From assembly GCA_963749655.1 (NCBI GenBank), contig CAVVOB010000018.1, positions 64,001 through 128,000 of the forward strand: a DNA stretch of 64,000 nt, read 5' to 3'. The notes beneath the pieces were generated by a model. That model was not told where the DNA came from, ran no database searches, and was given only the letters and a program-made list of their open reading frames with translations. Origin of the DNA: Nitrospirota bacterium (GTDB lineage: Bacteria; Nitrospirota; UBA9217). How positions within the stretch are numbered: position 1 is the first letter of the stretch; each line of letters begins with the position of its first letter. Below, piece after piece: positions 1 through 64,000 of this stretch. The position numbers and the translations under genes are program-made.

Positions 1-2
1 GA

Positions 3-65
3 GACAATATTCGCCGGTTGATTTCTGAGGAAATCCAGAAGGAGATCAATTCCCATGGGAAATAA
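3..65 (+). CDS. 3' end of an upstream phage gene (partial; ...DNIRRLISEEIQKEINSHGK*)
   Basis: Open frame from the window edge to TAA at 63-65, overlapping the tape measure start; it also supplies the AAGGAG RBS. Family cannot be determined from 20 codons. Confidence 0.4.
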   Translation, partial: DNIRRLISEEIQKEINSHGK

Positions 66-2007
66 AATACAGATCAGCATAGAAGCTTATGAAAAATTCA
101 AGGCTATGTTTTCCGAGCTCGATAAAGAGCTGAAGGGCGTGACAGAAGGCCACAAGAAAGTCGCTTCTGACAGCAGCTCCTCGTTCGGGAAAATCAAGGA
201 AAACTGGCTGGCCATCACCGCAGCCGTGGCGGCAGCCACCGTCGCTGTCAACAAGTCCCTGGATTACATGGCCGAAGGGGCCAAGGCGCAGCAGGCCGAA
301 GCCTCGTTTCGCCAGGTCGCCACGGCAGCAGGCGAGAGCGCCGACGAGATCCTTGAGGCGATGAAACGCGCTTCCAACGGTACCGTCGACGATTCTGACA
401 TCATGCAAAAAGCGGTAAAGGGTATGCTTCAAGGACTATCGGGCGAACAGATGGTGAACATAATGGAGGCCGCGAGAGTGGCTGCACGGACGTCTGGCGA
501 GGACGTGGGCACAGCATTCGAAAAGATCACCGACGCGATCGCAAACCAGATGCCTCGGGCACTGCAGCAGATGGGGCTCATCACGAAGGAACAACTGCAA
601 ACGCTCAACGAAGAGATTGCCTCGGGCCAGACGAACGTGGACTTGTATTCGCTCGCCATGGCCAACGCCTCGGAACAACTTTCGAAATTTGGAGAATTAC
701 AGACGAATAATGCAGAAAGGATGCAAAAATGGAAAGCAATGTTCAGTGAGCTGAAAGAGACGATCGGGACGGGTCTCTTGTGGCTCGGGGATAATGTCAT
801 CGAGCCGTTCGTCGTGGTCGTAGAAAAAGCAGGGGCCAAGCTTGCACAGATTCTTACCAATATCGGCTCTATATGGAGCTGGGTAAAAAGTGGTTTCTCC
901 GGAGGTATGAGCAGTCTCTTTTCCCAACTGGACGAGAATCAAAAACTCTATGATGAACAGGCCAGTGAGATAGATTCAAAACACAGCACCACATCAACGG
1001 CGGGATCTTCGTCGCTCTCTCAATTCAACGCAACAACACCTACAACAAGCGGCAGCACCGCCGATCCGAAAAAAGAGCTTGCCGCGTGGAAGGCTGCTCG
1101 CGAGGCAGAGATCAACTATGAACTCGGACTCGTTAAATTGGCCGAAAAGGAAGGCTCCATGTCCAAGGCCGAAGCGGCCGAGAAAAGCATTGCACTCTAT
1201 GAAGAGTTACTCGAAACACAGAAAAAATACCTCGCCAACATCAATCTTCTGACCGATCCGACTGGATGGAACAAACAGCAACAGGAAATACTGAAAACAA
1301 AAGAAACCCTCTTGGAATTGAATAACGAAATGAAAGAACAAACCGGCACATTGGGAGAGGGCTTCAGCCAGGGGATTGCGGAATACTTAAAAAACGTGAA
1401 GACCGCTTTCCAGCAGGGCAAAACCCTCGCCGATGACACCGCCAAGGCGATGGAACAGTCGTTCTCAGATTTATTCTTCGACGCCATGACCGGTGACATG
1501 AAGGACCTCAGTAGCTATCTCACATCTTTCCTGAATTCCATCGCCCGATCCCTGTCAAACAGAATCGGAGAGAACATAACCGACGGTATCCTCGGATCCA
1601 TATTTGGCGGCTCCTCGACAACTAGCGGCGCATCTCTCACGAATGCAACTACAGGGGCGTACGACATGGTCCCTACGGCTCACTCTGGGGGCTTGATCCT
1701 GCACAGCGGCGGGTATGTCCCCCGGTTTCACGTCGGCGGGCTCAGCTCCGATGAGCGGCCGGCCATTCTGCAGACCGGAGAGGGCGTGCTGTCCCGAAGA
1801 GGAATGGCGGCCTTCGACGCCATGAACAACGGCCAGGCGGGCGGCGGGAACGTGAACGTTGCCGTAAATATCGACAACAAGTCAAGCCAACAGGTAAACG
1901 CGCGTCAGACCGGATCTCAATTCGACGGGAAAAAGTGGGTTGTTTCGATGGTTCTTGAAGACTTGAATAATTATGGTCCGCTTCATCATGCGTTGAAAGC
2001 AAAATAA
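55..2007 (+). CDS. Phage tail tape measure protein
   Basis: 650 aa, Ala/Ser/Gly/Lys-rich helical protein; lambda-like C-terminal block (GFSQGIAEYL...AMEQSFSDLFFDAMTG) and the typical HSGG...DERPAILQTGEGVLSR motif; AAGGAG RBS. Confidence 0.88.
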   Translation: MGNKIQISIEAYEKFKAMFSELDKELKGVTEGHKKVASDSSSSFGKIKENWLAITAAVAAATVAVNKSLDYMAEGAKAQQAEASFRQVATAAGESADEILEAMKRASNGTVDDSDIMQKAVKGMLQGLSGEQMVNIMEAARVAARTSGEDVGTAFEKITDAIANQMPRALQQMGLITKEQLQTLNEEIASGQTNVDLYSLAMANASEQLSKFGELQTNNAERMQKWKAMFSELKETIGTGLLWLGDNVIEPFVVVVEKAGAKLAQILTNIGSIWSWVKSGFSGGMSSLFSQLDENQKLYDEQASEIDSKHSTTSTAGSSSLSQFNATTPTTSGSTADPKKELAAWKAAREAEINYELGLVKLAEKEGSMSKAEAAEKSIALYEELLETQKKYLANINLLTDPTGWNKQQQEILKTKETLLELNNEMKEQTGTLGEGFSQGIAEYLKNVKTAFQQGKTLADDTAKAMEQSFSDLFFDAMTGDMKDLSSYLTSFLNSIARSLSNRIGENITDGILGSIFGGSSTTSGASLTNATTGAYDMVPTAHSGGLILHSGGYVPRFHVGGLSSDERPAILQTGEGVLSRRGMAAFDAMNNGQAGGGNVNVAVNIDNKSSQQVNARQTGSQFDGKKWVVSMVLEDLNNYGPLHHALKAK

Positions 2008-2044
2008 AAAACTAATCGAAAGGCCACATAGGAGGGATCCATCC

Positions 2045-2731
2045 ATGGCGGGCGATTTTAACAAACCAACGGGCAGTTCACTGCGGACAATGTTCATGCA
2101 GGAGATCAGGGACATAATCAAAGACGTCGCGCTTATGGTCTACGTCGGCACGTCGAACATTCCCGACGGGCTCATCCGGTATAATGCATCGACCAAGATG
2201 TTTGAAAAATATACCGCCGGCACGACATCGTGGGCCGCGCTCGATCTCTCAGCCATGAATGCCGGACAGGTGGATGGGTTCGACGCAAATGTAACGCCGG
2301 GCAACAATCTCGTGGCCGTGGCGAGCGCCAGCGGCAAGCTCGCGGCCGGATGGGGCGGGGCTGCTTCCTCGCTCGCGACGCTCAACGCGAGCGCGAAGGT
2401 TGTGCAGGATCCGGCGAGTGCTGGGTCCGGCAATGGACTTGATTCCGATAAACTCGATGGAAAACATTGGGTTCAAGTTCTAAGCGGGTCACAGATTATA
2501 TCCGCCGGAGGTACTGCTGCTTTTGGGTTGAGCTATGGTTCTGGAGATCACACTTTTTATAGGTTTTCTACATACTGTAGTGGAAACTATCCAACTGTGA
2601 TGGGATACGACCCTACCGTTTCTTATGCCTATGTCAAAAAAGGATATACGGGACAGCAAGACAATTTCTTAATTAAAAACAACACTGGCTCACAGCAGAC
2701 ATTTTATTATCAAGTCTTTATTTGGATGTAG
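2045..2731 (+). CDS. Tail fibre / receptor-binding-like protein
   Basis: GGAGGG RBS; fibre-type motifs NAGQVDGFDA and GSGNGLDSDKLDGKH; aromatic, beta-rich C-terminal module. Confidence 0.65.
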   Translation: MAGDFNKPTGSSLRTMFMQEIRDIIKDVALMVYVGTSNIPDGLIRYNASTKMFEKYTAGTTSWAALDLSAMNAGQVDGFDANVTPGNNLVAVASASGKLAAGWGGAASSLATLNASAKVVQDPASAGSGNGLDSDKLDGKHWVQVLSGSQIISAGGTAAFGLSYGSGDHTFYRFSTYCSGNYPTVMGYDPTVSYAYVKKGYTGQQDNFLIKNNTGSQQTFYYQVFIWM

Positions 2732-2778
2732 TCTGACACTACTGAAACTCAGAACGATCATGGTCTGCATCTCGGCGG

Positions 2779-2850
2779 GACGGCGATCTGCTCACCCTGG
2801 ATGAGGCCGCGGGACCGCTGGGAGTAAAAGACCATTGGGGAGTGCGCTGA
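2779..2850 (+). pseudogene. Relic of an excisionase-like (MerR/HTH_17-type) gene
   Basis: Frame reads DGDLLTLDEAAGPLGVKDHW, matching the LLTxxEAAxxLGV start of excisionase HTH domains; no in-frame start, early stop; immediately upstream of the integrase. Confidence 0.45.
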
Positions 2851-2882
2851 ATCACGGGCTCGCTATGCATACAGATTCTGCC

Positions 2883-2912
2883 TTGACTTCCATAACTGAC
2901 ATATCCTACAAT
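2883..2912 (+). promoter_or_regulatory. Sigma70-type promoter for the integrase
   Basis: TTGACT-18 bp-TACAAT, followed by a GGGGAG RBS and ATG at 2937. Confidence 0.55.
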
Positions 2913-2936
2913 CTCCCTAAACGGGGGAGCCTGTGC

Positions 2937-4110
2937 ATGTCAGGTAAAGTACGGACACGAGAAAAGTGTCCACGCTGCAGCGGGGCGTTTAAGATCATCG
3001 AGGAAGTGGACATCTTCTGCCCGCCGTGCGGGACCAAGCCGGAATCTTTCTTCATTCGCCTCTACTGGCAGGGGAAAGAACACCGCATTGCGAAGGATCG
3101 GGACAATCATACCCTTGATAGCTACCGTCGTGCTCATCGGATGCTTGAAAAAATCCGCAGCGAGATAGACGGGCGGACCTTCGACCTCTCCGATTACCTG
3201 CCGAAAGAAATAGATCAATTCCGCGGTCATACCCTTCTCGCCAAAATGGTATGACTCGAAGGTTGCCCTGAACCGGGCGCCCTCTCACCTGCGCGAAGTC
3301 AAGCGATACGTCGATAAGTTGTTCATCCCCTTCTTCGGTGCCCTGGACTGCCGGGAGATCCGGACCTTTCACATCGAGGATTTTTTCAACACGCTCACCG
3401 GGAGCGACAAGACGAAAAAGAACGTCATGGTCATGCTTAAAAACTTCTGTCACTGGCTTCAGGACCGGGACATCCTGCTTCGCTTGCCGAAGTTCCCCGA
3501 GATATCGCCGGCGCTGCCGGTCATCATCTGGACCACAAAGGAAGTGCAGCTCAAGGTCTTGGCGGCCGTTCCCGAGAAGGACCGGGCTATATTCCAGTTT
3601 GCCATCTATCACCCGATCCGGCCGGGCGAACTCCGGGCGCTCCGGGTCAAGGATTTTCTGATGGATCAGGGTATGGTGCAGATCAGCCGGGCTTTCTCTC
3701 TCAAAGAGGAGCGATCGAGGAAGAACAAGAAGCCCTATTACCTTCCCCTGTCCGCGACGTTCGACCACTCAGTGCTCAAGGGGAAGCTGCCGGAGGCTTT
3801 TGTGTTCCTGAACGCAATAGGAAGGCCCTACACGGCGTCAGGACTGCGGAAGATATGGCAGAGGGCCTGCAAGAACGCCAAGGTGCCGTATATCAATTTC
3901 TACAACGCTACGCGCCATTCTATCGCTTCGCAGGCACTCAATGCAGGGGTATCACTGGACAGGATATCCGCAGCGCTCGGGCATAGCACTCTTGAGATAA
4001 CGCGCCGGTATGCGAGCTTGAATGTGCAAAGATTCCGTGACGTGGTGGATGGACTCGGACAAGTCTCGGACAAACAAAAAATCCGTGAGATAAACTCCAC
4101 GGATTTCTGA
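2937..4110 (+). CDS. int: Tyrosine recombinase/integrase with N-terminal Zn-ribbon (one frameshift at ~3240)
   Basis: Catalytic motifs IRPGELRAL, YNATRHSIAS, LGHS, TRRYA; N-terminal CPRC...CPPC. Removing one base at ~3240 joins ORFs 2937-3254 and 3319-4110 (LLPKWYDSKVALNRAPSHLREVKRYV). Confidence 0.88.
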
Positions 4111-4119
4111 AGGTAAAAA

Positions 4120-4195
4120 TGGAGCGGGCGACGGGTTTCGAACCCGCGACCCCAAGCTTGGGAAGCTTGTACTCTACCAGCTGAGCTACGCCCGC
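4120..4195 (-). tRNA. tRNA-Gly (anticodon CCC)
   Basis: Reverse complement GCGGGCGTAGCTCAGCTGGTAGAGTACAAGCTTCCCAAGCTTGGGGTCGCGGGTTCGAAACCCGTCGCCCGCTCCA folds as a cloverleaf with encoded CCA. Confidence 0.97.
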
Positions 4196-4207
4196 TTTTC
4201 GTGGACC

Positions 4208-4236
4208 ATTATAACGACGGCCGGCGGCCTTGTCAA
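4208..4236 (-). promoter_or_regulatory. Consensus sigma70 promoter of tRNA-Gly
   Basis: TTGACA-17 bp-TATAAT on the minus strand, 12 bp upstream of the tRNA. Confidence 0.85.
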
Positions 4237-4397
4237 TCACGAAAAAAGAAAACCGCCTCTGGCTATGCACCTACCATCGCTTGCACGAAGACACGAGGCG
4301 ACGGGATATTCGATACAAGAGCCTTTTTCCGCGTCCTTCGAAGACTTGATCGGACCGCGAGAGATCATTGGCTATCCGTCCACGGATGACCGGCGGG

Positions 4398-4880
4398 TTA
4401 CAAAATGGACTTTATGTCCTGCTCAAGTTCCTCATCGCTCCCGAGGCCGATATACCGCTTCGCGATATTGCCGCTCTTGTCCAGAACGAGCAGCATGGGA
4501 ATGGAGCGCACCTGGTATTGATTTGCTACTTCCTCATCACCCTTGAGCACGATATAGGTCATACCTCTGTCGGAGACGAAGGCCTTTACCGAGTCCCATC
4601 CCCCCTGATCGAGTGAAACCGCAAGGATCACGAGCCCCTTGTCCTTGTAGGCTTTGTGGATCTTTTCGAGGCCCGTGATCGAATCACGGCACGGCGGACA
4701 CCACGTGGCCCAGAACTCCAGTACAACGACCTTTCCCTTGAAATCAGAAAGCTTCACGCTTTTGCCGTTCAGGTCCTGGAGGGTGAAATCGGGGGCCTTG
4801 GCGGAGTCCTTTGCGCTTCGCTGCGTGCAACCGGCCGCGAAGGCCAGCACGATAACGAAGGCTGCGAGATATTTTCTCAT
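4398..4880 (-). CDS. TlpA/ResA-like thioredoxin-fold disulfide reductase, probable lipoprotein
   Basis: APDFTLQDLNG...LEFWATWCPPC; signal peptide with lipobox-like FAAGC. Confidence 0.88.
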   Translation of the reverse strand: MRKYLAAFVIVLAFAAGCTQRSAKDSAKAPDFTLQDLNGKSVKLSDFKGKVVVLEFWATWCPPCRDSITGLEKIHKAYKDKGLVILAVSLDQGGWDSVKAFVSDRGMTYIVLKGDEEVANQYQVRSIPMLLVLDKSGNIAKRYIGLGSDEELEQDIKSIL

Positions 4881-4922
4881 GATTAAGTGCATCTCCTCAT
4901 CCTGTCGACGGTCAGATAAAAC

Positions 4923-4948
4923 AAAAACTGCCCGTTAAAAACGGGCAG
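4923..4948 (-). terminator. Intrinsic terminator after trxA
   Basis: CTGCCCGT-TAAAA-ACGGGCAG hairpin with an adjacent A-run (U-tract on the minus strand). Confidence 0.6.
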
Positions 4949-4983
4949 CCGAAAAAAGAAATTCATTCATGCTGCGAAAGGCT

Positions 4984-5307
4984 TTACTTTGCGAGCAAAG
5001 CGTCCACCTTCGTTTTGAGCTGCGCTTTCGGAACGGCGCCGACCACCTGGTCCACGGTCTGCCCGTTCTTGAAGAACATAAGCGTCGGGATTCCCATGAT
5101 CCGGTATTTGCCGGCAACGTCGGGATTCTCATCGGTGTTGAGCTTCATAACTTTGAGTTTCCCTTCGTATTCCTTCGAGATTTCATCCACGATCGGCGCC
5201 ACCATCCTGCACGGCCCGCACCAGACCGCCCAGAAGTCCACGAGGACCAGACCCGGCGCCTTTAAAACCTCCTGCTCCCATGTTGCACTCGTAACCGCTT
5301 CAGCCAT
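4984..5307 (-). CDS. trxA: Thioredoxin
   Basis: [16 protein letters not shown]; 107 aa. Confidence 0.96.
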
Positions 5308-5322
5308 GACAGCCTCCTCAAA

Positions 5323-5523
5323 TTATTTTGCAGTTGATAGTGGTGCGGATGATTTCTGCATCTTGATCGCGCCTTCTGGACAGACGCGCGGACAGGCCCC
5401 GCAATCGATGCACTCCAGGCCTATTGCAGCTTTCCCCTGCTCGATCGTTATCGCTTCTGTGGGGCAGACGTCCGGACACGCCCCGCACCCGGTGCATCTC
5501 TCTGTTGTGATCTTGTAATGCAT
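5323..5523 (-). CDS. 2x[4Fe-4S] ferredoxin
   Basis: CTGCGACPDVCP and CIDCGACPRVCP. Confidence 0.92.
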   Translation of the reverse strand: MHYKITTERCTGCGACPDVCPTEAITIEQGKAAIGLECIDCGACPRVCPEGAIKMQKSSAPLSTAK

Positions 5524-5539
5524 ATAACAACTGTTTGGG

Positions 5540-5568
5540 ATTATAAATCATGCCCTCACCCTTGTCAA
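5540..5568 (-). promoter_or_regulatory. Consensus sigma70 promoter of ferredoxin-trxA
   Basis: TTGACA-17 bp-TATAAT on the minus strand. Confidence 0.8.
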
Positions 5569-5807
5569 TATTTTTCCCCTCCGAGACCGAACAAAGCCGG
5601 GCAAAAACCGACGAGAAGGCATCTCCGGCCCCGGCAAGCCCTCCTGTGCGGGGTTCCATCGCAAATTCAGAACGCTGTTTGGCATGCGGCGCTGTTGTCA
5701 CGATACGCCTGCACCTCATGCTTAACTCCGCATCCTCATCCGGACCGTGACATCCGGACCGGGAACCTGTTGTCTCTTTGCGTCAGTTGTGGCATAATCT
5801 CTCCACG

Positions 5808-8800
5808 ATGAACGCAAGCCTTCTTCCTTACGGAAACGCCGGATGGAGCAGGAAGCTCCGCATGGTCGAGGACATTCTCACCGCACGTCCGGCCCCTCCC
5901 TGCATCTATAATGATGTGTTAATACTCGTCCCGTCAAGCCGGATGAAGCGCGTCTACAGCAGGCTCTTTCTCGATGCCGTAGAACGGCTGTTCGGCAGGA
6001 CTGCGCTCGTCCAACCGGAAATCCACACCCTTCATCAGTTCCTTCAGCGTCTCTACGAACAAATCGGCGGCCCCCCGCTCATAGATGAAAACAGCAGGCT
6101 CATCGTGCTCGAAGGCATCGTCAAGGAACGGCTGTCCGCGTCATTTCCGTTCAAGCTCAGCCCCGACCTGCTCGCCCCGTCGCTTTCTTCGGCCCTGGCA
6201 CAGATGATCGAGCAGCTTTCCGGCGCAGGCATCGGCCCTGGCGACCTCGCCCGCAAAATAGAAGGCTCGGAATTTTCCGGCAAACCGCAGGTGGATCTGC
6301 TCGTAACCGTCTACGGGCTGTACGAACAGCGGCTCCATGAGACCGGTCTCATCGACCCCGCGGGCATGCGCGTCTCGCTCCATGAGCGCTTCGATCCCGC
6401 CTGGTTCCGGCGGTTCCGCACGATCGTCATCGACAGCATCCAGGAGATCGGCGCACTCGATGCGGAGATTCTCAGGAAGGTCACGTCCTGCACGGATTGC
6501 ATATATCTCCTGGAGGCGTCGTCGTCGGACATGGTGATGCATGCTCCCGAAGGCCATCCCCTGAAGATCGTAAAAGACACCTTGGAAAAGATCGGACTCC
6601 CTCTTCCGGACGACGCTTCCTCTGCCGATGAAGAGCAGCTGTTCCTGGCGGGAGCGCTCTTCTCTGACCGGTCCTTTGCGGACTCGGCAGCGTCGGCGCC
6701 TGCATCGTTTGCGAAACAGATCAACGCCCTCTCGGCAATCAACACCCGAGAGGAAGTGACGCTCATCGCCGCAGAGGTCAAGAAGTCGCTCGGGAGCCGG
6801 ACGCCGGCTGACTCGATCCTGGTTGCCTTTCCCTCCCTCGACGACTACGGGCCCCTCGTGGAAGAGATCTTCACCGATTATGGCATCCCCTACAACCGCG
6901 CTCTCGGCCGGCAGCTCAGTTCCTCCGCTGTCGCCACCGCCGTGGTCTCGCTCCTGCGCGCCTGCCAGGAGGACTTCTCCGGCCCGTCGCTTCTCCGGAT
7001 ATTCAGCTCGCCGTTCCTGAAATTTTCCGAAGACCGCGCGATCGCCCCGGCCCTCGACCGTCTGCTGCGGCACAAGAGGATCATCGGCGGCAGGCAGAAA
7101 GTTCTCACGGCATTGAGGTCCCGCAGGTCCGACGAAACAGGCGCTGACGTTCTCACCGGGCCGGTCAACGATCTCTTCGCCGCGCTTGAGCCTTTTGCAA
7201 TGAAGGAAACCCTGCCGCTCCGTGTCTGGATGACGCGGCTGAGCGAGCTTCTCGCCTGGTCGGGCCTCGGCAAAAAAGTCGCCGAGGTCCACGGCCCTCT
7301 CAACATCAATCTCCAGGCCTACAAGAAGATCATTGAAACACTGGGTTCTCTTGACCGGGCCGGCCTCCTTTTTCCTGGATATACCTATACCTTTCATGAA
7401 TGGCTCTTTCTGCTGAAAAAAACCTTCATGCACATACGGTTCCAGGTTCCGCCCGAGGACGAGGGAGGGGTCCAGATCCTGGGTCTGGAAGAAAGTCTGG
7501 GACACCCCTGGCAGGAGATTTATCTCGGCGGGCTCGTGGACGGAAAATTCCCCCAGAGACTGCCCCAGAACATCTTTCTTCCCGAACAGATGCTCGAGGC
7601 CATGGGTGTGCGCACCCTCGAACGGGCGCGGCTGAGTGCGGCCCATCATTTTTACCGGCTTCTGCTCTCAGCGGACAGGGTCACTCTCACGTGGCCGGAG
7701 AACGAAGGAGACCGGCCCGCGGTACCGTCGCCGTTTTTGGAGGAGCTCACGCCTCTCAGAAAAGCCGGATTCATGAATCGAGGGCTGAAGAAGACCTCGG
7801 GAATTCAATTCAGCCTGAAAATCGAGGAAAGCCGCAGCATTCCCGAATTGGCAAAGGCGATCAGTCTCGCCGGAAACACTCCGGGGCTTGCCCCCCTGTG
7901 GACGTCTGACATCCCGGGCATATCAGGGATCAGGTCCGCCCTCGGCTCCGGGCCCGGGCCCGATTCCCCTTTCATCCCGCACCAAAAACACGAGTTCTGG
8001 GTCACCGAGCTCGATGCCTATCTCAATTGCCCCTACGACTATTATGTCACCCATGTTCTTGGCCTCGAACCGCTCGACGAAGTGACGGAAGATATATCCC
8101 CCCGGGAGCGGGGGAGCAAGGTGCACGCAATCCTCCGGGACTTTTACCTCTCCTGGAACAGGCCCGTCACGCGGCATACCAGGGACGAAGCTTCTGCGCT
8201 GCTGCAAAGGCTCGCCGACTCGGCTTTTGACAAAGAGGCCGATACCTTCCGGAATCGACGTGAAAAAGATCTGTTTCTCACCATCATGGCCGAGCGTTTC
8301 CTCGATGCCGAGGAGATGTTCTCTGAGCAGGGCATGCGTCCGGTCTATCTGGAGCAGAAGATCGAGCGCTTCCCCCTTGTTCTTGCGAACGGAGCGCAGG
8401 TAGAACTATCGGCCAAGATCGACCGCATCGACGTTGACGATCAGGGCAACTTCATCATTGTCGATTACAAGACCGGCAAGTATCCCCTGCCGAAAATGAA
8501 CACTCGAACAGGAGATTTTCCAGCTCCCGGTCTATGCCGTCATGGCACTGGCGCCGGGAGCGCTCGCGGCCAAAGGTCCTGCTCTCAGAAAAGCAATCGG
8601 CCTGGCATACTATGACCTCTCCGGCAAAACAGGGGCAGGAGCCCGTGACGTCGTGCTCTACAACAACGATACACGGAATGACCATCCTTCATCGAAACCA
8701 AGGGCAAGCGCAAAGAGTGCCGAGGAATTCGAGACAATCCTGATGCAGAGCATGGACAAGGCGCGCGGGGCCGTCGAATCCATCCTGGCGGGGAATTTTA

Positions 8801-8880
8801 CTTCCCGGCCCCGTGATGAGAATGCGTGTCGCTTTTGTGCGAATGAGATGATGTGCGAAAAGGAGTTCCAGCGGGAATAG
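5808..8880 (+). CDS. addB: AddB-like PD-(D/E)xK nuclease subunit (frameshift ~8510)
   Basis: Inactive helicase-like N-terminus; LNCPYDYY, KIDRID, IVDYKTG; C-terminal CRFCANEMMC (Fe-S staple) in the second frame; adjacent to addA. Confidence 0.82.
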
Positions 8881-8899
8881 TGATGTACCCGTAGCACCC

Positions 8900-11800
8900 A
8901 TGGAAAAGGAACAACCAATAACCGCCAAATCCGTCCATCTCTCGGCCTCGGCCGGGTCGGGAAAGACCCGCGCGCTGAGAGACCGTTATCTCGCGCTGCT
9001 CGACGAGCTCGAACGCCGGGGGCTGGGCCTCGACCAGGCCGTTGCCATCACGTTTACGGACAAAGCCGCGGCCGAGATCAAGGAGCGCGTGCTTCGCGGC
9101 CTGCCCGAATCTGTGCTGAAAAAGATCATTCGCGGCAGCCAGGACCTCCGCATCTCGACCATCCACTCCTTCTGTATGAATCTCCTGAAGCGCTATCCGC
9201 TGGAAGCGGGATTGCCTCCCGACTTCGGCGTTCTCGACGCCCGGGACCAGGTCTCGAAAGTGCAGCGGGCCATTGAGGACGCCCTCGAAGAATCGGACCG
9301 CGACCCGTCCATCATGGGTTCGCTCAGGGATTTCACCGTTGATGATCTTCTTGCATCCATCGGCTTTCTGCTCTCGATACGGAGCAGGCTCAAACGCATG
9401 GAGATCGACGCGGGCGGCCCCGACAGGCTTCTTGCGTCCCTGCACAGGGGAATGGCGGTTGAAGAAACTCTTGCCGACCTCCGGTCGCTGCTGGCCGGTC
9501 CCATCTGGAAGGACTCCTTCCGCAAAATGGAGCTCATTCTCCGGTCTCAGGTCGATCTCTACGACGAAAACAAAGGCAGGGAGCATCTTCTTCTCGCCGA
9601 CGTGACGGAGCCTGGCAAGGCCCTTAAACATGCGAGCGCTCTTGTCCCCCTCTATTTCACGGTCGAAGGGAATCCCCGCAAAAAACCTTCGATCCCGAAA
9701 AAGGCTTTTGCCGGGAAAAACCGGTCCGAGTATGAAACGGTTTTTTTCGCGGTCCAGGAACTGCTCGAACAGGTCCGTTCTTTTTCCGATCGGGCGCGCG
9801 CCGGCGCCGAGGCCGCAAGCATGCTCCGGCTCTTTCAGCGCGCCGAGGACAAATACCAGAATGCGAAGCTCCGCGAGGGGCTGGTAGACTTCGACGATCT
9901 TGAGGTTTATGCCTATCGGCTGCTCCAGGACGCTGAATCGCCCGACATTCTCTACTGGCTCGACCGGAAAATCCTTCACTTTCTGGTCGATGAGTTCCAG
10001 GATACGAGCGACATCCAGTGGGCCATCCTGAACAAGCTCACGGAGGAGCTCTTCGCGGGACAGGGGGCGTCCAGACCCATGGCCGCCACGCTCTTTGTCG
10101 TCGGAGACGAAAAACAGTCCATTTACCGCTTCCGCGAAGCGAACTACCGCCTGATCGAAGACATGCGGAAAAAAATGGAAACGAACCTTCCGCCCGGCTC
10201 GCGCGAGATCCTGACGCTCGACAAGAACTACCGTTCAGCGCGCGCTGTCGTTGACACTGTTAACAGGGTCTTCTCGACGCTCTGGGGACAGGGGTATGCA
10301 AAATCCGATGCAGAGCGGAAAGAGCACGAGGGCAGCGTGCGGTTGATTGAGCTGCTTCCCGTCGACGCGGCGACGGCGGGCGCGGGTGCATCGGAGGCCG
10401 AGGTCCTCGCTCGTGAGATCGGATCGCTCATAGCGCGGGGAACGAAGATTTATGAAAAGGCGCCACCCACGCCCGGTGACGGCTCAAAGGACAGCGACTG
10501 GACGGAGCGTACGGCGGACTACGGCGATTGCGCCGTCCTTATCCAGTCGCGGACCAAACTCAAGGAGTACGAAGCGGCCCTCCAGAACGTCAACATCCCC
10601 TACCGCGTGATCGGAGGCATAGGTTTTTACGAAGAAGACGAGGTACAGGCGCTTATGAACGTACTCTTCTTCCTCTGGAACCGCGACGACCGGTTCGCCC
10701 TTGCTGCAGCGCTCAAGTCGCCGCTCTTCGGCCTGAGCGACAGGGATTTGTTCGAACTCCACGGCGAAAATGCCGATATTACCGCCGCCCTTGCCAGGAG
10801 ACATCCCGCTGCTGCGAAGCAACTTGCCCGCTGGGGCGGACTCGCGGGATTCGCTCCCCTCGCCGTTCTCATCCATGAGATCGTGGAAGAGAGCGGCGCC
10901 TACGTGCGTTTCGGAAGAACGAAGCCGCAGGCGATTTTCAACATCGACAAGCTTCTCGACACCGCCCGTGAATTCGACCGTCGGGGCTACGCAACGCTGC
11001 AGGATTTCGTCGAGTGGGTGCGGAACATCCGTGAAACCGAGCAGCGGGAAGCCACGGCGGACATGAACCTTCCCGGCTTCCGGGGCTCGATCAGCATCCT
11101 GACGGTGCACAAGGCAAAAGGACTTGAGTTTCCCATCCTGTTCCTGCCGGGCATGAACCAGCAGCCCAAATCGCTTTTCACCGGCCCCCGCGTGGTAATC
11201 GAGGACAAGGCAGGCCGGGTCTGCATGGCGGCCAAAAGCGACGCAAGCCCGATTTACGATGAGTTGTGGGAGCGCGAGCGCGAAGAGCTTCTCAGTGAAC
11301 ATCAACGGCTCCTGTACGTGGCCATGACGCGCGCCAGGGACCACCTGGTTATGCTCGGTTCCTGGAATGACGGAAAAGCCCCGGTCAAAACCGACACGTG
11401 GCTCGAATTCCTGCACAGATCCGTCCCGATTGCAGAACAGGGAAGCAGGAGAATCGAAGACGGGGATCATCGTTTCGTCCTGCCCCGACTGGGAGGCTGG
11501 GACGTATTCCCCGCAGGGAGAAGCGAGTCCTCATCCCGCGGCTGGGGCCGGGGACAAGGCCCTTTCCCTCGATGTGACTGTGATCAGGGAGAATCTCCGG
11601 CCGATACCGCGGTCGGAAACGCCGGAGTGGAAAAGGGCTACCGATTTCATCGATTATGAGAAAGAAGGTTTGGCAGAACTCATCCAGAGCGCGCAAAAAA
11701 CCAGCGCAGTGTCCCCGCTCACACGCGGAAGCATGCTCCACCGCTGCCTTGAGATGTTGACCACCACCGGGGCTTACGACGTCGACCGCATCATGGCGGA

Positions 11801-12200
11801 ATTCCCCGATCTCCTGAAGCTGGATCCGGCAACAGTCGCCTTGCTCGTGTACGACATGAAAACCGTTCTCGATCAGGTCCTCGCCGACAGCAGTCTTGCA
11901 TGGATATTCGCTCAATCGCAGCAGGCCTATTCGGAGCTGCCCTTTCTGTACAAACGGGGCAACTCGCTCGTGAGCGGCATGATCGACCGTCTTGTCATCA
12001 GAGGGGGACAGGCGGACGTCATAGACTACAAGGCCATTCACATCACTGATGACAGCTCTCTCGCGGCCTGGATCGACCATTATCGACCCCAGATCCAGGT
12101 CTACTGCGAGGCAGTTCAGCAGCTCTTCGGACTGAGCGAAGTGAGAGGTCATCTTCTTTTCCTGGACAGTGCCCTTCTGAAACTGACAACCAAAGTATGA
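8900..12200 (+). CDS. addA: AddA-like UvrD helicase/nuclease (frameshift ~11440)
   Basis: ASAGSGKT, AITFTDKAA, VDEFQDT, VGDEKQSIYRFR, TVHKAKGLEF, LYVAMTRARD; C-terminal GMIDRL...IDYK in the second frame. Confidence 0.88.
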
Positions 12201-12315
12201 TCAAGATCGACCCCACCGCCCTGTCCCCCCAAAAATATTGTATAGTTATTAGCAGAAGGAAAGCGGCCGCGATATCGGAGAAGCTTTCCGTCCTTATGAA
12301 GGTTTTCAGCAGTCA

Positions 12316-12344
12316 TTGACAGGAAAGAGAATTTTCGGTATAAC
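12316..12344 (+). promoter_or_regulatory. Sigma70 promoter of degP
   Basis: TTGACA-17 bp-TATAAC. Confidence 0.65.
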
Positions 12345-12398
12345 AAATGCCGGCAAAAAGGTACTACCATTTCATTATTATCGCGAAGGAGGGCATCC

Positions 12399-13856
12399 AT
12401 GAAGATGCAGCAGAAGCACGCAGTATCCAGGCAGTCAATCGTCGTACTCATAGCGGCACTGATCACGGCGATCTTGTCCGGAGGGGGCGTTGTCCTCGCC
12501 AAGGATAAGAGTATCTCGTCGGAATCGTCAAAATTGCTCGGCAGGTTGAGCGATGCGCTTGCCGAAGTTGCTGAAGCGGCCCGTCCTGCAGTGGTGAACA
12601 TTTCGACAACCTCGACCGTGACCACGGAAGACAATCCCATGGGGGATCTTTTCAACGATCCTTTTTTCAGAAAATTCTTCGGAGACCAGTTCGGTCACCC
12701 GGGTGCAGAAGCACAAATACAAATCGTCGGCTTGGGTTCCGGCGTGATCGTCTCCGAGAACGGCTACATCCTGACGAACAACCACGTGGTCAAAGGCGCC
12801 GATGAGATCAAGGTCGTTCTCTTCGACAAGCGGGAGTTCACGGGAAAGGTCGTGGGCACCGATTCGAGGACCGATCTCGCCGTCATCAAGATCAACGCCA
12901 AGGACCTTCCGACGATCAGATTCGGCGATTCGGCCAAACTGAAGATCGGCGATATCGTGCTGGCCATCGGCAACCCGTTCGGGCTCAACCAGACCATTAC
13001 CATGGGCATCGTGAGCGCTGTGGGACGATCGAACATCGGCCTCGCTGATTTCGAAGATTTCATCCAGACCGATGCGGCAATCAACCCCGGCAACTCGGGC
13101 GGCGCACTGGTGAACAGCAACGGGGAGTTCGTCGGCATCAATACGGCGATCTTCTCGACCAGCGGCGGTTACATGGGGATCGGATTCGCCATCCCTTCCG
13201 ATATGGCCAAAACCGTGATGGACAGCATCATCAAGCACGGCAAAGTGATTCGCGGATGGATGGGCGTGAGCATCCAGAACGTGACCCCGGAGCTCGCAAA
13301 ATCACTGGGCTTCAAGCAGACCGAAGGAGCGCTGATCGCCGGCGTGGAAAATGGAAGTCCCGCTGAAAAGGCGGGCCTCAAGCGGGGCGACCTCGTGACC
13401 GCCCTGAACGGCAAGAAGGTCGAGGATTCGACAAACCTCCGGAACATGGTCGCTGCGTCGGCGCCGGGCACGAAGATCGAGGTAACGATCATCCGTGACG
13501 GCAAGGAAAAAACGATCTCCTTGACGCTCGGCGAGTACAAGGAGAAAAAAGTCGTTAAAAAGACGGAGTACAGCAACGTCCTGAAGGGACTTACGATCCA
13601 GGAGCTTACTCCGAGCGTGCGCGACAAGATGAATCTTCCCGAGGATCTGAACGGCGTCGTCATCACCGGCAGCGACTCCGACAGTCCGGCACAGGGCCTG
13701 CTGCAGCCGGGCGACGTGATCCAGGAAGTGAACAAACAGGCGATTCAAAGCGCCCAGGACTACGAAGAGACCGTTTCCAAGATCGGGGAAAACGACACGG
13801 TCCTGCTGTTGATCTACCGCGACGGAGGATCGATCTACCTTACGATCAAGCCCTGA
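12399..13856 (+). CDS. degP: Do/DegP/DegQ family periplasmic serine protease with two PDZ domains
   Basis: ILTNNHVV, TDLAVIK, QTDAAINPGNSGG; signal peptide. Confidence 0.93.
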   Translation: MKMQQKHAVSRQSIVVLIAALITAILSGGGVVLAKDKSISSESSKLLGRLSDALAEVAEAARPAVVNISTTSTVTTEDNPMGDLFNDPFFRKFFGDQFGHPGAEAQIQIVGLGSGVIVSENGYILTNNHVVKGADEIKVVLFDKREFTGKVVGTDSRTDLAVIKINAKDLPTIRFGDSAKLKIGDIVLAIGNPFGLNQTITMGIVSAVGRSNIGLADFEDFIQTDAAINPGNSGGALVNSNGEFVGINTAIFSTSGGYMGIGFAIPSDMAKTVMDSIIKHGKVIRGWMGVSIQNVTPELAKSLGFKQTEGALIAGVENGSPAEKAGLKRGDLVTALNGKKVEDSTNLRNMVAASAPGTKIEVTIIRDGKEKTISLTLGEYKEKKVVKKTEYSNVLKGLTIQELTPSVRDKMNLPEDLNGVVITGSDSDSPAQGLLQPGDVIQEVNKQAIQSAQDYEETVSKIGENDTVLLLIYRDGGSIYLTIKP

Positions 13857-13877
13857 ACGCGGAAAGGGGTGATCAGA

Positions 13878-14092
13878 ATGCGATTACGTATATCTCCTGA
13901 CATGGACTTCTATCTCGATATGGATCTGCAGGGAGTGACAGAACGAACCCGTGACCAGGACATTCAGGAATTCGAGCATGTGGTCCACGAGGAATTCGTG
14001 AACAGGCTCAAGAAAGCCTTCCCCGAGGGCGACTTCCGCTGTACACCTTCGAATTCAACGTTGCGCGGGAATCGAATCCCAAGGCCGCATAG
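13878..14092 (+). CDS. Small acidic hypothetical protein (probable frameshift ~14038)
   Basis: AAGGGG RBS; MRLRISPDMDFYLDMDL...FPEGDFR continues as LYTFEFNVARESNPKAA* after a 1-base shift; terminator follows. Confidence 0.55.
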
Positions 14093-14167
14093 CGTCGAGA
14101 GGAGGTTCTGCACCATTGAACGTGAAACGTCCTGAGGTTCAGTCCGGCCTCTGGCGCTCTGAAACAG

Positions 14168-14204
14168 AAATTCCCCGCAGCGCACTGTTGCGGGGAATTT
14201 TTTT
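14168..14204 (+). terminator. Intrinsic terminator
   Basis: AAATTCCCCGCAGC-GCACT-GTTGCGGGGAATTT followed by a T-tract. Confidence 0.8.
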
Positions 14205-14336
14205 CGGTCGTTCCCTGCCTGGTTTTTTAGATGACCGCGCTGCACTCCCCTCGCACCGCTTCCGCAAACAGCCGCAGACAACGCGTCTTATTTGACTCCT
14301 CGCGGAAACATGCTACAATTCATGGAGGAGAAAATA

Positions 14337-15716
14337 ATGAAAGAATACGACGTCATCATCGTCGGATCAGGCAGCGGCGCGAACCTCATCGAAGATGCCT
14401 TGTCCCACAACAAAACCGTTGCGCTCGTGGACAAGGGTCCGGTGGGAGGCACCTGCCTGAACGTCGGCTGCATCCCCACGAAGCTGATCGTCTATCCTGC
14501 GGACCGCATCATGGAGATCCGCGAATCGAAGAAGCTGGGGATCACCGCGGAGGTCACGGGCATAGATTTTTCCGCGATCATGGAACGGATGAGGATGTCG
14601 GTCAAAAGCAGCCATGATCGCATCCAGGAAGCCCTGGACAACGCCGAGGACTTCGACTTCTATTTCGGTGAGGCGCACTTTACCGGAGATTACACTCTCT
14701 CGGTGAACGACAAGACCATCAAGGGCAAAATGATTTTCCTCGTGTCAGGCGCCCGGCCGCGCATTCCCTCGATCAAAGGCATTGAGAGCATCGAATACCT
14801 CACGAATGAGACGGCGTTGCAACTCACAAAGAAGCCGGAAAGCATGGTCATCATCGGCGGCGGATACATCGCCGTGGAGTTCGCCCATTTTTTCGAAGCA
14901 GTCGGGACCCGGGTGACGATCATCCAGCGCAACACCCGCCTGGTCCCCGAAGAGGAACCGGAAATATCGAGCCTGCTCCAAACCGCGCTTGCCCGTCGCA
15001 TGACTATCCACGCCAATACCGAAGCTGTGGACGTACGGCAGACAGGCAAGGTCACCACCGTCACGGCAAGGGAGCTCCACAGCGGCCGGCAGATCGAGGT
15101 CACGGCAGAGCAGATCCTGATCGCTGCGGGCAGGAAGTCCAACGCCGATGTGCTCATGGTGAAAAATTCAGGGATCAAAACTGATGAACGGGGATATATT
15201 TCCGTTGACGATTACTTCGAGACATCAAAGAAGGGCATATGGGCATTCGGGGACGCTATCGGCAAGAAGATGTTCCGCCACGCAGCGAACCATGAAGCGG
15301 AGCTGGTGTGGCACAACGCTGTCCATGGGAAAAAAGAACGGATGAACTATCTGACCGTGCCCCATGCCGTATTCTCATGGCCCGAGATCGCCTCGGTGGG
15401 CCTCACCGAGGAACAGGCCGTCAAGGTCATCGGCAGGGAGCATCTCTTGGTCGGTAGGGCACAGTACACAGACGTGGCCCGCGGGGAAGCGATGATCGAG
15501 AGGGAGGGATTTGCCAAGGCGATCGTGCACCGCAAAACCGGAAAGATCATCGGTTACCACATCATCGGGCCCCAGGCGTCCATCCTGATCCAGGAGGTCG
15601 TGAATGCCATGGCTGCTGACGGAAATCTCTGGTCCGTGGCAAAGGGCATTCATATCCATCCGGCACTGTCCGAAGTCGTGCTGAAACCCTTTGCAAAGCT
15701 CAAGGAGCCGGGTTAA
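14337..15716 (+). CDS. Class I pyridine nucleotide-disulfide oxidoreductase (dihydrolipoamide dehydrogenase / mycothione reductase-like)
   Basis: GSGSG, GGTCLNVGCIP, GGGYIAVE, HAANHEA, HIHPALSE; GGAGGAG RBS; TTGACT-16-TACAAT promoter at 14292-14319. Confidence 0.85.
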   Translation: MKEYDVIIVGSGSGANLIEDALSHNKTVALVDKGPVGGTCLNVGCIPTKLIVYPADRIMEIRESKKLGITAEVTGIDFSAIMERMRMSVKSSHDRIQEALDNAEDFDFYFGEAHFTGDYTLSVNDKTIKGKMIFLVSGARPRIPSIKGIESIEYLTNETALQLTKKPESMVIIGGGYIAVEFAHFFEAVGTRVTIIQRNTRLVPEEEPEISSLLQTALARRMTIHANTEAVDVRQTGKVTTVTARELHSGRQIEVTAEQILIAAGRKSNADVLMVKNSGIKTDERGYISVDDYFETSKKGIWAFGDAIGKKMFRHAANHEAELVWHNAVHGKKERMNYLTVPHAVFSWPEIASVGLTEEQAVKVIGREHLLVGRAQYTDVARGEAMIEREGFAKAIVHRKTGKIIGYHIIGPQASILIQEVVNAMAADGNLWSVAKGIHIHPALSEVVLKPFAKLKEPG

Positions 15717-16543
15717 AAAATAACGCCGACATTCAGCCCGACCAGCTCCAGCGACGATTTCGGTTGATAATAGTAGAAATTCTGCGATCCCTGTACGTTG
15801 TCGGAGCGGGGAAAACGAAAGTCCTCATAGAACAAACCCGCACGAAGCCGCCGGTACTTTACCCCGATCTCAGCGAAATAGGAAACCTGCTTGCCGGGTT
15901 CCAGTGATACGTTTGATCCTGCTCCGATATCGCTCAGGTACACGTAATTTTCATTATAGAGTGGAATTTTTGCTCCTGCCTCACCATAGAAACGCATAAT
16001 CGCTGATTGTCTTATTGTCGTCCTCATGCCAAGGAGAACGTGTACCGTTCTCCACCGTTCCGTATATCCTTGCACCGCGCCTCCGGTTGCGGTAACTCCG
16101 TTGTTGATGTCCCGTTGCCAGGCTCGAATGCCGAGGCCGGTAAACGGTTCGATCAACCATGGGTCCGTCAGGTTCCTTTCGACGCCGAGCTCGCCCCTGA
16201 CATCGATTCCTAAATAATCCGTCGTGGTTGTTACCGGAACGCCGGACTGGGTTTGGCCGTCATAGTCTATCCTTCCGCGGAATAGTTCCGTCCTCTGCCG
16301 GAATATTATTTGACTCTCGAATTTTGTATCGCATGAAAATCCGATACCGGGCACCCAACCCGACTCTTCGAGCAAACGCTCATTATTGGGCCCGAACTCC
16401 TTCCACAGCCAGTGGGAGGCCGTACCGTACACATCGAGTTCCCCTGCAACGGCCTGCCGGGCATATACACTCGAAAATACAACGAACGCCGTAAGGGCAA
16501 GCACTATTATTTTTCGTCCACCGATCAGGTGTACTGTTTTCAT
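15713..16543 (-). CDS. Outer-membrane beta-barrel protein
   Basis: Signal peptide, alternating aromatic beta-strands, C-terminal Phe (LNVGVIF). Confidence 0.7.
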   Translation of the reverse strand: MKTVHLIGGRKIIVLALTAFVVFSSVYARQAVAGELDVYGTASHWLWKEFGPNNERLLEESGWVPGIGFSCDTKFESQIIFRQRTELFRGRIDYDGQTQSGVPVTTTTDYLGIDVRGELGVERNLTDPWLIEPFTGLGIRAWQRDINNGVTATGGAVQGYTERWRTVHVLLGMRTTIRQSAIMRFYGEAGAKIPLYNENYVYLSDIGAGSNVSLEPGKQVSYFAEIGVKYRRLRAGLFYEDFRFPRSDNVQGSQNFYYYQPKSSLELVGLNVGVIF

Positions 16544-16626
16544 AGGAGATACTCCCTTTTCCGCGACGACATCTGCCTTTCAGGCACTGCCCGCAGCCCG
16601 TTCATGTGTTTCCTTGCGAGCATAGT

Positions 16627-18024
16627 TCACTTTCCCGGTTTCGGTACATGTATCGCGGTCCCATGGACGTCCTCTGCCGCCTCCATGATCGCCTCTGAAA
16701 GCGTAGGATGAGCATGGATAAGGCTTCCCAGCTCTTTTGCCGTGGTCCCCGCCCGGACGGCCAGCGCGCCTTCATGGATCATGTCCGTTGCATGGGCGCC
16801 GCAGATGTGCACGCCGAGCACCTTGTCGGTCGCTTCATCCGCAACGATCTTTACCATGCCCGTGATGGCCCCCATGGCGTGCGCTTTCCCGAGCGCACGG
16901 TACTGGAACCGCCCCACGCGGTACTTGATGCCCTGCTTGACGACCTCATGCTCCCGGAGTCCTACACTGCCGATCTCGGGCATCGTAAAAATGCCCGAGG
17001 GCACGGCGGAATAATCCATGACCGCAGCTCCGCCGAGAGCGTTTTCAACGGCAACAAGACCCTGGTGCGAAGCCACATGGGCAAGCAGGATCTTGCCGGT
17101 TACATCGCCGATGGCGAATACACCGGGGACGCCGGTCTCCATTTTCTCGTTGACGATTATCTCTCCCCGTTTGCCCCGTTCAACACCCACATCGTCACAG
17201 CCGAGATTCTCCGAGTTCAGACTGCGGCCTATGGACACCAGGATCCTTTCGGACCTGATCTCCTGCCCGTTCGAAAGCCGCGCGATCATCATCCCATCGT
17301 CCTTCTCTACCTTCTCGACCTTTACGTTCGCAATAAGCTTGATCTTCGCTTTTTTCAGCTCCCGCTCCAGAAGTTCCGACATTTCCTCGTCCTCGGTCGA
17401 GATGGCGCGGGGCAGCATTTCCACCATCGTTACCTCGCATCCGAAAGACCGGTAGATGAAAGCGAATTCGCACCCGATCACTCCGGCGCCGACGATCAGC
17501 AGGCTCTTGGGGATGGACTCGAGCCGGACCGCCTCATCGCTCGTGAACACGCTCTCGCCGTCAAAAGGGAAGCCCGGCAGTATGGCCGGCCGTGAGCCCG
17601 TCGCGATGATGATCCTGTCGGATTTGACGTCCATGGTCGTGCCGTCCTTCTGCACGACGCGGACGATGTCCGGAGCAAGCAGTGAGCCGCGGCCGGGGAT
17701 CAGGCTGACATTCCAGCTCTTGAATAGATTCAGGATGCCTTTGACCTGCGTGGCAACGACTTTATCCTTGCGCTCGCGGATTTTGGCAAGATTGAAGGCC
17801 GTTGTGCCGGGGACCTCTATGCCGAAATCCCCTGCACGCCGCACCGATTCGAGAACCTCTGCAGAAGCGATAAGGGTTTTCGTAGGGATACAGCCCACAT
17901 TCAGGCACGTGCCCCCCACTTCCGCGTTTTCCACAATAGTGACCAGCGCTCCCTTTTGGGACGCCCGGATCGCGGCGACATACCCGCCCGGCCCCGCACC
18001 GATGATCGTCAATTTGATAGCCAT
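16627..18024 (-). CDS. lpdA: Dihydrolipoamide dehydrogenase
   Basis: GAGPGGYVAAIRA, GGTCLNVGCIPTK, HAHPTLSEA; GAGGAG RBS. Confidence 0.93.
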   Translation of the reverse strand: MAIKLTIIGAGPGGYVAAIRASQKGALVTIVENAEVGGTCLNVGCIPTKTLIASAEVLESVRRAGDFGIEVPGTTAFNLAKIRERKDKVVATQVKGILNLFKSWNVSLIPGRGSLLAPDIVRVVQKDGTTMDVKSDRIIIATGSRPAILPGFPFDGESVFTSDEAVRLESIPKSLLIVGAGVIGCEFAFIYRSFGCEVTMVEMLPRAISTEDEEMSELLERELKKAKIKLIANVKVEKVEKDDGMMIARLSNGQEIRSERILVSIGRSLNSENLGCDDVGVERGKRGEIIVNEKMETGVPGVFAIGDVTGKILLAHVASHQGLVAVENALGGAAVMDYSAVPSGIFTMPEIGSVGLREHEVVKQGIKYRVGRFQYRALGKAHAMGAITGMVKIVADEATDKVLGVHICGAHATDMIHEGALAVRAGTTAKELGSLIHAHPTLSEAIMEAAEDVHGTAIHVPKPGK

Positions 18025-18172
18025 GTCCTGCTCCTCTTTCTGGTGAGTGGATAACCGCTGCTGCCCGCCCGTTGACGGCAAACAACGGTTTCGGAAATGT
18101 CCGGAGTGTTCCATGCCGGCCGGGTATAATCAGAGCCGCGCTTCCCGGTGATGCGATCGGGAAAATAGCGCG

Positions 18173-18200
18173 AAAAAAAGGGAGAGTATTCACTCTCCCT
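18173..18200 (-). terminator. Intrinsic terminator after gcvH
   Basis: AGGGAGAGT-ATTC-ACTCTCCCT hairpin with an A7 run. Confidence 0.7.
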
Positions 18201-18236
18201 GTCATAATGCGTTCATTAGTGTTCGACGATCGAGGG

Positions 18237-18626
18237 CTATTTCCCCTCCTCTTCCTTCAGGAACTTTTCGTACTCGGCCTTGCTCATAAGGTCGTTCAGC
18301 TCCGAGGCATCGCTCATGTCGAGCACGACAAGCCATCCGTTGCCGTAGGGGTCTTCATTGATGATCTCCGGAGAATCGGCGAGGTCCTCATTCACCTCGA
18401 CGACCATGCCTGAAACGGGGCTGACAACCGGAGAAGTGGCTTTCGTGGATTCTATTTCCGAAAGCTCTGAATCCGCGTCGATCTCCGTGTCGGCTTCGGG
18501 AAGATCGACATAGACGATGTCGCCCATCTGCTGCTGCGCATAGTCCGTGATGCCGACGGTTGCCCGCTTCCCTTCCGCCCGCACCCAGGCATGTTCTCTA
18601 TGGTATTTGATGTCGTCGGGATTCAT
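18237..18626 (-). CDS. gcvH: Glycine cleavage H protein / lipoyl carrier
   Basis: HAWVR, VGITDYAQ, lipoyl-Lys motif IESTKA, INEDPYGNGWL. Confidence 0.93.
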   Translation of the reverse strand: MNPDDIKYHREHAWVRAEGKRATVGITDYAQQQMGDIVYVDLPEADTEIDADSELSEIESTKATSPVVSPVSGMVVEVNEDLADSPEIINEDPYGNGWLVVLDMSDASELNDLMSKAEYEKFLKEEEGK

Positions 18627-18665
18627 TTACTACCTCCAAAAATACACAACGTGACAGTGAGTCTG

Positions 18666-18694
18666 TTTTTAGCCCATGCGCGGTTTTTTGTCAA
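18666..18694 (-). promoter_or_regulatory. Sigma70 promoter of gcvH
   Basis: TTGACA-17 bp-TAAAAA on the minus strand. Confidence 0.55.
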
Positions 18695-18840
18695 GCAAAA
18701 AAAAGACAGAATCATGTTTCTGACCTCTATTGTCGGACCTTGGAGCAGTCTCCAAAACTTTGTTTGAGCTATTATAGCATGATTTGTCAAGAGGGGTGAT
18801 GACCGGCGTCTCACGGGTGCGCCAGTCGCTTGTGCGGGAT

Positions 18841-18872
18841 AAAAAAAGGGATGCGCGTCAGCGCATCCCTTT
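18841..18872 (-). terminator. Intrinsic terminator of the rnf operon
   Basis: AAAGGGATGCGC-GTCA-GCGCATCCCTTT with an A7 run. Confidence 0.8.
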
Positions 18873-18898
18873 GCCGGGTTCATTTCAAAGATGATCGA

Positions 18899-20062
18899 TT
18901 ATACTGCGACGGGTTCCTTTGCCGCTCCCGCGCGTTTTGCTGTTGCAGACGGTGCGGCTTCCACCATCGTGATGGCTTTCTTGGGGCACCGGCTTTCGCA
19001 CATCCTGCAGCCGATGCACTTGCTCTGGTCGACAACATGAAGCACACGAATATCGCCGGATATCGCATTGACGGGACAGACCTTGGCACAGACGTCGATG
19101 CCTGCGCACTTTGCAGGATCGATGAAAGCCTTCGGCCTCACGGGGATATAGTCGTGGATCGCATTGGTGGGGCACTTCTTCGTGCACAGGCCGCATACGA
19201 TGCACTTGCTGTGATCGATGCGTGCGAGATTATTGTCGATCTTGATGGCATCGACCGGGCAGGTCCTGACACAGATGCCGCAGGCAATGCAGCCTACCTG
19301 GCATTTTTTCTTTACATCGATACCCTTGTCCCTGCTGTGGCAGCTGATCACGACTGCCTTCGAGGCCTGGGCCAGTTCGATCACTTGCTTGGGGCAGGCC
19401 GCGACGCACTTCCCGCAGGCCGTGCATTTTTCCTGATTGATAAGCGGCAAATTGTCTGCGCTCATGGTAATCGCGCCAAAGGGACAGGCGCGCATGCAGG
19501 TGCCGTAACCCATGCATCCGAATTCGCAGGATTTGTCGCCGCCGGCCGCAAGCACCGCTGCCGTGCAGTCCTGCACGCCGGTATAAATGAACTTCCGCTG
19601 GCTGAGCGACTTCCCGCCCTGACAGAAGACGCGGGCGATCTTGGGATCCAGCTTCTCGGCCTTCTTCCCGGTGATTGTGGCGATCTTCTCGGCAACGGGA
19701 GCTTTGCCGGGCGCGCACATGCTGGCTGCGACGTCGGGATTGCCTACGACCGCCTCGGCATATCCCATGCAGCCCGCAAAACCGCAGGCGCCGCAGTTCG
19801 CTCCGGGCAGAGTCTCGCGCACCTGTTCCACCTTCGGGTCGACCTTTACCACGAACCGCGCTGCAACGATGGCGAGCGCGATGCCGAAAATGACGCCCAG
19901 CACGGCCAGGACGACGAGGCCGGACACGACGAGTTGGGACGGAACGAACTCCAAAGCCTCGGCCGATTCGCCGACACCGACGAGGGGCACTAATTTGTTG
20001 GCAAAGATGTTCAGGGCATGGGAGAGTGTGTGTACCAGGATAGAGATCAGTTGTTCATACAT
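18899..20062 (-). CDS. rnfB: Rnf complex subunit B with extended polyferredoxin domain
   Basis: TM helix, LPGANCGACGFAGC, several CxxCxxCxxxCP motifs; last gene of the rnfCDGEAB order. Confidence 0.92.
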   Translation of the reverse strand: MYEQLISILVHTLSHALNIFANKLVPLVGVGESAEALEFVPSQLVVSGLVVLAVLGVIFGIALAIVAARFVVKVDPKVEQVRETLPGANCGACGFAGCMGYAEAVVGNPDVAASMCAPGKAPVAEKIATITGKKAEKLDPKIARVFCQGGKSLSQRKFIYTGVQDCTAAVLAAGGDKSCEFGCMGYGTCMRACPFGAITMSADNLPLINQEKCTACGKCVAACPKQVIELAQASKAVVISCHSRDKGIDVKKKCQVGCIACGICVRTCPVDAIKIDNNLARIDHSKCIVCGLCTKKCPTNAIHDYIPVRPKAFIDPAKCAGIDVCAKVCPVNAISGDIRVLHVVDQSKCIGCRMCESRCPKKAITMVEAAPSATAKRAGAAKEPVAV

Positions 20063-20172
20063 GGGTTTGTACCTTCAGAAAATTTATTTTTGGAACCACC
20101 TAACGACCCGGCCATGAGGCTCTTTCATTCCCGTGGAGATCAGTCCCGACCTCGTCGGGAACCTCGCATTCG

Positions 20173-20757
20173 TTACAGCGTTATCATTCCCGAGAATCCC
20201 AGGAACGCCAGCGCGATCAATCCTGTCAGGACAAAGGATATCGGAAGCCCCTGGAAGGACTTCGGCACGTCGGCCAGCTCCAGCTTCTCGCGGATGCTCG
20301 CCATGATGATCAGCGCAAGGCTGAAGCCCAGCCCCGACCCCACGGCAAGCGCCATGCTTTCAAAGAGGCTGTAGTTTTCCTCGGCATTGATGATGGGAAC
20401 AGCCAGGATGATGCAGTTCGTGACGATCAGCGCGAGGTAAATGCCGAGCTTGTAGTACAGCGCGGGAGCCACTTTCTTCATGATCGTATCCGCCGCCTGC
20501 ACGAACGCGGCGACAACTCCGATGAAGATGACGATCTTCAGGAATCCCAGCTGATAGGGAACCATCACGTAGGTGTAAATCAGCCAGTTCAGGACCGCGC
20601 CGATCAGCATTACCGCCGTGAAGGTAAAGCTCATGCCGACCGCCGTTTCCATCCTTTTCGTCACGCCGAAAAAGATGCACAGCCCGAGGTAGCGCGAAAA
20701 TACGAAGTTATTAATGAGCGCCGATGCGATAAAGATTGTCAGAACATGCTGCCACAT
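20173..20757 (-). CDS. rnfA: Rnf complex subunit A
   Basis: INNFVFSRYLGLC, LIVTNC, IREKL, LAFLGFSG. Confidence 0.93.
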   Translation of the reverse strand: MWQHVLTIFIASALINNFVFSRYLGLCIFFGVTKRMETAVGMSFTFTAVMLIGAVLNWLIYTYVMVPYQLGFLKIVIFIGVVAAFVQAADTIMKKVAPALYYKLGIYLALIVTNCIILAVPIINAEENYSLFESMALAVGSGLGFSLALIIMASIREKLELADVPKSFQGLPISFVLTGLIALAFLGFSGMITL

Positions 20758-20775
20758 GAAACCTCCGGGTGAAAC

Positions 20776-20857
20776 AATTTCGGATTTCGAATTGTAAATT
20801 GCGAATTATGAAGCCCTGAGTTCCCAATCCGCAATCCGAAATCCACAATTCGAAATT
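20776..20857. repeat. Inverted heptamer tandem-repeat element between rnfE and rnfA
   Basis: Left arm ATTTCGG ATTTCGA ATTGTAA ATTGCGA ATT; right arm AATCCGC AATCCGA AATCCAC AATTCGA AAT. Confidence 0.85.
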
Positions 20858-20858
20858 A

Positions 20859-21488
20859 TCAATGTCCTCCGCTGCTCGCTCCGGAGCCGCCGAAGAACTT
20901 GCGGTCTATCCAGTTGAGCCAGCCCATCATAAGGCCCATGGCGAAGAAGCCGCCCGCCGGCATGATCATGATCAAGACCGGTTTTCCCGGCAGGATCTGA
21001 TTGCCCCAGAGTGCCCCTTTGCCGAGGAATTCCCTGAAGATGCCGAGCAGCACAAGGGCCAGCATGAACCCGAGCCCCATGGCTGCGCCGTCGACCAGAG
21101 ACGGAAGAAGTTTGTTCTTGCTCGCGAACATTTCCGCACGGGAAAGAACGATGGCAAAGGCCACGATGAGTACGATATAAAGGCCCATTTCTTTATAGAC
21201 CGCCCGCTGTGTCGCCGCCATCACCTGATCGGTGACCGTGACCCAGGTGGCAATGATGAACATGTACGAGGGGATCCTGACTTTGGGGTTAATGAAATTG
21301 CGCAGGAGCGAGACGGTGCCGTTCACCATGGTCATGACGAAGAGCACCGCGACGCCCATGAGGAAGCCGTTCTTCACTCCGCCCGTGACCGCCACTGCCG
21401 GACAGAGGGAAAGAGCAAGCCTGAAGACCGGGTTTTCCCCGAATACGCCGTTCTTGAAGATGGTCCAGTAATTGACGTTATTACTCAT
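20859..21488 (-). CDS. rnfE: Rnf complex subunit E
   Basis: ENPVFRLALSLCPAVAVT, VRIP, RAEMFASKN, PAGGF. Confidence 0.93.
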   Translation of the reverse strand: MSNNVNYWTIFKNGVFGENPVFRLALSLCPAVAVTGGVKNGFLMGVAVLFVMTMVNGTVSLLRNFINPKVRIPSYMFIIATWVTVTDQVMAATQRAVYKEMGLYIVLIVAFAIVLSRAEMFASKNKLLPSLVDGAAMGLGFMLALVLLGIFREFLGKGALWGNQILPGKPVLIMIMPAGGFFAMGLMMGWLNWIDRKFFGGSGASSGGH

Positions 21489-22071
21489 GATTCACCTCGT
21501 GGGCAGCCGTCTTGAAGCCCGCTCCGTATTTGTCGACGAGCGTCTGCACGGCGTCCTTGATCCCGTTGGTCACGCCGCGGCTCGAAATCGTCGCGCCTGA
21601 AATGGCCTGGATATTTTCCTTGGTTTCCCCTTTGATCAAAACGATCTGTGAAAGGTCCTTGCCCTTGAACTGATCGAGGAAACTCTTTTCCAGGACCTGG
21701 TCGCCCAGGCCGGGGGTTTCATTCATGCTCAGGACCTTCACGTCCTTGATTTTCAAGTCGGGATTGAGAGACACGAGCATCTGGATGAAGCTTGAATATC
21801 CCTTGCCCGCCGTGCTCGCGATATAGGCCACCGGTTTGCCTGATGCCGTCGCCGCGTAATACTCGAAGTTCTTGCTGTGGACGGACCATTTCCCCGAGGG
21901 CTGGATGGGATCGGTCGCATCAGGCGCCATTTCCTTGAGTGCTTCTTCTTTTTCCTTCTTCTCAGCTTTGTATTTGATGGGGGAAGTATATTTGTAGGTT
22001 ATCCCCATGATCAGTCCTGCCCCGATGAAGATCGCCACGAGGCTCAGGGTTATTTTCAGCATTTCCTTCAT
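21481..22071 (-). CDS. rnfG: Rnf complex subunit G
   Basis: GKGYSS, ETPGLG, FMN motif ISGATISS. Confidence 0.92.
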
Positions 22072-23100
22072 TTCTTCACCCCCTTGGCCTCGGCTTTGCC
22101 GAAGACGGGACTCCTCATGCCGCGGTCAAGAAGCGGCGCAAAGCAGTTCATGAGAAGGATCGCGAACATCACGCCCTCCGGGTAGCCGCCCTTCAAACGG
22201 ATCAGGACCGTAAGCGCGCCGGCGCAGACGCCGAAAACGATCTGGGCATTGCGGACCGAAGGTCCGGTCACGTAGTCCGTCGCCATGAAGAAGGCGCCCA
22301 GGATCAGGCCGCCGGACATCATATGAAAGATCGGGTCGCCGCGTCATAAGGCCTTCCTTGCCGCCGAACATCCAGGTAAGAATCCCCACAGTCGCAATGA
22401 ACGGCACGGGAATATGCCAGGTGATGTAGCGTTTCATCATGAGAAAAGCAGCGCCGAGAAGAAGTGCTATGACCGACGTCTCGCCCAGGGATCCGGCCCG
22501 GTTCCCGATAAAGAGGTCCTGGTAAAGGGCGGCCTTGGTATGATAGATCTCGAGGAGCTTCGCCATGCCCTCTTCCTTCAAGAGAACCAGGGGCGTCGCC
22601 GTTGTTTTGGCGTCCACGGCCATAAAGGAGGTAACCGGAGCGACGAAGGTCGTCATGATCTTGGCGAAACTGATCAGGACAAAGGCCCGGCCGACGAGGG
22701 CAGGGTTGAAGATATTGAAGCCGAGGCCGCCGAACAGGTGCTTGGCGATCATGATGGCCACGATGGACCCGACGAAAGGAATGTAAAGCGGCGCGTTGGC
22801 CGGCAGGTTCATGGCCAGAAGAAGGCCGGTCAGAAAGGCGCTGCCGTCGGCGAGCGTTATGGGCTTCTTCAGCAGCCACTGCATCCCGGCTTCGGCAAGG
22901 AGCGAAGTCACGATGCAGACGAGGATGACCATGATGGCAGGCATGCCGAAATAGTACACCGACATCAGCGTCGCCGGAAGGAGCGCACCGCTCACGGTCC
23001 ACATGATCTTCGCCGTGCTTTCCGTGTCATGCATGTGGGGACCGATCGAGACGATCAGTTTTGGCTGTTCTTTCACTGCTTCTTTTACCGGTGCTTCCAT
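22068..23100 (-). CDS. rnfD: Rnf complex subunit D (frameshift ~22340)
   Basis: [31 protein letters not shown]; second frame [22 protein letters not shown]. Confidence 0.9.
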
Positions 23101-23116
23101 GAGAGTCCTTTCTTCA

Positions 23117-23193
23117 AGGCGCATGGGGCATCGAGCACGGCGACGTACTCGACGGCATTTACCCTCTGCGCTCCGCGCTCTGTTCTATGCGTT
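23117..23193. repeat. Degenerate inverted heptamer element between rnfC and rnfD
   Basis: AGGCGCA TGGGGCA TCGAGCA ... CTCTGCG CTCCGCG CTCTGTT CTATGCG. Confidence 0.6.
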
Positions 23194-24525
23194 CTAGTTT
23201 TTCTTCTTCGCCAGCTCCCGCTTGGCCTTCTTCACCCACTGAACGATCGGCCGGTTCGCAGGGCAGACAAAGGTGCAGGAGCCGCATTCGAAGCAATCCA
23301 TGAGGTTGTAGTCCTTGGCATCCTGGTAGTGTCCCTTTTCGATGAAGACGCCGATGACGGAGGGCTGCAGTTTCATGGGGCAGGCATCGATGCAGCGCGC
23401 ACAGCGGATGCAGGGTCCGTAGGGTTTCGTGCTCACTTCGCTCTTCGGCAGGACCGTGATGCCCGAAGTGCCTTTGATCACCGGCACGTCGAGGGTATAC
23501 TGGCTCATGCCCATCATGGGGCCGCCGGAGATCACCTTGCCTGCGTCTTCGGTCAGGCCGCCCGCTTCTTCAATGAGCTGGGTAAACGGCGTTCCGATGC
23601 GGGCCAGGAAGTTCTTCGGCTCCTTCACGCCCCGGCCGGTCACGGTCACGTAACGCTCGATGAGCGGCTTGCCGAAGCGCACTGCGCTGTAGATCGCCTC
23701 GGCGGTGCCGACATTCTGCACCACCACACCGACATCCATGGGAAGGCCGCCAGCGGGAACCGTCCTGCCGGCGATGGCCTTGATAAGCATTTTTTCTGCG
23801 CCCTGGGGGTACTTTACCTTGACCGGCCAGACCTTGACGTCCGATCCGGCCGCCGCCTTCGTCATGGCCTCGATCGCATCGGGCTTGTTGGCTTCGATGC
23901 CGATGTAGCCCTTGCTCACATTCAGGATCCGCATCAGGATCTTGAGGCCTTCAACGATTTCCCGGGATTTTTCGAGCATGAGCCGATGGTCCGAGGTGAG
24001 GTACGGCTCGCATTCGGCGCCGTTCAGGATCACGACGTCGATCGGCTTTTCCTTGGGCGGGGAAAGCTTCACATGGGTGGGGAACGTGGCGCCGCCCATG
24101 CCCACGATCCCGGCGTCGGCAACCATCTTCTTCAGTTCCTCGGGGCTCAGGGTCAGATAATCGGAAGTTTCCTTCAGACCCCCGACCCACTCATCCTTGC
24201 CGTCGCTCTCGATCACGATCGACGGAATGTCCATGCCGAGGATGTGCGGGAAGCTGCCGAGGGCGACCACCTTGCCGGATACCGACGCATGGACGGGCGC
24301 GGAAACAAAGCCGGTGGTCTCACCGATCTTTTCTCCTTTTTTTACTTCCTGTCCGATGACGACAAGTGCCTTGGTGGGTGCTCCGATGTGCTGGCTTAAC
24401 GGGATGACTGCTCTTTTGGGGATCGCTGCGGAAACGGTGGGTTTGTGTGCTGTGAGCTGCTTGTTATCAGCAGGATGCACACCTCCGCTGAACGTGTCGT
24501 GTGCTTTTACGGTTGAGGCTTCCAT
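23194..24525 (-). CDS. rnfC: Rnf complex subunit C
   Basis: FSGGVHP, GIVGMGGATFPT, NGAECEPYLTSD, CIRCARCIDACP, CFECGSCTFVCP. Confidence 0.95.
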   Translation of the reverse strand: MEASTVKAHDTFSGGVHPADNKQLTAHKPTVSAAIPKRAVIPLSQHIGAPTKALVVIGQEVKKGEKIGETTGFVSAPVHASVSGKVVALGSFPHILGMDIPSIVIESDGKDEWVGGLKETSDYLTLSPEELKKMVADAGIVGMGGATFPTHVKLSPPKEKPIDVVILNGAECEPYLTSDHRLMLEKSREIVEGLKILMRILNVSKGYIGIEANKPDAIEAMTKAAAGSDVKVWPVKVKYPQGAEKMLIKAIAGRTVPAGGLPMDVGVVVQNVGTAEAIYSAVRFGKPLIERYVTVTGRGVKEPKNFLARIGTPFTQLIEEAGGLTEDAGKVISGGPMMGMSQYTLDVPVIKGTSGITVLPKSEVSTKPYGPCIRCARCIDACPMKLQPSVIGVFIEKGHYQDAKDYNLMDCFECGSCTFVCPANRPIVQWVKKAKRELAKKKN

Positions 24526-24605
24526 TCTGTCTCACCTGCCATTTTATATGTTATATGTAATGAACTATGAAATTACAGTTTGAGAATTTCTAAAAAGCCG
24601 CACCG

Positions 24606-24634
24606 TTTATAGCAGAATGATCCGGATGTGTCAA
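24606..24634 (-). promoter_or_regulatory. Sigma70 promoter of the rnf operon
   Basis: TTGACA-17 bp-(TG)N-TATAAA on the minus strand. Confidence 0.7.
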
Positions 24635-24849
24635 GTTAATTTTTCCCCGATGACACCGTCGTTCACGCTGTTTGTTACAATTCGAAACACCGGGGAGGTC
24701 GTTTGCCGGGTGCGGATAAAACCGCGGGAACCATAAGCTGGCGAGCACCAACTTCGGCGCAAAAATTTCCTTGTACGCAGAGATGAGAGGCCTTCGGGGT
24801 GAGATCGCCGACTGAACAGTCGGACGGAAATTTTGGCTGCCGCCGATGA

Positions 24850-24909
24850 CGTAAAGCAAGGGACCGCCGGGTTCTGCCTCCAAGAGCGGGTGCAGGACCC
24901 GGCGATCCT
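24850..24909 (-). terminator. Hairpin/terminator after nfu
   Basis: CGCCGGGTTCTGC...GCAGGACCCGGCG stem followed by CTTGCTTT on the minus strand. Confidence 0.5.
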
Positions 24910-24940
24910 CATAAACAACAATCCTGATGCAGAAAAATCC

Positions 24941-25168
24941 TTATGCCACCTGAACGACTTCCTTGACGCTGGGGACTTCCTGTTTCAGCATCTTCTCGAT
25001 GCCCATCTTGAGCGTCATGGTCGACATGGGGCATGACCCGCATGCGCCTTTGAGCCGGACCTTTACGGTTCCGGCGTCGTCAACGCTTACCAGCTCCACA
25101 TCGCCGCCGTCCCGCTGGAGCATGGGCCGCACCTTCTTGAGCGCCTCTTCAACTTGTTCCTTCATCAT
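24941..25168 (-). CDS. NifU C-terminal / Nfu-type Fe-S carrier
   Basis: [33 protein letters not shown]. Confidence 0.92.
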
Positions 25169-25337
25169 CGTCTCCTTTTTCCACCGGTGAATGCGATAAC
25201 AGCATTATTATACACTTTTGTACCTCCCTTGAACAGGATTTTCTATGATCTGGATCATCCTGCCGGCCCACCATTTCGGTTGACTTACCCGCCTCCTTCT
25301 GCTAAGAATACATCGTTGTGCGGAACACGCAAGCCTG

Positions 25338-25713
25338 ATGATGAACTTACTGCTTATAGGCATGGGCGGCTTCATAGGCGCTATCGCGCGGTACGGGGTC
25401 GCCGTCTGGATCGGCCAGAGATGGGGACGGAGTTTCCCCCTTGGGACCTTCGTTATCAACGTCTCCGGCAGTTTTTTAATCGGCCTCCTGATGACGCTCA
25501 TGACCGAACGGATAATCGAAAACCCGCAATGGCGACTGCTGCTCGTGGTCGGGTTTCTCGGCGCCTATACCACGTTCTCGACCTTTGAATATGAAACGGG
25601 AGCTCTGCTCAGGGACGGAGAATGGCTGCTATGCGCTCCTCAATGTGGTCGGAAGCGTGGTTGTCGGTTTCAGCGCGTTGAAGCTGGGAGAAGTGATCGC
25701 GAAGAGCATATAA
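25338..25713 (+). CDS. crcB: Fluoride channel Fluc/CrcB (frameshift ~25630)
   Basis: GGFIGAIARY, FPLGTFVIN, GFLGAYTTFSTF; second frame ends ...KLGEVIAKSI*. Confidence 0.9.
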
Positions 25714-25751
25714 TTCTATCTCGGAGACGGAAAAGAAAGGACACGGTGAGC

Positions 25752-25843
25752 ATCCGCAGATTTCGCAGATGACGCAAATTGAGGGACGCTGGATCCCCGC
25801 TTTCGCGGGGACGACCTCTGTGAAATCTGTGCAATCTGCGGAT
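25752..25843. repeat. Inverted 9-mer repeat element with a nested dRS3/REP-like hairpin
   Basis: ATCCGCAGATTTCGCAGATGACGCAAAT ... ATCTGTGCAATCTGCGGAT enclosing CTGGATCCCCGCTTTCGCGGGGACGAC. Confidence 0.8.
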
Positions 25844-25897
25844 AAAAAGATTCCAGCTTTACCGTGTTCACCTGTGGTTAAGAAGAAGGAGAGCTCC

Positions 25898-26236
25898 ATG
25901 GTCAAGAGCGGACCTGCAAAAAAACTGACAATCTATATAGACGAGTCCGACAAACTGCACGGCAGGCCTGTCTATGAGGTCCTGCTGGATATCTTCTATA
26001 AAAGGAAGATCGCCGGTGCGAGCGTGTTTCGCGGTATCGAGGGATACGGGAGCGACGGAGTGTTTCATACGGCGAAGATTCTCGAGCTGTCCACGTCCCT
26101 TCCGGTAAAAATTGAAGTCGTGGACTCCGAAGAGATGATCAACGGTGTCCTGGACGATGTCGCCTCGATCGTCGAAAAAGGTCTCATCGAAGTCAGCGAT
26201 ACAAACGTCATCAAGTGCTGCGAACGGAAGAAGTAG
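25898..26236 (+). CDS. DUF190 (PII-like) protein, the usual crcB partner
   Basis: KLTIYIDESD, AGASVFRGIEGYG, LSTSLPVKIEVVDSEE; AAGGAG RBS. Confidence 0.88.
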   Translation: MVKSGPAKKLTIYIDESDKLHGRPVYEVLLDIFYKRKIAGASVFRGIEGYGSDGVFHTAKILELSTSLPVKIEVVDSEEMINGVLDDVASIVEKGLIEVSDTNVIKCCERKK

Positions 26237-26250
26237 CGTAGAATCCGGAA

Positions 26251-26938
26251 ATGCCCATCCAATCTCTCGACGCCCAGCTGCTCCTTTTCATCAACCATAA
26301 GACGGTGAACGCCCTTTTCGACGTGGTCATGCCCGCGCTGTCGCTCAATGGGTATCTGCTCGTTGCACCGTTCCTGGTCGGTCTGCTTGTGTGGGGTTAC
26401 GCGGAAAAAAATGAACCGGGAAAGAACCGTCTTCCGGACGCGATCGCCTCAATGGTTATCGCCTGTCTTGCGGTGTACCTTGCGGGGCATATCGAACACT
26501 GGCTGAAAGATCTGATCGCACGCGTCCGGCCCTGCCGGGCGCTCGAAGGATGTCCGGCTCATCCTTGCCTGTCCGCGGTCCTATTCCATGCCGTCGGGCC
26601 ACGCATTCAGTTCCTTTGCCTTTGCCTCGCCCCTCTTTTTTCTGAGCCGGAAATTTGTCCCGATCCGATGGCGCATCTATCCTCTTGTCCTTGCCGCGCT
26701 GATCGCTTTCTCGCGGCTCTACCTGGGAGTGCACTATCCGACCGATGTCCTTGCGGGCACAACGTTGGGAGTTGTCGTCGGGCTGGGGCTGTCGTTTCTC
26801 TATGAGATGATGGCGGTGAGGAGTACTCCGGGCAGAAATCTAAATCCGCAAGGTCAAATTTCGGAATTTCTTTCGCTCGCATTCCGTATTCCGCATTCCG
26901 CATTCGTACTCACTCCTTCCACCCATGGTTCCCGATGA
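26251..26938 (+). CDS. PAP2-family membrane phosphatase (frameshift ~26555)
   Basis: LKDLIARVRP, SMPSGHA, SRLYLGVHYPTDV across two frames. Confidence 0.85.
26877..26907. repeat. Heptamer tandem repeat (ATTCCGC family) at the PAP2/pcm convergence
   Basis: TCGC ATTCCGT ATTCCGC ATTCCGC ATTCGT. Confidence 0.75.
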
Positions 26939-27569
26939 GCGGAACGAATACGCAGGGGATGCTTTTTGTCGTGGACACGCCTTCTGCCGTCTTGACGATC
27001 TTTGCGAGCGTCTGGGAGTAGCGTTCGCCCACGGGGATCACCATCCTGCCGCCCTCTTTCAGCTGGTCCACCAGAGGTTGAGGCACATCTGGCGATGCTG
27101 CGGTTACGATGATTGCGTCGAAGGGCGCCATCTCCTTCCACCCGTATGTGCCGTCGTAGACCTTGATCGCCACGCTCCGGTACCCGAGCCGGTCGAGATT
27201 CAGCCTGGCGCGGTCCGCAAGGGTCTTGATGCGCTCCACCGTATAGACCTTTTCGCACAGTTCGGCAAGCACCGCTGCCTGGTATCCCGATCCGGTGCCG
27301 ATCTCGAGCACCCGCTCCGGACCGCTGAGCGCCAGGAGTTCGGTCATCGCCGCAACCATGTAAGGCTGCGACATGGTTTGGGACTCGCCGAGGGGCAGCG
27401 CGCTGTCCTGGTATGCCATGCCGCGGATGGCCTCAGGAAGAAATTCGTGCCTCGGCACCTTGCGCATGGCATCGAGGACCCGCGGGTTCCGGATACCCCG
27501 CGCCACGATTTGCTCCTCCACCATGCGACCACGTTCCTTCTCGTAGTTGATCAACAGGCTTTTCTCCAC
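26910..27569 (-). CDS. pcm: Protein-L-isoaspartate O-methyltransferase
   Basis: VPRHEF, QTMSQPYMVA, VLEIGTGSGYQAAVL, APFDAIIVTAA. Confidence 0.95.
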   Translation of the reverse strand: MEKSLLINYEKERGRMVEEQIVARGIRNPRVLDAMRKVPRHEFLPEAIRGMAYQDSALPLGESQTMSQPYMVAAMTELLALSGPERVLEIGTGSGYQAAVLAELCEKVYTVERIKTLADRARLNLDRLGYRSVAIKVYDGTYGWKEMAPFDAIIVTAASPDVPQPLVDQLKEGGRMVIPVGERYSQTLAKIVKTAEGVSTTKSIPCVFVPLIGNHGWKE

Positions 27570-27672
27570 AGACCATTTTCTCCGACAAGAGCGGAATCAC
27601 GTATTCCGCGCAACGGGCGCCGCCCGATACGTCTCATCATCGTTCGGCGGTGCGTCCTTCCCGACTCAATTC

Positions 27673-28449
27673 TCAATCCCCGCTCCGCTGTTTCACCGGC
27701 TCCTCATAAGTCGTCTTTTCCAGTGACCGTAGGCGGTCAAAAGACGCGTAATCGGTCATGTCGAGATGCAGCGGCGTGATGGAGACATACTTCCGGTCAA
27801 CAGCGTCGAGGTCGGTCCCTTCCTCCCGTTCCCAGTCCGGCTCCCCTCCACCGATCCAGTAGTACTTTTTGCCCCGCGGATCCACGCGCTCCACGGTCAT
27901 CTGATGATAGATCCGCTTGCCCAGCCTGGTGATCACGGTGCCCTGCAGCTCGGAAACCGGAAGGTTCGGAACATTGACATTGAGCAGCGTGCCGCTGGGA
28001 AGCCCCTCTTTCAGGACCTGCGCTGCGATGCGCGCCGCGATCTCGGCAGCCTCGGCGAAACGAAAATCCTCGCGCGCGGAGAGCGACACGGCAAAGGACG
28101 GGATTCCGAGCAGGATGCCTTCGATCGCTCCGGCAACGGTGCCCGAATAGGTCACATCGTCGCCGAGGTTCGGGCCCTTGTTGATGCCCGAAACAACGAG
28201 ACGGGGTGTCTCCTTCAGGAGCCCCTTCACGGCGATGTTCACGCAGTCCGTAGGCGTGCCGTTCACGCTGTACATCGAGTCCTTGAGCTCCTCGATGAGA
28301 AGCGGCCGGTGGAGCGTCATGGAATGGCCCGTAGCGCTGCGCTCGCGGTCCGGAGCGACGATTACCACCTTGTCGAGCTCGCGAAGCCGCTTCGCAAGGA
28401 TCTGGATGCCCGGCGAATAAACGCCGTCATCGTTCGTCACAAGAATCAT
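27673..28449 (-). CDS. surE: 5'/3'-nucleotidase SurE
   Basis: ILVTNDDG, GTPTDCV, SGINKGPNLG, YSGTVAGA. Confidence 0.96.
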   Translation of the reverse strand: MILVTNDDGVYSPGIQILAKRLRELDKVVIVAPDRERSATGHSMTLHRPLLIEELKDSMYSVNGTPTDCVNIAVKGLLKETPRLVVSGINKGPNLGDDVTYSGTVAGAIEGILLGIPSFAVSLSAREDFRFAEAAEIAARIAAQVLKEGLPSGTLLNVNVPNLPVSELQGTVITRLGKRIYHQMTVERVDPRGKKYYWIGGGEPDWEREEGTDLDAVDRKYVSITPLHLDMTDYASFDRLRSLEKTTYEEPVKQRSGD

Positions 28450-28600
28450 GATTCAAACCTCTGAATGGGGTTAAGATAAGGTTTCCATGAGGGTTATACA
28501 ATAAAAGCGCCGGGAAAGTAAAGGGGAAAGAAAACGTCACAACGCCGTTCACGGGCGACAAAAGCGCGCATGCAGATCGACACGACGCAGAGTCGGCTTG

Positions 28601-31600
28601 TCAGGACACTGCCGATTTCCGCCTGTCCAGGACGTCCCTGACCTTCCTGAGGAGGTCGCGCGGCGATACCGGTTTCAGCAGGAGATCCGCACCCCGTGCG
28701 AGGAAGCCTTCAGTGAATATTCTATCGGCCGTATACCCGGTCATGAAGACGGCCTTCACGTCGCCCCTGACCTTCTTGATTTCCTCATAGACCTCCCTGC
28801 CGCTTTTTCTGGGCATGACCATGTCCAGGAGAAGGAGTCCAACGCTGTTCCGGTTCTGCGCGAACTTATCGAGCGCCTCCTGGCCGTCCGCCGATTCGAT
28901 GACCCGGTAGCCGAACTCGCTCAGAACGGACGAGGTCAGTTTCCGCAGCGCCTCGTCGTCCTCTGCCACCAGGATGGTTTCAGTCCCCCGGGGGATTTCC
29001 TCTTCGTGAACTTGCGCGAAAGCCGCTCGTTCCTTGTCCGGAGGAGCAACGAGCGGCAGATAGATCCTGAATGTCGTGCCCTTCCCGGGCTCGCTGTACA
29101 CGTTCACATAGCCGTTGTGCTGTTTCACGATCCCGTAGACCATGGCGAGGCCGAGGCCGGTCCCCTTGCCCGGCTCTTTTGTCGTAAAGAACGGTTCGAA
29201 GATCCTTTTTTGCGTCGCTTCATCCATTCCCCTTCCCGTGTCCGCCACGACGATAAGGGCATACCAGCCTTCCTTCCCGTATCCGTGCGCCCTGATGTAG
29301 GACTCATCCAGCCGGATGACATCGGCCTCGATCGTGAATCTGCCGCCGCACTCCATGGCGTCGCGCGCATTGGTGGCCAGATTCATGAAAACCTGCTCCA
29401 GCTGGCTGCTGTCGGCGTGAACGATGAGATGTTCCTTCCTGAGGATCGACTGCAGCTCGATGTCCTCGCTGATGATCCTTCGCAGAAAATTTTCCATGCG
29501 GTGAATGATCTCCACCACGTTGACATCCATGGGGTTGATGATCTGTTTCCGACTGAACGCAAGGAGGCTGTGGGTCAGGTGGGCCGCCCGGTCCGCAGCT
29601 TCGAGCATATGCTGCACATTCATCCTGAGGGGATCGTCGTCCTTCATTTTCATGTGGAGGATATGTCCGTATCCTATGATCGCGGACAGAATATTGTTGA
29701 AGTCATGGGCTATCCCTCCCGCGAGATGGCCGATGGCCTCCATTTTCTGGGCCTGCCGGAGCTGGTCCTCGAGCTTCTTCCTCTCCGTAATGTCCGAGAT
29801 CAGCCCGTCGTAGGAAATGAGAGCTCCGTTTTCATCATACCGCGGCACCGGCGTATTTTTCACCCACCGGAGGTCTCCGGTTTTATGAATGATCCTGTGC
29901 TCAAGGGGGGGGGCCGTTTTTTGCGTAAGAATTTTCTTCGATTGCTCTATGACCGCCTGGCGATCGTCATCATAGACCATCCGGTTCCAGAGATAGGGGT
30001 CCACCTGATAATCCTCGGCCCGATAGCCCGTGACCGCAACGCAGCCGGGACCGTGCGTCGTGGCAACAGGTCTGCCATTCTCGACAGTTACTGTGTAGAT
30101 ATAGTCGGTCACCGATTCGACAAGGTGTTTGAATCGCTGTTCGTTTTCCAGAACCGCTTTTTCCGCTTTCCGCCGTTCAGTGATGTCCCGAAAGATCCCG
30201 AGCAGGTACATGCGCCCGCCGATCGTGACCGGTCGTAGAGTTTACATCTGCGTAGAACATCGATCCGTCTTTTCGTTTAACCGGAAGTTCCGATGCTATA
30301 TCGATTTCCCCGCGAGACTGCTTTTCGAATTGCGAAAAAACGTAAGTCTGCGACTCCGGAGGGTGTATGTCGTTCACGCCGAGATGCATCAACTCTTCAA
30401 AGCTGTATCCCAGCATGTGACAGATTCGTTTATTGCCCGTAAAAAACCTCTTGCTCATGATGTCTGCCAGTAAAATGCCGTCAAGGGCGCTGTCGAATAT
30501 GGCGCGCAGCTGCTCCTCCGAATTTCTGAGGGACTCCTCGGCTTGCTTGCGCTCGGTGACATCGCGCGCAGCGGCAAAGACGCCGATGACCGCTCCGGTC
30601 TCGTCCCGGTAAACGGTGGCATTATACAGCACCGATGCGATCGATCCGTCCTTGTGCCGCAGGTCCAGGGGATAATCGCGAACCGCTCCCTTGCTGAAGG
30701 CCTGCAGGTATCCGGCCCGGGCCTTTTCCGGTTCGGTGAAATACTCCGAAAAATCGGTGCCCACGAGCTCTTTCCTCGACCGGCCCGTCGCCTTTTCGGT
30801 GGCCCTGTTCACGTCGGTGATCTTCCCGTCAGGACCGATCGTCACCAGGGGATCGAGGCTTGCTTCGATCAGACTGCGGTGATAAACACCAGCCAGGCGC
30901 AGTTTTTCCTCCGCCCGTTTTCGCCTGATGATATCCCACATGCCCTCGAGCAGCACGGACACCCGGTATTGATCCGATTCGGTGTAATCCTCCCGTTTGT
31001 TGGCCACGCCCGCGACGGCCACGACACGGCCCTTATCCACGACCGGCACTCCCATGAAGCGCGTAAGGTCGAGATGTCCTTTGGGATAGCCCTTCTTAAA
31101 GGGATTCGGCGCACTATAATCATTGATCATCATCACCTTCTGCTGCCTGATCGGTTCCGCCCAAACGCCGGCCTCTGTAAGCGGGAAGTTCAACGGTTTG
31201 CCGATGGAGCAGGACTCCATGGCCTTTTCGGACCAGAGATGGGCTTCCATATGTCGGTCATCGTCGCTGATGAGCCCGACAAAACCGTTGGCGCTTCCGG
31301 TCAGATTCACGCATTTGTCGACAACGAAGGAAATGATATCGCGGACCGGTGCGATGGACAGTTTCTGGTACAAGTCCAGCATGGCTTTTTGACGGATCAG
31401 GTTGAGCCGGGTCTCCTCCTCGGACTTGAGCCGGTCTGTAATGTCCCGTGCAGCCGCAAAGACGCCCGAGATATTTCCCGTCTCGTCCCGGTACACGGAG
31501 GCATTGTAGAGCACCGGCGTGATCCGTCCGTCCACGTGTTTTATTTCCAGGGGATAATCGCGCACCTGTCCTGTCTGAAACACCCGCTGGTAGCCCTCTT

Positions 31601-32720
31601 TCGCCTTTTCCGGCGCCGTGAAGTAGTCGCAGAAATCGCTCCCGATCAGATCGCCTCGCGGATATCCGGTAACCTTCTCCGTTGCTGCGTTGACGTCGGT
31701 GATCTTGCCGTCCGGCCCGATCGTCACCAGGGGATCGAGACTTGCTTCGATCAGGCTCCGGTTATAGGCGTTGGCAAAGTGCAGGGACTTCTCGGCCTTT
31801 GTCCGTTCTGCGATTTCCTTCTTCAGCTGTTCGTTCGAACGGGAAAGTTCGCCGGTCCGTTCCGTCACCCGGTGCTCCAGTTCCTCGGCCGCCCGCTGAA
31901 GCTCTTCCTGCCCCTGCTTCAGGCTCCTGAAGATGACGTCATAGGGAGTGCGAAGACCGGTCTGTATGATGGCGACGTACATGGCATAGAAAGCCGCAAT
32001 CTTAAACAGGTGCCCCACCATGTTCGAAAGGTCGTATACGCCCACATAGAAGGTAAAGGCAAGTTCGGAAACAATGGTTGCAGTGATGGACAGGAGTATG
32101 AGCCGCAGCACTTTGCGGTCGAACATCGCTTTCTTGCGGAAAACCAGAAGTACCGGACGCAACAAGCACGGCGCTGATGACATATTCGCTGTTCTTCTTG
32201 AACGGTGTGAGGCCTGTGCCTTCGCGGTAGCATTCGGGGAAAAAATTCGTGTACAAAATCGACCATAGCAGAAGGAAAGCCGCTGCTGCATAAGCGACCA
32301 GAAGGGCGCGGTGGTTCACTCTGCGTCCTATGAAGTAGGGCGCCACGAACAGGGAAAACGCCTGGAGAGAGCGTGCAGCGATCCAGAGCTGCGTCGGATG
32401 GTTGGCGTTAAAGGTCTTGAAGACGCCCATGCCTTTATAAGCAAGGGTGTGCACGAGATCGATACCGCCGACAACCAGATAGGCGATCCCGATAATGAGG
32501 AGGAAGTTGTTTTCAAGAAAGGCCCGCGCGTTCCAGGATATCGCGAAAATGCTGAGGGCGATCACGATGCTGAACAGTTCGGCAAGGCTGTGAAAGAGCG
32601 GATAACTGTAAAAACTGGTCAGATAAACGCCGGCGAGGAGCGCAAAGATGGTCAGACCGGACAAGCGTATATCCTGCTCGCCTGCTTTGGGAGGAAAATG
32701 AAAGCCCCCTGCGGCAGCAT
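28601..32720 (-). CDS. Hybrid sensor histidine kinase MASE3-PAS-GAF-PAS-PAS-PAS-HisKA-HATPase-REC (several frameshifts; start approximate)
   Basis: MASE3 ([11 protein letters not shown]...[11 protein letters not shown]...TQLWIAAR), PAS/PAC repeats, [21 protein letters not shown] and receiver LLDMVMP across ORFs 32002-32844, 30177-32291 and 28601-30211. Confidence 0.82.
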
Positions 32721-33098
32721 GCAGGGCGCCTCGATATTCACGATCAGAACATGATTGTAGTTGTTCGCTTTCCGGGCGGTGAGCAGAAGGATCAGGGCTC
32801 TTTCCAGAACTCACCTGCCCGTGCTTGTCACCTGCCGAGTGCACAGTTGTCCTCCGGAAGTTTGCCGAACATCCCTGTTGATGATCACAGGAGCAGAGAT
32901 CTCGTCATTTTGCTCCTGGCCAGAAGAGCATCGAAGTGCATTTAAATGCTCACGACTGTTTTGCGTCTGCACTATCCTCTAGTATAGCAAATCGGGCAGC
33001 AGGGAGAACGGTTGACACAGGGATGATGAGCGGTCACGAATGCACCGGCAGGCAGCGAGGCGAAGGGAGATGATGCGGGAAGAGAGCCGTCAGTTTCA

Positions 33099-33138
33099 GA
33101 AAAAAAAGAAGCCATAACTCGAAGAAGAGTTATGGCTT
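33099..33138 (-). terminator. Terminator after tRNA-Pro
   Basis: AAGCCATAACTC-GAAGAA-GAGTTATGGCTT with an A-run. Confidence 0.75.
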
Positions 33139-33143
33139 AATAT

Positions 33144-33220
33144 TGGTCGGGGCGAGCCGATTTGAACGGCCGACCACTCGCACCCCAAGCGAGTACGCTA
33201 CCAGGCTGCGCCACGCCCCG
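33144..33220 (-). tRNA. tRNA-Pro (anticodon GGG)
   Basis: Reverse complement CGGGGCGTGGCGCAGCCTGGTAGCGTACTCGCTTGGGGTGCGAGTGGTCGGCCGTTCAAATCGGCTCGCCCCGACCA; conserved ihfA-merR-tRNA-Pro synteny. Confidence 0.97.
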
Positions 33221-33235
33221 ATTTTCTGATATTTG

Positions 33236-33574
33236 TTATTTCAAGAGCTCCAGAATCTCTCTCAACTCAAGCTTTGCAGTTTCGAGGGCCGCCGCAACCT
33301 TGTCCTCGTCTTCTTTTCCGTTCAGTTTTTTTCTGGCCCCGGCGATCGTGTAGCCGTCTTTGTACAACAGCTGCTTGATGCGAAGGATGTTGTCGAGGTC
33401 TTTTTTGGTGTAGAGGCGCTGACCCGTACGTCCCTTATCGGGCCGGATCTGGGAAAATTCCGTCTCCCAATAACGAAGCACATACTGTTCCAGCCCGGTG
33501 AGGCGGCTCACTTCACCGATACGGTAAAACAGCTTACTCGGTGCTTGCGGTGGTTGCAGGGGTTTCGATGACAT
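33236..33574 (-). CDS. MerR-family regulator (ihfA-linked)
   Basis: [31 protein letters not shown]. Confidence 0.92.
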
Positions 33575-33836
33575 GCTCTTTGAAAATCATGCTCGGTCTG
33601 AAACTGACAACCCTTCTCGGAGTAATCTCGATCTCCTGACCGGTCTTGGGGTTGCGGCCTTTCCGGGCATTCTTTTTCCGGACGACGAAGTTCCCGAAAC
33701 CGGAAAGCTTGACGGTTTCTCCTTCTTTGAGCGTCTGCTTGACCATGTCCAGAATCATCTCGACCAGCTCCTCAGCGTCCTGCTTCGGCAAGCCGACTTT
33801 GTCAAAAACCTCAGAGATGATGTCTGCTTTTGTCAT
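33534..33836 (-). CDS. ihfA: Integration host factor alpha subunit
   Basis: MTKADI, VKLSGFGNF, GRNPKTGQEIEITPRRVVSFRPS. Confidence 0.93.
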   Translation of the reverse strand: MTKADIISEVFDKVGLPKQDAEELVEMILDMVKQTLKEGETVKLSGFGNFVVRKKNARKGRNPKTGQEIEITPRRVVSFRPSMIFKEHVIETPATTASTE

Positions 33837-33859
33837 AGCCCCCCTCCTCTACGGTGCAT

Positions 33860-33888
33860 ACTATAGAGCATAAGAGCTTCAAAGTCAA
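33860..33888 (-). promoter_or_regulatory. Sigma70 promoter of ihfA
   Basis: TTGACT-17 bp-TATAGT. Confidence 0.65.
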
Positions 33889-34182
33889 GGCAAAATTGCT
33901 GCGCTTCAGCTCTGGTTCTCCCTTGTTGATGCGGCTCATAACGGTTCTCTTCCTTTTCTCTATAACGAACCCCGCTAAGCCGAATCCATAATCGCTTAGT
34001 ATCCGTCTTCTTTGTGCTACACTCGAACTATATTATGAAGCCCACGCACGATTTGGACACGCACATATTCTTTTTCATGGGGAGGCGAAATAATGGTTTC
34101 CTGCAGCATTAAGTGATATCGCTGTAAAAGAACGCTCCATAATGCAATCATCGTCAACATCATCACGATTAAGGAGGTCAAT

Positions 34183-35872
34183 ATGGCGAAAAAACTTTTT
34201 GCAGTTGTCGTATTGTTTTCCCTGCTGCTTTTTGCGGGCCTGTGGATGAAGAATGCGAATGCGCAGTACCAGGGTGCGGTCACAAAAAAAACAGCAGAAA
34301 AAGCCGTATCAGTCAATACCTGTTACTCGTGCCACGACCCGGTTAAACAGCTTCACACCATGGGCAAACACGCCAAAGTCAATTGTGTAAGCTGCCATGC
34401 AGGGCTCCAGAAACACCTGGCGAATCCAGGGCCGGAAACGCGGCCGATAACGAACACTTCGTGGGAAGCTTGCGGGCAATGCCACAAGGATGAATACGAC
34501 AGCTTCATGCAGGTCGCTTATCATCGGCCTGCGCGGGACGAAAAATCGCAGCTTACCAACCGCTCTCCCAACCCCTTCTGGGACAAGCTCATGGCAGGCC
34601 ATGGCTTCACCAAGGAGCACAACCTGACGCGGAGCCACGTGAACATGCTGCCCGATCACCTCGTGGTCGACCGCGCTTACGGCGGACGGTTCCAGCCCAG
34701 GAACGGCTGGACCTATGTGCTTGAGAAAGGCAAGTCATGGGACATTCTCGCTGACCGGGAGCCGGCGACTTCGGACCAGAAGATCTTCATGCCCCAAAGC
34801 GTCACAGCCGCGAACCCTGTCTGCCTGCAGTGCAAATCCCAGGATCAAATCCTCAAGTGGTCCTATATGGGTGAACCGGTCGAGGGCGCCCAATGGTCGC
34901 GGACGTCGAAACCCGTGGAGCTCGTCCGGGACCTCCAGCACGGCTTGAACTGTTTCTATTGCCACGATCCCCATGCGGCCAAGCCGCGCATCGTCCGTGA
35001 CGGCCTGATCCAGGCGCTGACGCGCCCCGAGGCGGACACGCTCTGGCACAAGGACCCGAATCACACGAACATCAAGGTGATCGACATGGGCGTGCGCGGG
35101 TTCACCAGGAAGATCGCGCTCCTTGAAAAATATGACACCCGCCTTTTGTGCGGCCAATGTCATGTAGAGTACAACTGCAATCCGGGATACGATCCGCGGA
35201 ACCAGGACACGTCGAAGTACAGCGTAACCATGGCCGACGTGCGCACGAATCATTTCCCGTATAAGGACGTGCTCGGCCTCTACGATCACTATGTGAAGCA
35301 GGTCAACTTCCTTGACTTCAAGCACACCCTGACCGGCGGGCTCCTGTGGAAGGCCCAGCATCCCGAATCGGAAACGTACTACAACTCCAAGCACGCGAAG
35401 GCCGGCGTGGGCTGCGCGGACTGCCATACCCCGAAGGTGAAGAACAAGAAGACCGGCAAGACCTGGACTTCGCATTTCGCCGTGACCCCGCGGGTCCAGC
35501 TCAAGGAGACCTGCCTCAAGTGTCATCCCCAGTGGACCGAGGAACAGGCGAAATACACGATCGATTCGATCAAGGCATACGGAAAAGGAAAGATGAGAAA
35601 GGCGGAGTTCTGGCTCATCGAGCCTGATCGACAAGATCGTGGAGGCCAGGAAGGCCGGACTCGATCCCGAAATCATCAAGCAGGCCCAGGACCAGCACCT
35701 CAGGGCGCACATTCTCTGGGAATACTGGACTGCCGAGAATTCCGACGGGTTCCACAATCCCGAGCTCGCCCGCGAGTCGCTCACGAGGTCCGTGGACGAA
35801 TCACAGAAAGGAATCAAGCTCATCAACGACGCCCTGTCTCCGAAGGCCGCGTCTTCCTCAGCAGCTCATTGA
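34183..35872 (+). CDS. Octaheme ammonia-forming cytochrome c nitrite reductase (ONR/NrfA family; frameshift ~35620)
   Basis: Signal peptide; 7 CxxCH plus one CxxCK (CLQCK); CGQCHVEYNC, KAQHPE; C-terminal WEYWTAENSDGFHNP in the second frame. Confidence 0.9.
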
Positions 35873-35884
35873 ACCATCCTGCAT

Positions 35885-35921
35885 GAGCAGCGGGGCGCAA
35901 ATGCCCCGCTGTTCTCTTGTT
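35885..35921 (+). terminator. Terminator after the nitrite reductase gene
   Basis: GAGCAGCGGGGC-GCAAAT-GCCCCGCTGTTC followed by a T-rich tail. Confidence 0.7.
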
Positions 35922-35937
35922 CATCGACGCTCCCTTC

Positions 35938-35965
35938 TTGACTTTCCCTCCCGCTATGTTATTCT
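35938..35965 (+). promoter_or_regulatory. Probable nuo operon promoter (leaderless nuoA)
   Basis: TTGACT-16 bp-(TG)N-TATTCT, 6 nt before the nuoA ATG. Confidence 0.5.
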
Positions 35966-35971
35966 TTTAGC

Positions 35972-36391
35972 ATGCTTCCCAATGCTTTAGAAGATGTCGT
36001 TCTCTGGCCCCTGGGCGTCTACTTTGCCGCCGTCGTCGGTCTTGTTATCTTTATGATCACGTTCTCCTATCTTCTCGGAGAGCGCCACCGGGAAAAACAG
36101 ACAGCGGAACCCTATGAATCGGGCATCGTATCCACGGGGACGGCGCGCGTCCGCTTCGACATAAAATTCTATCTCGTCGCCATGTTTTTCGTCATCTTCG
36201 ACCTGGAGGCCGTATTCATTTTTTCCTGGGCCGTTTCCATCCGGGAGACGGGATGGACCGGGTACGGCGAAATGCTCATCTTCATCGCGGTGCTGACTGC
36301 GGCTCTCGTATATATATGGAAGCTCGGAGCGCTCGAATGGGGCTCCTTTGTAAAGCATAGTTCAAGGTTCAAAGTTCCAGGTTCAAAGTAA
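35972..36391 (+). CDS. nuoA: NADH-quinone oxidoreductase subunit A
   Basis: PYESGI, KFYLVAMFFVIFDLEAVF, KLGALEW. Confidence 0.95.
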   Translation: MLPNALEDVVLWPLGVYFAAVVGLVIFMITFSYLLGERHREKQTAEPYESGIVSTGTARVRFDIKFYLVAMFFVIFDLEAVFIFSWAVSIRETGWTGYGEMLIFIAVLTAALVYIWKLGALEWGSFVKHSSRFKVPGSK

Positions 36392-36467
36392 AGGCATCAA
36401 CTCAAAACTAATAACTCAAAACTATAAACTCCGCGCTTTGGGAACTCTGAACTATGAACTATAAACT
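36358..36467. repeat. Nested heptamer repeat element at nuoA/nuoB, overlapping both coding ends
   Basis: TAGTTCA AGGTTCA AAGTTCC AGGTTCA; CAACTCA AAACTAA TAACTCA AAACTAT AAACT; GGAACT CTGAACT ATGAACT ATAAACT. Confidence 0.85.
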
Positions 36468-37068
36468 CACCAAGCCCGGCCTCGATTCCCTCGAGGACGC
36501 TGTCCGGAAAAGCCTTTTACTGACGCGGCTGCAGGACATGCTCGCCTGGGGACGGAAGAACTCCATCTGGCCCTTCAATTTCGGCCTTTCCTGCTGCTAC
36601 GTGGAAATGGCCACGAGCCTCACGAGCAAATACGATATCGCGCGGTTCGGCGCCGAAGTAATGCGCGGCACGCCCCGCGAAGCGGATATGATGATCATCG
36701 CCGGGACCGTCTTCATCAAGATGGCGCCGGTTATCAAGCGGCTCTACGAGCAGATGATGGAGCCCCGGTGGGTCATCTCCATGGGCTCGTGCGCCAATTC
36801 CGGCGGCATGTACGACATCTACAGCGTGGTGCAGGGCGTGGACAAATTCCTGCCGGTGGACGTCTACGTTCCCGGCTGTCCGCCGCGGCCGGACGCGTTC
36901 ATGGAAGGCCTTCTGATGCTGCGCGAAAAGGTCGGCAAGGAACGGCGGCCCTTGAGCTGGGTCGCCGGGCCGCAGAACGTGATACGGCCCGAAATGCCGT
37001 GCATGCGCGATCTGAAACGGGAGGAACGCAGAAAGGCGTCGTTCCTGAGGTCGCCGGATGAAGTGTAA
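36454..37068 (+). CDS. nuoB: NADH-quinone oxidoreductase subunit B
   Basis: [27 protein letters not shown]. Confidence 0.96.
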
Positions 37069-37073
37069 GACTG

Positions 37074-37154
37074 CAGTTTTTAGTTTTTAGTTCTTAGTTC
37101 TTAAGACGATACTGCACTTCCAACTTAAAACTCAAAACTAAAAACTCAAAACTG
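37074..37154. repeat. Inverted heptamer element at nuoB/nuoCD
   Basis: CAGTTTT TAGTTTT TAGTTCT TAGTTCT ... CAACTTA AAACTCA AAACTAA AAACTCA AAACTG. Confidence 0.88.
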
Positions 37155-37171
37155 AAACAACTCTTTCCCTT

Positions 37172-38911
37172 ATGGTTCCTATCACCGACAATCTGAAGAC
37201 GGCCTTCCCCGATGCACTCCTTGCCATCCAGGAAACCCGCGACGCCATTCCCACGTTCTGGGTGAAGCCGGAACGGGCAGCCGATGTTCTCCGCCATCTC
37301 AAGACCGGCATAACGAGCCCCTATCGCACCCTCTACGATCTCACCGCCATCGACGAACGGATGAGAAACAACCGGCCGGACCAGCCGGCGAGCGATTTCA
37401 CGGTCGTGTATCATCTTCTTTCCTATGACCGGAACGACGATGTCCGTATCAAAGTGCCGCTCAAGGGAACGGAGCCGTCGCTTCCCACGATCACGGGGCT
37501 CTGGCAGTCCGCTGACTGGTACGAACGGGAAGTCTGGGACATGTTCGGGATCAGGTTCGACGGCCACCCGCATCTGAAAAGGATCCTGATGCCGCCGACG
37601 TGGAAAGGTCATCCTTTGCGCAAGGACCATCCGGCGCGGGCAACCGAGATGGGCCAATTCCGTCTGCCTGATGAGAAGGAGGAAGCGGAACAGACGGCGC
37701 TCCTGTTCAAACCGGAAGATTGGGGTATGGAGCGGGAGTCCGAAGACACGGACTTCATGTTCCTGAACCTCGGACCGCAGCATCCCGGCACGCACGGTCT
37801 CATCCGCTTCGTATTGCAACTCGACGGAGAAACGATCAAGAATGCCGTACTGGATATCGGCTACCATCACCGGGGCGCGGAAAAGATGGCTGAGCGGCAG
37901 TCCTGGCACACGTACATCCCCTATACCGACCGCGTCGACTATCTCGGCGGGGTAATGAACAACATGGCCTACTGCCTTGCCGTTGAGAAGCTTGCAGGCA
38001 TCGAGGTCCCGGACCGCGCCAAGACCATCCGGGTCATGCTCGCCGAGCTCTTCCGCATCGCAAGCCACCTCGTCTGGTACGGCACCTTTGCACAGGATGT
38101 GGGCTCCCTCTCGCCCGTGTTCTACATGTTCACGGACCGCGAACGGGTCTTCGACATCATCGAGGCCGTGTGCGGCGGCCGCATGCATCCCGAATGGTTC
38201 CGGATCGGGGGCGTGGCCCAGGACCTGCCCAAGGGCTGGGACGACCTGGTCAGGAACTTCCTTAAATACCTGCCGCCGCGGCTCAAGGAATACGATTCCA
38301 TCGTGATGCGGAACAGCATCTTCAAGGCGCGCACCAAGGGCGTCGGCAAATACTCCCTTGACGATGCCATCGATTGGGGCGTGACCGGACCGGGCCTCCG
38401 CGCCTGCGGTTTTGAATGGGACTTCCGCAAGAAGCGCCCCTATTCAGGGTACGAAAACTTCGAATTCGACATCCCGACGGCAACAAACGGCGACTGCTAC
38501 GACCGCGGCGTGGTCCGTATCGAAGAGATCCGCCAGAGCCTGCGCATCGTCGAGCAGTGCATGAAAAACATGCCCGCGGGGCCGTACAAGTCCGATCATC
38601 CGCTCGCGACGCCGCCGCGCAAGGAACGCACCATGCACGATATCGAAACGCTCATCAACCATTTCCTGAGCGTAAGCTGGGGACCGGTCATCCCTGCCGG
38701 CGAAGCCTTCATGGGCATCGAAGCCACGAAGGGAAACAACGGCTATTACCTGATCAGCGACGGGAGCACGGTGTCGTACCGCACGCGGATACGCACGCCT
38801 TCCTTTGCGCACCTGCAGATGGTGCCGAAGATCAGCAGGGGCCTGATGATCGCCGACCTCCTGGCGATCCTGGGGAGCATTGATTTTATTTTGGCGGATC
38901 TGGACAGATAG
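37172..38911 (+). CDS. nuoCD: NADH-quinone oxidoreductase fused subunit C/D
   Basis: [48 protein letters not shown]. Confidence 0.96.
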
Positions 38912-38914
38912 GGG

Positions 38915-38948
38915 CAGTTTTGAGTTCAGAGTTTTTAGTTTTGAGTTG
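38915..38948. repeat. Single heptamer arm at nuoCD/nuoE
   Basis: CAGTTTT GAGTTCA GAGTTTT TAGTTTT GAGTTG. Confidence 0.82.
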
Positions 38949-38979
38949 AAAGCACTGAGTTTACATTGCAGACTATTTC

Positions 38980-39444
38980 ATGCTATCGAAAGAAGAGATA
39001 AACAAGATTAACGCCGAGCTGGTCCATGCCGTCACCAAGGCCTCGGCATCCGTTGACGCGCTCAATATCCTCCAGCGCAGCCGCGGCTGGGTGTCCGACG
39101 ATGCAGTAAAGGACGTTGCCGCGCTCCTGGAGATGACTGCCGACGAAGTGGACGCGGTGGCCACGTTCTACAGCTTCATTTTTAGAAAGCCCGTCGGCAA
39201 ACACGTCATCCTCATCTGCGACAGCATCTCCTGCTGGGTCATGGGATACAATCCCCTGCTGGATCTGATGAAGAACAAACTCGGCATCGCATTCGGCGAG
39301 ACAACGGCAGACAAACGGTTCACCCTTCTCCCCATCTCCTGCCTTGGCGCTTGTGACCGTGCACCGGCAATGATGGTCGACGACGATCTCCACGGTCCGG
39401 TAACTCCAGAGATGATGGAAGGGCTACTGGAAAAGTACAAGTAA
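38980..39444 (+). CDS. nuoE: NADH-quinone oxidoreductase subunit E
   Basis: VATFY, CDSISC, CLGACDRAP. Confidence 0.95.
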   Translation: MLSKEEINKINAELVHAVTKASASVDALNILQRSRGWVSDDAVKDVAALLEMTADEVDAVATFYSFIFRKPVGKHVILICDSISCWVMGYNPLLDLMKNKLGIAFGETTADKRFTLLPISCLGACDRAPAMMVDDDLHGPVTPEMMEGLLEKYK

Positions 39445-39448
39445 TAGC

Positions 39449-39551
39449 TTTGCCACGAATTATCACGAATTAACACGAATAAAACATTAGACTTGAGAAC
39501 AAAATTTTAAAATCTCTTTAAATTCGTGAAAATTCGTGTCAATTCGTGGCT
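39449..39551. repeat. Inverted 10-mer (CACGAATT) repeat element at nuoE/nuoF
   Basis: GCCACGAATT ATCACGAATT AACACGAATA ... AATTCGTGAA AATTCGTGTC AATTCGTGGC. Confidence 0.92.
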
Positions 39552-39562
39552 GAAAAGGTTTT

Positions 39563-40834
39563 ATGGAACGACCTCTCACAAAAAACATACGCGCCGGCCA
39601 GGAGCCCCTTTCGCTTCAGGAATATGAGAAAGCCGGCGGCTACCAGGCCCTGCGCAAGGCCCTCACGATGACGCCCCAGCAGGTGCAGGACGTGGTCAAG
39701 ACTTCAAACCTCCGCGGCCGCGGGGGCGCTGGGTTCCCCACGGGGATGAAGTGGAGCTTTGTGCCCATGGGCGACAAAGCGCCCCGTCCCAAGTACTTCG
39801 TGGTCAATGCCGACGAAATGGAACCCGGCACGTTCAAGGACCGGCTCCTCCTCGAAGGCGATCCCCACCAGATCATCGAAGGAGTCATCATCAGCTCCTT
39901 TGCCATCGAGGCGGAGCAAGCCTTCATCTTTGTGAGGTGGGCTTATAAGCTTGCGGTAAAGCGGCTGGAGAAGGCCATTGCCGAAGCCTATGAGAAAGGC
40001 TATCTGGGAAAGAATATCCTCGGTTCCGGCTTCAGCCTCGAGCTTCGCATCCACGGGAGCGCGGGCCGCTATATTTGCGGCGAGGAAACAGCTCTCCTGA
40101 ACGCTCTTGAAGGAAAGCGCGCAACACCCCGGGCCAAGCCGCCGTTCCCGCAGGTCTGCGGTCTTTTCGGCAAGCCCACGATCGTGAACAATGCCGAGAC
40201 CGTTGCGAACATCCCCCATATCATCGGCAACGGGCCTGACTGGTTCAAGTCCTTGAGCACAAGCCCTGACGCGGGGACCAAGCTCTTCGGCGTCAGCGGC
40301 CGGGTCAAAAAACCCGCCATCTGGGAGCTGCCCATGGGAGTGACGGTGCGCGAGCTTCTGGAAGAGCACGCCGGCGGCATGCAGGACGGCTACTCCTTCC
40401 GCGGCGTGATCCCCGGCGGCGCATCGACCGACTTTCTCGTGCAAGAGCATCTCGATGTAAAAATGGACTTCGACTCGGTCATGAAAGCCGGCAGCCGTCT
40501 CGGTACAGGAACCATGATAGTGCTCGATGATAAGACCTGCCCCGTGGGCTTCGTGCATAATATGGAAGTCTTCTTTGCCCGCGAGTCCTGCGGCTGGTGC
40601 ACGCCCTGCCGCGAGGGCCTCCCGTGGATCGAGAAGATGCTCCGGGCCATCGAGAACGGGCAGGGAGAAATGGACGATATCGACATCCTTGCACAGCAAT
40701 GCAGGCTTCTCGGACCGGGAAACACCTACTGCGCACTGGCCCCCGGCGCGGTCGAGCCGCTCCAGAGCGCGATAAAGTACTTCCGGGAAGACTTTGAGAA
40801 GCATATTCATGGGAAGAAGTGCCCGTGGAAATGA
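39563..40834 (+). CDS. nuoF: NADH-quinone oxidoreductase subunit F
   Basis: LRGRGGAGFPTG, NADEMEPGTFKDR, YICGEETAL, ESCGWCTPCREG. Confidence 0.97.
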   Translation: MERPLTKNIRAGQEPLSLQEYEKAGGYQALRKALTMTPQQVQDVVKTSNLRGRGGAGFPTGMKWSFVPMGDKAPRPKYFVVNADEMEPGTFKDRLLLEGDPHQIIEGVIISSFAIEAEQAFIFVRWAYKLAVKRLEKAIAEAYEKGYLGKNILGSGFSLELRIHGSAGRYICGEETALLNALEGKRATPRAKPPFPQVCGLFGKPTIVNNAETVANIPHIIGNGPDWFKSLSTSPDAGTKLFGVSGRVKKPAIWELPMGVTVRELLEEHAGGMQDGYSFRGVIPGGASTDFLVQEHLDVKMDFDSVMKAGSRLGTGTMIVLDDKTCPVGFVHNMEVFFARESCGWCTPCREGLPWIEKMLRAIENGQGEMDDIDILAQQCRLLGPGNTYCALAPGAVEPLQSAIKYFREDFEKHIHGKKCPWK

Positions 40835-40868
40835 TCGCCACGAATAAGAGGAGTAAAAAAACCTTGCT

Positions 40869-40963
40869 AGCCACGAATTGACACGAATTTTCACGAATTT
40901 AAAAGACTTCCAGAAATCTCTTTCTAATTTTAATTCGTGTTAATTCGTGAAATTCGTGGCAAA
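40869..40963. repeat. Second copy of the 10-mer element at nuoF/nuoG, in inverted orientation
   Basis: GCCACGAATT GACACGAATT TTCACGAATT ... AATTCGTGTT AATTCGTGA AATTCGTGGC. Confidence 0.92.
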
Positions 40964-40971
40964 AAAAGCTT

Positions 40972-43506
40972 ATGATTACGATTTTTATCGACAATAAGCA
41001 GTATCAAGTGAAGGAAGGCCGGAACCTCCTTCAAACCTGCTTGTCCCTGGGGTTCGACCTGCCCTACTTCTGCTGGCACCCTGCCATGCATTCCGTGGGC
41101 GCGTGCCGTCAGTGCGCGGTCAAGGTATTCAAGGACGAGAAGGACACCCGCGGCAGGATCATGATGTCCTGCATGACGCCGGCAACGGAGGGGATGCGTT
41201 TGTCTATCGATGATGCGGACGCAAAGGCCTTCCGCAGAAGCGTGGTCGAATGGCTTATGCTCAACCATCCCCATGACTGCCCGGTCTGCGACGAAGGCGG
41301 CGAGTGCCACCTCCAGGACATGACGGTCATGACCGGCCATACGTACCGCAGGACGCGGTTCAAGAAACGCACCCACCGCAACCAGGACCTGGGGCCTTTC
41401 ATCAATCATGAAATGAACCGCTGCATCCAGTGCTACCGCTGCGTCCGGTTCTACCGGGACTATGCGGGGGGAAAGGACTTTGACGTCTTTGCGGCCCACG
41501 ACAGCGTCTATTTCGGACGACACGAGGACGGCACGCTCGAAAACGAGTTCAGCGGCAACCTCGTCGAGGTCTGCCCCACCGGCGTATTTACGGACAAAAC
41601 GCTGAAACATCATTACACCCGCAAGTGGGACCTTCAGACAGCTCCGTCAATCTGCGTTCACTGCGGTCTCGGCTGCAACACCATCCCCGGTGAGCGCTAT
41701 GGAGCGCTCAGGAGAATATTGAATCGCTACAACCATGAGGTGAACGGATACTTTCTCTGCGACCGCGGCCGGTTCGGCTACGAGTTCGTGAACAGCGGGA
41801 AGAGGATCAGAAAGGCACTCTTCAATTCCCCCTCTCCCCGTGCGGGAGAGGGCCGGGGTGAGGGGGGACCGAAGCCTGCGGACAAGACAGAAGCGCTCAA
41901 ACAGATTGTCGATATACTCTCCACCAGCAACGGCATAATCGGCATCGGATCACCCCGCGCCTCCCTGGAATCGAACTTTGCGCTTCGAACGCTGGTCGGT
42001 CCCGAGAACTTTTACGCAGGGATGTCCACAGAGGATCAAAGGCTGGTCTCGCTCATCATTGACATTCTGAGGAACGGTCCGGCATATACGCCGTCGCTGC
42101 ATGACGTAGAAATGGCCGATGCAGTCCTTGTACTCGGAGAGGACGTGACGAACACGGCGCCCCTTCTCGACCTGGCTCTGCGCCGCTCGGTGCGTAATCA
42201 GCCGGTAGATGCAGTGGAAAAGAAGCGGATACCGCGATGGGACGATAACGCGGTCCGGAACATGATCCAGGACGAAAGAGGCCCGCTCTATATTGCCGCT
42301 GCAGGAGAGACCAGGCTGGACAATGCTGCTGCAAAGACCTATCACGCGGCACCTGACGCTCTGGCAAGACTCGGATTTGCTGTCGCACACGAGTTGAGTC
42401 CTGATGCACCTGCTGTTGAAGATCTTTCCGTTGACACAGCCTTTCTTGCGCGGGAGATTGCCCAGGCGCTTAAAAACGCCCAGCACCCGGTCGTCATCTC
42501 CGGTACCAGCCTCGGCAATGAGTCCTTGATAAAGGCTGCTGCAAATGTGGCCTGGGCTTTATGCCAAAGCGGGAAGCCGGCGGGGCTTTTCTATACCGTG
42601 CCCGAGTGCAACAGCTTGGGGATGGGGCTCATGGGCGGGAAGGGCCTCGATCAAGCGTTCAAGGCTGTCCACGAAGGCAAAGCAGCTACCGTAATTATTC
42701 TGGAGAATGACCTTTATCGCAGGGCCGATGAGAAGTCTGTTAATGATTTTCTGAGCACAGCGCGCTGCGTGATCGCTCTCGACCATCTGATAAATCCGAC
42801 CTCCTCGAAGGCGCAGATCACTCTCCCGGCAGCCACCTTTGCCGAGGCAGACGGCACGCTCGTGAACAACGAGGGAAGGGCCCAACGATTTTATCAAGTG
42901 TTTACGCCCAATCTTGACATCCAGGATAGCTGGAAATGGCTTCGTGATATACTCCCAGCATCGGACCGGAAAGAAGCCGGTGAGTGGTTGTCATTCGACG
43001 ATATCGGGAAAGACCTGGCGGCGTCGCTCGACATTTTCAAGCTCCTGCCGGACCTGGCTCCCCCTGCCGACTTCCGCGTTGCCGGGGCGAAGATCCCCCG
43101 ACAGCCCCATCGCTACAGCGGCAGAACAGCGATGCTCGCGAACATCAGCGTCCACGAACCCAAGCCCGTTGACGACCCGGACACGCCCCTTTCCTTCTCA
43201 ATGGAAGGCTACGAAGGGAAGCCTCCTGCAGCGCTTATCTCGCGCTACTGGTCGCCGCGATGGAACTCGGTCTCGGCGTTGAACAAGTTCCAGCAGGAAG
43301 TGGGCGGTCCGCTTAAAGGGGGAGATCCGGGAAAGAGATTGATAGAACCGATACGCGACGGGAAGCAGGCGTATTTTACCGACGTTCCATCGAAAGCGAT
43401 GCCGGGGCAACAGGAAGCTCCGCAATATGATATTTTCAGATCAGAGGAATTAAGCGCTCAGGCTCCGGCAATAATCGAGCGGGCGAGAACGAGAAAGCGA
43501 CAATAA
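40972..43506 (+). CDS. nuoG: NADH-quinone oxidoreductase subunit G
   Basis: PYFCWHP, GACRQC, NHPHDCPVCDEGGECHLQD, RCIQCYRC, CVHCGLGC, LCDRGRFG. Confidence 0.96.
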   Translation: MITIFIDNKQYQVKEGRNLLQTCLSLGFDLPYFCWHPAMHSVGACRQCAVKVFKDEKDTRGRIMMSCMTPATEGMRLSIDDADAKAFRRSVVEWLMLNHPHDCPVCDEGGECHLQDMTVMTGHTYRRTRFKKRTHRNQDLGPFINHEMNRCIQCYRCVRFYRDYAGGKDFDVFAAHDSVYFGRHEDGTLENEFSGNLVEVCPTGVFTDKTLKHHYTRKWDLQTAPSICVHCGLGCNTIPGERYGALRRILNRYNHEVNGYFLCDRGRFGYEFVNSGKRIRKALFNSPSPRAGEGRGEGGPKPADKTEALKQIVDILSTSNGIIGIGSPRASLESNFALRTLVGPENFYAGMSTEDQRLVSLIIDILRNGPAYTPSLHDVEMADAVLVLGEDVTNTAPLLDLALRRSVRNQPVDAVEKKRIPRWDDNAVRNMIQDERGPLYIAAAGETRLDNAAAKTYHAAPDALARLGFAVAHELSPDAPAVEDLSVDTAFLAREIAQALKNAQHPVVISGTSLGNESLIKAAANVAWALCQSGKPAGLFYTVPECNSLGMGLMGGKGLDQAFKAVHEGKAATVIILENDLYRRADEKSVNDFLSTARCVIALDHLINPTSSKAQITLPAATFAEADGTLVNNEGRAQRFYQVFTPNLDIQDSWKWLRDILPASDRKEAGEWLSFDDIGKDLAASLDIFKLLPDLAPPADFRVAGAKIPRQPHRYSGRTAMLANISVHEPKPVDDPDTPLSFSMEGYEGKPPAALISRYWSPRWNSVSALNKFQQEVGGPLKGGDPGKRLIEPIRDGKQAYFTDVPSKAMPGQQEAPQYDIFRSEELSAQAPAIIERARTRKRQ
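41827..41866. repeat. GC-rich palindromic element in frame inside nuoG
   Basis: TCCCCCTCTCCCCGTGCGGGAGAGGGCCGGGGTGAGGGGG, translated SPSPRAGEGRGEG. Confidence 0.75.
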
Positions 43507-43513
43507 ACGGGGT

Positions 43514-43615
43514 GCGTCATTCCTGCGAAAGCAGGAATCCAGGGTCTTCAGGAAGAGTCGCTGGATTCCCCCTGCCTCAAGCATGCAGGGGCAGGCTTGC
43601 AAGCCCGGAATGACG
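43514..43615. repeat. dRS3/REP-like palindromic element at nuoG/nuoH with a nested ~30-bp insert
   Basis: CGTCATTCCTGCGAAAGCAGGAATCCAG ... CTGGATTCC[CCCTGCCTCAAGCATGCAGGGGCAGGCTTG]CAAGCCCGGAATGACG. Confidence 0.9.
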
Positions 43616-43697
43616 GCATTGGCTACGGCAGTTTGAACAGGTTAACTTTTTCGTATCATGGCGTCAACGTCTTAGCGGCAACAAATATAAATCATTA

Positions 43698-44663
43698 ATG
43701 ATAGACATGCCAGTCATTCAAAAACTTGCCATCCTCTTCGGCATTCTTTTCGTGGTGCTCACGATCGGCGGAATGCTGATCTGGCTCGAGCGTCGCCTGC
43801 TCGGCCTATGGCAGGACCGCTACGGACCGAACCGCGTCGGTCCCTTCGGCCTCCTGCAGGTGCTGGCGGATATGATCAAAGTGTTCACCAAGGAGGACTG
43901 GATCCCGCCTTTCGCAGACAAGGCGGTCTTCATCATCGCGCCTGCCGTGATCGTCGTGGTCGTGCTCATGTCCTTTGCCATCATCCCCTTCGCGCCGGGG
44001 ATCGAAATCGTGGACCTGAACATTGGGCTCCTATTCTTTCTTGCCATGTCTTCCCTGGGAGTATACAGTGTCGCCCTGGCAGGCTGGGCGTCGAGCAGCA
44101 AGTATTCGCTCCTCGGCGGGCTCCGCGCCTCGGCCCAGATGCTTGCATACGAGGTCTTCATGGGCCTGTCGCTCATGGGAGTGGTGATGCTCGCGGGGTC
44201 GTTCAATCTTCGCGAGATCGTCGAGGCCCAGCGCCATCTGTGGTTCGTCGTGCCCCAGTTCATCGGGTTCGTGATTTTCTTCATCGCCGGAATCGCTGAA
44301 ACCCACCGCCTCCCCTTTGACCTGCCCGAGGCGGAGAGCGAGCTCGTGGCCGGCTATCATTCGGAATACTCGGGCATGAAGTTCGGCATGTTCTTCGTGG
44401 GCGAGTATCTCGGGATCACGCTCATCTCGGCGCTCACGACGGCCCTGTTCTTCGGCGGGTGGCTGGGCCCCTGGCTTCCGCCCGTGGTCTGGTTTATGAT
44501 CAAGACGTTTTTTTTCATCTGCTTTTTCATCCTGCTCCGGGCTGCGCTCCCCCGGCCGCGGTATGATCAGCTCATGGCTTTTGGATGGAAAGTGATGCTG
44601 CCCTTGTCGCTGGCAAATCTGCTCGTGACGGGGGCGGTTGTTTTGATAAAAGCAAACCAATAA
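43698..44663 (+). CDS. nuoH: NADH-quinone oxidoreductase subunit H
   Basis: [47 protein letters not shown]. Confidence 0.96.
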
Positions 44664-44693
44664 ACCGGGGTCGGTACACGGGTTTTCACTATG

Positions 44694-44782
44694 GCGTCAT
44701 TCCTGCGAAAGCAGGAATCCAGGGATTTTCAGTTTGAAGAAAAGACTAAGCCGCTGGATTCCGGGTCAAGCCCGGAATGACG
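44694..44782. repeat. Second, direct copy of the dRS3/REP-like element at nuoH/nuoI
   Basis: CGTCATTCCTGCGAAAGCAGGAATCCAG ... CTGGATTCCGGGTCAAGCCCGGAATGACG. Confidence 0.92.
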
Positions 44783-44801
44783 AATAAAGGATAAAAATGT
44801 A

Positions 44802-45317
44802 ATGTTCAGCCTTCTTAAAACAATCTGGACGGTCTTCATGACCATGTTCCGCAAACGGGCGACGATCCTGTACCCCGAAGAGCGGCCCTACATCCCTCCC
44901 CGGTGGCGCGGCAGGATCATACTCTCGCGCGACCCCGATGGAGAGGAACGCTGCGTTGCCTGCTACCTCTGCGCCGTCGCCTGCCCCGTGGACTGTATTT
45001 CGCTCCAGGCGACCGAGGACGCGCACGGAAGGCGATCTCCCGAATTTTTCAGGATCAATTTTTCACGATGTATTTTCTGCGGCTATTGCGAAGAAGCATG
45101 CCCGACCTATGCGATCCAGTTGACGACTGATTTCGAAATGAGTGAATACAAACGGCAGAACCTTGTCTACGAAAAGGAAGACCTGCTCATCAGCGGGCCG
45201 GGCAAATACCATGACTACAATTTCTACCGCGAAGCGGGACTGTCGATCAAAGGCAAGGACAAGGGCGAAGCAAAGAACGAAGAAAAACCGGTGGACGTGA
45301 AGGACTTAATGCCATAA
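44802..45317 (+). CDS. nuoI: NADH-quinone oxidoreductase subunit I
   Basis: [24 protein letters not shown]. Confidence 0.96.
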
Positions 45318-45323
45318 ACAATT

Positions 45324-45390
45324 TTGACAGGATAACAGGATCGGCGGTAAGAAAATTTCACCCGATCTTTATCCCGTTATCCAATCCAAA
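45324..45390. repeat. Inverted ACAGGAT repeat element at nuoI/nuoJ
   Basis: TTGACAGGATAACAGGAT ... TTATCCCGTTATCCAATCCAAA. Confidence 0.8.
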
Positions 45391-45396
45391 CTCTTT

Positions 45397-45891
45397 ATGA
45401 ATTTACTTTTTTATATATCAGCAGTTGTCGCCGCGGTCTCGACCTTCATGGTTATAACCAGAAAGAGCGCTGTCCATGCTCTTCTGTACCTGATCGTGTC
45501 GCTTCTTGCCGTGGCGCTCATATTCTTTGCCCTCGGCGCGCCCTTTGTTGCCGCCCTGGAGGTCATCATTTACGCAGGGGCCATCATGGTGCTTTTCGTA
45601 TTCGTGATCATGATGCTGAACCTCGGCTCGCAGGCTGCGGAGCAGGAATCGCTCTGGCTTTCGCCGGGAATCTGGAGCGGCCCGTCCCTGCTCGCCTCAG
45701 TTCTCGCCGGGGAGCTCCTGTACGCCTTCACAGCAGGACAGGCTAGGACTGTCACGGCCGGGCTGATCGGTCCCAAGCAGGTCGGCATTGCCCTCTTCGG
45801 CCCTTATGTAGTCGGCGTGGAGCTGGCGTCGATGCTGCTTTTGGCAGGTTTGATCGGGGCCTATCACCTCGGCAGGCCGCACAAGCACTGA
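45397..45891 (+). CDS. nuoJ: NADH-quinone oxidoreductase subunit J
   Basis: ALEVIIYAGAIMVLFVFVIMMLN, VELASMLLL. Confidence 0.95.
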   Translation: MNLLFYISAVVAAVSTFMVITRKSAVHALLYLIVSLLAVALIFFALGAPFVAALEVIIYAGAIMVLFVFVIMMLNLGSQAAEQESLWLSPGIWSGPSLLASVLAGELLYAFTAGQARTVTAGLIGPKQVGIALFGPYVVGVELASMLLLAGLIGAYHLGRPHKH

Positions 45892-45904
45892 AAGATATTT
45901 ATTC

Positions 45905-45968
45905 GACAGGATAACAGGAGCGACAGGATTTTAAAGATTCTATCAGATCCTTATCCCGTTATCCTGTC
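45905..45968. repeat. Second, direct copy of the ACAGGAT element at nuoJ/nuoK
   Basis: GACAGGATAACAGGAGCGACAGGATT ... GATCCTTATCCCGTTATCCTGTC. Confidence 0.85.
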
Positions 45969-45983
45969 CAAAAGGAGTTGCCT

Positions 45984-46295
45984 TTGATCTCAAACATCCC
46001 CATGGAACACGGCCTCATCCTCGCCGCCATTCTCTTCGCGCTCGGGCTTGTCGGCGTTCTTGTGCGGCGGAACATCGTCTTCATGCTCATGTCCATCGAG
46101 ATCATGCTGAACGCCGTGGGCCTGGCCTTCGTAGTCGCCGGAGCGCGGTGGGGCCAGGTTGACGGCCAGGTGATGTTCATTTTCATCCTCACGATGGCGG
46201 CTGCCGAGGTTTCCGTGGGGCTGGCTCTCGTTCTGCAGATGTATCACAGCTTCAAAACGCTCGATGCCGACGCAGCGAGCAGGATGAAAGGATAA
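45984..46295 (+). CDS. nuoK: NADH-quinone oxidoreductase subunit K (TTG start after AAGGAG; start uncertain)
   Basis: [28 protein letters not shown]. Confidence 0.94.
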
Positions 46296-46304
46296 CTTGG
46301 CCAT

Positions 46305-46336
46305 CAACTCGAAACTCGAAATTTAGAACTATGAAC
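46305..46336. repeat. Single heptamer arm at nuoK/nuoL running into the nuoL start codon
   Basis: CAACTCG AAACTCG AAATTTA GAACTAT GAAC. Confidence 0.65.
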
Positions 46337-48227
46337 GCCTTTCTTTTTTTAATACCCGCTCTCCCCTTTGCCGGATTTATCATCCTGGCGCTCGCGGGCC
46401 GTCGCTTATCTAAACCCACGACGGCTGTCATCGGCGCAGGCTCCGTGGGGCTGTCCGCTCTTCTCGCGGTCCTGACCGCCATACAATTCGTGGTCTCGCC
46501 TCCGCAGGGCCGGGCTATCACCCAGACGCTCTGGACGTGGATGCAGTTCGACGGCTATGAACCGGCGATTGCCCTCGTGCTCGATCCGCTCTCGCTCATC
46601 ATGGTGCTCGTCGTGACTATCGTGGGCTTCCTGATCCACATCTATTCCGCGGAGCATATGGAACATGAGGAAGGCTACAGCCGTTTCTTTGCCTACATGA
46701 ATCTTTTCGTAGGCGCCATGCTGACGCTGGTGCTTGCCGACAATCTGTTGTTCCTCTATCTCGGGTGGGAAGGCGTCGGCCTCTGCAGCTACCTTCTGAT
46801 CGGTTTCTGGTACAAGGACCCGCTGAACGGACAGGCGGCGCGCAAAGCCTTCATCGTCACGCGCATCGGCGATACGGCCATGGCCCTCGGTCTTTTTCTG
46901 CTGTTTACGAGCTTCAACACGCTCAATATCCAGGAGCTTATGCAGGCTGTATCGAAGCAGTGGCCTGCGGGCTCATCGACTGCAATTCTCGCGGCAGCGC
47001 TCCTGCTCGGCGGCGCCGTGGGCAAGTCCGCCCAGCTTCCGCTTCAGACCTGGTTGCCTGATGCCATGGCGGGCCCCACGCCCGTGAGCGCACTGATCCA
47101 CGCGGCGACCATGGTAACCGCCGGCGTCTACCTCATCGCCCGGACCCACGTGCTCTTTGCCCTCGCCCCTGCAGTGCAGACCGCGGTGGCTGTTATCGGA
47201 GCGCTGACCCTGCTCCTGGCCGGGTTCAGCGCGCTCACGCAGAAGGATATCAAGCGCGTTCTCGCCTATTCGACGATCAGCCAGATCGGCTACATGTTCC
47301 TGGCCCTGGGCGTAGGCGCCTGGTCAGCGGCCCTGTTCCATTTCATGACCCATGCCTTCTTCAAGGCCCTCCTGTTCCTCGCCGCCGGCGTCGTGATCAT
47401 GGCCCAGCACGAGGAGCATGATATGTTCAAGATGGGAGGCCTCCGCACCAGGCTCCCGATCACGTTCTGGACTTTCCTGATCGGCGCCTGCTCGCTCTCG
47501 GCCCTGCCGCTCGTGACCGCGGGCTTTTACAGCAAGGACCTGATCCTCTGGCAGGCATGGTCCTCTCCCACCGGAGGCGCCTGGCTCTGGCTCGCCGGAC
47601 TCATAGGCGCTTTCATCACATCGATCTATACCTTCCGCATGGTATTTCTCACGTTCTTTGGTGAGGCGAAAATGGAGCTTAGCTGGAAACCCGGTGCACG
47701 AACTGTCGTTCCGCTCGCGATTCTCGCGTTCTTCTCGGTGATCGGCGGTTTCGTCGATCTGCCGGAGAATCTGGGAAACCTGCCGCTCCTCTCGGACTTC
47801 CTGCAGCCGGTCTTTCATGAGAGCCTTGCAGGATCGGGTACGAAAGGAAATGAAACCCTTTTTCAGGCAATCTCCGGGCTGGTATCGCTGGCGGGAATTT
47901 TTATCGCTTTTATGATTTACGTACGGAGACCGCATTATGCCGACGAAGTCGTTCGAAACTCTGCGGCATCGGCGCTCCACCGTTTCTGGTTCTCGGGCTG
48001 GGGTTTCGACCGTTTGTATGACGCGCTTTTCGTACGGCCTTTCCTCTGGCTGGCGCAGGTAAACAGGAACGATTTCATCGATTCGGTTTATACGGCGAAT
48101 CGCCGGGATCAACCGGGCGGCCAACAGGGTATTAAGCTTGTCACAGACAGGAAGCATCCGCTGGTATGCAATGGGCATGGGGATCGGAGCAGTGGTAATT
48201 TTGGGAATTATCGTGGCCTTTCGTTAG
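46331..48227 (+). CDS. nuoL: NADH-quinone oxidoreductase subunit L (frameshift ~48100)
   Basis: GWEGVGLCSYLLIGFW, GKSAQLPLQTWLPDAMAGPTPVSALIHAATMV; shifted frame ends QTGSIRWYAMGMGIGAVVILGIIVAFR*. Confidence 0.93.
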
Positions 48228-48259
48228 GAAGTAGCACCTCCATTCGGGGGGAACTCAAG

Positions 48260-48322
48260 CGCACCCTAAAGGGTGCGGCTACCTTAAAAGGACCTTTTTG
48301 TAGCCGCAGGCTTTAGCCTGCG
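48260..48322. repeat. Divergent pair of GTAG-type REP sequences at nuoL/nuoM
   Basis: CGCACCCTAAAGGGTGCGGCTAC (48260-48282) and GTAGCCGCAGGCTTTAGCCTGCG (48300-48322): a GTAG foot plus a hairpin, as in RAYT-associated REPs. Confidence 0.85.
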
Positions 48323-48342
48323 CAAGCAGGAAATAATAAAAT

Positions 48343-49870
48343 ATGATCCTTCTTTGGTTCATCATCATACCGCTCCTCGGCGGACTGGGGGCCTGGGTTT
48401 TCGGCAGGAAGAGCGCTTTGGCAGCGCGCTGGATATCGCTCGCGGCCCTCGCCCTCGACAGCGTGCTGCTGGCCCTGTTCTGGTCCGGTTCCTCGTCTCG
48501 GATCGCGATCAGCTACGGCACCTGGCTCCTGGAGCTCCAGAGGCCCTGGATACCGCAGCTCGGCATCAGCCTCCATCTGGCCGTGGACGGCCTGAGCCTG
48601 CTGCTGGTCGCGCTCACCTTGTTTCTCGGCGTCATCTCCGTGGTCTGCTCCTGGACCGAGATCCGCGAGCGCGTGGGGTTCTTTCATTTCAATCTGATGG
48701 CGATCCTCGGCGGCATTCTGGGAGTGTTCCTGTCCCTGGACCTGTTCCTGTTTTATTTCTTCTGGGAGCTGATGCTCGTGCCCATGTATTTCCTGATCAG
48801 CATCTGGGGCCACGAGAACCGGACCTATGCCTCGCTCAAGTTCTTCATCTTCACCCAGGCAGGCGGCCTCCTCATGCTGCTTTCTATTCTCGGCCTGTAC
48901 TTCATCCACGGCCGGGCACACGGCTTCTACACCTTCGACTATGTCCTGCTTCTCGGAACACAGCTCGCGCCCGGGACTGCCCTCTGGCTCATGCTCGGGT
49001 TCTTCATCGCCTTTCTCGTAAAGCTGCCGGCCATGCCCTTCCACCCCTGGCTCCCGGACGCCCATACCGAAGCTCCCACCGCCGGAAGCGTTATTCTCGC
49101 GGGCCTGCTCTTGAAGACCGGTGCCTACGGTCTCCTGCGCTTCGTCCTGCCGCTCTTTCCCGATGCGGTCATGGCTGTCACTCCACTGGTCATGACCATG
49201 GCCGTCGCAGGCATTATCTACGGCGCTGTGCTCGCCTTTGCCCAGACCGACCTCAAGCGGCTCGTGGCCTACACCAGCGTGAGCCATATGGGCTTCGTGC
49301 TGCTCGGCATTTTCGCCTGGAACCAGACAGCGCAGCAGGGTGCGGTTATGCAGATGCTGGCCCACGGCGTGAGCACCGGCGCCCTGTTCATCGTCGTCGG
49401 CATGATCCAGGAGCGCATTCATACCCGCGATCTGGACCGCATGGGAGGTTTCTGGACCGCTGCCCCGCGCCTGAGCGGAGTCGCCCTCGTCTTCGGACTC
49501 GCATCGCTCGGTTTGCCTGGATTCGGAAATTTCGTGGCCGAGTTCATGGTGCTCCTCGGCACGTTCCGGGTAAACGTCTTTGCCGCTGTCTATCGCGGCC
49601 CTGGGGCTCGTATTCGCTGCTGTCTATTCCCTCTGGATGATCCAGCGCGCTTTTCACGGCGAGCAGAAGGGACCATCCGGCATGGCCGACCTTTCCCTCC
49701 GTGAAGCAGGTATGATGGCGGTGCTGATCATCGCGATCTTCTGGCTCGGTCTTTTCCCCAAGCCGATATTGAACACCTCCGGCCCTGTTTTGAACACGCT
49801 CCAGTGCTGCTCCCCGACATCGCATCAGTCAACGGATGCCGGGGAAAAGACATCGTTGCAGGTCCGATGA
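48343..49870 (+). CDS. nuoM: NADH-quinone oxidoreductase subunit M (frameshift ~49590)
   Basis: FFWELMLVPMY, WLPDAHTEAPTAGS, LKRLVAYTSVSHMG, LGLPGFGNFVAEF. Confidence 0.93.
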
Positions 49871-49885
49871 GAGAGGAGGCGCAAA

Positions 49886-51351
49886 GTGACGAGCACGGAG
49901 CTCACTGCCATCCTTCCGCTTATCATCATTGCTGCTGCGTCAGTGGCGGTCATGGTTGTCATAGCCATTTACCGAAGCCACCTTCTCACGGTCCTGATCA
50001 CGCTCGCAGGGCTTGCGCTGGCAGCCGCATCGCTTCCGACAATATCGTTACTGGCGCCTCGTCCGGTCACCCAGCTTCTCATGATCGACTGGTATGCGCT
50101 CTTCTACATGGGCCTGATATTTCTCGCAGCCTTCGCTGTGGCTGCAATCTCCTACTCTTATTTGGAAAAGCATGCCGGCCATCGTGAAGAGTTCTACCTG
50201 CTCCTGCTCCTGGCTACACTGGGAACCGCCGTGCTCGTTGCGAGCACCCACTTTGCCGCGCTCTTCCTCGGGATCGAAACCCTGAGCGTGTCGCTCTATG
50301 CTTTGGCCGCCTATCTCAGGCACAGCGACCGCGGCATCGAGGCCGGCGTCAAGTACCTGATCCTTGCCGCCGTCTCCTCCGCCTTCATGCTCTTCGGCAT
50401 GGCACTCGTGTACGCGGAGACCGGAAGCATGGAATTTGGACAGATCGCCTCACGGCCGGCAGCGGGCGTCACCGGTCTGCCTTTCACGGTCGGGATGGGA
50501 CTGATCATCGTGGGGCTGGGTTTCAAACTCGCCGTAGTGCCTTTCCACCTCTGGACGCCTGATGTGTACGAAGGCGCGCCGGCGCCGGTCACGGCCTTTA
50601 TCGCCACGGTATCCAAGGGCGCCGTGTTCGCGCTCATCATGCGTTTCTTTTCCAGCATCGACATCCATGCCGACCAATCGCTCTTTATGATCTTCGCGCT
50701 CATAGCAGCGGCCTCCATGTTCACGGGCAATCTGCTGGCCCTGTTCCAGAACAACGTCAAACGCATTCTGGCCTACTCTTCGATATCCCATCTCGGCTAC
50801 CTGCTCGTCACCCTGCTGGCAGGCGGCCCTGTCGCCGCAGGCGCCGCGGCCTTTTATCTCGTTGCTTACTTCATCACGACCCTCGGCGCTTTCGGCGTCG
50901 TGACCGTGCTCTCCGGCAGCGAGCGCGACGCTGACCTCATGGAGGACTACGCGGGCCTGGCCTGGCGCAGTCCCTGGACTTGCAGGCGTGTTCACGCGCC
51001 ATGCTGTTCTCGCTGGCCGGCATCCCGCTGACCGCCGGATTCGTGGGGAAATTTTACGTCGTTGCCGCCGGCGCAGACTCAGCGCTCTGGCTTCTGCTCG
51101 TCGTCCTCGTGATCAACAGCGTCATCGGACTGTTCTACTATCTGCGCATCATCGTGACGCTCTTCGGCCGACCTGACCGGGAAACCCTTGCCGAACCCGC
51201 GCTCTCCCGGTCAGGCAGTGCGGTACTTGCCGCACTCACGCTTCTCCTTGTCTGGGTTGGCGTGTATCCGGGGCCGGTGATTCAATTGATACAGAAAATG
51301 GCGCACAGTCTGACATATAATCATCTCATCCGTAGCCGGAGGTCCTCATGA
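49886..51351 (+). CDS. nuoN: NADH-quinone oxidoreductase subunit N (frameshift ~50985)
   Basis: EAGVKYLIL, FKLAVVPFHLWTPDVYEGAP, KRILAYSSISH; second frame SLAGIPLTAGFVGKF, YYLRII. Confidence 0.92.
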
Positions 51352-53190
51352 ACAACCTTGAAAGCATTGCCAAAGCTCATCCGCTACTACAGCCTCGTCA
51401 TGTCGACCGAAGCCGGCTCGGGACATCCCACGTCCTCGCTGTCTGCAGCGGACCTGATGACCGGGCTCCTGTTCGGCGGCACGTTCAGGTTCGACCTGGA
51501 CAACCCACTCATGCCGAACAACGACCGCCTCATCTTTTCCAAAGGCCATGCGTCTCCGCTCTTTTATTCGATCTGGGCAGCTGCCGGAAAGGTCACGGAA
51601 AAGGAACTCCTGACCTTCAGAAAGTTCAACAGCCCCTTTGAAGGACATCCCACGCCGGCCTTCCGGTATACCGAGGCGGCAACAGGCTCGCTCGGGCCAG
51701 GGTCTCTCGATCGGACTGGGCATGGCGCTGAACGCGAAATATATCGACAAGCTGCCCTACCGCACCTATGTGCTGCTCGGCGACAGCGAGATGGCCGAGG
51801 GTTCGCAGTGGGAAGCCATGGAACTCGCCGCTTATTACAAGCTGGACAACCTCGTCGGCATCATGGACGTGAACCGGCTGGGCCAGCGCGGGGAGACCAT
51901 GTACGGCCATGATCTCTCGGTGTACAAGAACCGGGTGGCAGCCTTCGGATGGGAGCCCATCGTCATCGACGGCCATCATCTGCCGCAGATCCTTACGGCA
52001 TTCAAACAGGCAACAGAAGCCAAGGACAAACCGGTCATGATCATCGCGAAAACGCTGAAGGGCAAGGGGGTCTCCTTTATCGAGGACAAGAACGGCTGGC
52101 ACGGCAAACCGCTGAACAAAGAGGAACTTGTCCGCGCGCTCGCGGAGCTGGGTCCGGTTGACAGGACCGCTGATCGGGCAGATCGCAGCACCCGATGAGC
52201 TGACACCGGCGGTGCAAAAGTCCGGCAACGTACAGCCCCTGTCCTTACGCGCCGGACAAACCAGTTGCCACGAGACATGCCTATGGCACGGCGCTGGAAC
52301 GGATCTTCCCCCGAATTCCCCGACATGGTCGTACTCGATGCCGAAGTGAGCAACTCAACCTATGCGGAGCTGTTCAAGACAAAATACCCGGAGCGGTTCT
52401 TCGAGATGTTCATTGCGGAGCAGAACATGGTCGGCACGGCGCTCGGCCTGTCGCATCCGCGGCAAGATCCCTTTCGTATCCACCTTTGCCGCCTTCCTGA
52501 CCCGCGCCTTCGACCAGATACGCATGAGCCAGTATTCGCTCGCCAACATCAAGTTCTGCGGCTCCCATGCCGGAGTTTCCATCGGCGAGGACGGGTCGTC
52601 CCAGATGGGCCTTGAAGACATCGCGATGTTCAGAACGCTGCAAAACAGCGTGGTGCTCTATCCTTCCGATGCCGTGTCAACGGAAAAGCTCGTCGAAGAG
52701 ATGGCAGGCACACACAGGCATTGCCTATTTGCGCACCACGAGACAGGCCACGCCCGTTATCTACCGCAATGACGAAGCCTTCTGGATCGGCGGAAGCAAG
52801 ATATTGCGGTCGAACAAGAAGGATGTTGCCACCGTTGTCGCTGCGGGCATAACGCTTCACGAGGCGCTCAAGGCATATGAAGAACTTAAAGCAGGAAGGG
52901 ATCCTGGTGCGCGTCATCGACCTGTACAGCATCAAAACCGATCGATGCGGCAACCCTGGCGCGGGCCGCCGAAGAGACCGGGGCGATCATTACCGTCGAG
53001 GACCACTTCGCTGAAGGCGGGATCGGCGAAGCGGTCAGAAGCGCGCTTGCCGAACATCCGGTGACGGTCCATTCGCTGGCAGTACGAAAGATGCCGAAGA
53101 GCGGCAAACCCGAAGAATTGCTGAACTATGAGGAAATTTCGAAGAAGCTCGATAATCAGGAAAGGTGAAAGAGGTCGGAAAGCCGCTGAA
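51348..53190 (+). CDS. tkt: Transketolase, single-chain type (multiple frameshifts; end approximate)
   Basis: [58 protein letters not shown] and VEDH across successive frames. Confidence 0.85.
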
Positions 53191-53238
53191 CAAGAAATAG
53201 TGACGGGAAAATCTGAAGTCACGAGCTGCGCGAAATGC

Positions 53239-54748
53239 TTATCGTTTGATCCGGGACACCTGTTCCTGCCCGCCTGTTTTGATGCATACATGGCGTCATC
53301 AGCGCGTTTTATGAAAGAGTCCAGGGTATCACTCCCCAGTTCAACACAGGCAACGCCGATGCTCACCGACAACCGCATGGGCTGACCGTTCCGGGACCGA
53401 AGGTCGGTGTCCCGTGCTGCGGAAAGCAGTTTGCCTGCCAGGCCTTCCGCCCCGCTCTCAGTTGTTTCCGGCAGAATGAGCATGAACTCATCGCCTCCAT
53501 ACCGGCCGACGATATCCGCGTTCCGCAGAATGGTCTTGAGCGTCGCGGCAATGCTCTGCAAGAGACCGATCGCCCGTGTCATGCCCCCAGGTATCGTTGA
53601 TCTCCTTGAAATTGTCGATATCGCAGAGGATGAGGGACAGCTCCGTAGCGTAGCGTTTTGCCCGGTCGAGCTCGTAGACAAGACTGTCGGTCAGCGCCCT
53701 TCTGTTCATCAGCCCGGTGAGTTCGTCCGTGCGGGACAGGTGCTCCAGTTTTTCGATCAGCCGCCGCTTGTCCTCCTCCGACTTTTTCCGGCCCGTAATG
53801 TCGCGGGTATACTCGATGACATGCGATACGCTGCCGTCTTCATCCAGAATGGGATAGGTATAGATCTCAAACCAGACCGCCTGACCATTCGGCATCGTGA
53901 CGAGTTTGTCCTTGGCGAAGGGGTCTGCCGACTGAAGCGATTTCTGCACAATGCAGCCTTCGCAGACCGTGGTCGCTGTCATACAGCACGTCGATAGCAT
54001 TTTTTGCCGAGCAGTTCATCTGAGCGGGCGGTGCTTCATCTGCGCATAGGCATCATTGATGCGGATGATCTGGTAATTCGCGGTCGACGATGCAGAAGGG
54101 ATCGCGGATGCTGTTGAAGATCGTGTTCAGAAACCGTTCCGAGCGCTGCAGCCGCGCCTCGCTCCGCTTGCGCCAGGAGATATCGCGGACGATGCAGATG
54201 CGGCCGTTGTCCTCGAGCATGGTGACCGATGCTTCCTGGACATAGGTGCTCCCGTTCTTTCTTGTGGCGACCAGTTCGCCGCGCCATTTTCTGCTTTTCA
54301 GGAGCGGACGGCATGCAGGTCTGGTCCATGCGTGCGCGCTCCCGCTCGCCATACATGAGGCGATAGGTCTTCCCGATGATCTCGGCGGGGCTGTCGTAGC
54401 CGTTGAGTTTGGCATAGGCTTCGTTGACGAAGACGTATTGATTGTCCGCTGTTGTAGATCGCTATCCCGTCCATGGAGGACTCGATGGCCGCTGCTTGCT
54501 TTCGGGCAGTCTCTTCCGCATCTGTTGCGCTTCGCAACGAGCCGGGCAGAGGACAAAGCCGAATACGAGGAAGACTCACGGTCAGAAAAACGACCGGAGA
54601 TAGATCTCGTGCGAACCGGTCAACAGTACGTGAGAAACAGGCCCTCATGCGATGAAGGGTCGTAGGCGGCATCGCCGTCCAGATGACAACGGCAATGACC
54701 GTAAACGAAGCACTTTTATTCGTTTATCCTGATCATGGCCGCCATCAT
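53239..54748 (-). CDS. Membrane-anchored PAS-PAS diguanylate cyclase (multiple frameshifts; ends approximate)
   Basis: AIESSMDGIAI, PAS/PAC segments, TDELTGLMNRR, DIDNFKEINDTWGH, GRYGGDEF, RADDAMYASKQAGRN. Confidence 0.78.
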
Positions 54749-54913
54749 GAGCACCCACCGGGCAGCGACTTGACGTGAGGTCTAGTATAGCACAGGATAC
54801 CGAAACGCCGCGAATACAAGTATTTTTTTCATTCTAAACAAGTTTTTACTGTCTGCAGATCGACTTCTACTCTCGGCGACGCTGTGTTCCTTGAATGCTG
54901 CGAACGCGCCTGC

Positions 54914-56328
54914 TCAGACGTTCGTCTTGCTGCTCTCTTCCTGGATTCCCAGGACGCTCTCGACGATATCGGCAAGGTGCCGGTCATGATCGTGGTTCAG
55001 CGTGAACACCCGGCACTGGACCACACGGGCGGGGATGTAGTCGAAGAAATCCTTGAGCGGTTCCTTTTCCACTTTTCGGGTCGAGGGATTGAAAACGTAG
55101 ATCTGCCGTTCGCCCATCATGAGCGGGTTGATGGGCCGCGGGTCCTGGCTCGCCATGTCCACGGCGAACTGCAGGTCTTTCAAATGCGGGGGAAGGTTCT
55201 TTTTGATCCGTTTGACCAGTTCGGCCTTGTCGATGATGGTCTTTCCTTTTTCAAACGCGCGCATCGAGAGCGTCACATCGTAGGCCATCTTCCATTTGAC
55301 CTCGCGCGAGAGGATGGCGGCCCATTCCCGGCCCAGTGCGGACAGTGGGCCCCTGTTCGTCCTTGCCCCACTGTCTCACCGCTTCGAGCAGCGTCCAGTC
55401 CGTAAGCTCCAGGTACTCCGGAAGGTTCTCCACGGGATTGTAGGGGAAGAGCGCAGCCATGGTGTCCTTGAACAGTTCCTTCAGATGTTCGTCAATGGCC
55501 CTCGTGGTCCGGTGGTAATACACATTGGTGTACATGTACAGCCGCGCGTTCAGGAACATGTTGAGCGCCGTCAGGCCGGACTTGTGCAGCGTCAGGCCCT
55601 TTGTCGGTAAAAAAGGTATAGTACATGAGGCGGTCGATGTCCACGGCGCCGACGGCAACGCCGCACATGTAGGCATCGCGCAGCACATAATCGAGATTGT
55701 CCACCGTGTAGATGCCCGAGAGCAGCGGCTGGAGAAATACGAGCCATTTGGGCTGCTTGGCCGCGGGCGCAGTGGCGCCTTTGCCGATGAGGAACGCGAC
55801 CTGGTCGGGATTCAGGCTTTTCCCTTTTCGCAAAATCGCCTGAGGGCTGCGGCGGATCGACCTGATGATCTCGGCAAGTTCGGTCCTGATGATATGCTGG
55901 CCGAGTTTCTCATGGGTCAATCCGAACTGCTCGAGATAGTTGTCGTCGAAGAAATGGCCGAAGGGGCCGTGGCCGACATCGTGCAGCAGCGCGGTCACGC
56001 GAAGGAGCTCTTCTATATAGTTGGCCGACGGGCAGTCGGGGACCGCGGCCTTGAGCGAAGGATAGAGATGGCGGGCGAACCGGCCGGCCAGGTGCATGGC
56101 ACCCAGCGAATGCTGGAAGCGGCTGTGCTCCGCCGAGGGGTAGACCCAGCGGGCGCTCTGGAGCTGGTAGATCTGGCGCAGCCGCTGCATCCAGGGCGTG
56201 TCGATCAGGTCTTTTTCGGTCTTTTCTCCCGCTGTGCTCGGCGTGGTGAACGAAATGTAGCCGTGCACCGGATCGCCCAGCAGTGCCGTCCCGTCGTAAA
56301 AATCTTCGCCCTTCATGAGTTCGCGCAT
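54914..56328 (-). CDS. HD-superfamily phosphohydrolase, dNTP triphosphohydrolase-like (frameshifts ~55610 and ~55330)
   Basis: DPVHGYI, QRLRQIYQL, HSRFQHSLG, LLHDVGHGPF, DNLDYVLRD, MYTNVYYHRT. Confidence 0.82.
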
Positions 56329-56333
56329 GGCTC

Positions 56334-56361
56334 ATTATACCGTGAAATCACCGCGAGTCAA
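56334..56361 (-). promoter_or_regulatory. Sigma70 promoter of the HD gene (possibly leaderless)
   Basis: TTGACT-16 bp-TATAAT, 5 nt before ATG 56328. Confidence 0.55.
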
Positions 56362-56484
56362 ACCGAAAGTGCCTGCTGCGGAGCGTGCACCCTTCCGGCC
56401 CGGAACATGCCTGGAGAATGAGAAAAAGCAAGGTGAAATGGATTATAATATCAAAAAGAGCACAAACATCAGGGAGTGTGTGAT

Positions 56485-57321
56485 ATGCACGGGATCATCG
56501 CGTACCTGCAGCGATGGAAGAAATGGCAGATCTTTCTTTTCGCAATTGTTCTGGACATCCTGTTCGGACTTCTCGACTACCTCACGGGACCCGACCTGTC
56601 CCTCTTCATTTTATATCTTATCCCCGTCTTTCTCGGCACCTGGTTCATCGGGACGGGTACCGGGCTCCTGCTGTCCAGCCTCGGGGCGCTGGCATGGTCC
56701 CTTGCCGACCGGATCTACGGCAGCCTGATCATCCCGTACTGGAACCTGGCTGTTGAAGTGGGGACTTTTTTCATCATCACCTACATCATCGCCGCGCTGA
56801 AGCAAACACTCGAAACCGAAAAGCAGCTGGCGCGAATTGATCATCTGACGGGGGCCGTCAACCGGCGCCATTTCATCGAATTGGCCGAGGCGGAGATCCA
56901 CAGAACGCAGCGCTATGAGCACCCGTTCAGCGTGGCATTTCTGGACGTGGACGATTTCAAAATGATCAACGACTCGGGAGGACATCACGCGGGTGACGAC
57001 CTGCTGAAGACCGTCGTCAGGACGATCCGAAACGACACCCGCTCTTCGGACGTCATTGCTCGGCTCGGGGGCGATGAATTCATCGTATTGTTTCCGGAAA
57101 CGGGCTTCGCGACGGCACAGGCGGTCGTCGAAAAAATCAAGGTCCGGCTGGGTGATGCCATGGCCGCGCACCATTGGCCGGTCACCTTCAGCCTCGGCGT
57201 GATGACCTTCCACGAACCGCCGGCGTCGGTTGACCAGATGATCAAGCTGGTGGACGGCCTGATGTATGAAGTGAAGAAAAACGGCAAGAACAGCGTGCGG
57301 TGCAAGGTTTACAGCACGTAA
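56485..57321 (+). CDS. Membrane-bound diguanylate cyclase
   Basis: Four TM helices, DHLTGAVNRR, DVDDFKMIND, RSSD I-site, RLGGDEF. Confidence 0.9.
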   Translation: MHGIIAYLQRWKKWQIFLFAIVLDILFGLLDYLTGPDLSLFILYLIPVFLGTWFIGTGTGLLLSSLGALAWSLADRIYGSLIIPYWNLAVEVGTFFIITYIIAALKQTLETEKQLARIDHLTGAVNRRHFIELAEAEIHRTQRYEHPFSVAFLDVDDFKMINDSGGHHAGDDLLKTVVRTIRNDTRSSDVIARLGGDEFIVLFPETGFATAQAVVEKIKVRLGDAMAAHHWPVTFSLGVMTFHEPPASVDQMIKLVDGLMYEVKKNGKNSVRCKVYST

Positions 57322-57338
57322 CGAACGGGATGGATCGT

Positions 57339-57866
57339 CTACGGTTCGATGTAGGCCATCGATCCCGCCTCCAGGGCATAGAAGATCGACACCAGGTCCT
57401 TCTGGGGAATCGAAATAACCGGTGTTGCCTCCGCATCAGGGGGCGCTGCCGTCCGTTTCCCCTGCACGATCAGCGATTTTCCGAACACCAGGGTGTATCG
57501 GCCCCCCTTGCCTTCCGTTTTATTCGTCAGCACCAGCGGCCCCGGGCGGAAAGCATCTCCGCGGAACTTTCCTGCGGCCTTGAAGCGGACGTCCTTAAGT
57601 ACCCTGTTTTTATACTTAAGAAAAACCTGTTTCTTCTCCGTGCTGAAGACGAGATATTTTGAATCGGACCCGTACATCGCATTCTGGAACAGGAGATACT
57701 CCTGTTCGGCCCTGAAGGCACTGATGCGTTCATGAAGCTGCTGCTGCATATCGGTAAGCGCGGCCCGCTCGTCCAGCCCCCCGCCTTCCTCTTCGGCGCC
57801 CATGAGAAAGACGGCGAGTGCGATCATCAACCAGGCCGTTTTACCGCTTCCATTCCGCTCGGACAC
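57339..57866 (-). CDS. Catalytically degenerate L,D-transpeptidase-like exported protein
   Basis: GTG start after GGAGGG; signal/TM segment, coiled coil, then a YkuD-like segment aligning with the neighbour but lacking the His/Cys residues. Confidence 0.55.
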   Translation of the reverse strand: MSERNGSGKTAWLMIALAVFLMGAEEEGGGLDERAALTDMQQQLHERISAFRAEQEYLLFQNAMYGSDSKYLVFSTEKKQVFLKYKNRVLKDVRFKAAGKFRGDAFRPGPLVLTNKTEGKGGRYTLVFGKSLIVQGKRTAAPPDAEATPVISIPQKDLVSIFYALEAGSMAYIEP

Positions 57867-57886
57867 TTCGGATCCCCTCCATAAAC

Positions 57887-58006
57887 GCTGATAAGTCTGA
57901 TAAGCTGAAAAAACGTTTGCCACAGAGGACAGAGAGAAAAACATCACAAGGTAAAATACTTATACTATTTTTTCTGTTCTCTGTGCACTCTGTGAACTCT
58001 GTGGCA
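57887..58006. repeat. Inverted 9-mer (CACAGAG) element plus a GCTGATAA arm between the transpeptidase genes
   Basis: GCTGATAAGTCTGATAAGCTGA; TGCCACAGAGGACAGAGAG ... CTCTGTGCACTCTGTGAACTCTGTGGCA. Confidence 0.82.
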
Positions 58007-58038
58007 GATATTTCTATTCTACGTAACTTTTTTCGATA

Positions 58039-58683
58039 CTAATAAATATAAACCTTCGTTCCGAGTACAGCCGCTTTGTACACGACCTCGAGATCGTCAT
58101 CTCCCAGGGAGATGCAGCCGTGGGTGAAGTGCGTTCCCAGCAGATTCGTGTACTTCGTTCCGTGGATCTTGTATCCGTTCCCGAGGAGCAGGGCATACTT
58201 TCCCATGACGCCCCGTACGAACCGGTCGGGGTCGTTCGGCGCCGGTATAGGCATGTTCTCCTCCACGTAGGACCAGTCCGGCCTTATCCAGACCGGGTTC
58301 CGTTCCTTCCCCAGGACGCTCAAAGACCCAAGGGGCGATTCGAAAAACCATGAACCTCCCGTTTCCGACTCGACGAATTCGCGGCTGCCGGTCCCGCACA
58401 CGGCCGTGTGAAGGACGGCGTCCCCCTGCCGTAGGGTCAAACGGTTGTTTTCCGTGTCCACGACAATATACAGCTCGCCATCGTCCTGCCCTTCCAGGAT
58501 CTTGCGCAGGCCGCTGTTCTCCTCTTGCAGGCGCGTCACCTCCTGCTGCAATGCCTGCACGCTGCTGCGGAGTTCCTCGATGGAAGGCTCGGCAGATGCC
58601 GTTTCCGCCCGCGATGTCGAGGAAAACAGAAGAAAGCAGGCAAGAACCAGCACGAAGGCCGCAACACCTGAGTGATAGCGCAT
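58039..58683 (-). CDS. L,D-transpeptidase (YkuD family)
   Basis: Signal peptide, coiled coil, NPVWIRPDW, YKIHGT...THGCISL. Confidence 0.88.
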   Translation of the reverse strand: MRYHSGVAAFVLVLACFLLFSSTSRAETASAEPSIEELRSSVQALQQEVTRLQEENSGLRKILEGQDDGELYIVVDTENNRLTLRQGDAVLHTAVCGTGSREFVESETGGSWFFESPLGSLSVLGKERNPVWIRPDWSYVEENMPIPAPNDPDRFVRGVMGKYALLLGNGYKIHGTKYTNLLGTHFTHGCISLGDDDLEVVYKAAVLGTKVYIY

Positions 58684-58686
58684 TTT

Positions 58687-58717
58687 TTCCGCATTCCGCA
58701 TTCCGCATTTCGCATTC
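58687..58717. repeat. Heptamer tandem repeat (TTCCGCA family)
   Basis: TTCCGCA TTCCGCA TTCCGCA TTTCGCA TTC; same family as 26877-26907. Confidence 0.8.
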
Positions 58718-58770
58718 ATATAAAGCGTCCTCTGAGCCTGTTTTCTGGTTCGATGGAGCCCTGTCCCGAC

Positions 58771-60162
58771 CTACTCGGGAGTTCGGGATTCAGCATTCAA
58801 AAATATCTTCCCCGGGTTGAGGATGTTGTTGGGATCAAGGGCCTTTTTGATGCTGATCATGGCATTGATAGCGCCGGCGCCGAGCTCCATCGGAAGATAG
58901 GCCGCCTTGGACAGGCCGATGCCGTGCTCTCCCGAGATGCTGCCTCCCATCCTGAGCGTTGCGCTGAAGATCTCCCTGACCGCCTTCTCGGCGCGCGGCA
59001 GGTCCTCATCATCGATCAGGATGTTCGTGTGGATGTTGCCGTCGCCGGCATGGCCGAAATTCACGATCAAGAGGCCGTGCCGTTCGGCGATTCCGCTGAT
59101 CTCGCGAAGGATGTCGGCTATCCTGCTCCGCGGGACCACGATGTCTTCGTTCACTTTTTTCGGCTTGATGGTGTACAGGGCGGGAGAGATCGAACGCCGC
59201 GCTTTCCAGAGCTGGTCGCGCTCCGCAGGCTCGTCGGCGCGCGTTACCCGGAGCGCACCCCCGCGGGTCATGACCTCGGCGATCCGGTCGCTCTCGCGCG
59301 CGGTCGTTTCAGCCGGGCCGTCGGTTTCCACGATCAGCATGGCCCCGGCTCCGCCCGACAGGTCGCTCTTGAGGTAGGATTCCACGGCGCGAAGCGCCGC
59401 GGCGTCGACGAGTTCCAGCGCCCGCGGCAGGATGCGGGAGGCCAGGATCTGCGATGCGGCCCGCGCCGCGTCGTCAACAGTGCCGAAATATGCCGCCAGG
59501 GTCCGCACGGTCTCGGGCAGCGGAAGGAGCTTGAGCGTGATCTTCGTGACGACGCCGAGGGTGCCTTCGGAACCGATGACGAGCCGCGTGAGGTCGTAGC
59601 CCGCCACGCTCTTGACCGTTCTCGCGCCGGTCGAGATGAGCGCTCCCGTCGGAAGGACCAGTTCGAGGCCGAGCACGTAATCCCGGGTGACGCCGTACTT
59701 TACGGCCCGGAGTCCTCCGGCGCACTCTGCCACATTCCCTCCCAGGGTGCAGAACCGATTGCTCGCCGGGTCGGGCGGATAGAACAGCCCCCGCTCCTCC
59801 ACGGCGCGCTGGAGGTCGTTCGTGACGACCCCCGGCTCGACCACGGCGAGAAAATCCTCGTCGTTGATCTCGATGATCCTGTTCATGCGTTCCAGCGACA
59901 GGACGACGCCCCCCGCTACGGGCACGGAACCGCCGGACATCCCCGTACCTGCGCCCCGCGGCACGACGGGGATGCGCTCGGCATTGGCGAGCAGGAGGAT
60001 CTCCGACACCTCCGCTGCCGCTGCAGGCCGCACCACGGCCCAGGGCAGCGCCTCGCGCCGTGTCGCATCATAGGAATAGGCAACAAGCTCTTCGGGAGAT
60101 GCGGCCACATGCGCGGCGCCGACGATTGCGTTCAGTTTTTTTATAACGGACGGCTTCAGCAT
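58771..60162 (-). CDS. glcD: FAD-linked oxidase, glycolate/D-lactate dehydrogenase GlcD-like
   Basis: PRGAGTGMSGG, YPPDPAS, GGNVAECAGG, GSEGTLG, GHAGDGNIH, SGEHGIG, NILNPGKIF. Confidence 0.85.
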   Translation of the reverse strand: MLKPSVIKKLNAIVGAAHVAASPEELVAYSYDATRREALPWAVVRPAAAAEVSEILLLANAERIPVVPRGAGTGMSGGSVPVAGGVVLSLERMNRIIEINDEDFLAVVEPGVVTNDLQRAVEERGLFYPPDPASNRFCTLGGNVAECAGGLRAVKYGVTRDYVLGLELVLPTGALISTGARTVKSVAGYDLTRLVIGSEGTLGVVTKITLKLLPLPETVRTLAAYFGTVDDAARAASQILASRILPRALELVDAAALRAVESYLKSDLSGGAGAMLIVETDGPAETTARESDRIAEVMTRGGALRVTRADEPAERDQLWKARRSISPALYTIKPKKVNEDIVVPRSRIADILREISGIAERHGLLIVNFGHAGDGNIHTNILIDDEDLPRAEKAVREIFSATLRMGGSISGEHGIGLSKAAYLPMELGAGAINAMISIKKALDPNNILNPGKIFLNAESRTPE

Positions 60163-60188
60163 GATGGATACGACGCGAGCAAGACGCG

Positions 60189-61902
60189 TCAGGCTGGTCT
60201 TTTTTCCCGGTCCCCCGCTTCCGCATCGGCGAGTCCTTCGGGGATCGCTGCAGCATACACCCGGTAATCTATCCCGGGGAACAGGTTGTCACGCCATTCT
60301 ATATCGTTCAGCCAGGATTCGTCAAGAACGTTCGTCTTGATGCTCTCGTACAGCCGGGTGAATCTCACGATATGCTCCTTCGTCCTGCGGACCGCGTACT
60401 CCGCATGGCTGCCGGCCTTCATCATGAATGCCCAGTCGGAGCTCTGGGCCAGCAGAAGCTCACGCGCTGCCTGGTTCAGTGCCCTGCGCAGCAGACCGTC
60501 CGACCGGGGAAAGGTCTTAGCAAGCTCGACCATACGGTCAGCAGCCTCGTGCAGATGAGGGTAGATCCAGTCATTGGCGCCGTCGAGCCAGACCTCGGCA
60601 AATCCTTTCAATACCCCAGCTGGAAGGCGATGGCTCGGCCACCTGGCACCGCGGGTTCTCGGCCAGGTACTCCGTGGGCGTGATCATGCGAATCGTGTCA
60701 TGCTCAAGGGCGGTCTTCCGGATCACCAGGTTGAGCCAGTCCGGGCCCTCGAACCACCAATGGCCGAACAGCTCCGCGTCATAGGGTGCGACGATGATCG
60801 GCTTGCGGTCCTGGAACATGCTTCCGAGCCATTCGACCTGCTTCTCCCGGTTGGTGATGTAATTGTCCGCGTGGTCGGCGGCTCGTTCGAGCGCCCGCTG
60901 CGGAATATAAGGCTCCTTCTGGTTCGACGATCCCGTGATCCGGTGATATTTAATGCCCAGGTTCACGCGCATTCCGTCAGGGTGGAGATAGGGCTTGATA
61001 TAGTCGTAATCGAGGTCGAACCCCGCATCGCGATAGAAGTCGCGGTAGTTGTAATCACCCGGATACCCCTCGACGGAGCTCCAGACCTGTTTAGAAGACT
61101 CGACGTCCCTGCCGAAGGCGGCCACGCCCGAGCGGCAGTAAATCGGCGCGTACACGCCGTATTTCGGACGGGGCGTTGCATGAAACAGGCCGTGGGAATC
61201 CGTAAAAAAATAACGTATGCCCGCTTGTTTTACGATCTCGTCAAGGCCGGGATAATACCCGCATTCGGGCAGCCAGATTCCTTTCGGGGACCTCCCGAAA
61301 TGCGATTCGTAGTGCTCCACGGCGATCAGCACCTGGGCGAGAACGGCCCGATTGTTCTCCAGAAGAGGAAGAAAACCATGGGTCGCTGCGCAGGTGATGA
61401 TCTCGAGCTTGCCCAGATCCTGGAATTTCCGAAATGCGGCGACGAGGTCTCCCCGGTATGTTCCTTCGAACTCGGCGCGGGCCTTCGTGAACATCTTCCA
61501 GTACATGTGCGCGAGGGGATTGAACCGGGGATCGTTTCGCGTCCGGTCGATTTCCTTGCCGGCGAGCTCGATCAGCCTGGTAATATGGAGAAGGTAGCGC
61601 TGCTGCAGCAGAGGGTCGGACAGCATGGAGACCAAGGTCGGCGTGAGGCTCATGGTGAGCCGGAAGTCAACGCCGTCTTTCACGAGGCCTTCAAACATCG
61701 TGATCAGGGGAAGATAGGTTTCGGTGATCGCCTCGTACAGCCAGTCTTCTTCGAGAAAGCGATCATGCTCCGGATGGCGCACAAAGGGGAGATGACCGTG
61801 CAGCACCAGCGCGAGATAGCCTTTATCCGTTCCGCTTCCCGCAGCCTTCACCAATGCTTTCCCGTTACCGCGGCCGACCTGAGTCGTTTTTCCTTTTTTC
61901 AT
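60189..61902 (-). CDS. GH57 1,4-alpha-glucan branching enzyme (DUF1957; frameshift ~60605)
   Basis: LVLHGHLPFVRH, ATHGFLP, GIWLPEC, PYDAELFGHWWFEG, RELLLAQSSDWAF. Confidence 0.9.
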
Positions 61903-61925
61903 CCCCGAAACCTTGTGATGAGATG

Positions 61926-61961
61926 CAAAACAAAAGTCCATCCCTGAACGGATGGACTTTG
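61926..61961 (-). terminator. Hairpin/terminator between DUF4912 and GH57
   Basis: AAAGTCCATCC-CTGAAC-GGATGGACTTT with an A-rich flank. Confidence 0.6.
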
Positions 61962-62016
61962 ACGTGAAGAACAAACATCACTCTGCCGCCGGACCGAGAA
62001 ACCGGGGCATCGGATG

Positions 62017-63000
62017 CTATTTCCGTTTCGCCTTTGCCCGCTCGCGCGGGAACATGCCCGGCGACGTAATGTCCTGCATGCGCCGCCGGCGCATCATCTC
62101 CAGGAGCTCGGGCGAGGACACGCCGCCCCTGAATCCCTCCGGATAGCCATACAACTTCCAGAACTCCTCGTCCACGAGCATCCACTCTTCGTCGATCACG
62201 TCGGCTACTCCGTCGCGGGGCGTGGTCACAAAGTTCGACCGCGCCAGCGTCAGGAAGCGTCCCTCCGGCGAGAGCAGTCCGAGGTCCGCGCAGAATGAAT
62301 GGCTCGGCCTGCCGAGGTCGAAATACCAGTTCCCGGCCCGCTCGAACACTTCCTGGTCGAAATACCCGAGGGCGTTCCGCCCGTCGAACTGTATGCCCGT
62401 AATGTCGTAGATCCGGACGCAGAGCTTGCTGCCCCAGCCGAACCACGCTTTCTCCCGCTCCAGCCGGCCGGGTGTCGCTTCCCAGTAGGCATGGACAACG
62501 AAGGGATCGCGCGTCATCAGTACGATGCGGTCATGACCGTACTCACGGGCAAGTTCGCCGTGCTCGGCCACGGTCATCTGCGGCGCCGACCCGGTATAGT
62601 ATTTGGACTCCGAAATGCGCTCCTGCGCCAGGAGCGGCTCCTCTACCTTGGGCGGGTTCTTCCAGTCATGGACCGGCGGAACGACCGCACCGCGGACCTT
62701 CTGCATTCCCGCCCGGTCGGCGGCCGGCTTGCGGGCCGCTCCGGGATTGGCGGAACCAGCGGTTGCTTTTTCCGCCAGCGGCGCACGCTTCACGGCGGAT
62801 TTCGCTCCTGCCGGTCGTTTCCCGGCAGGTGCAGTTTTTTTCACCGCGGCCGCAGCCGGCTTTTTTGTGCTCTTTTCCGCAGCCATCAGCGCGGCGACGA
62901 TGTCACTCTTTTTATCTTGTGCAGACAGGGACACTTTCTTCTTCTTGGCCAGGGCTTTGAGTTCAGCCACAGTCATTGCTGTCAATTCGGTTCTTTTCAT
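62017..63000 (-). CDS. DUF4912 protein with Rho-N-like N-terminal domain and K/A-rich linker
   Basis: MTVAELKALAK...KKSDIV; YGHDRIVLMTRDPFVVHAYWE, LARSNFVTTP; the usual GH57 neighbour. Confidence 0.82.
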   Translation of the reverse strand: MKRTELTAMTVAELKALAKKKKVSLSAQDKKSDIVAALMAAEKSTKKPAAAAVKKTAPAGKRPAGAKSAVKRAPLAEKATAGSANPGAARKPAADRAGMQKVRGAVVPPVHDWKNPPKVEEPLLAQERISESKYYTGSAPQMTVAEHGELAREYGHDRIVLMTRDPFVVHAYWEATPGRLEREKAWFGWGSKLCVRIYDITGIQFDGRNALGYFDQEVFERAGNWYFDLGRPSHSFCADLGLLSPEGRFLTLARSNFVTTPRDGVADVIDEEWMLVDEEFWKLYGYPEGFRGGVSSPELLEMMRRRRMQDITSPGMFPRERAKAKRK

Positions 63001-63045
63001 CTCAAATCCCCCTTCCTGAATAATTGAGTGCCTGCGTACTTCTCA

Positions 63046-63073
63046 ACTATAGCACAATTGCCTCTGTTGTCAA
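63046..63073 (-). promoter_or_regulatory. Sigma70 promoter of DUF4912
   Basis: TTGACA-16 bp-TATAGT on the minus strand. Confidence 0.6.
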
Positions 63074-63102
63074 ACTGAATTCGTCCTGTTTTCAAAGGAC
63101 TT

Positions 63103-63131
63103 TTGACAAAAAACCCAAAAGACCTTATACT
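63103..63131 (+). promoter_or_regulatory. Sigma70 promoter of fabF (leaderless)
   Basis: TTGACA-17 bp-TATACT, 7 nt before the ATG. Confidence 0.7.
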
Positions 63132-63138
63132 GCGACGC

Positions 63139-64000
63139 ATGAAACCGCGCGTCGTTATAACGGGCATCGGCATGGTCACGCCCCTGGGCAATTCCGCTGA
63201 AGAAACCTGGCGCGGCCTGGCCAGGGGCGCCTCGGGCTCAGGAACTATCTCGAAATTCGACGCATCGGCATATTCAAGCCGCATTTCCTGCGAACTCAAG
63301 GGCTTCGATGCCGCCCGGTTTCTGACTCCCAAGGAAACGCACCGGACAGACCCTTTCATCCAGTACGCCGTAGCTGCGGCGTCCATGGCCCTGGAGAATG
63401 CCCGCTTCGCTCCTGCTTCGGACTCCCGGCTCAGAACCGGCGTCCTCATAGGATCGGGCCGGGGCGGAGTGACCACCGTGGAAAAGAACATGGCCAGCCT
63501 CGCTGCCCGGGGGCCGAAAGCTGTTTCCCCTTTTTTCACCCCCCTGTCGCTGCCGAACATGGCAGCGGCCTTCGTTGCCATAAAGTTTGGCGCACAGGGA
63601 CCGTGCCTCGACGTCTCGACGGCCTGCTCCACCGGGACCCATGCCCTGGGCGAAGCAATGAAGATCATCCAGCGCGGGGACGCTGACGTCATGATCGCCG
63701 GCGGAAGCGAGGCGCCGATCACTCCGCTCATTCTCGCCGGCTTCTGCCAGGCAAAAGCCTTGTCCCGCCGCAACAGCGAGCCGGAGCGGGCAAGCAGACC
63801 CTTTGACCTGCACCGCGACGGGTTTGTCCTGTCCGAAGGAGCCGCTGTTCTCGTCCTGGAGACGCTGCATCATGCAGAGCGGCGAGGCGCCCCGATTCTT
63901 GCGGAAATGGCGGGATACGGCCTTTCGTCGGATGCATACCACCTTACCCGGCCCGATCCGGAAGGAGAAGGCTCCTCCCGCGCCATGTCGCTGGCCCTCT
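63139..64000 (+). CDS. fabF: Beta-ketoacyl-ACP synthase II (partial; runs off the window)
   Basis: MKPRVVITGIGMVTPLG, STACSTGTHALG, ASRPFDLHRDGFVLSEGA, GYGLSSDAYH. Confidence 0.9.
   Translation, partial: MKPRVVITGIGMVTPLGNSAEETWRGLARGASGSGTISKFDASAYSSRISCELKGFDAARFLTPKETHRTDPFIQYAVAAASMALENARFAPASDSRLRTGVLIGSGRGGVTTVEKNMASLAARGPKAVSPFFTPLSLPNMAAAFVAIKFGAQGPCLDVSTACSTGTHALGEAMKIIQRGDADVMIAGGSEAPITPLILAGFCQAKALSRRNSEPERASRPFDLHRDGFVLSEGAAVLVLETLHHAERRGAPILAEMAGYGLSSDAYHLTRPDPEGEGSSRAMSLAL

Follow-up and report, generated by a model that had tools for sequence, protein, structure and literature searches.

The stretch of DNA analyzed here (the window; 64,000 nt of contig CAVVOB010000018.1 in assembly GCA_963749655.1, from an uncultured Nitrospirota bacterium) carries a complex I (nuo) operon in the order nuoA to nuoN, whose gene junctions we name by the flanking genes (A/B, B/CD, and so on; Table 1). 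The source genome is a MAG (86.6% complete, 5.8% contamination) with apparent frameshifts and crude gene calls. Comparison with relatives revealed frame changes in the nuoL-nuoM-nuoN region near 48097, at 49570-49592, and at 50977-50998. Because nuoL is frameshifted near 48097, the GTAG doublet at L/M falls within the called nuoL ORF; read in the congener frame, nuoL has its stop codon at 48224-48226, which leaves the doublet between genes. A frameshift in nuoM likewise explains M/N: the 181-nt gap (GC 0.56) is no genuine spacer but part of the nuoM coding sequence read in a different frame. The median same-strand spacer in this genome, as delimited by a crude gene caller, is 103 nt, and the nuo spacers are of ordinary size for the genome.

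Table 1. The nuo operon, its genes, and the elements at its junctions (window coordinates).
Feature	Position	Strand	Basis
nuoA-B-CD-E-F-G-H-I-J-K-L-M-N operon	35972..51351	+	ORFs; tblastn of the window's Nuo proteins vs relatives
nuoA	35972-36391	+	ORF
nuoB	36454-37068	+	ORF
nuoCD	37172-38911	+	ORF
nuoE	38980-39444	+	ORF
nuoF	39563-40834	+	ORF
nuoG	40972-43506	+	ORF
nuoH	43698-44663	+	ORF
nuoI	44802-45317	+	ORF
nuoJ	45397-45891	+	ORF
nuoK	45978-46295	+	ORF
nuoL	start 46331	+	ORF, apparent frameshift near 48097
nuoM	start 48343	+	apparent frameshift
nuoN	start 49886	+	apparent frameshift
A/B element	36357..36462	+	22-nt arms, 86% complementary; fold z -4.46
B/CD hairpin, heptamer family	37074..37154	+	26-nt arms, 88% complementary; z -4.09
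CD/E solo AGTTTTN heptamer array, antisense arm type only	38915..38948	+	sequence; z -1.40
E/F hairpin, CACGAATT 10-mer family	39452..39550	+	1 of 40 family members; z -6.79
F/G hairpin, CACGAATT 10-mer family	40870..40960	+	z -6.36
G/H element, GTCATTCC...GGAATGAC family	43515..43615	+	sequence, fold, family comparison
H/I element, GTCATTCC family	44695..44782	+	family comparison; z -3.11
I/J hairpin, ACAGGATA 8-mer family	45325..45385	+	sequence; z -3.16
J/K hairpin, ACAGGATA 8-mer family	45903..45970	+	inverted-repeat search; z -4.42
K/L direct AACTCGA/AACT heptamers, unstructured	46305..46330	+	z +0.31
L/M GTAG-headed REP doublet, inverted orientation, REPIN-like	48259..48323	+	sequence; z -3.48

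The spacer sequences contain repeats at 11 of the 12 junctions, in the order first described. Four families share one plan, in which arms of ~20-35 nt, made of 2-5 tandem 7-, 8-, or 10-nt units (in the GTCATTCC family, a small palindrome in place of tandem units), enclose a loop that differs from copy to copy; the fifth consists of a classical doublet of GTAG REPs. In the 62-nt A/B spacer, a direct array of AACTnnn heptamers (about 36399-36431) lies between two arms, the left of which (ATAGTTCAAGGTTCAAAGTTCC) is within the 3' end of nuoA while the right (GGAACTCTGAACTATGAACTAT) spans the nuoB start codon. The B/CD spacer (103 nt) holds AGTTTTT/AGTTCTT units (AGTTTTT x4), a loop, and five AAAACTN units, the CD/E spacer (68 nt) holds the AGTTTTN arm alone, and the K/L spacer (35 nt) holds direct AACTCGA units that adjoin the nuoL start codon. 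At E/F (118 nt) and F/G (137 nt), three units of GCCACGAATT plus two bases (nn) are followed by a loop and three inverted units, with the termini GCCAC...GTGGC at E/F and a partial extra terminus beside the F/G hairpin at 40837-40846. The G/H (191 nt) and H/I (138 nt) spacers share the pattern CGTCATTCC-TGCGAAAGCA-GGAATCCAG ... CTGGATTCC ... GGAATGACG, the G/H element forming a palindrome of several branches that includes an additional internal hairpin, and inverted arms built of ACAGGATA units fill I/J (79 nt) and J/K (86 nt). The L/M doublet has arms at 48259-48282 and 48300-48323 (83% complementary), each with a GTAG head beside an imperfect palindrome (GCACCCTAAAGGGTGCGGCTAC ... GTAGCCGCAGGCTTTAGCCTGC); no GTAG/CTAC head beside a palindrome was present in the spacer sequences of the nuo heptamer, CACGAATT, ACAGGATA, or GTCATTCC elements. 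The initial annotation had called the spacers AT-rich and their elements palindromic. The former does not hold for G/H (GC 0.52) and H/I (GC 0.48), and the latter fails for K/L and part of A/B, which are direct arrays, and for CD/E, which folds no better than shuffled sequences.

These families are genome-wide and not specific to nuo. Tandem 7-10-mer arrays occur in 623 of 3786 spacers of the genome, which also has 130 short-loop hairpins with periodic arms (109 of them mostly non-coding), and the nuo families recur in hundreds of unrelated spacers, convergent and divergent ones included. More than 100 distinct repeat units with periods of 7-10 (145 seed families) coexist, and total arm length stays at ~20-35 nt across units of 7, 8, 9, and 10 with no helical phase kept. 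Among the 40 elements of the CACGAATT family, the arms and unit period are conserved, the loop and the two bases that separate 10-mers vary freely, and loops are unrelated except between neighbors and in one duplicated region. That loops are unconserved within a family leaves room for arms kept by selection or gene conversion. By our own reading of candidate rows, the ACAGGATA family has about 17 elements (44 rows) and the GTCATTCC family about 25 (31 rows); further doublets of the L/M REP lie at C14:118733/118773, C23:12579/12614, and C38:81054/81089. The direct heptamer arrays end close to the nuoB and nuoL start codons, which have no Shine-Dalgarno site. Across the genome as a whole, AACT arrays are not biased to the sense strand (39 sense vs 56 antisense), only 2 of the 39 sense ones have their end between -20 and +10 relative to a start, and AACTnnnAACT-ATG opens a long ORF at nuoB only (1 of 5 occurrences).

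The same arms elsewhere enclose small genes. The initial annotation had linked arms of this kind to four-helix-bundle, GxxExxY, GIY-YIG, and DUF559 genes, and the link held for all four families. Heptamer arms enclose four of the six genes of the four-helix-bundle family (23S_rRNA_IVP, PF05635) in the genome (arms of 28-38 nt), one of them with AGTTTTN arms (C18:229779-230208). CACGAATT arms surround a GxxExxY gene (C17:24004-24381), whose product is predicted to be PD-(D/E)XK nuclease-like; two more GxxExxY genes are enclosed by CGCAGATTA and CACAGATGAA arms, and one in relative G012 by ACAGGATA arms. A GIY-YIG gene (C30:128910-129302) lies within perfect 29-nt GTCATTCC arms. The L/M GTAG REP flanks, as 27-nt GTAGCCGCAGGC arms with 1 mismatch, a RAYT-like gene (G000:C14:41262-41858) that looks frameshifted, has a weak PF01797 match (22.3 bits, where the cut-off is 23), and shows HUH-like and catalytic-Y-like motifs by eye. 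Inverted repeats of at least 17 nt tightly flank 8 of 15 matches to the four gene families vs 11 of 1031 control small genes. Among relatives, inverted repeats flank GxxExxY genes at 22 of 30 loci and four-helix-bundle genes at 19 of 30. Where the arms passed the periodicity cut, their period tracked the gene family, being 7 at 11 of 13 four-helix-bundle loci vs 0 of 15 GxxExxY loci.

Gene-bearing forms also occur within nuo spacers themselves: congener G003 has a GxxExxY gene in F/G, a DUF559 gene lies in L/M of G008 and in CD/E of G014, and by our own reading of the spacer sequence GxxExxY-like ORFs are present in F/G and J/K of L001 and in I/J of L002. Occupancy differs between congeners. 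The J/K spacer measures 0-23 nt in 6 of 7 congeners; that of G/H measures 0-6 nt in all 7, which marks the G/H insertion as specific to this lineage. Common to the genus is the heptamer run at A/B, B/CD, and CD/E; heptamer arrays are kept at these junctions and at K/L across the genus, with Nuo proteins only 67-94% identical, and a comparable solo arm lies at CD/E in G003. Heptamers of this type adjoin the nuoB start in most congeners, GAACTCTGAACT adjoins the nuoL start codon in G014 and G003, and related heptamers occur in the K/L spacers of other congeners. The GTCATTCC family is clear at H/I in G014 and G008 and partially matched there in G002, the ACAGGATA family is at J/K also in G003, and the REP at L/M is shared with congeners. 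Units look homogenized within each genome (GTACTCT in G003, GAACTCT in G014 and G011, AAAACTN here), and the persistence of heptamers across the genus fits function or homogenization better than neutral junk. No clean pair of filled and empty sites was seen among relatives, the nearest of which has a NuoG 78-80% identical, nor was a target-site duplication obvious by eye in the element flanks inspected; for this reason, mobility of the elements is something that we infer.

Homogenized units are also what would be expected if the arms were arrays of DNA sites that co-evolved with one trans factor. Under such an explanation, a host nucleoid-associated or regulatory protein would bind the arrays cooperatively and the inverted layout would arise from a symmetric complex, consistent with a fixed unit period alongside a variable loop and variable bases between 10-mers. 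However, what stays constant is total arm length and not helical phase, simple site arrays have no need of arm complementarity, more than 100 distinct units occur within one genome, and the only proteins tied to the arms are those that the arms enclose. We consider this explanation quite improbable.

We then asked how far the arrangement of like elements in neighboring gaps departs from chance. When the 10 labels were shuffled within the operon, at least five of the nine neighbor pairs were of the same family with P = 0.012. Random genome-wide placement of the labels of 651 labelled spacers gave at most three pairs per 12 junctions in 3000 trials (observed: five), so that the permutation test of same-family adjacency places the nuo run above chance. 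Across the genome, 20 same-family adjacent spacer pairs were observed vs 7.1 ± 2.6 at random (0 of 3000 trials reached 20), and the nuo run far exceeds every other region; the weak local bias seen in general accounts for only part of this. A same-family neighbor lies within 6 kb of 22 of the 40 CACGAATT elements (about 4 expected by our own arithmetic), and for 11 of these 22 it ranks first or second in similarity. The E/F and F/G hairpins are reciprocal best matches in the genome (0.64) and align best in inverted orientation (63.5 inverted, 43 direct), whereas G/H and H/I are not mutual best matches and I/J and J/K are likewise not closest copies. The best match of the J/K element lies on another contig (G000:C24:76372; score 0.85, loop included), an observation that counts for distant copying. 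In 160 related nuo operons, repeat sharing was no commoner between neighboring spacers (39 of 203 at lag 1) than between more distant spacers (26 of 156 at lag 2), with no fall-off up to lag 5.

Across nuoF, facing arms are complementary over 35 of 35 nt (39517-39551 vs 40869-40903), and 18-nt and 20-nt arms, with 2 mismatches each, face each other across nuoB and nuoJ, as might be expected of the proposal that matched elements are recombination brackets for excising, inverting, or swapping single nuo genes. That proposal found no support: every locus examined keeps the nuo genes in A to N order and orientation, and the bracketed B, CD, F, H, and J rank congeners by identity in the same way as unbracketed genes, none standing out. 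The 35-nt match is moreover the family consensus arm, also carried by several unrelated copies. We regard such brackets as hardly credible.

Predicted folding was strong (z -3.1 to -6.8) in 8 of the 11 nuo stretches folded, and the A/B fold is predicted to sequester the nuoB start codon. No terminator-like site was found within the nuo spacers, so they should be read through with the operon and the hairpins transcribed. A search of Rfam 15 gave no match to the nuo elements at the gathering score; its five sub-threshold matches were to plant miRNA-precursor models (24-32 bits vs cut-offs of 72-180). These folds, together with the heptamer arrays at the same junctions throughout the genus, could mean that the hairpins are selected RNA elements, either RNase III/RNase E processing sites or 3' stabilizers that tune subunit output, in which case matching families in adjacent gaps would mark units processed alike. 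Precedent comes from Correia elements, described in the available text of PMC2649163 as co-transcribed hairpins cut or protected by RNase III. We nevertheless judge this unlikely: congeners lack hairpins at the same junctions (z is -2 or higher in every spacer of G011, G002, and G004), the J/K and G/H gaps are all but closed in most or all of the seven congeners, the families also populate hundreds of unrelated spacers, and the adjacency excess is absent from the 160 related operons.

Taken together, these observations lead us to favor, as probable although well short of certain, the reading that the nuo spacers hold gene-less copies from families of hairpin mini-cassettes, accumulated by inheritance and regionally biased copying. 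Among the three options raised at the outset, non-autonomous mini-elements with local spread is thus the best supported, as the families are genome-wide, their presence differs between congeners, and 22 of 40 CACGAATT elements are clustered; strict hopping to the next gap is less well supported, since the genus-wide heptamer run, the closest copy of J/K on another contig, the lack of a mutual best match between G/H and H/I, and the lack of adjacency excess in relatives count against it. The nuo gaps hold copies from at least five inverted-repeat families, and since arms of the same kind surround a single small gene at other loci, these copies would be non-autonomous, or empty, mini-cassettes. 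The gene in the loop is 23S_rRNA_IVP for heptamer arms, GxxExxY for CAC-type 8-10-mer arms, GIY-YIG for GTCATTCC arms, and RAYT-like or DUF559 for GTAG REPs. Elements would sit in stop-start gaps because insertion there keeps reading frames intact, and they would be co-transcribed with the operon as RNA that should form stable stem-loops. The run of like neighbors would have two sources: inheritance (heptamers at A/B, B/CD, CD/E, and K/L, GTCATTCC at H/I, ACAGGATA at J/K, and the REP at L/M) and copying biased to nearby sites, from E/F to F/G or the reverse, with the new G/H insertion beside the older H/I element possibly also a nearby copy. The layout would follow no built-in pairing rule and no purpose-built code; the operon looks colonized by miniature selfish cassettes.

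Among known systems, REP/REPIN elements, reportedly paired with a RAYT transposase (Bertels and Rainey, 2011), are likewise short, multi-copy intergenic palindromes, often in inverted doublets, whose repeats also flank one or a few protein genes; the L/M doublet bears the GTAG head, and its REP also lies on either side of the RAYT-like gene described above. The remaining four families in nuo differ in lacking the GTAG head, in having arms of tandem 7-10-nt units, and in enclosing GxxExxY, four-helix-bundle, and GIY-YIG genes, not Y1 (HUH) transposases. MITEs, too, are short, non-coding, multi-copy elements that end in inverted repeats and vary in their presence from one related genome to another, but internal sequence is not conserved in the 40 CACGAATT elements, no target-site duplication was recognized by eye, and the gene-bearing relatives encode small nuclease-like proteins with no recognizable transposase. 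Neisseria dRS3/NIME carries a 20-nt palindrome, ATTCCC-N8-GGGAAT; compared with this motif, the palindrome here (ATTCC-TGCGAAAGCA-GGAAT) differs in spacing and arms, and we rejected the identity.

Cyanobacterial STRRs are short tandemly repeated heptamers. The available text of PMC4679880 describes TAACTGA tandem heptamers in Beggiatoaceae that stop a few bases ahead of start codons without a Shine-Dalgarno site, and that of PMC4692102 describes 70-75 convergent pairs of Xanthomonas GGGAATC repeats able to form stem-loops; in these portions of both papers, we found no link between repeats and enclosed genes. All three systems resemble the present one in placing tandem heptamers in intergenic regions, including within operons, and the GAACTCTGAACT arrays ahead of nuoB and nuoL end near the start as TAACTGA arrays do. 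Here, in contrast, more than 100 units with periods of 7-10 coexist, most strong cases are hairpins, and AACT arrays genome-wide neither show a sense bias nor adjoin start codons.

Intervening sequences of 23S rRNA, which lie inside the rRNA gene and are excised by RNase III, carry a four-helix-bundle ORF, and four of the six PF05635 genes here likewise lie in the loop of a long stem, although between protein genes and not in rRNA; this 86.6%-complete assembly yielded no LSU rRNA gene. Correia elements are built around a conserved core, with terminal repeats of fixed length (26 nt). They are, like the nuo elements, small intergenic inverted-repeat elements co-transcribed with their neighbors (here presumably so), and differ from them in that loops are variable and arms periodic here. 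As RNase III is described in the available text of PMC2649163 as binding the Correia RNA hairpin of Neisseria and either cutting or protecting it, binding, cutting, or protection of the hairpins by this enzyme is, by analogy, a likely RNA-level consequence in this operon.

Repeats occupy 11 of the 12 junctions of the nuo operon, and the spacer sequences confirm the list of repeats drawn up in the initial annotation. The twelfth junction (M/N; junctions are named here by the nuo genes that they separate) has no true gap: it is repeat-free as listed, but its supposed spacer of 181 nt is coding sequence, and the two genes overlap by 4 nt in 6/7 congeners (the exception, G014, has a 30-nt spacer). 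Measured against the proteins of a congener, nuoL, nuoM and nuoN each shift frame (near 48097, 49570-49592 and 50977-50998, respectively), which reflects either an assembly error or three consecutive broken genes. The nuoL product runs in one frame for residues 1-588 and in the next for residues 589-627 (window 48090-48230), and since nuoL in the congener frame stops at 48224-48226, the REP doublet at L/M is intergenic.

Repeats at the nuo junctions, facing arms around nuo cistrons, and the GxxExxY genes of the genome (C numbers are contigs of the assembly)
Feature	Location	Repeat or arms	Basis or detail
nuoA-B-CD-E-F-G-H-I-J-K-L-M-N operon	in window, + strand		13 genes
A/B, B/CD, CD/E, K/L		AACT-type heptamers	spacer sequence
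E/F and F/G		10-mer GCCACGAATTnn, two inverted arms of three units each	spacer sequence
G/H and H/I		composite palindrome CGTCATTCC-TGCGAAAGCA-GGAATCCAG ... CTGGATTCC ... GGAATGACG	spacer sequence
I/J and J/K		8-mers ACAGGATA in inverted arms	spacer sequence
L/M	upstream of nuoM	GTAG-headed REPs as doublet	
Facing arms across nuoB	36399-36416 with 37075-37092		18 nt complementary, 2 mismatches
Facing arms across nuoF	39517-39551 with 40869-40903		35/35 nt complementary; this 35-mer is identical to the consensus arm of the family
Facing arms across nuoJ	45322-45341 with 45953-45972		20 nt complementary, 2 mismatches
GxxExxY gene	C17	CACGAATT	
GxxExxY gene	C12	CGCAGATTA	
GxxExxY gene	C30	CACAGATGAA	

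The assembly around the window is a MAG of 4.27 Mb in 39 contigs (56% GC; 86.6% complete, 5.8% contamination), in which genes were called with a crude caller of our own (3825 genes, 77.6% coding); family labels and periodicity cut-offs are likewise our own and crude. By this gene set the median same-strand spacer is 103 nt genome-wide, and the long nuo spacers are thus ordinary here. TRF arrays of period 7-10 lie in 623/3786 spacers, and there are 130 short-loop hairpins with internally periodic arms, 109 of them mostly non-coding, with arm periods of 7 (68 hairpins), 8 (10), 9 (12) and 10 (40). Repeat units were grouped by greedy seeds; single-linkage clustering had merged all heptamers into one chain. 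Six or more labelled spacers were found in 110 of 3382 twelve-junction windows (19 separate regions), so that the repeat density of nuo is high, not unique.

What is exceptional is the order of the repeat families in nuo. With labels for the GTCATTCC palindrome and ACAGGATA families added (651 labelled spacers), 20 same-family adjacent spacer pairs were observed genome-wide, against 7.1 ± 2.6 by random placement, and 0/3000 trials reached 20. Five of these 20 pairs lie in nuo, a number that no twelve-junction window reached in 3000 random trials (maximum 3). Shuffling the ten nuo labels within the operon gave P = 0.012, and 9-mer sharing between spacers, which needs no family labels, showed the effect only in diluted form (9.8% at lag 1 vs 5.8% in random pairs). 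Over 160 nuo loci, with spacer pairs counted as sharing when they had three or more 8-mers in common, there was no excess sharing between neighbouring spacers (lags 1, 2 and 3: 39/203, 26/156 and 21/116; lags 4, 5 and beyond: 25/113, 20/90 and 26/199).

The order of the nuo genes is constant in seven congeners (67-94% identity of the Nuo proteins), which differ in the gaps: elements vary there in presence and absence, and some gaps are filled by genes. Their A/B, B/CD, CD/E and K/L junctions carry heptamers of GAACTCT or GTACTCT type that lie against the start codons of nuoB and nuoL; H/I has the GTCATTCC element in G014 and G008 and a partial match to it in G002, a GTAG REP at L/M is shared with congeners, and G003 has a ACAGGATA element at J/K and a remnant at I/J. 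Judged from these comparisons, the heptamer run, the H/I element and the L/M REP predate this genome, and both ACAGGATA elements probably do too. The G/H element is new here, since that spacer measures 0-6 nt in 7/7 congeners; the J/K spacer measures 0-23 nt in 6/7. Conservation of orthologous structure in the nuo spacers was looked for across the seven congeners and not found, and the nuo operons of G011, G002 and G004 held no spacer with a fold z below -2. The closest named NuoG matches are from Nitrospirota MAGs. NuoG identity reached at most 75% among genome contigs and 71% among metagenome contigs; within the genus the best full-length match had 78% and a partial one 80%. Contigs recovered from two DNA runs at 80% likeness carried mostly conserved nuo genes from other organisms, and some low-depth ones, few in number, bridge E/F and J/K with 27-30 other letters replacing the spacer, and we did not use them as evidence because at that likeness their source is probably other organisms.

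Local hopping of mini-elements, as initially proposed, is partly supported by regional clustering of copies: a family member stands within 6 kb of 22 of the 40 CACGAATT elements (~4 expected from 1-exp(-39 x 12 kb / 4.27 Mb)), 11 of these 22 have that neighbour as their most or second most similar copy, and E/F and F/G are reciprocal best matches (0.64) among the 40 copies (alignment inverted 63.5 vs direct 43). Evidence against purely local copying comes from the J/K element, which is nearly identical (0.85) to a copy on contig C24, and from the G/H and H/I elements, each nearer to a copy on C13 than to one another. The alternative of matched brackets that allow exchange of single genes finds no support in the gene order and identity profiles of relatives. 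We conclude that the nuo layout appears to combine inheritance with regionally biased copying, which would explain the size of the run only partly. Beyond the window, CACGAATT elements at C13:23840-26560 and C22:179326-182040 form two pairs that match, including their loops, at 0.93 and 0.90 and have equal 2.6-kb spacing; the cause is a segmental duplication or the presence of two strains in the bin.

The same arm families enclose small genes elsewhere. Genes of the GxxExxY, PF05635, GIY-YIG and RAYT-like types were found between arms of nuo families in this genome, bearing out the initial suggestion that four-helix-bundle, GxxExxY and GIY-YIG genes often sit in such arms. All three GxxExxY genes of the genome (PF13366/TIGR04256) lie between periodic arms, and their proteins retain both the GxxExxY and the D...E-x-K motif and show clear divergence among themselves. 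PF05635 genes (23S_rRNA_IVP, four-helix bundle) lie between heptamer arms in 4/6 cases, in four distinct families of which one is AGTTTTN, and the families flanking these two gene types include the genome's four most array-rich ones. A GIY-YIG gene of 96 residues stands between perfect 29-nt GTCATTCC arms, a second has other 28-nt arms, and an apparently frameshifted RAYT-like gene (C14:41262-41858) is flanked by two GTAGCCGCAGGC copies of the GTAG REP of L/M; elsewhere in the genome, PF01797 has seven matches above cut-off. Tight inverted-repeat flanks (at least 17 nt) were found for 8/15 matches to these gene families, as identified by Pfam and NCBIfam, vs 11/1031 control small genes. Across 40 related genomes, inverted repeats flank 22/30 sampled GxxExxY and 19/30 sampled four-helix-bundle loci, and among loci passing the periodicity cut, arms have period 7 in 11/13 four-helix-bundle vs 0/15 GxxExxY loci, the latter having period 8-10 (Fisher's exact P = 3.6e-6, which overstates the evidence because relatives are not independent). 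One congener (G012) has a GxxExxY gene within ACAGGATA arms. Such genes also occur in nuo gaps themselves: a GxxExxY gene fills F/G in G003 (Pfam-confirmed) and, by reading of the spacer, in locus L001, and a partial PF13366 match lies just past nuoG in G008. DUF559 genes, likewise named at the outset, lie in L/M of G008 and CD/E of G014 (both Pfam-confirmed) and, by reading, in L/M of G003. Among more distant loci from several phyla, a minority have periodic hairpins in nuo gaps. In metagenome contig L088, whose NuoG is 65% identical, ACAGGATA and CACAGATGAA arms occur in B/CD, E/F and F/G, and these families are therefore old or moving between lineages.

In the CACGAATT family (40 elements), the shared termini read GCCAC...GTGGC, each arm has three 8-nt cores with two free bases between them, and the loops are unrelated save between neighbours and in one duplicated region. 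The ACAGGATA family has ~17 members (read from 44 candidate rows) with termini TTGACAGGATAACAGGAT...ATCCTGTTATCCTGTCGA, and the GTCATTCC family ~25 (read from 31 candidate rows), typically of 74-78 nt, in whose predicted RNA fold a closing stem surrounds two or three hairpins. Predicted RNA folds of 8/11 nuo stretches surpass all or nearly all shuffles (z -3.1 to -6.8), and the other three do not (CD/E, z -1.4; G/H, z -2.0; K/L, z +0.3); at A/B, the last nuoA codons and the start region of nuoB are predicted to pair. In the nuo spacers no family of the curated Rfam collection reached threshold, and a role of the hairpins as terminators was rejected, no terminator-like site being predicted there. 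Long-range pairing that encloses a whole cistron (nuoB, nuoF, nuoJ) is possible on paper. Apparent insertions into loops were also seen: at C15:108117-109614, outside the window, left and right CACGAATT arms stand 1.45 kb apart around a segment whose own inverted ends measure 27 nt (AAATGATTTCAGTAGTGTCCCAACGTT), which would fit an IS-like element inserted in the hairpin loop, and the 551-nt B/CD spacer of congener G002 (L196) contains a similar end. At both I/J and J/K of locus L006, a GCAAAAT heptamer hairpin is nested in the loop of a CACGGAGA 8-mer hairpin.

The heptamers GAACTCTGAACT, or a close variant, abut the ATG of nuoB (36441-36456) and nuoL (46318-46333) without a Shine-Dalgarno site. 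At the corresponding junctions of congeners (loci L191, L192, L195-L197), most have related heptamers next to the start of nuoB, and G014 and G003 have GAACTCTGAACT next to that of nuoL. A heptamer directly abutting an ATG is rare genome-wide, and the arrangement may therefore be a conserved nuo-specific feature; genome-wide counts reject AACT heptamers as general translation elements. Each genome has its own preferred unit, constant over its A/B, B/CD, CD/E and K/L junctions (GTACTCT in G003, GAACTCT in G014 and G011, AAAACTN here), which looks like concerted evolution of the unit.

We propose that the nuo elements are the gene-less form of hairpin mini-cassettes, which would be tolerated in stop-start gaps, transcribed through with the operon and folded as RNA stem-loops. 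Element RNA may be cut or protected by RNase III, as intervening sequences of rRNA are; the 23S rRNA gene, sought for comparison with these, was not found in the 86.6%-complete assembly. Correia element RNA is likewise reported to be cut or protected by RNase III (PMC2649163). Going further, GxxExxY (PD-(D/E)XK), four-helix-bundle (23S_rRNA_IVP, Avd-like) and small GIY-YIG proteins could each be the cognate partner of its own hairpin-repeat class, such that a diverged master gene, in one copy per arm family, acts on dozens of gene-less copies by mobilising, homing or processing, with the nuo operon as a dense target field. This idea, to which we give rather less than even odds, draws support from the family-to-family correspondence and the single diverged gene per abundant arm family: three GxxExxY genes lie in three arm families and four four-helix-bundle genes in four heptamer families, and arm period follows gene family across ~40 genomes.

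Heptamer arrays have precedents: MacGregor 2015 (PMC4679880) describes TAACTGA arrays just upstream of start codons, and Rehm et al. 2015 (PMC4692102) report GGGAATC arrays from Xanthomonas, with 70-75 arranged as convergent pairs. The literature searched, with most subscription journals outside it, contained no description of the cassette-gene link or of the ordered layout, of which a prior description is possible, and no title or abstract on GxxExxY concerned repeats. To our knowledge, GxxExxY, 23S_rRNA_IVP four-helix bundles, small GIY-YIG and DUF559 are very common small families with no established role, and accounts of tandem heptamers from intergenic DNA of bacteria offer no mechanism. 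The nuo locus joins the two, its repeats being arms of miniature cassettes able to carry these small genes, family matched to family. If the proteins act on the arms, there would be several new REPIN-RAYT-like systems, a large part of the non-coding fifth of these genomes would be explained, and an essential respiratory operon would be shown to tolerate ~10 structured insertions between cistrons, a point that bears on the way translation and mRNA decay cope once translational coupling is lost. Bertels and Rainey 2011 (PMC3116915) reportedly deals with REP/REPIN and RAYT. RAYTs act on REPINs, and the likeness to that system is of a protein gene flanked by its own repeats and acting on gene-less copies, as we propose for the hairpin cassettes.

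Follow-up and report, generated by a model that had tools for sequence, protein, structure and literature searches.

The nuoF gene of this nuo operon is enclosed by two elements, copies A and B, which are best explained by local inverted copying of a presumably dispersed intergenic repeat whose action, if it has any, would be through intercistronic RNA hairpins; confidence in this reading is moderate. The two represent a single palindromic repeat, non-coding and about 115 nt long, whose arms consist of three 10-nt-phased CACGAAT(T) units, one element having apparently been copied locally from the other, flanks included. They fall among the intergenic hairpin or "paired tandem-repeat" elements, akin to REP/BIME, the STRR hairpins of cyanobacteria and the paired sites of Geobacter metallireducens. 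Four such families fill the nuo spacers more widely, with neighbouring spacers tending to share one. Nothing was found to suggest that the two sequences serve NuoF as a dedicated on/off switch. The features concerned, numbered within the window (the whole 64-kb stretch of DNA analysed), are as follows.

35885-35914: terminator-like hairpin belonging to the upstream gene
35938-35965: promoter-like site upstream of the nuoA-nuoN operon
35972..51351, forward strand: nuoA to nuoN operon, E. coli type, with fused nuoCD
39446..39562, no strand assigned: element copy A, occupying the entire nuoE-nuoF spacer; flank AGCTTT on the left, three CACGAAT units forming the left arm (39452-39480), an AT-rich spacer, three ATTCGTG units forming the right arm (39521-39550), and right flank ending in AAGGTTTT, immediately 5' of the nuoF ATG
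39517..39551, forward strand: first copy of the perfect 35-nt inner repeat, comprising the right arm of A and TTTAAA
39563..40834, forward strand: nuoF, intact, 423 aa, NCBIfam TIGR01959 (NuoF)
40837..40845, forward strand: solo GCCACGAAT unit directly after the nuoF stop codon
40858..40970, no strand assigned: element copy B, the inverted copy of A, in the nuoF-nuoG spacer; left arm 40870-40899, right arm 40932-40960, flanks the reverse complement of those of copy A
40869..40903, reverse strand: second copy of the perfect 35-nt inner repeat, corresponding to the left arm of B

Each element is composed of three CACGAATT units with a 10-nt period, an AT-rich stretch of 30-40 nt and three AATTCGTG units; across the two copies, the 3 + 3 units follow a period of 9-10 nt and the arms lie 34-41 nt apart. 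The arms of copy A are 29 nt long, 86% complementary and separated by 41 nt. CACGAATT occurs 15 times in the window, compared with 2.3 expected, and 11 of these 15 occurrences fall within the two nuoF-flanking spacers. As originally predicted, the 35-mer at 39517-39551 (forward strand) is the exact reverse complement of 40869-40903, with 0 mismatches, and the outer arms (39449-39480 and 40933-40963) are reverse complements save for one 1-nt indel. The accompanying claim that the whole element is duplicated in inverted orientation also holds, for a length of about 115 nt, spacer-to-spacer local alignment scoring 125 in the inverted and 62 in the direct orientation. This inverted match spans the arms, part of the central spacer and both asymmetric flanks; the flanks shared by A and B are non-palindromic, with AGCTTT on one side and AAGGTTTT at an equal offset on the other.

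When up to 3 mismatches are allowed, the 35-mer has a single other site in the 64-kb window (40869-40903, reverse strand), and 100 shuffles gave 0 matches. Eleven of its positions are variable among family members elsewhere and are nevertheless identical in both copies, which argues for direct copying rather than family resemblance. A local inverted copy, which the original prediction had mentioned as the simpler alternative, is the best-supported reading. A point against it is that the ends of A and B show no matching direct repeat that could represent a target-site duplication. A BLAST search with element A returned one partial 29-nt match among plasmids and none among phages, and Rfam at gathering thresholds reported two tRNAs and nothing else in the whole window; at E values up to 5, the region 35800-46400 gave just sub-threshold microRNA-precursor look-alikes, which are generic hairpins. 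The arms of A and B are identical at 66 of 67 positions, with the central spacer aligning over only about half. Such a pattern could mean selection on the arms, including for a long-range helix, rather than neutrality.

The pair around nuoF is one of several such arrangements in the operon. Ten of the 11 spacers from nuoA to nuoM carry a palindromic or tandem-unit repeat belonging to family a, b (the CACGAAT elements), c or d, and the eleventh, nuoL-M, holds a family c fragment. Adjacent spacers share a family in 5 of 10 cases (permutation P = 0.025). Within the 64 kb, families a, b and d are confined to nuo spacers, and family b is present in two copies. The principal members outside the nuoF pair are listed below.

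36392-36453, 38912-38979 and 46296-46330: family a half-arms
37069..37171, no strand assigned: nuoB-nuoCD spacer, family a hairpin of AGTTTTT/AAAAACT units (-21.6 kcal/mol, z -4.1)
43507..43697, no strand assigned: nuoG-nuoH spacer, family c, NTS-like hairpin 43515-43542 plus an inverted partner
44664..44801, no strand assigned: nuoH-nuoI spacer, family c direct copy, NTS-like hairpin 44695-44722
45318..45396, no strand assigned: nuoI-nuoJ spacer, family d hairpin (GACAGGATAACAGGA ... TTATCCCGTTATCC)
45892..45977, no strand assigned: nuoJ-nuoK spacer, family d direct copy

The statement that the duplication lies around nuoF only is accordingly correct for the CACGAAT family within the window but not for repeats in general, as other families bracket nuoB, nuoCD, nuoH and nuoJ likewise. 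The brackets of nuoF and nuoCD are inverted, whereas those of nuoH (family c, alignment 67 direct versus 23 inverted) and nuoJ (family d, 56 direct versus 30 inverted) are direct, so bracket orientation looks arbitrary. In the nuoH and nuoJ pairs, as in A and B, the arms are better matched than the central spacers. With hairpin repeats of four families in nearly all of its intercistronic gaps, and neighbours alike, this long and essential respiratory operon offers a compact natural test bed for the local spread of repeats and their effect on polycistronic mRNA.

It had been proposed that recombination at the 35-bp (or ~100-bp) inverted repeats flips nuoF and thereby toggles NADH input to complex I. 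Such an invertible DNA switch is now regarded as highly improbable. The perfect 35-bp inverted repeat lies within about 100 bp of near-identical sequence, with the two copies 1.3 kb apart, a length sufficient for rare RecA-dependent inversion. Rnf genes are indeed present at 18899-24525, although the assembly shows rnfD, too, in interrupted form. When 42 large and 60 small window ORFs were scanned against Pfam, they revealed no serine or tyrosine recombinase near nuoF; the only recombinase in the window is a fragmented Phage_integrase ORF (2835-4110) beside a tRNA, about 35 kb from nuoF, and neither an invertase nor a tyrosine recombinase lies within about 35 kb. The enclosed segment consists of the nuoF coding sequence and is promoterless, promoter-like matches in the spacers being at shuffle level (6 found versus 5.1 expected). 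Inversion would therefore give only antisense RNA and silencing of nuoF, in an otherwise intact operon from which NuoE and NuoG would still be made. Known complex I variants lack the entire NuoEFG module and are not known to lack NuoF alone. Moreover, the comparable repeats around nuoH and nuoJ run in direct orientation, so that recombination there would cause deletion, not inversion. Hin/Gin-type segments and promoter invertons resemble the present arrangement in having inverted repeats around a segment of about 1 kb; however, they possess their own adjacent recombinase gene and an internal promoter or alternative gene parts, both of which the nuoF segment lacks. The dedicated switch is not supported: the window has no nearby recombinase, the segment is promoterless, and it is one instance of an operon-wide filling by four families. 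For NuoF the consequence of the repeats would be little, with no sign of a regulated NADH-input toggle. Its product scores 604.6 bits against TIGR01959 (cut-off 558.65) over residues 5-415, and the third-position GC content of the gene (0.76) is similar to that of neighbouring genes. nuoM and nuoN are broken by frameshifts in this assembly.

At the RNA level, each copy is predicted to form a stable intercistronic hairpin of -36 to -41 kcal/mol, because the operon would be transcribed through both. The computed local hairpins have energies of -36.5 kcal/mol (z -6.8) for copy A and -41.5 kcal/mol (z -6.4) for copy B. They begin 1-7 nt from the upstream stop codon and end 11-12 nt before the next start codon, a position from which any effect would be expected on mRNA-segment stability or translation initiation. 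Such an effect may resemble that described for REP and proposed for STRR, with no NuoF-specific toggle.

The two copies can also pair with each other, and the claim that cross-gene pairing is better than either element's own hairpin is borne out by duplex energies of -56.7 kcal/mol for the right arm of A with the left arm of B and -46.3 kcal/mol for the left arm of A with the right arm of B, compared with -36.2 and -37.9 kcal/mol for the local arm pairs. The minimum-energy fold of 39440-40975 contains 100 A:B base pairs enclosing nuoF and no local hairpin; in it, the solo GCCACGAAT unit at 40837-40845 pairs with the outermost unit of the right arm of B in a shifted register. RNase III cuts the stalks that flank 16S and 23S rRNA, and by analogy A might base-pair with B, 1.3 kb away, to give an interrupted ~100-bp helix enclosing nuoF, with a 40-bp helix around nuoCD, both of which RNase III would cut to release or control single cistrons. 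This processing model is considered improbable, even though folding calculations favour it: the inner 35-bp helix has a mean pair probability of 0.98 in equilibrium folding of the naked 1.5-kb RNA, the long-range structure of a mini-construct reaches -135.1 kcal/mol versus -78.0 kcal/mol for both local hairpins, the linker bases are unpaired within either element and perfectly paired across elements, and the nuoCD bracket (the nuoB-nuoCD spacer with the nuoCD-nuoE spacer), likewise inverted, yields 40 long-range pairs in its minimum-energy fold. However, any imperfect palindrome copied in inverted orientation will pair perfectly with its copy, so the A:B cross-pairing provides no evidence of selection. 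Hairpin A would be complete 1.3 kb of transcription ahead of B, and the barrier from local to long-range refolding is estimated at about 25 kcal/mol (a heuristic upper bound from the findpath direct path). The three other brackets tested, those of nuoB, nuoH and nuoJ, fold locally. In the relative P0011, from the same 90% NuoF cluster, the NuoF ORF carries a 78-aa N-terminal extension without similarity to element A; the content of the nuoE-nuoF spacer therefore appears not to be conserved in that relative, and tblastn with the extension detected nothing significant in the window or the fetched loci. The flanks of rRNA units of 1.5-2.9 kb similarly pair into a long enclosing helix, but theirs is conserved and experimentally supported, whereas the nuoF helix is a thermodynamic prediction on a translated mRNA. 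The RNA loop-out originally suggested thus stands as a thermodynamically favoured structure in silico, yet one that inverted imperfect palindromes form automatically, also around nuoCD, and that faces a large refolding barrier. The preference of naked-RNA equilibrium folding for the nuoF-enclosing helix, at a probability of about 0.98, nevertheless counts against the favoured reading of A and B as independent hairpins.

Among the closest architectural counterparts of A and B are the "predicted global regulator binding sites" (classes 1-3) of Geobacter metallireducens (Aklujkar et al. 2009, PMC2700814), described as arrays of 3-5 tandem repeats of 7-9 nt that occur in pairs, one array on each strand, with a varying distance between them. 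A and B share this layout, three tandem units on one strand being matched by three on the other, again with some variation in their distance. The Geobacter sites are likewise intergenic, with many families per genome and a predicted function, and one lies within an operon, between proB and proA (PMC2700814). Architecture is the sole shared feature in that description: the Geobacter units are GTTGCTYN, TCTCCGTS[Y] and MTYCTGA, not CACGAAT, their period is 7-9 nt rather than the 10 nt of A and B, and the host is of a different phylum (PMC2700814). Each class comprises 8-24 pairs counted genome-wide (PMC2700814), compared with two copies of the CACGAAT family counted in the 64-kb window. STRR repeats of filamentous cyanobacteria are also made of tandem short units and form a hairpin between two genes of a redox-enzyme operon, hupS and hupL, where an effect on transcript stability or translational coupling has been proposed (PMC2670836). 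Their units are 7 nt long, as in family a and unlike family b, they are described in cyanobacteria, and a gene-bracketing inverted pair is absent from the passages of PMC2670836 drawn on here.

REP/BIME elements and MITEs such as Chunjie resemble A and B as small intergenic imperfect palindromes, found within operons, with stable hairpins at the RNA level and an influence on mRNA stability; REP/BIME sequences are in addition binding sites for IHF, gyrase and DNA polymerase I (PMC3184786). A and B are themselves imperfect palindromes with stable hairpins between genes. As described in PMC3184786, REP elements differ in having GC-rich stems without internal tandem units, and MITEs in having terminal inverted repeats and target-site duplications, of which none were found at A and B. 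No cognate transposase is seen in the window. The spread of the copies was probably protein-mediated and acted on hairpin DNA, by analogy with the REP/RAYT transposase or the NTS/Ssn nuclease. Tandem-unit repeats were thus known before, in the Geobacter sites and STRR, and have never been explained; literature searches by motif string and for a general description of tandem-unit hairpins gave nothing relevant and nothing specific, respectively.

Arms of three CACGAAT units with a 9-10-nt period were sought in one scan of a genome-contig collection, and tandem arms were recovered at no fewer than 124 loci, compared with about 2.4 expected by chance according to the arithmetic of the analysis. 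These correspond to at least 157 arms in at least 121 non-redundant loci, which come from one archaeal MAG and otherwise from bacteria belonging to many phyla. Among the 124 listed loci there is no syntenic relative of the window, and BLAST of the window against all of them gave 11 short matches, every one inside the elements. Flanking DNA was examined for 80 of the 124. Of those loci that are 3 kb or longer, 57 of 74 are intergenic with a called ORF on either side, and the same loci (648 kb) contain 61 additional tandem arrays whose units are of many kinds; a shuffled control gave 0. Arm spacing in 20 hairpins from other genomes ranges from 1 to 205 nt.

The repeats might instead act as DNA. 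In such a case, the phased arms would be binding or cleavage sites for a protein such as IHF/HU, gyrase, or an SsnA-like, hairpin-specific single-strand nuclease or transposase, and would serve chromosome structure or the control of recombination or DNA uptake, not nuo expression. Recognition by a protein in this way is considered unlikely, although several observations agree with it. The 9-10-nt phasing of a 7-8-nt unit places the copies on one helix face; a C directly precedes the outermost unit in 136 of the 157 arms listed; and two orthologous Flavobacterium sites retain the units while their linkers differ. Solo arms in other genomes show no bias relative to the orientation of flanking genes (outer side 14 versus 16, inner side 15 versus 15), which is easier to reconcile with a role at the level of DNA than of RNA and, to that extent, counts against the preferred reading as RNA hairpins. 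IHF/HU binding was proposed by the Geobacter authors for their analogous sites (PMC2700814), and an HU/IHF-family gene lies at 33534-33836. On the other hand, the window ORFs scanned against Pfam yielded no GIY-YIG gene, and unit sequences are very diverse across arrays, beyond what one protein explains. No gene family recurs beside the arms in the genomes examined, the largest cluster in an all-against-all comparison of neighbouring ORFs spanning 5 loci.

A further parallel, which also speaks for protein recognition, is provided by the NTS/SRM repeats, known from Neisseria (NTS) and forming hairpins clustered around genes and bracketing them ("NTS-gene-NTS") in many bacteria; NTS serve SsnA as single-stranded DNA substrates that it binds and cleaves (PMC11893778). 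Family c, which occupies the neighbouring nuoG-H and nuoH-I spacers, agrees with the 28-nt NTS consensus of PMC11893778: the copies at 43515-43542 and 44695-44722 each differ from CGTCATTCCCGCGMAVGCGGGAATCYRG by 2 mismatches, which form a compensating stem pair, and shuffles gave 0 matches. The degenerate SRM pattern, as transcribed, possibly imperfectly, from PMC11893778, has no match to the family c copies, and Pfam scanning of 102 window ORFs found no ssn (GIY-YIG_unchar_3) gene. The likeness is restricted to family c, as the CACGAAT elements around nuoF lack the CGTC...GGAATC core.

Two outcomes would give the repeats wider significance, and the chance that either applies is judged slim: cistron-enclosing RNA stalks (100 bp around nuoF, 40 bp around nuoCD), or an as yet unrecognised protein of wide distribution that targets CACGAAT palindromes as DNA. 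The former would mean rRNA-stalk-like processing and subunit-specific control inside the complex I operon, and the latter would parallel the NTS repeats, which proved to be the target of SsnA. The recurrence in many phyla of one exact unit with the same phasing and end structure suggests a recognisable class, which merits a systematic census and a hunt for its partner protein.

Several individual loci deserve mention. At locus L007, paired elements were considered as a gene bracket and rejected, the elements following two tandem paralogous AAA-ATPase genes in what is a segmental duplication. On a Nitrosomonas contig, the arms carry outer AAC...GTT and sit between small toxin-antitoxin genes, so that they may be read as integron attC sites; no integrase was found on that stretch. 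Within the window, further tandem-unit hairpins occur in the rnfE-rnfA spacer and at 57915-58015.

The repeats in the spacers on either side of nuoF belong to an E. coli-type operon that runs from nuoA to nuoN and has nuoC and nuoD fused. Probably a dispersed intergenic repeat that forms hairpins was copied here locally in inverted orientation, within an operon whose spacers are filled with such repeats. The features concerned are:

18899-24525, strand opposite to nuo, rnf cluster
35885-35965, 5' of the nuo operon, terminator-like hairpin and promoter-like site
39446-39562, nuoE-nuoF spacer, element A
39563-40834, nuoF, intact, above the NuoF equivalog cut-off
40858-40970, nuoF-nuoG spacer, element B

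Each spacer carries one hairpin-type element: three CACGAATT units repeating every 10 nt are followed by 30-40 nt of AT-rich sequence and three AATTCGTG units, and the whole is closed by GCC...GGC. In the window, CACGAATT occurs 15 times against 2.3 expected, with 11 of the 15 in these two spacers. As predicted originally, the 35-mer at 39517-39551 has its exact reverse complement at 40869-40903, its single recurrence, on the other strand; allowing up to 3 mismatches adds no further window site, and 100 shuffles yielded none; the outer arms likewise match save for one 1-nt indel, confirmed by alignment. When the whole nuoE-nuoF and nuoF-nuoG spacers are aligned, the score is 125 inverted versus 62 direct, and the inverted alignment takes in the two arms, some of the central spacer and non-palindromic flanks, namely AGCTTT beside the stop codon of nuoE and the start codon of nuoG on one side and AAGGTTTT at the same offset in A and B on the other. 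The arms are identical at 66 of 67 positions, about half of the central spacer aligns, and 11 of the 35 identical 35-mer positions are variable among family members elsewhere. Because the inverted alignment includes the flanks of the whole spacers, the sequences indicate that B is an inverted copy of A, or vice versa, and that the two are not independent family members; a local inverted copy, which the original prediction had named as the simpler alternative, is the best-supported account.

The nuoF stop codon is directly followed (40837-40853) by a solo GCCACGAAT unit and by GAGGAG, a strong Shine-Dalgarno-like sequence. They lie some 120 nt 5' of the nuoG start, with element B between, and this may be the former ribosome-binding site of nuoG, pushed away by element B. 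An obvious Shine-Dalgarno sequence is absent from most nuo genes of the window.

The pattern of spacer repeats is not special to nuoF. From nuoA to nuoM (36392-48342), 10 of 11 spacers hold a palindromic or tandem-unit repeat, with a fragment in nuoL-M, and four families can be distinguished.

Repeat families in the nuo spacers
Family a: AGTTTTT / AAAAACT units; spacers A-B, B-CD, CD-E, K-L
Family b: CACGAATT units; spacers E-F, F-G
Family c: CGTCATTCCTGCGAAAGCAGGAATCCAG; spacers G-H, H-I; fragment in L-M
Family d: GACAGGATAACAGGA; spacers I-J, J-K

The same family occupies adjacent spacers at 5 of 10 adjacencies (permutation P = 0.025), and families a, b and d have no copy outside the operon within the 64-kb window. 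Considering the pairs of spacer repeats that bracket one gene, those of nuoH (score 67 direct versus 23 inverted) and nuoJ (56 versus 30) are direct copies, whereas that of nuoCD consists of inverted copies (46 inverted versus 31 direct). The claim that a whole element is inverted around nuoF only thus stands in its first part, and within the window family b is indeed confined to the two nuoF spacers, but the nuoCD bracket is likewise inverted.

Family c, judged by its sequence, is a known repeat, since it matches the 28-nt Neisseria Transformation Sequence (NTS) consensus at 43515-43542 and 44695-44722, with 2 mismatches per match, mutually compensating within the stem. In both the nuoG-H and nuoH-I spacers the family c hairpin is followed by a more divergent partner in inverted orientation. 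The available portion of PMC11893778 describes NTS-like repeats in many bacteria, clustering around genes, and a GIY-YIG nuclease, SsnA, that binds and cuts NTS as single-stranded DNA; scanning 102 ORFs of the window turned up no GIY-YIG gene. Tandem-unit hairpins also occur outside nuo, at 20758-20858 in the rnfE-rnfA spacer (ATTTCGR / YCGAAAT 7-nt units) and at 57915-58015 between convergent ORFs (GCCACAGAG ... CTCTGTGGC units, -34.8 kcal/mol); a CACAGAG/CTCTGTG pair is present in one locus from another genome (L069) too.

In isolated spacers, hairpins are predicted at -36.5 kcal/mol (z -6.8) for A and -41.5 kcal/mol (z -6.4) for B. In the minimum-energy fold of naked 1.5-kb RNA, A instead pairs with B over 100 bp around nuoF with a probability of ~0.98, and duplex energies of -56.7 and -46.3 kcal/mol across copies versus -36.2 and -37.9 locally bear out the claim that cross-gene pairing is better than either element's own hairpin. 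Such a helix would favour a stalk in the nuo transcript that encloses nuoF; however, any imperfect palindrome present as two inverted copies will necessarily show this long-range preference, hairpin A is complete long before B is transcribed, and the barrier for direct-path refolding from local to long-range pairing is estimated at ~25 kcal/mol (a heuristic upper bound). The modelled fold therefore does not decide for or against loop-out in the cell. The stalk is considered a quite improbable rival reading. The nuoCD bracket (37069-37171 and 38912-38979, mutually inverted) forms 40 long-range pairs in its minimum-energy fold, so nuoF is not the sole cistron predicted to be enclosed, and the nuoB, nuoH and nuoJ brackets fold locally. 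If the copied repeat has an effect, it most likely acts as RNA hairpins between cistrons.

The inverted arrangement had also been read as a candidate invertible DNA switch, in which recombination between the repeats would flip nuoF. That reading is highly unlikely: the window's sole recombinase is a fragmented integrase next to a tRNA, ~35 kb away, and no promoter within the nuoF segment rises above chance level, so that inversion would switch nuoF off with nuoE and nuoG still being produced. The complex I variants known to us lack the whole NuoEFG module, not NuoF alone. There is no support for a dedicated NuoF switch; through RecA, the 35-100 bp of identity could allow inversion, but as a rare accident.

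Many genes of the window are split by frameshifts, including nuoM, nuoN (twice), rnfD, the integrase, addB/addA-like genes (among them an addA-like helicase), transketolase, a PAS-GGDEF gene and a GH57/branching-enzyme gene.

Frameshift-split regions
2835-4110 (integrase)
5778-12200
22068-23124
48343-51351
52265-54556
60189-61974

The assembly seems indel-prone, rather than the genes being pseudogenised en masse; hence Rnf and the complex I membrane arm are not callable as intact or broken from the window sequence, and single-base differences, run lengths and the outer-arm indel of A and B should not be over-read. The third-position GC of nuoF resembles that of neighbouring genes. A NuoF relative in the same 90% cluster (P0011) has an ORF call lengthened by 78 residues at the N-terminus; the extension runs across the upstream spacer and has no similarity to element A, which suggests that nuoE-nuoF spacer content differs between close relatives. 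Just 5' of a cytochrome gene and the nuo operon, 33236-33836 encodes a MerR-family regulator and an HU/IHF-family DNA-binding protein, adjoining a tRNA (33147-33220).

A scan of the GTDB species-representative genomes for three CACGAAT units joined by linkers of 2-4 nt gave at least 124 loci against a chance expectation of ~2.4 by our own arithmetic; leaving out the duplicate stretches L031, L032 and L073 gives at least 121 loci and at least 157 arms (single tandem-unit arrays). Among the matches listed, hosts by record title include Flavobacterium, Chitinophagaceae, Verrucomicrobia, Planctomycetes, Acidobacteria, Chloroflexi, Nitrosomonas, Halofilum, Desulfobacterota and one Thermoplasmata (archaeal) MAG; 136 of 157 arms have a C just before the outermost unit, periods are 9-10 nt, and an opposed arm with at least two identical units lies within 350 nt at 41 of 121 loci, or at 67 of 121 when CACNNAT-type units are counted. 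Across 22 full hairpins, of which 20 come from the loci and 2 from the window, 64 of 110 linker positions are complementary, A and B being exceptions whose linkers pair across copies and not within one copy. Loci of at least 3 kb (n=74) comprise 57 that are intergenic and flanked on each side by a called ORF (35 co-directional, 14 convergent, 8 divergent), 8 within a crude ORF call and 9 at a contig edge. No recurrent gene family was found among neighbouring ORFs of the matches listed, 30 solo arms showed no orientation bias relative to flanking genes, and the exact 35-mer has no occurrence in the 124 loci listed. Other tandem arrays, with many different units, number 61 in 648 kb of these loci versus 0 in a shuffle.

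Literature searches found no published description of the CACGAAT unit itself. The closest description found in the sources available is that of paired sites in Geobacter metallireducens, where opposite strands carry 3-5 tandem repeats of 7-9 nt at variable spacing, one pair lying between proB and proA; the authors' guess was IHF/HU sites (PMC2700814, in part). That arms of the A/B type are protein-recognised DNA elements is a rather unlikely rival reading. As far as the available text of each source goes, cyanobacterial STRR form hairpins between hupS and hupL, with a proposed effect on transcript stability or translational coupling (PMC2670836), and REP/BIME elements influence mRNA stability and are bound by IHF, gyrase and DNA polymerase I (review PMC3184786).

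Across the loci, CACGAAT arms are often paired into hairpins with unrelated central spacers, the preceding bases are usually (A)AC or (T/A)GC among the matches listed, and the sister units CACAGAT, CACTAAT, CACGGAT and CACAAAT also occur. A Nitrosomonas MAG contig (L032, 1-3500) carries ~10 CACGAAT-type elements in 3.4 kb, single or doublet, between small genes (DUF6290 antitoxin-like with ParE-family toxin, DUF2442, PDDEXK_3), including a tandem run of four ORF-less copies; its left arms are consistently C(A/G)CTAAT and its right arms ATTCG(T/C)G, one mismatch per unit being kept. This layout resembles a cassette array, although an integrase is absent from the stretch. In two Flavobacterium species an element sits at the same orthologous intergenic site (L014, 4990-5130; L074, 4990-5035), where one arm has kept its units with a changed linker (TTT versus CAA) and the other has decayed in one species, GTG becoming GTA or GCA.
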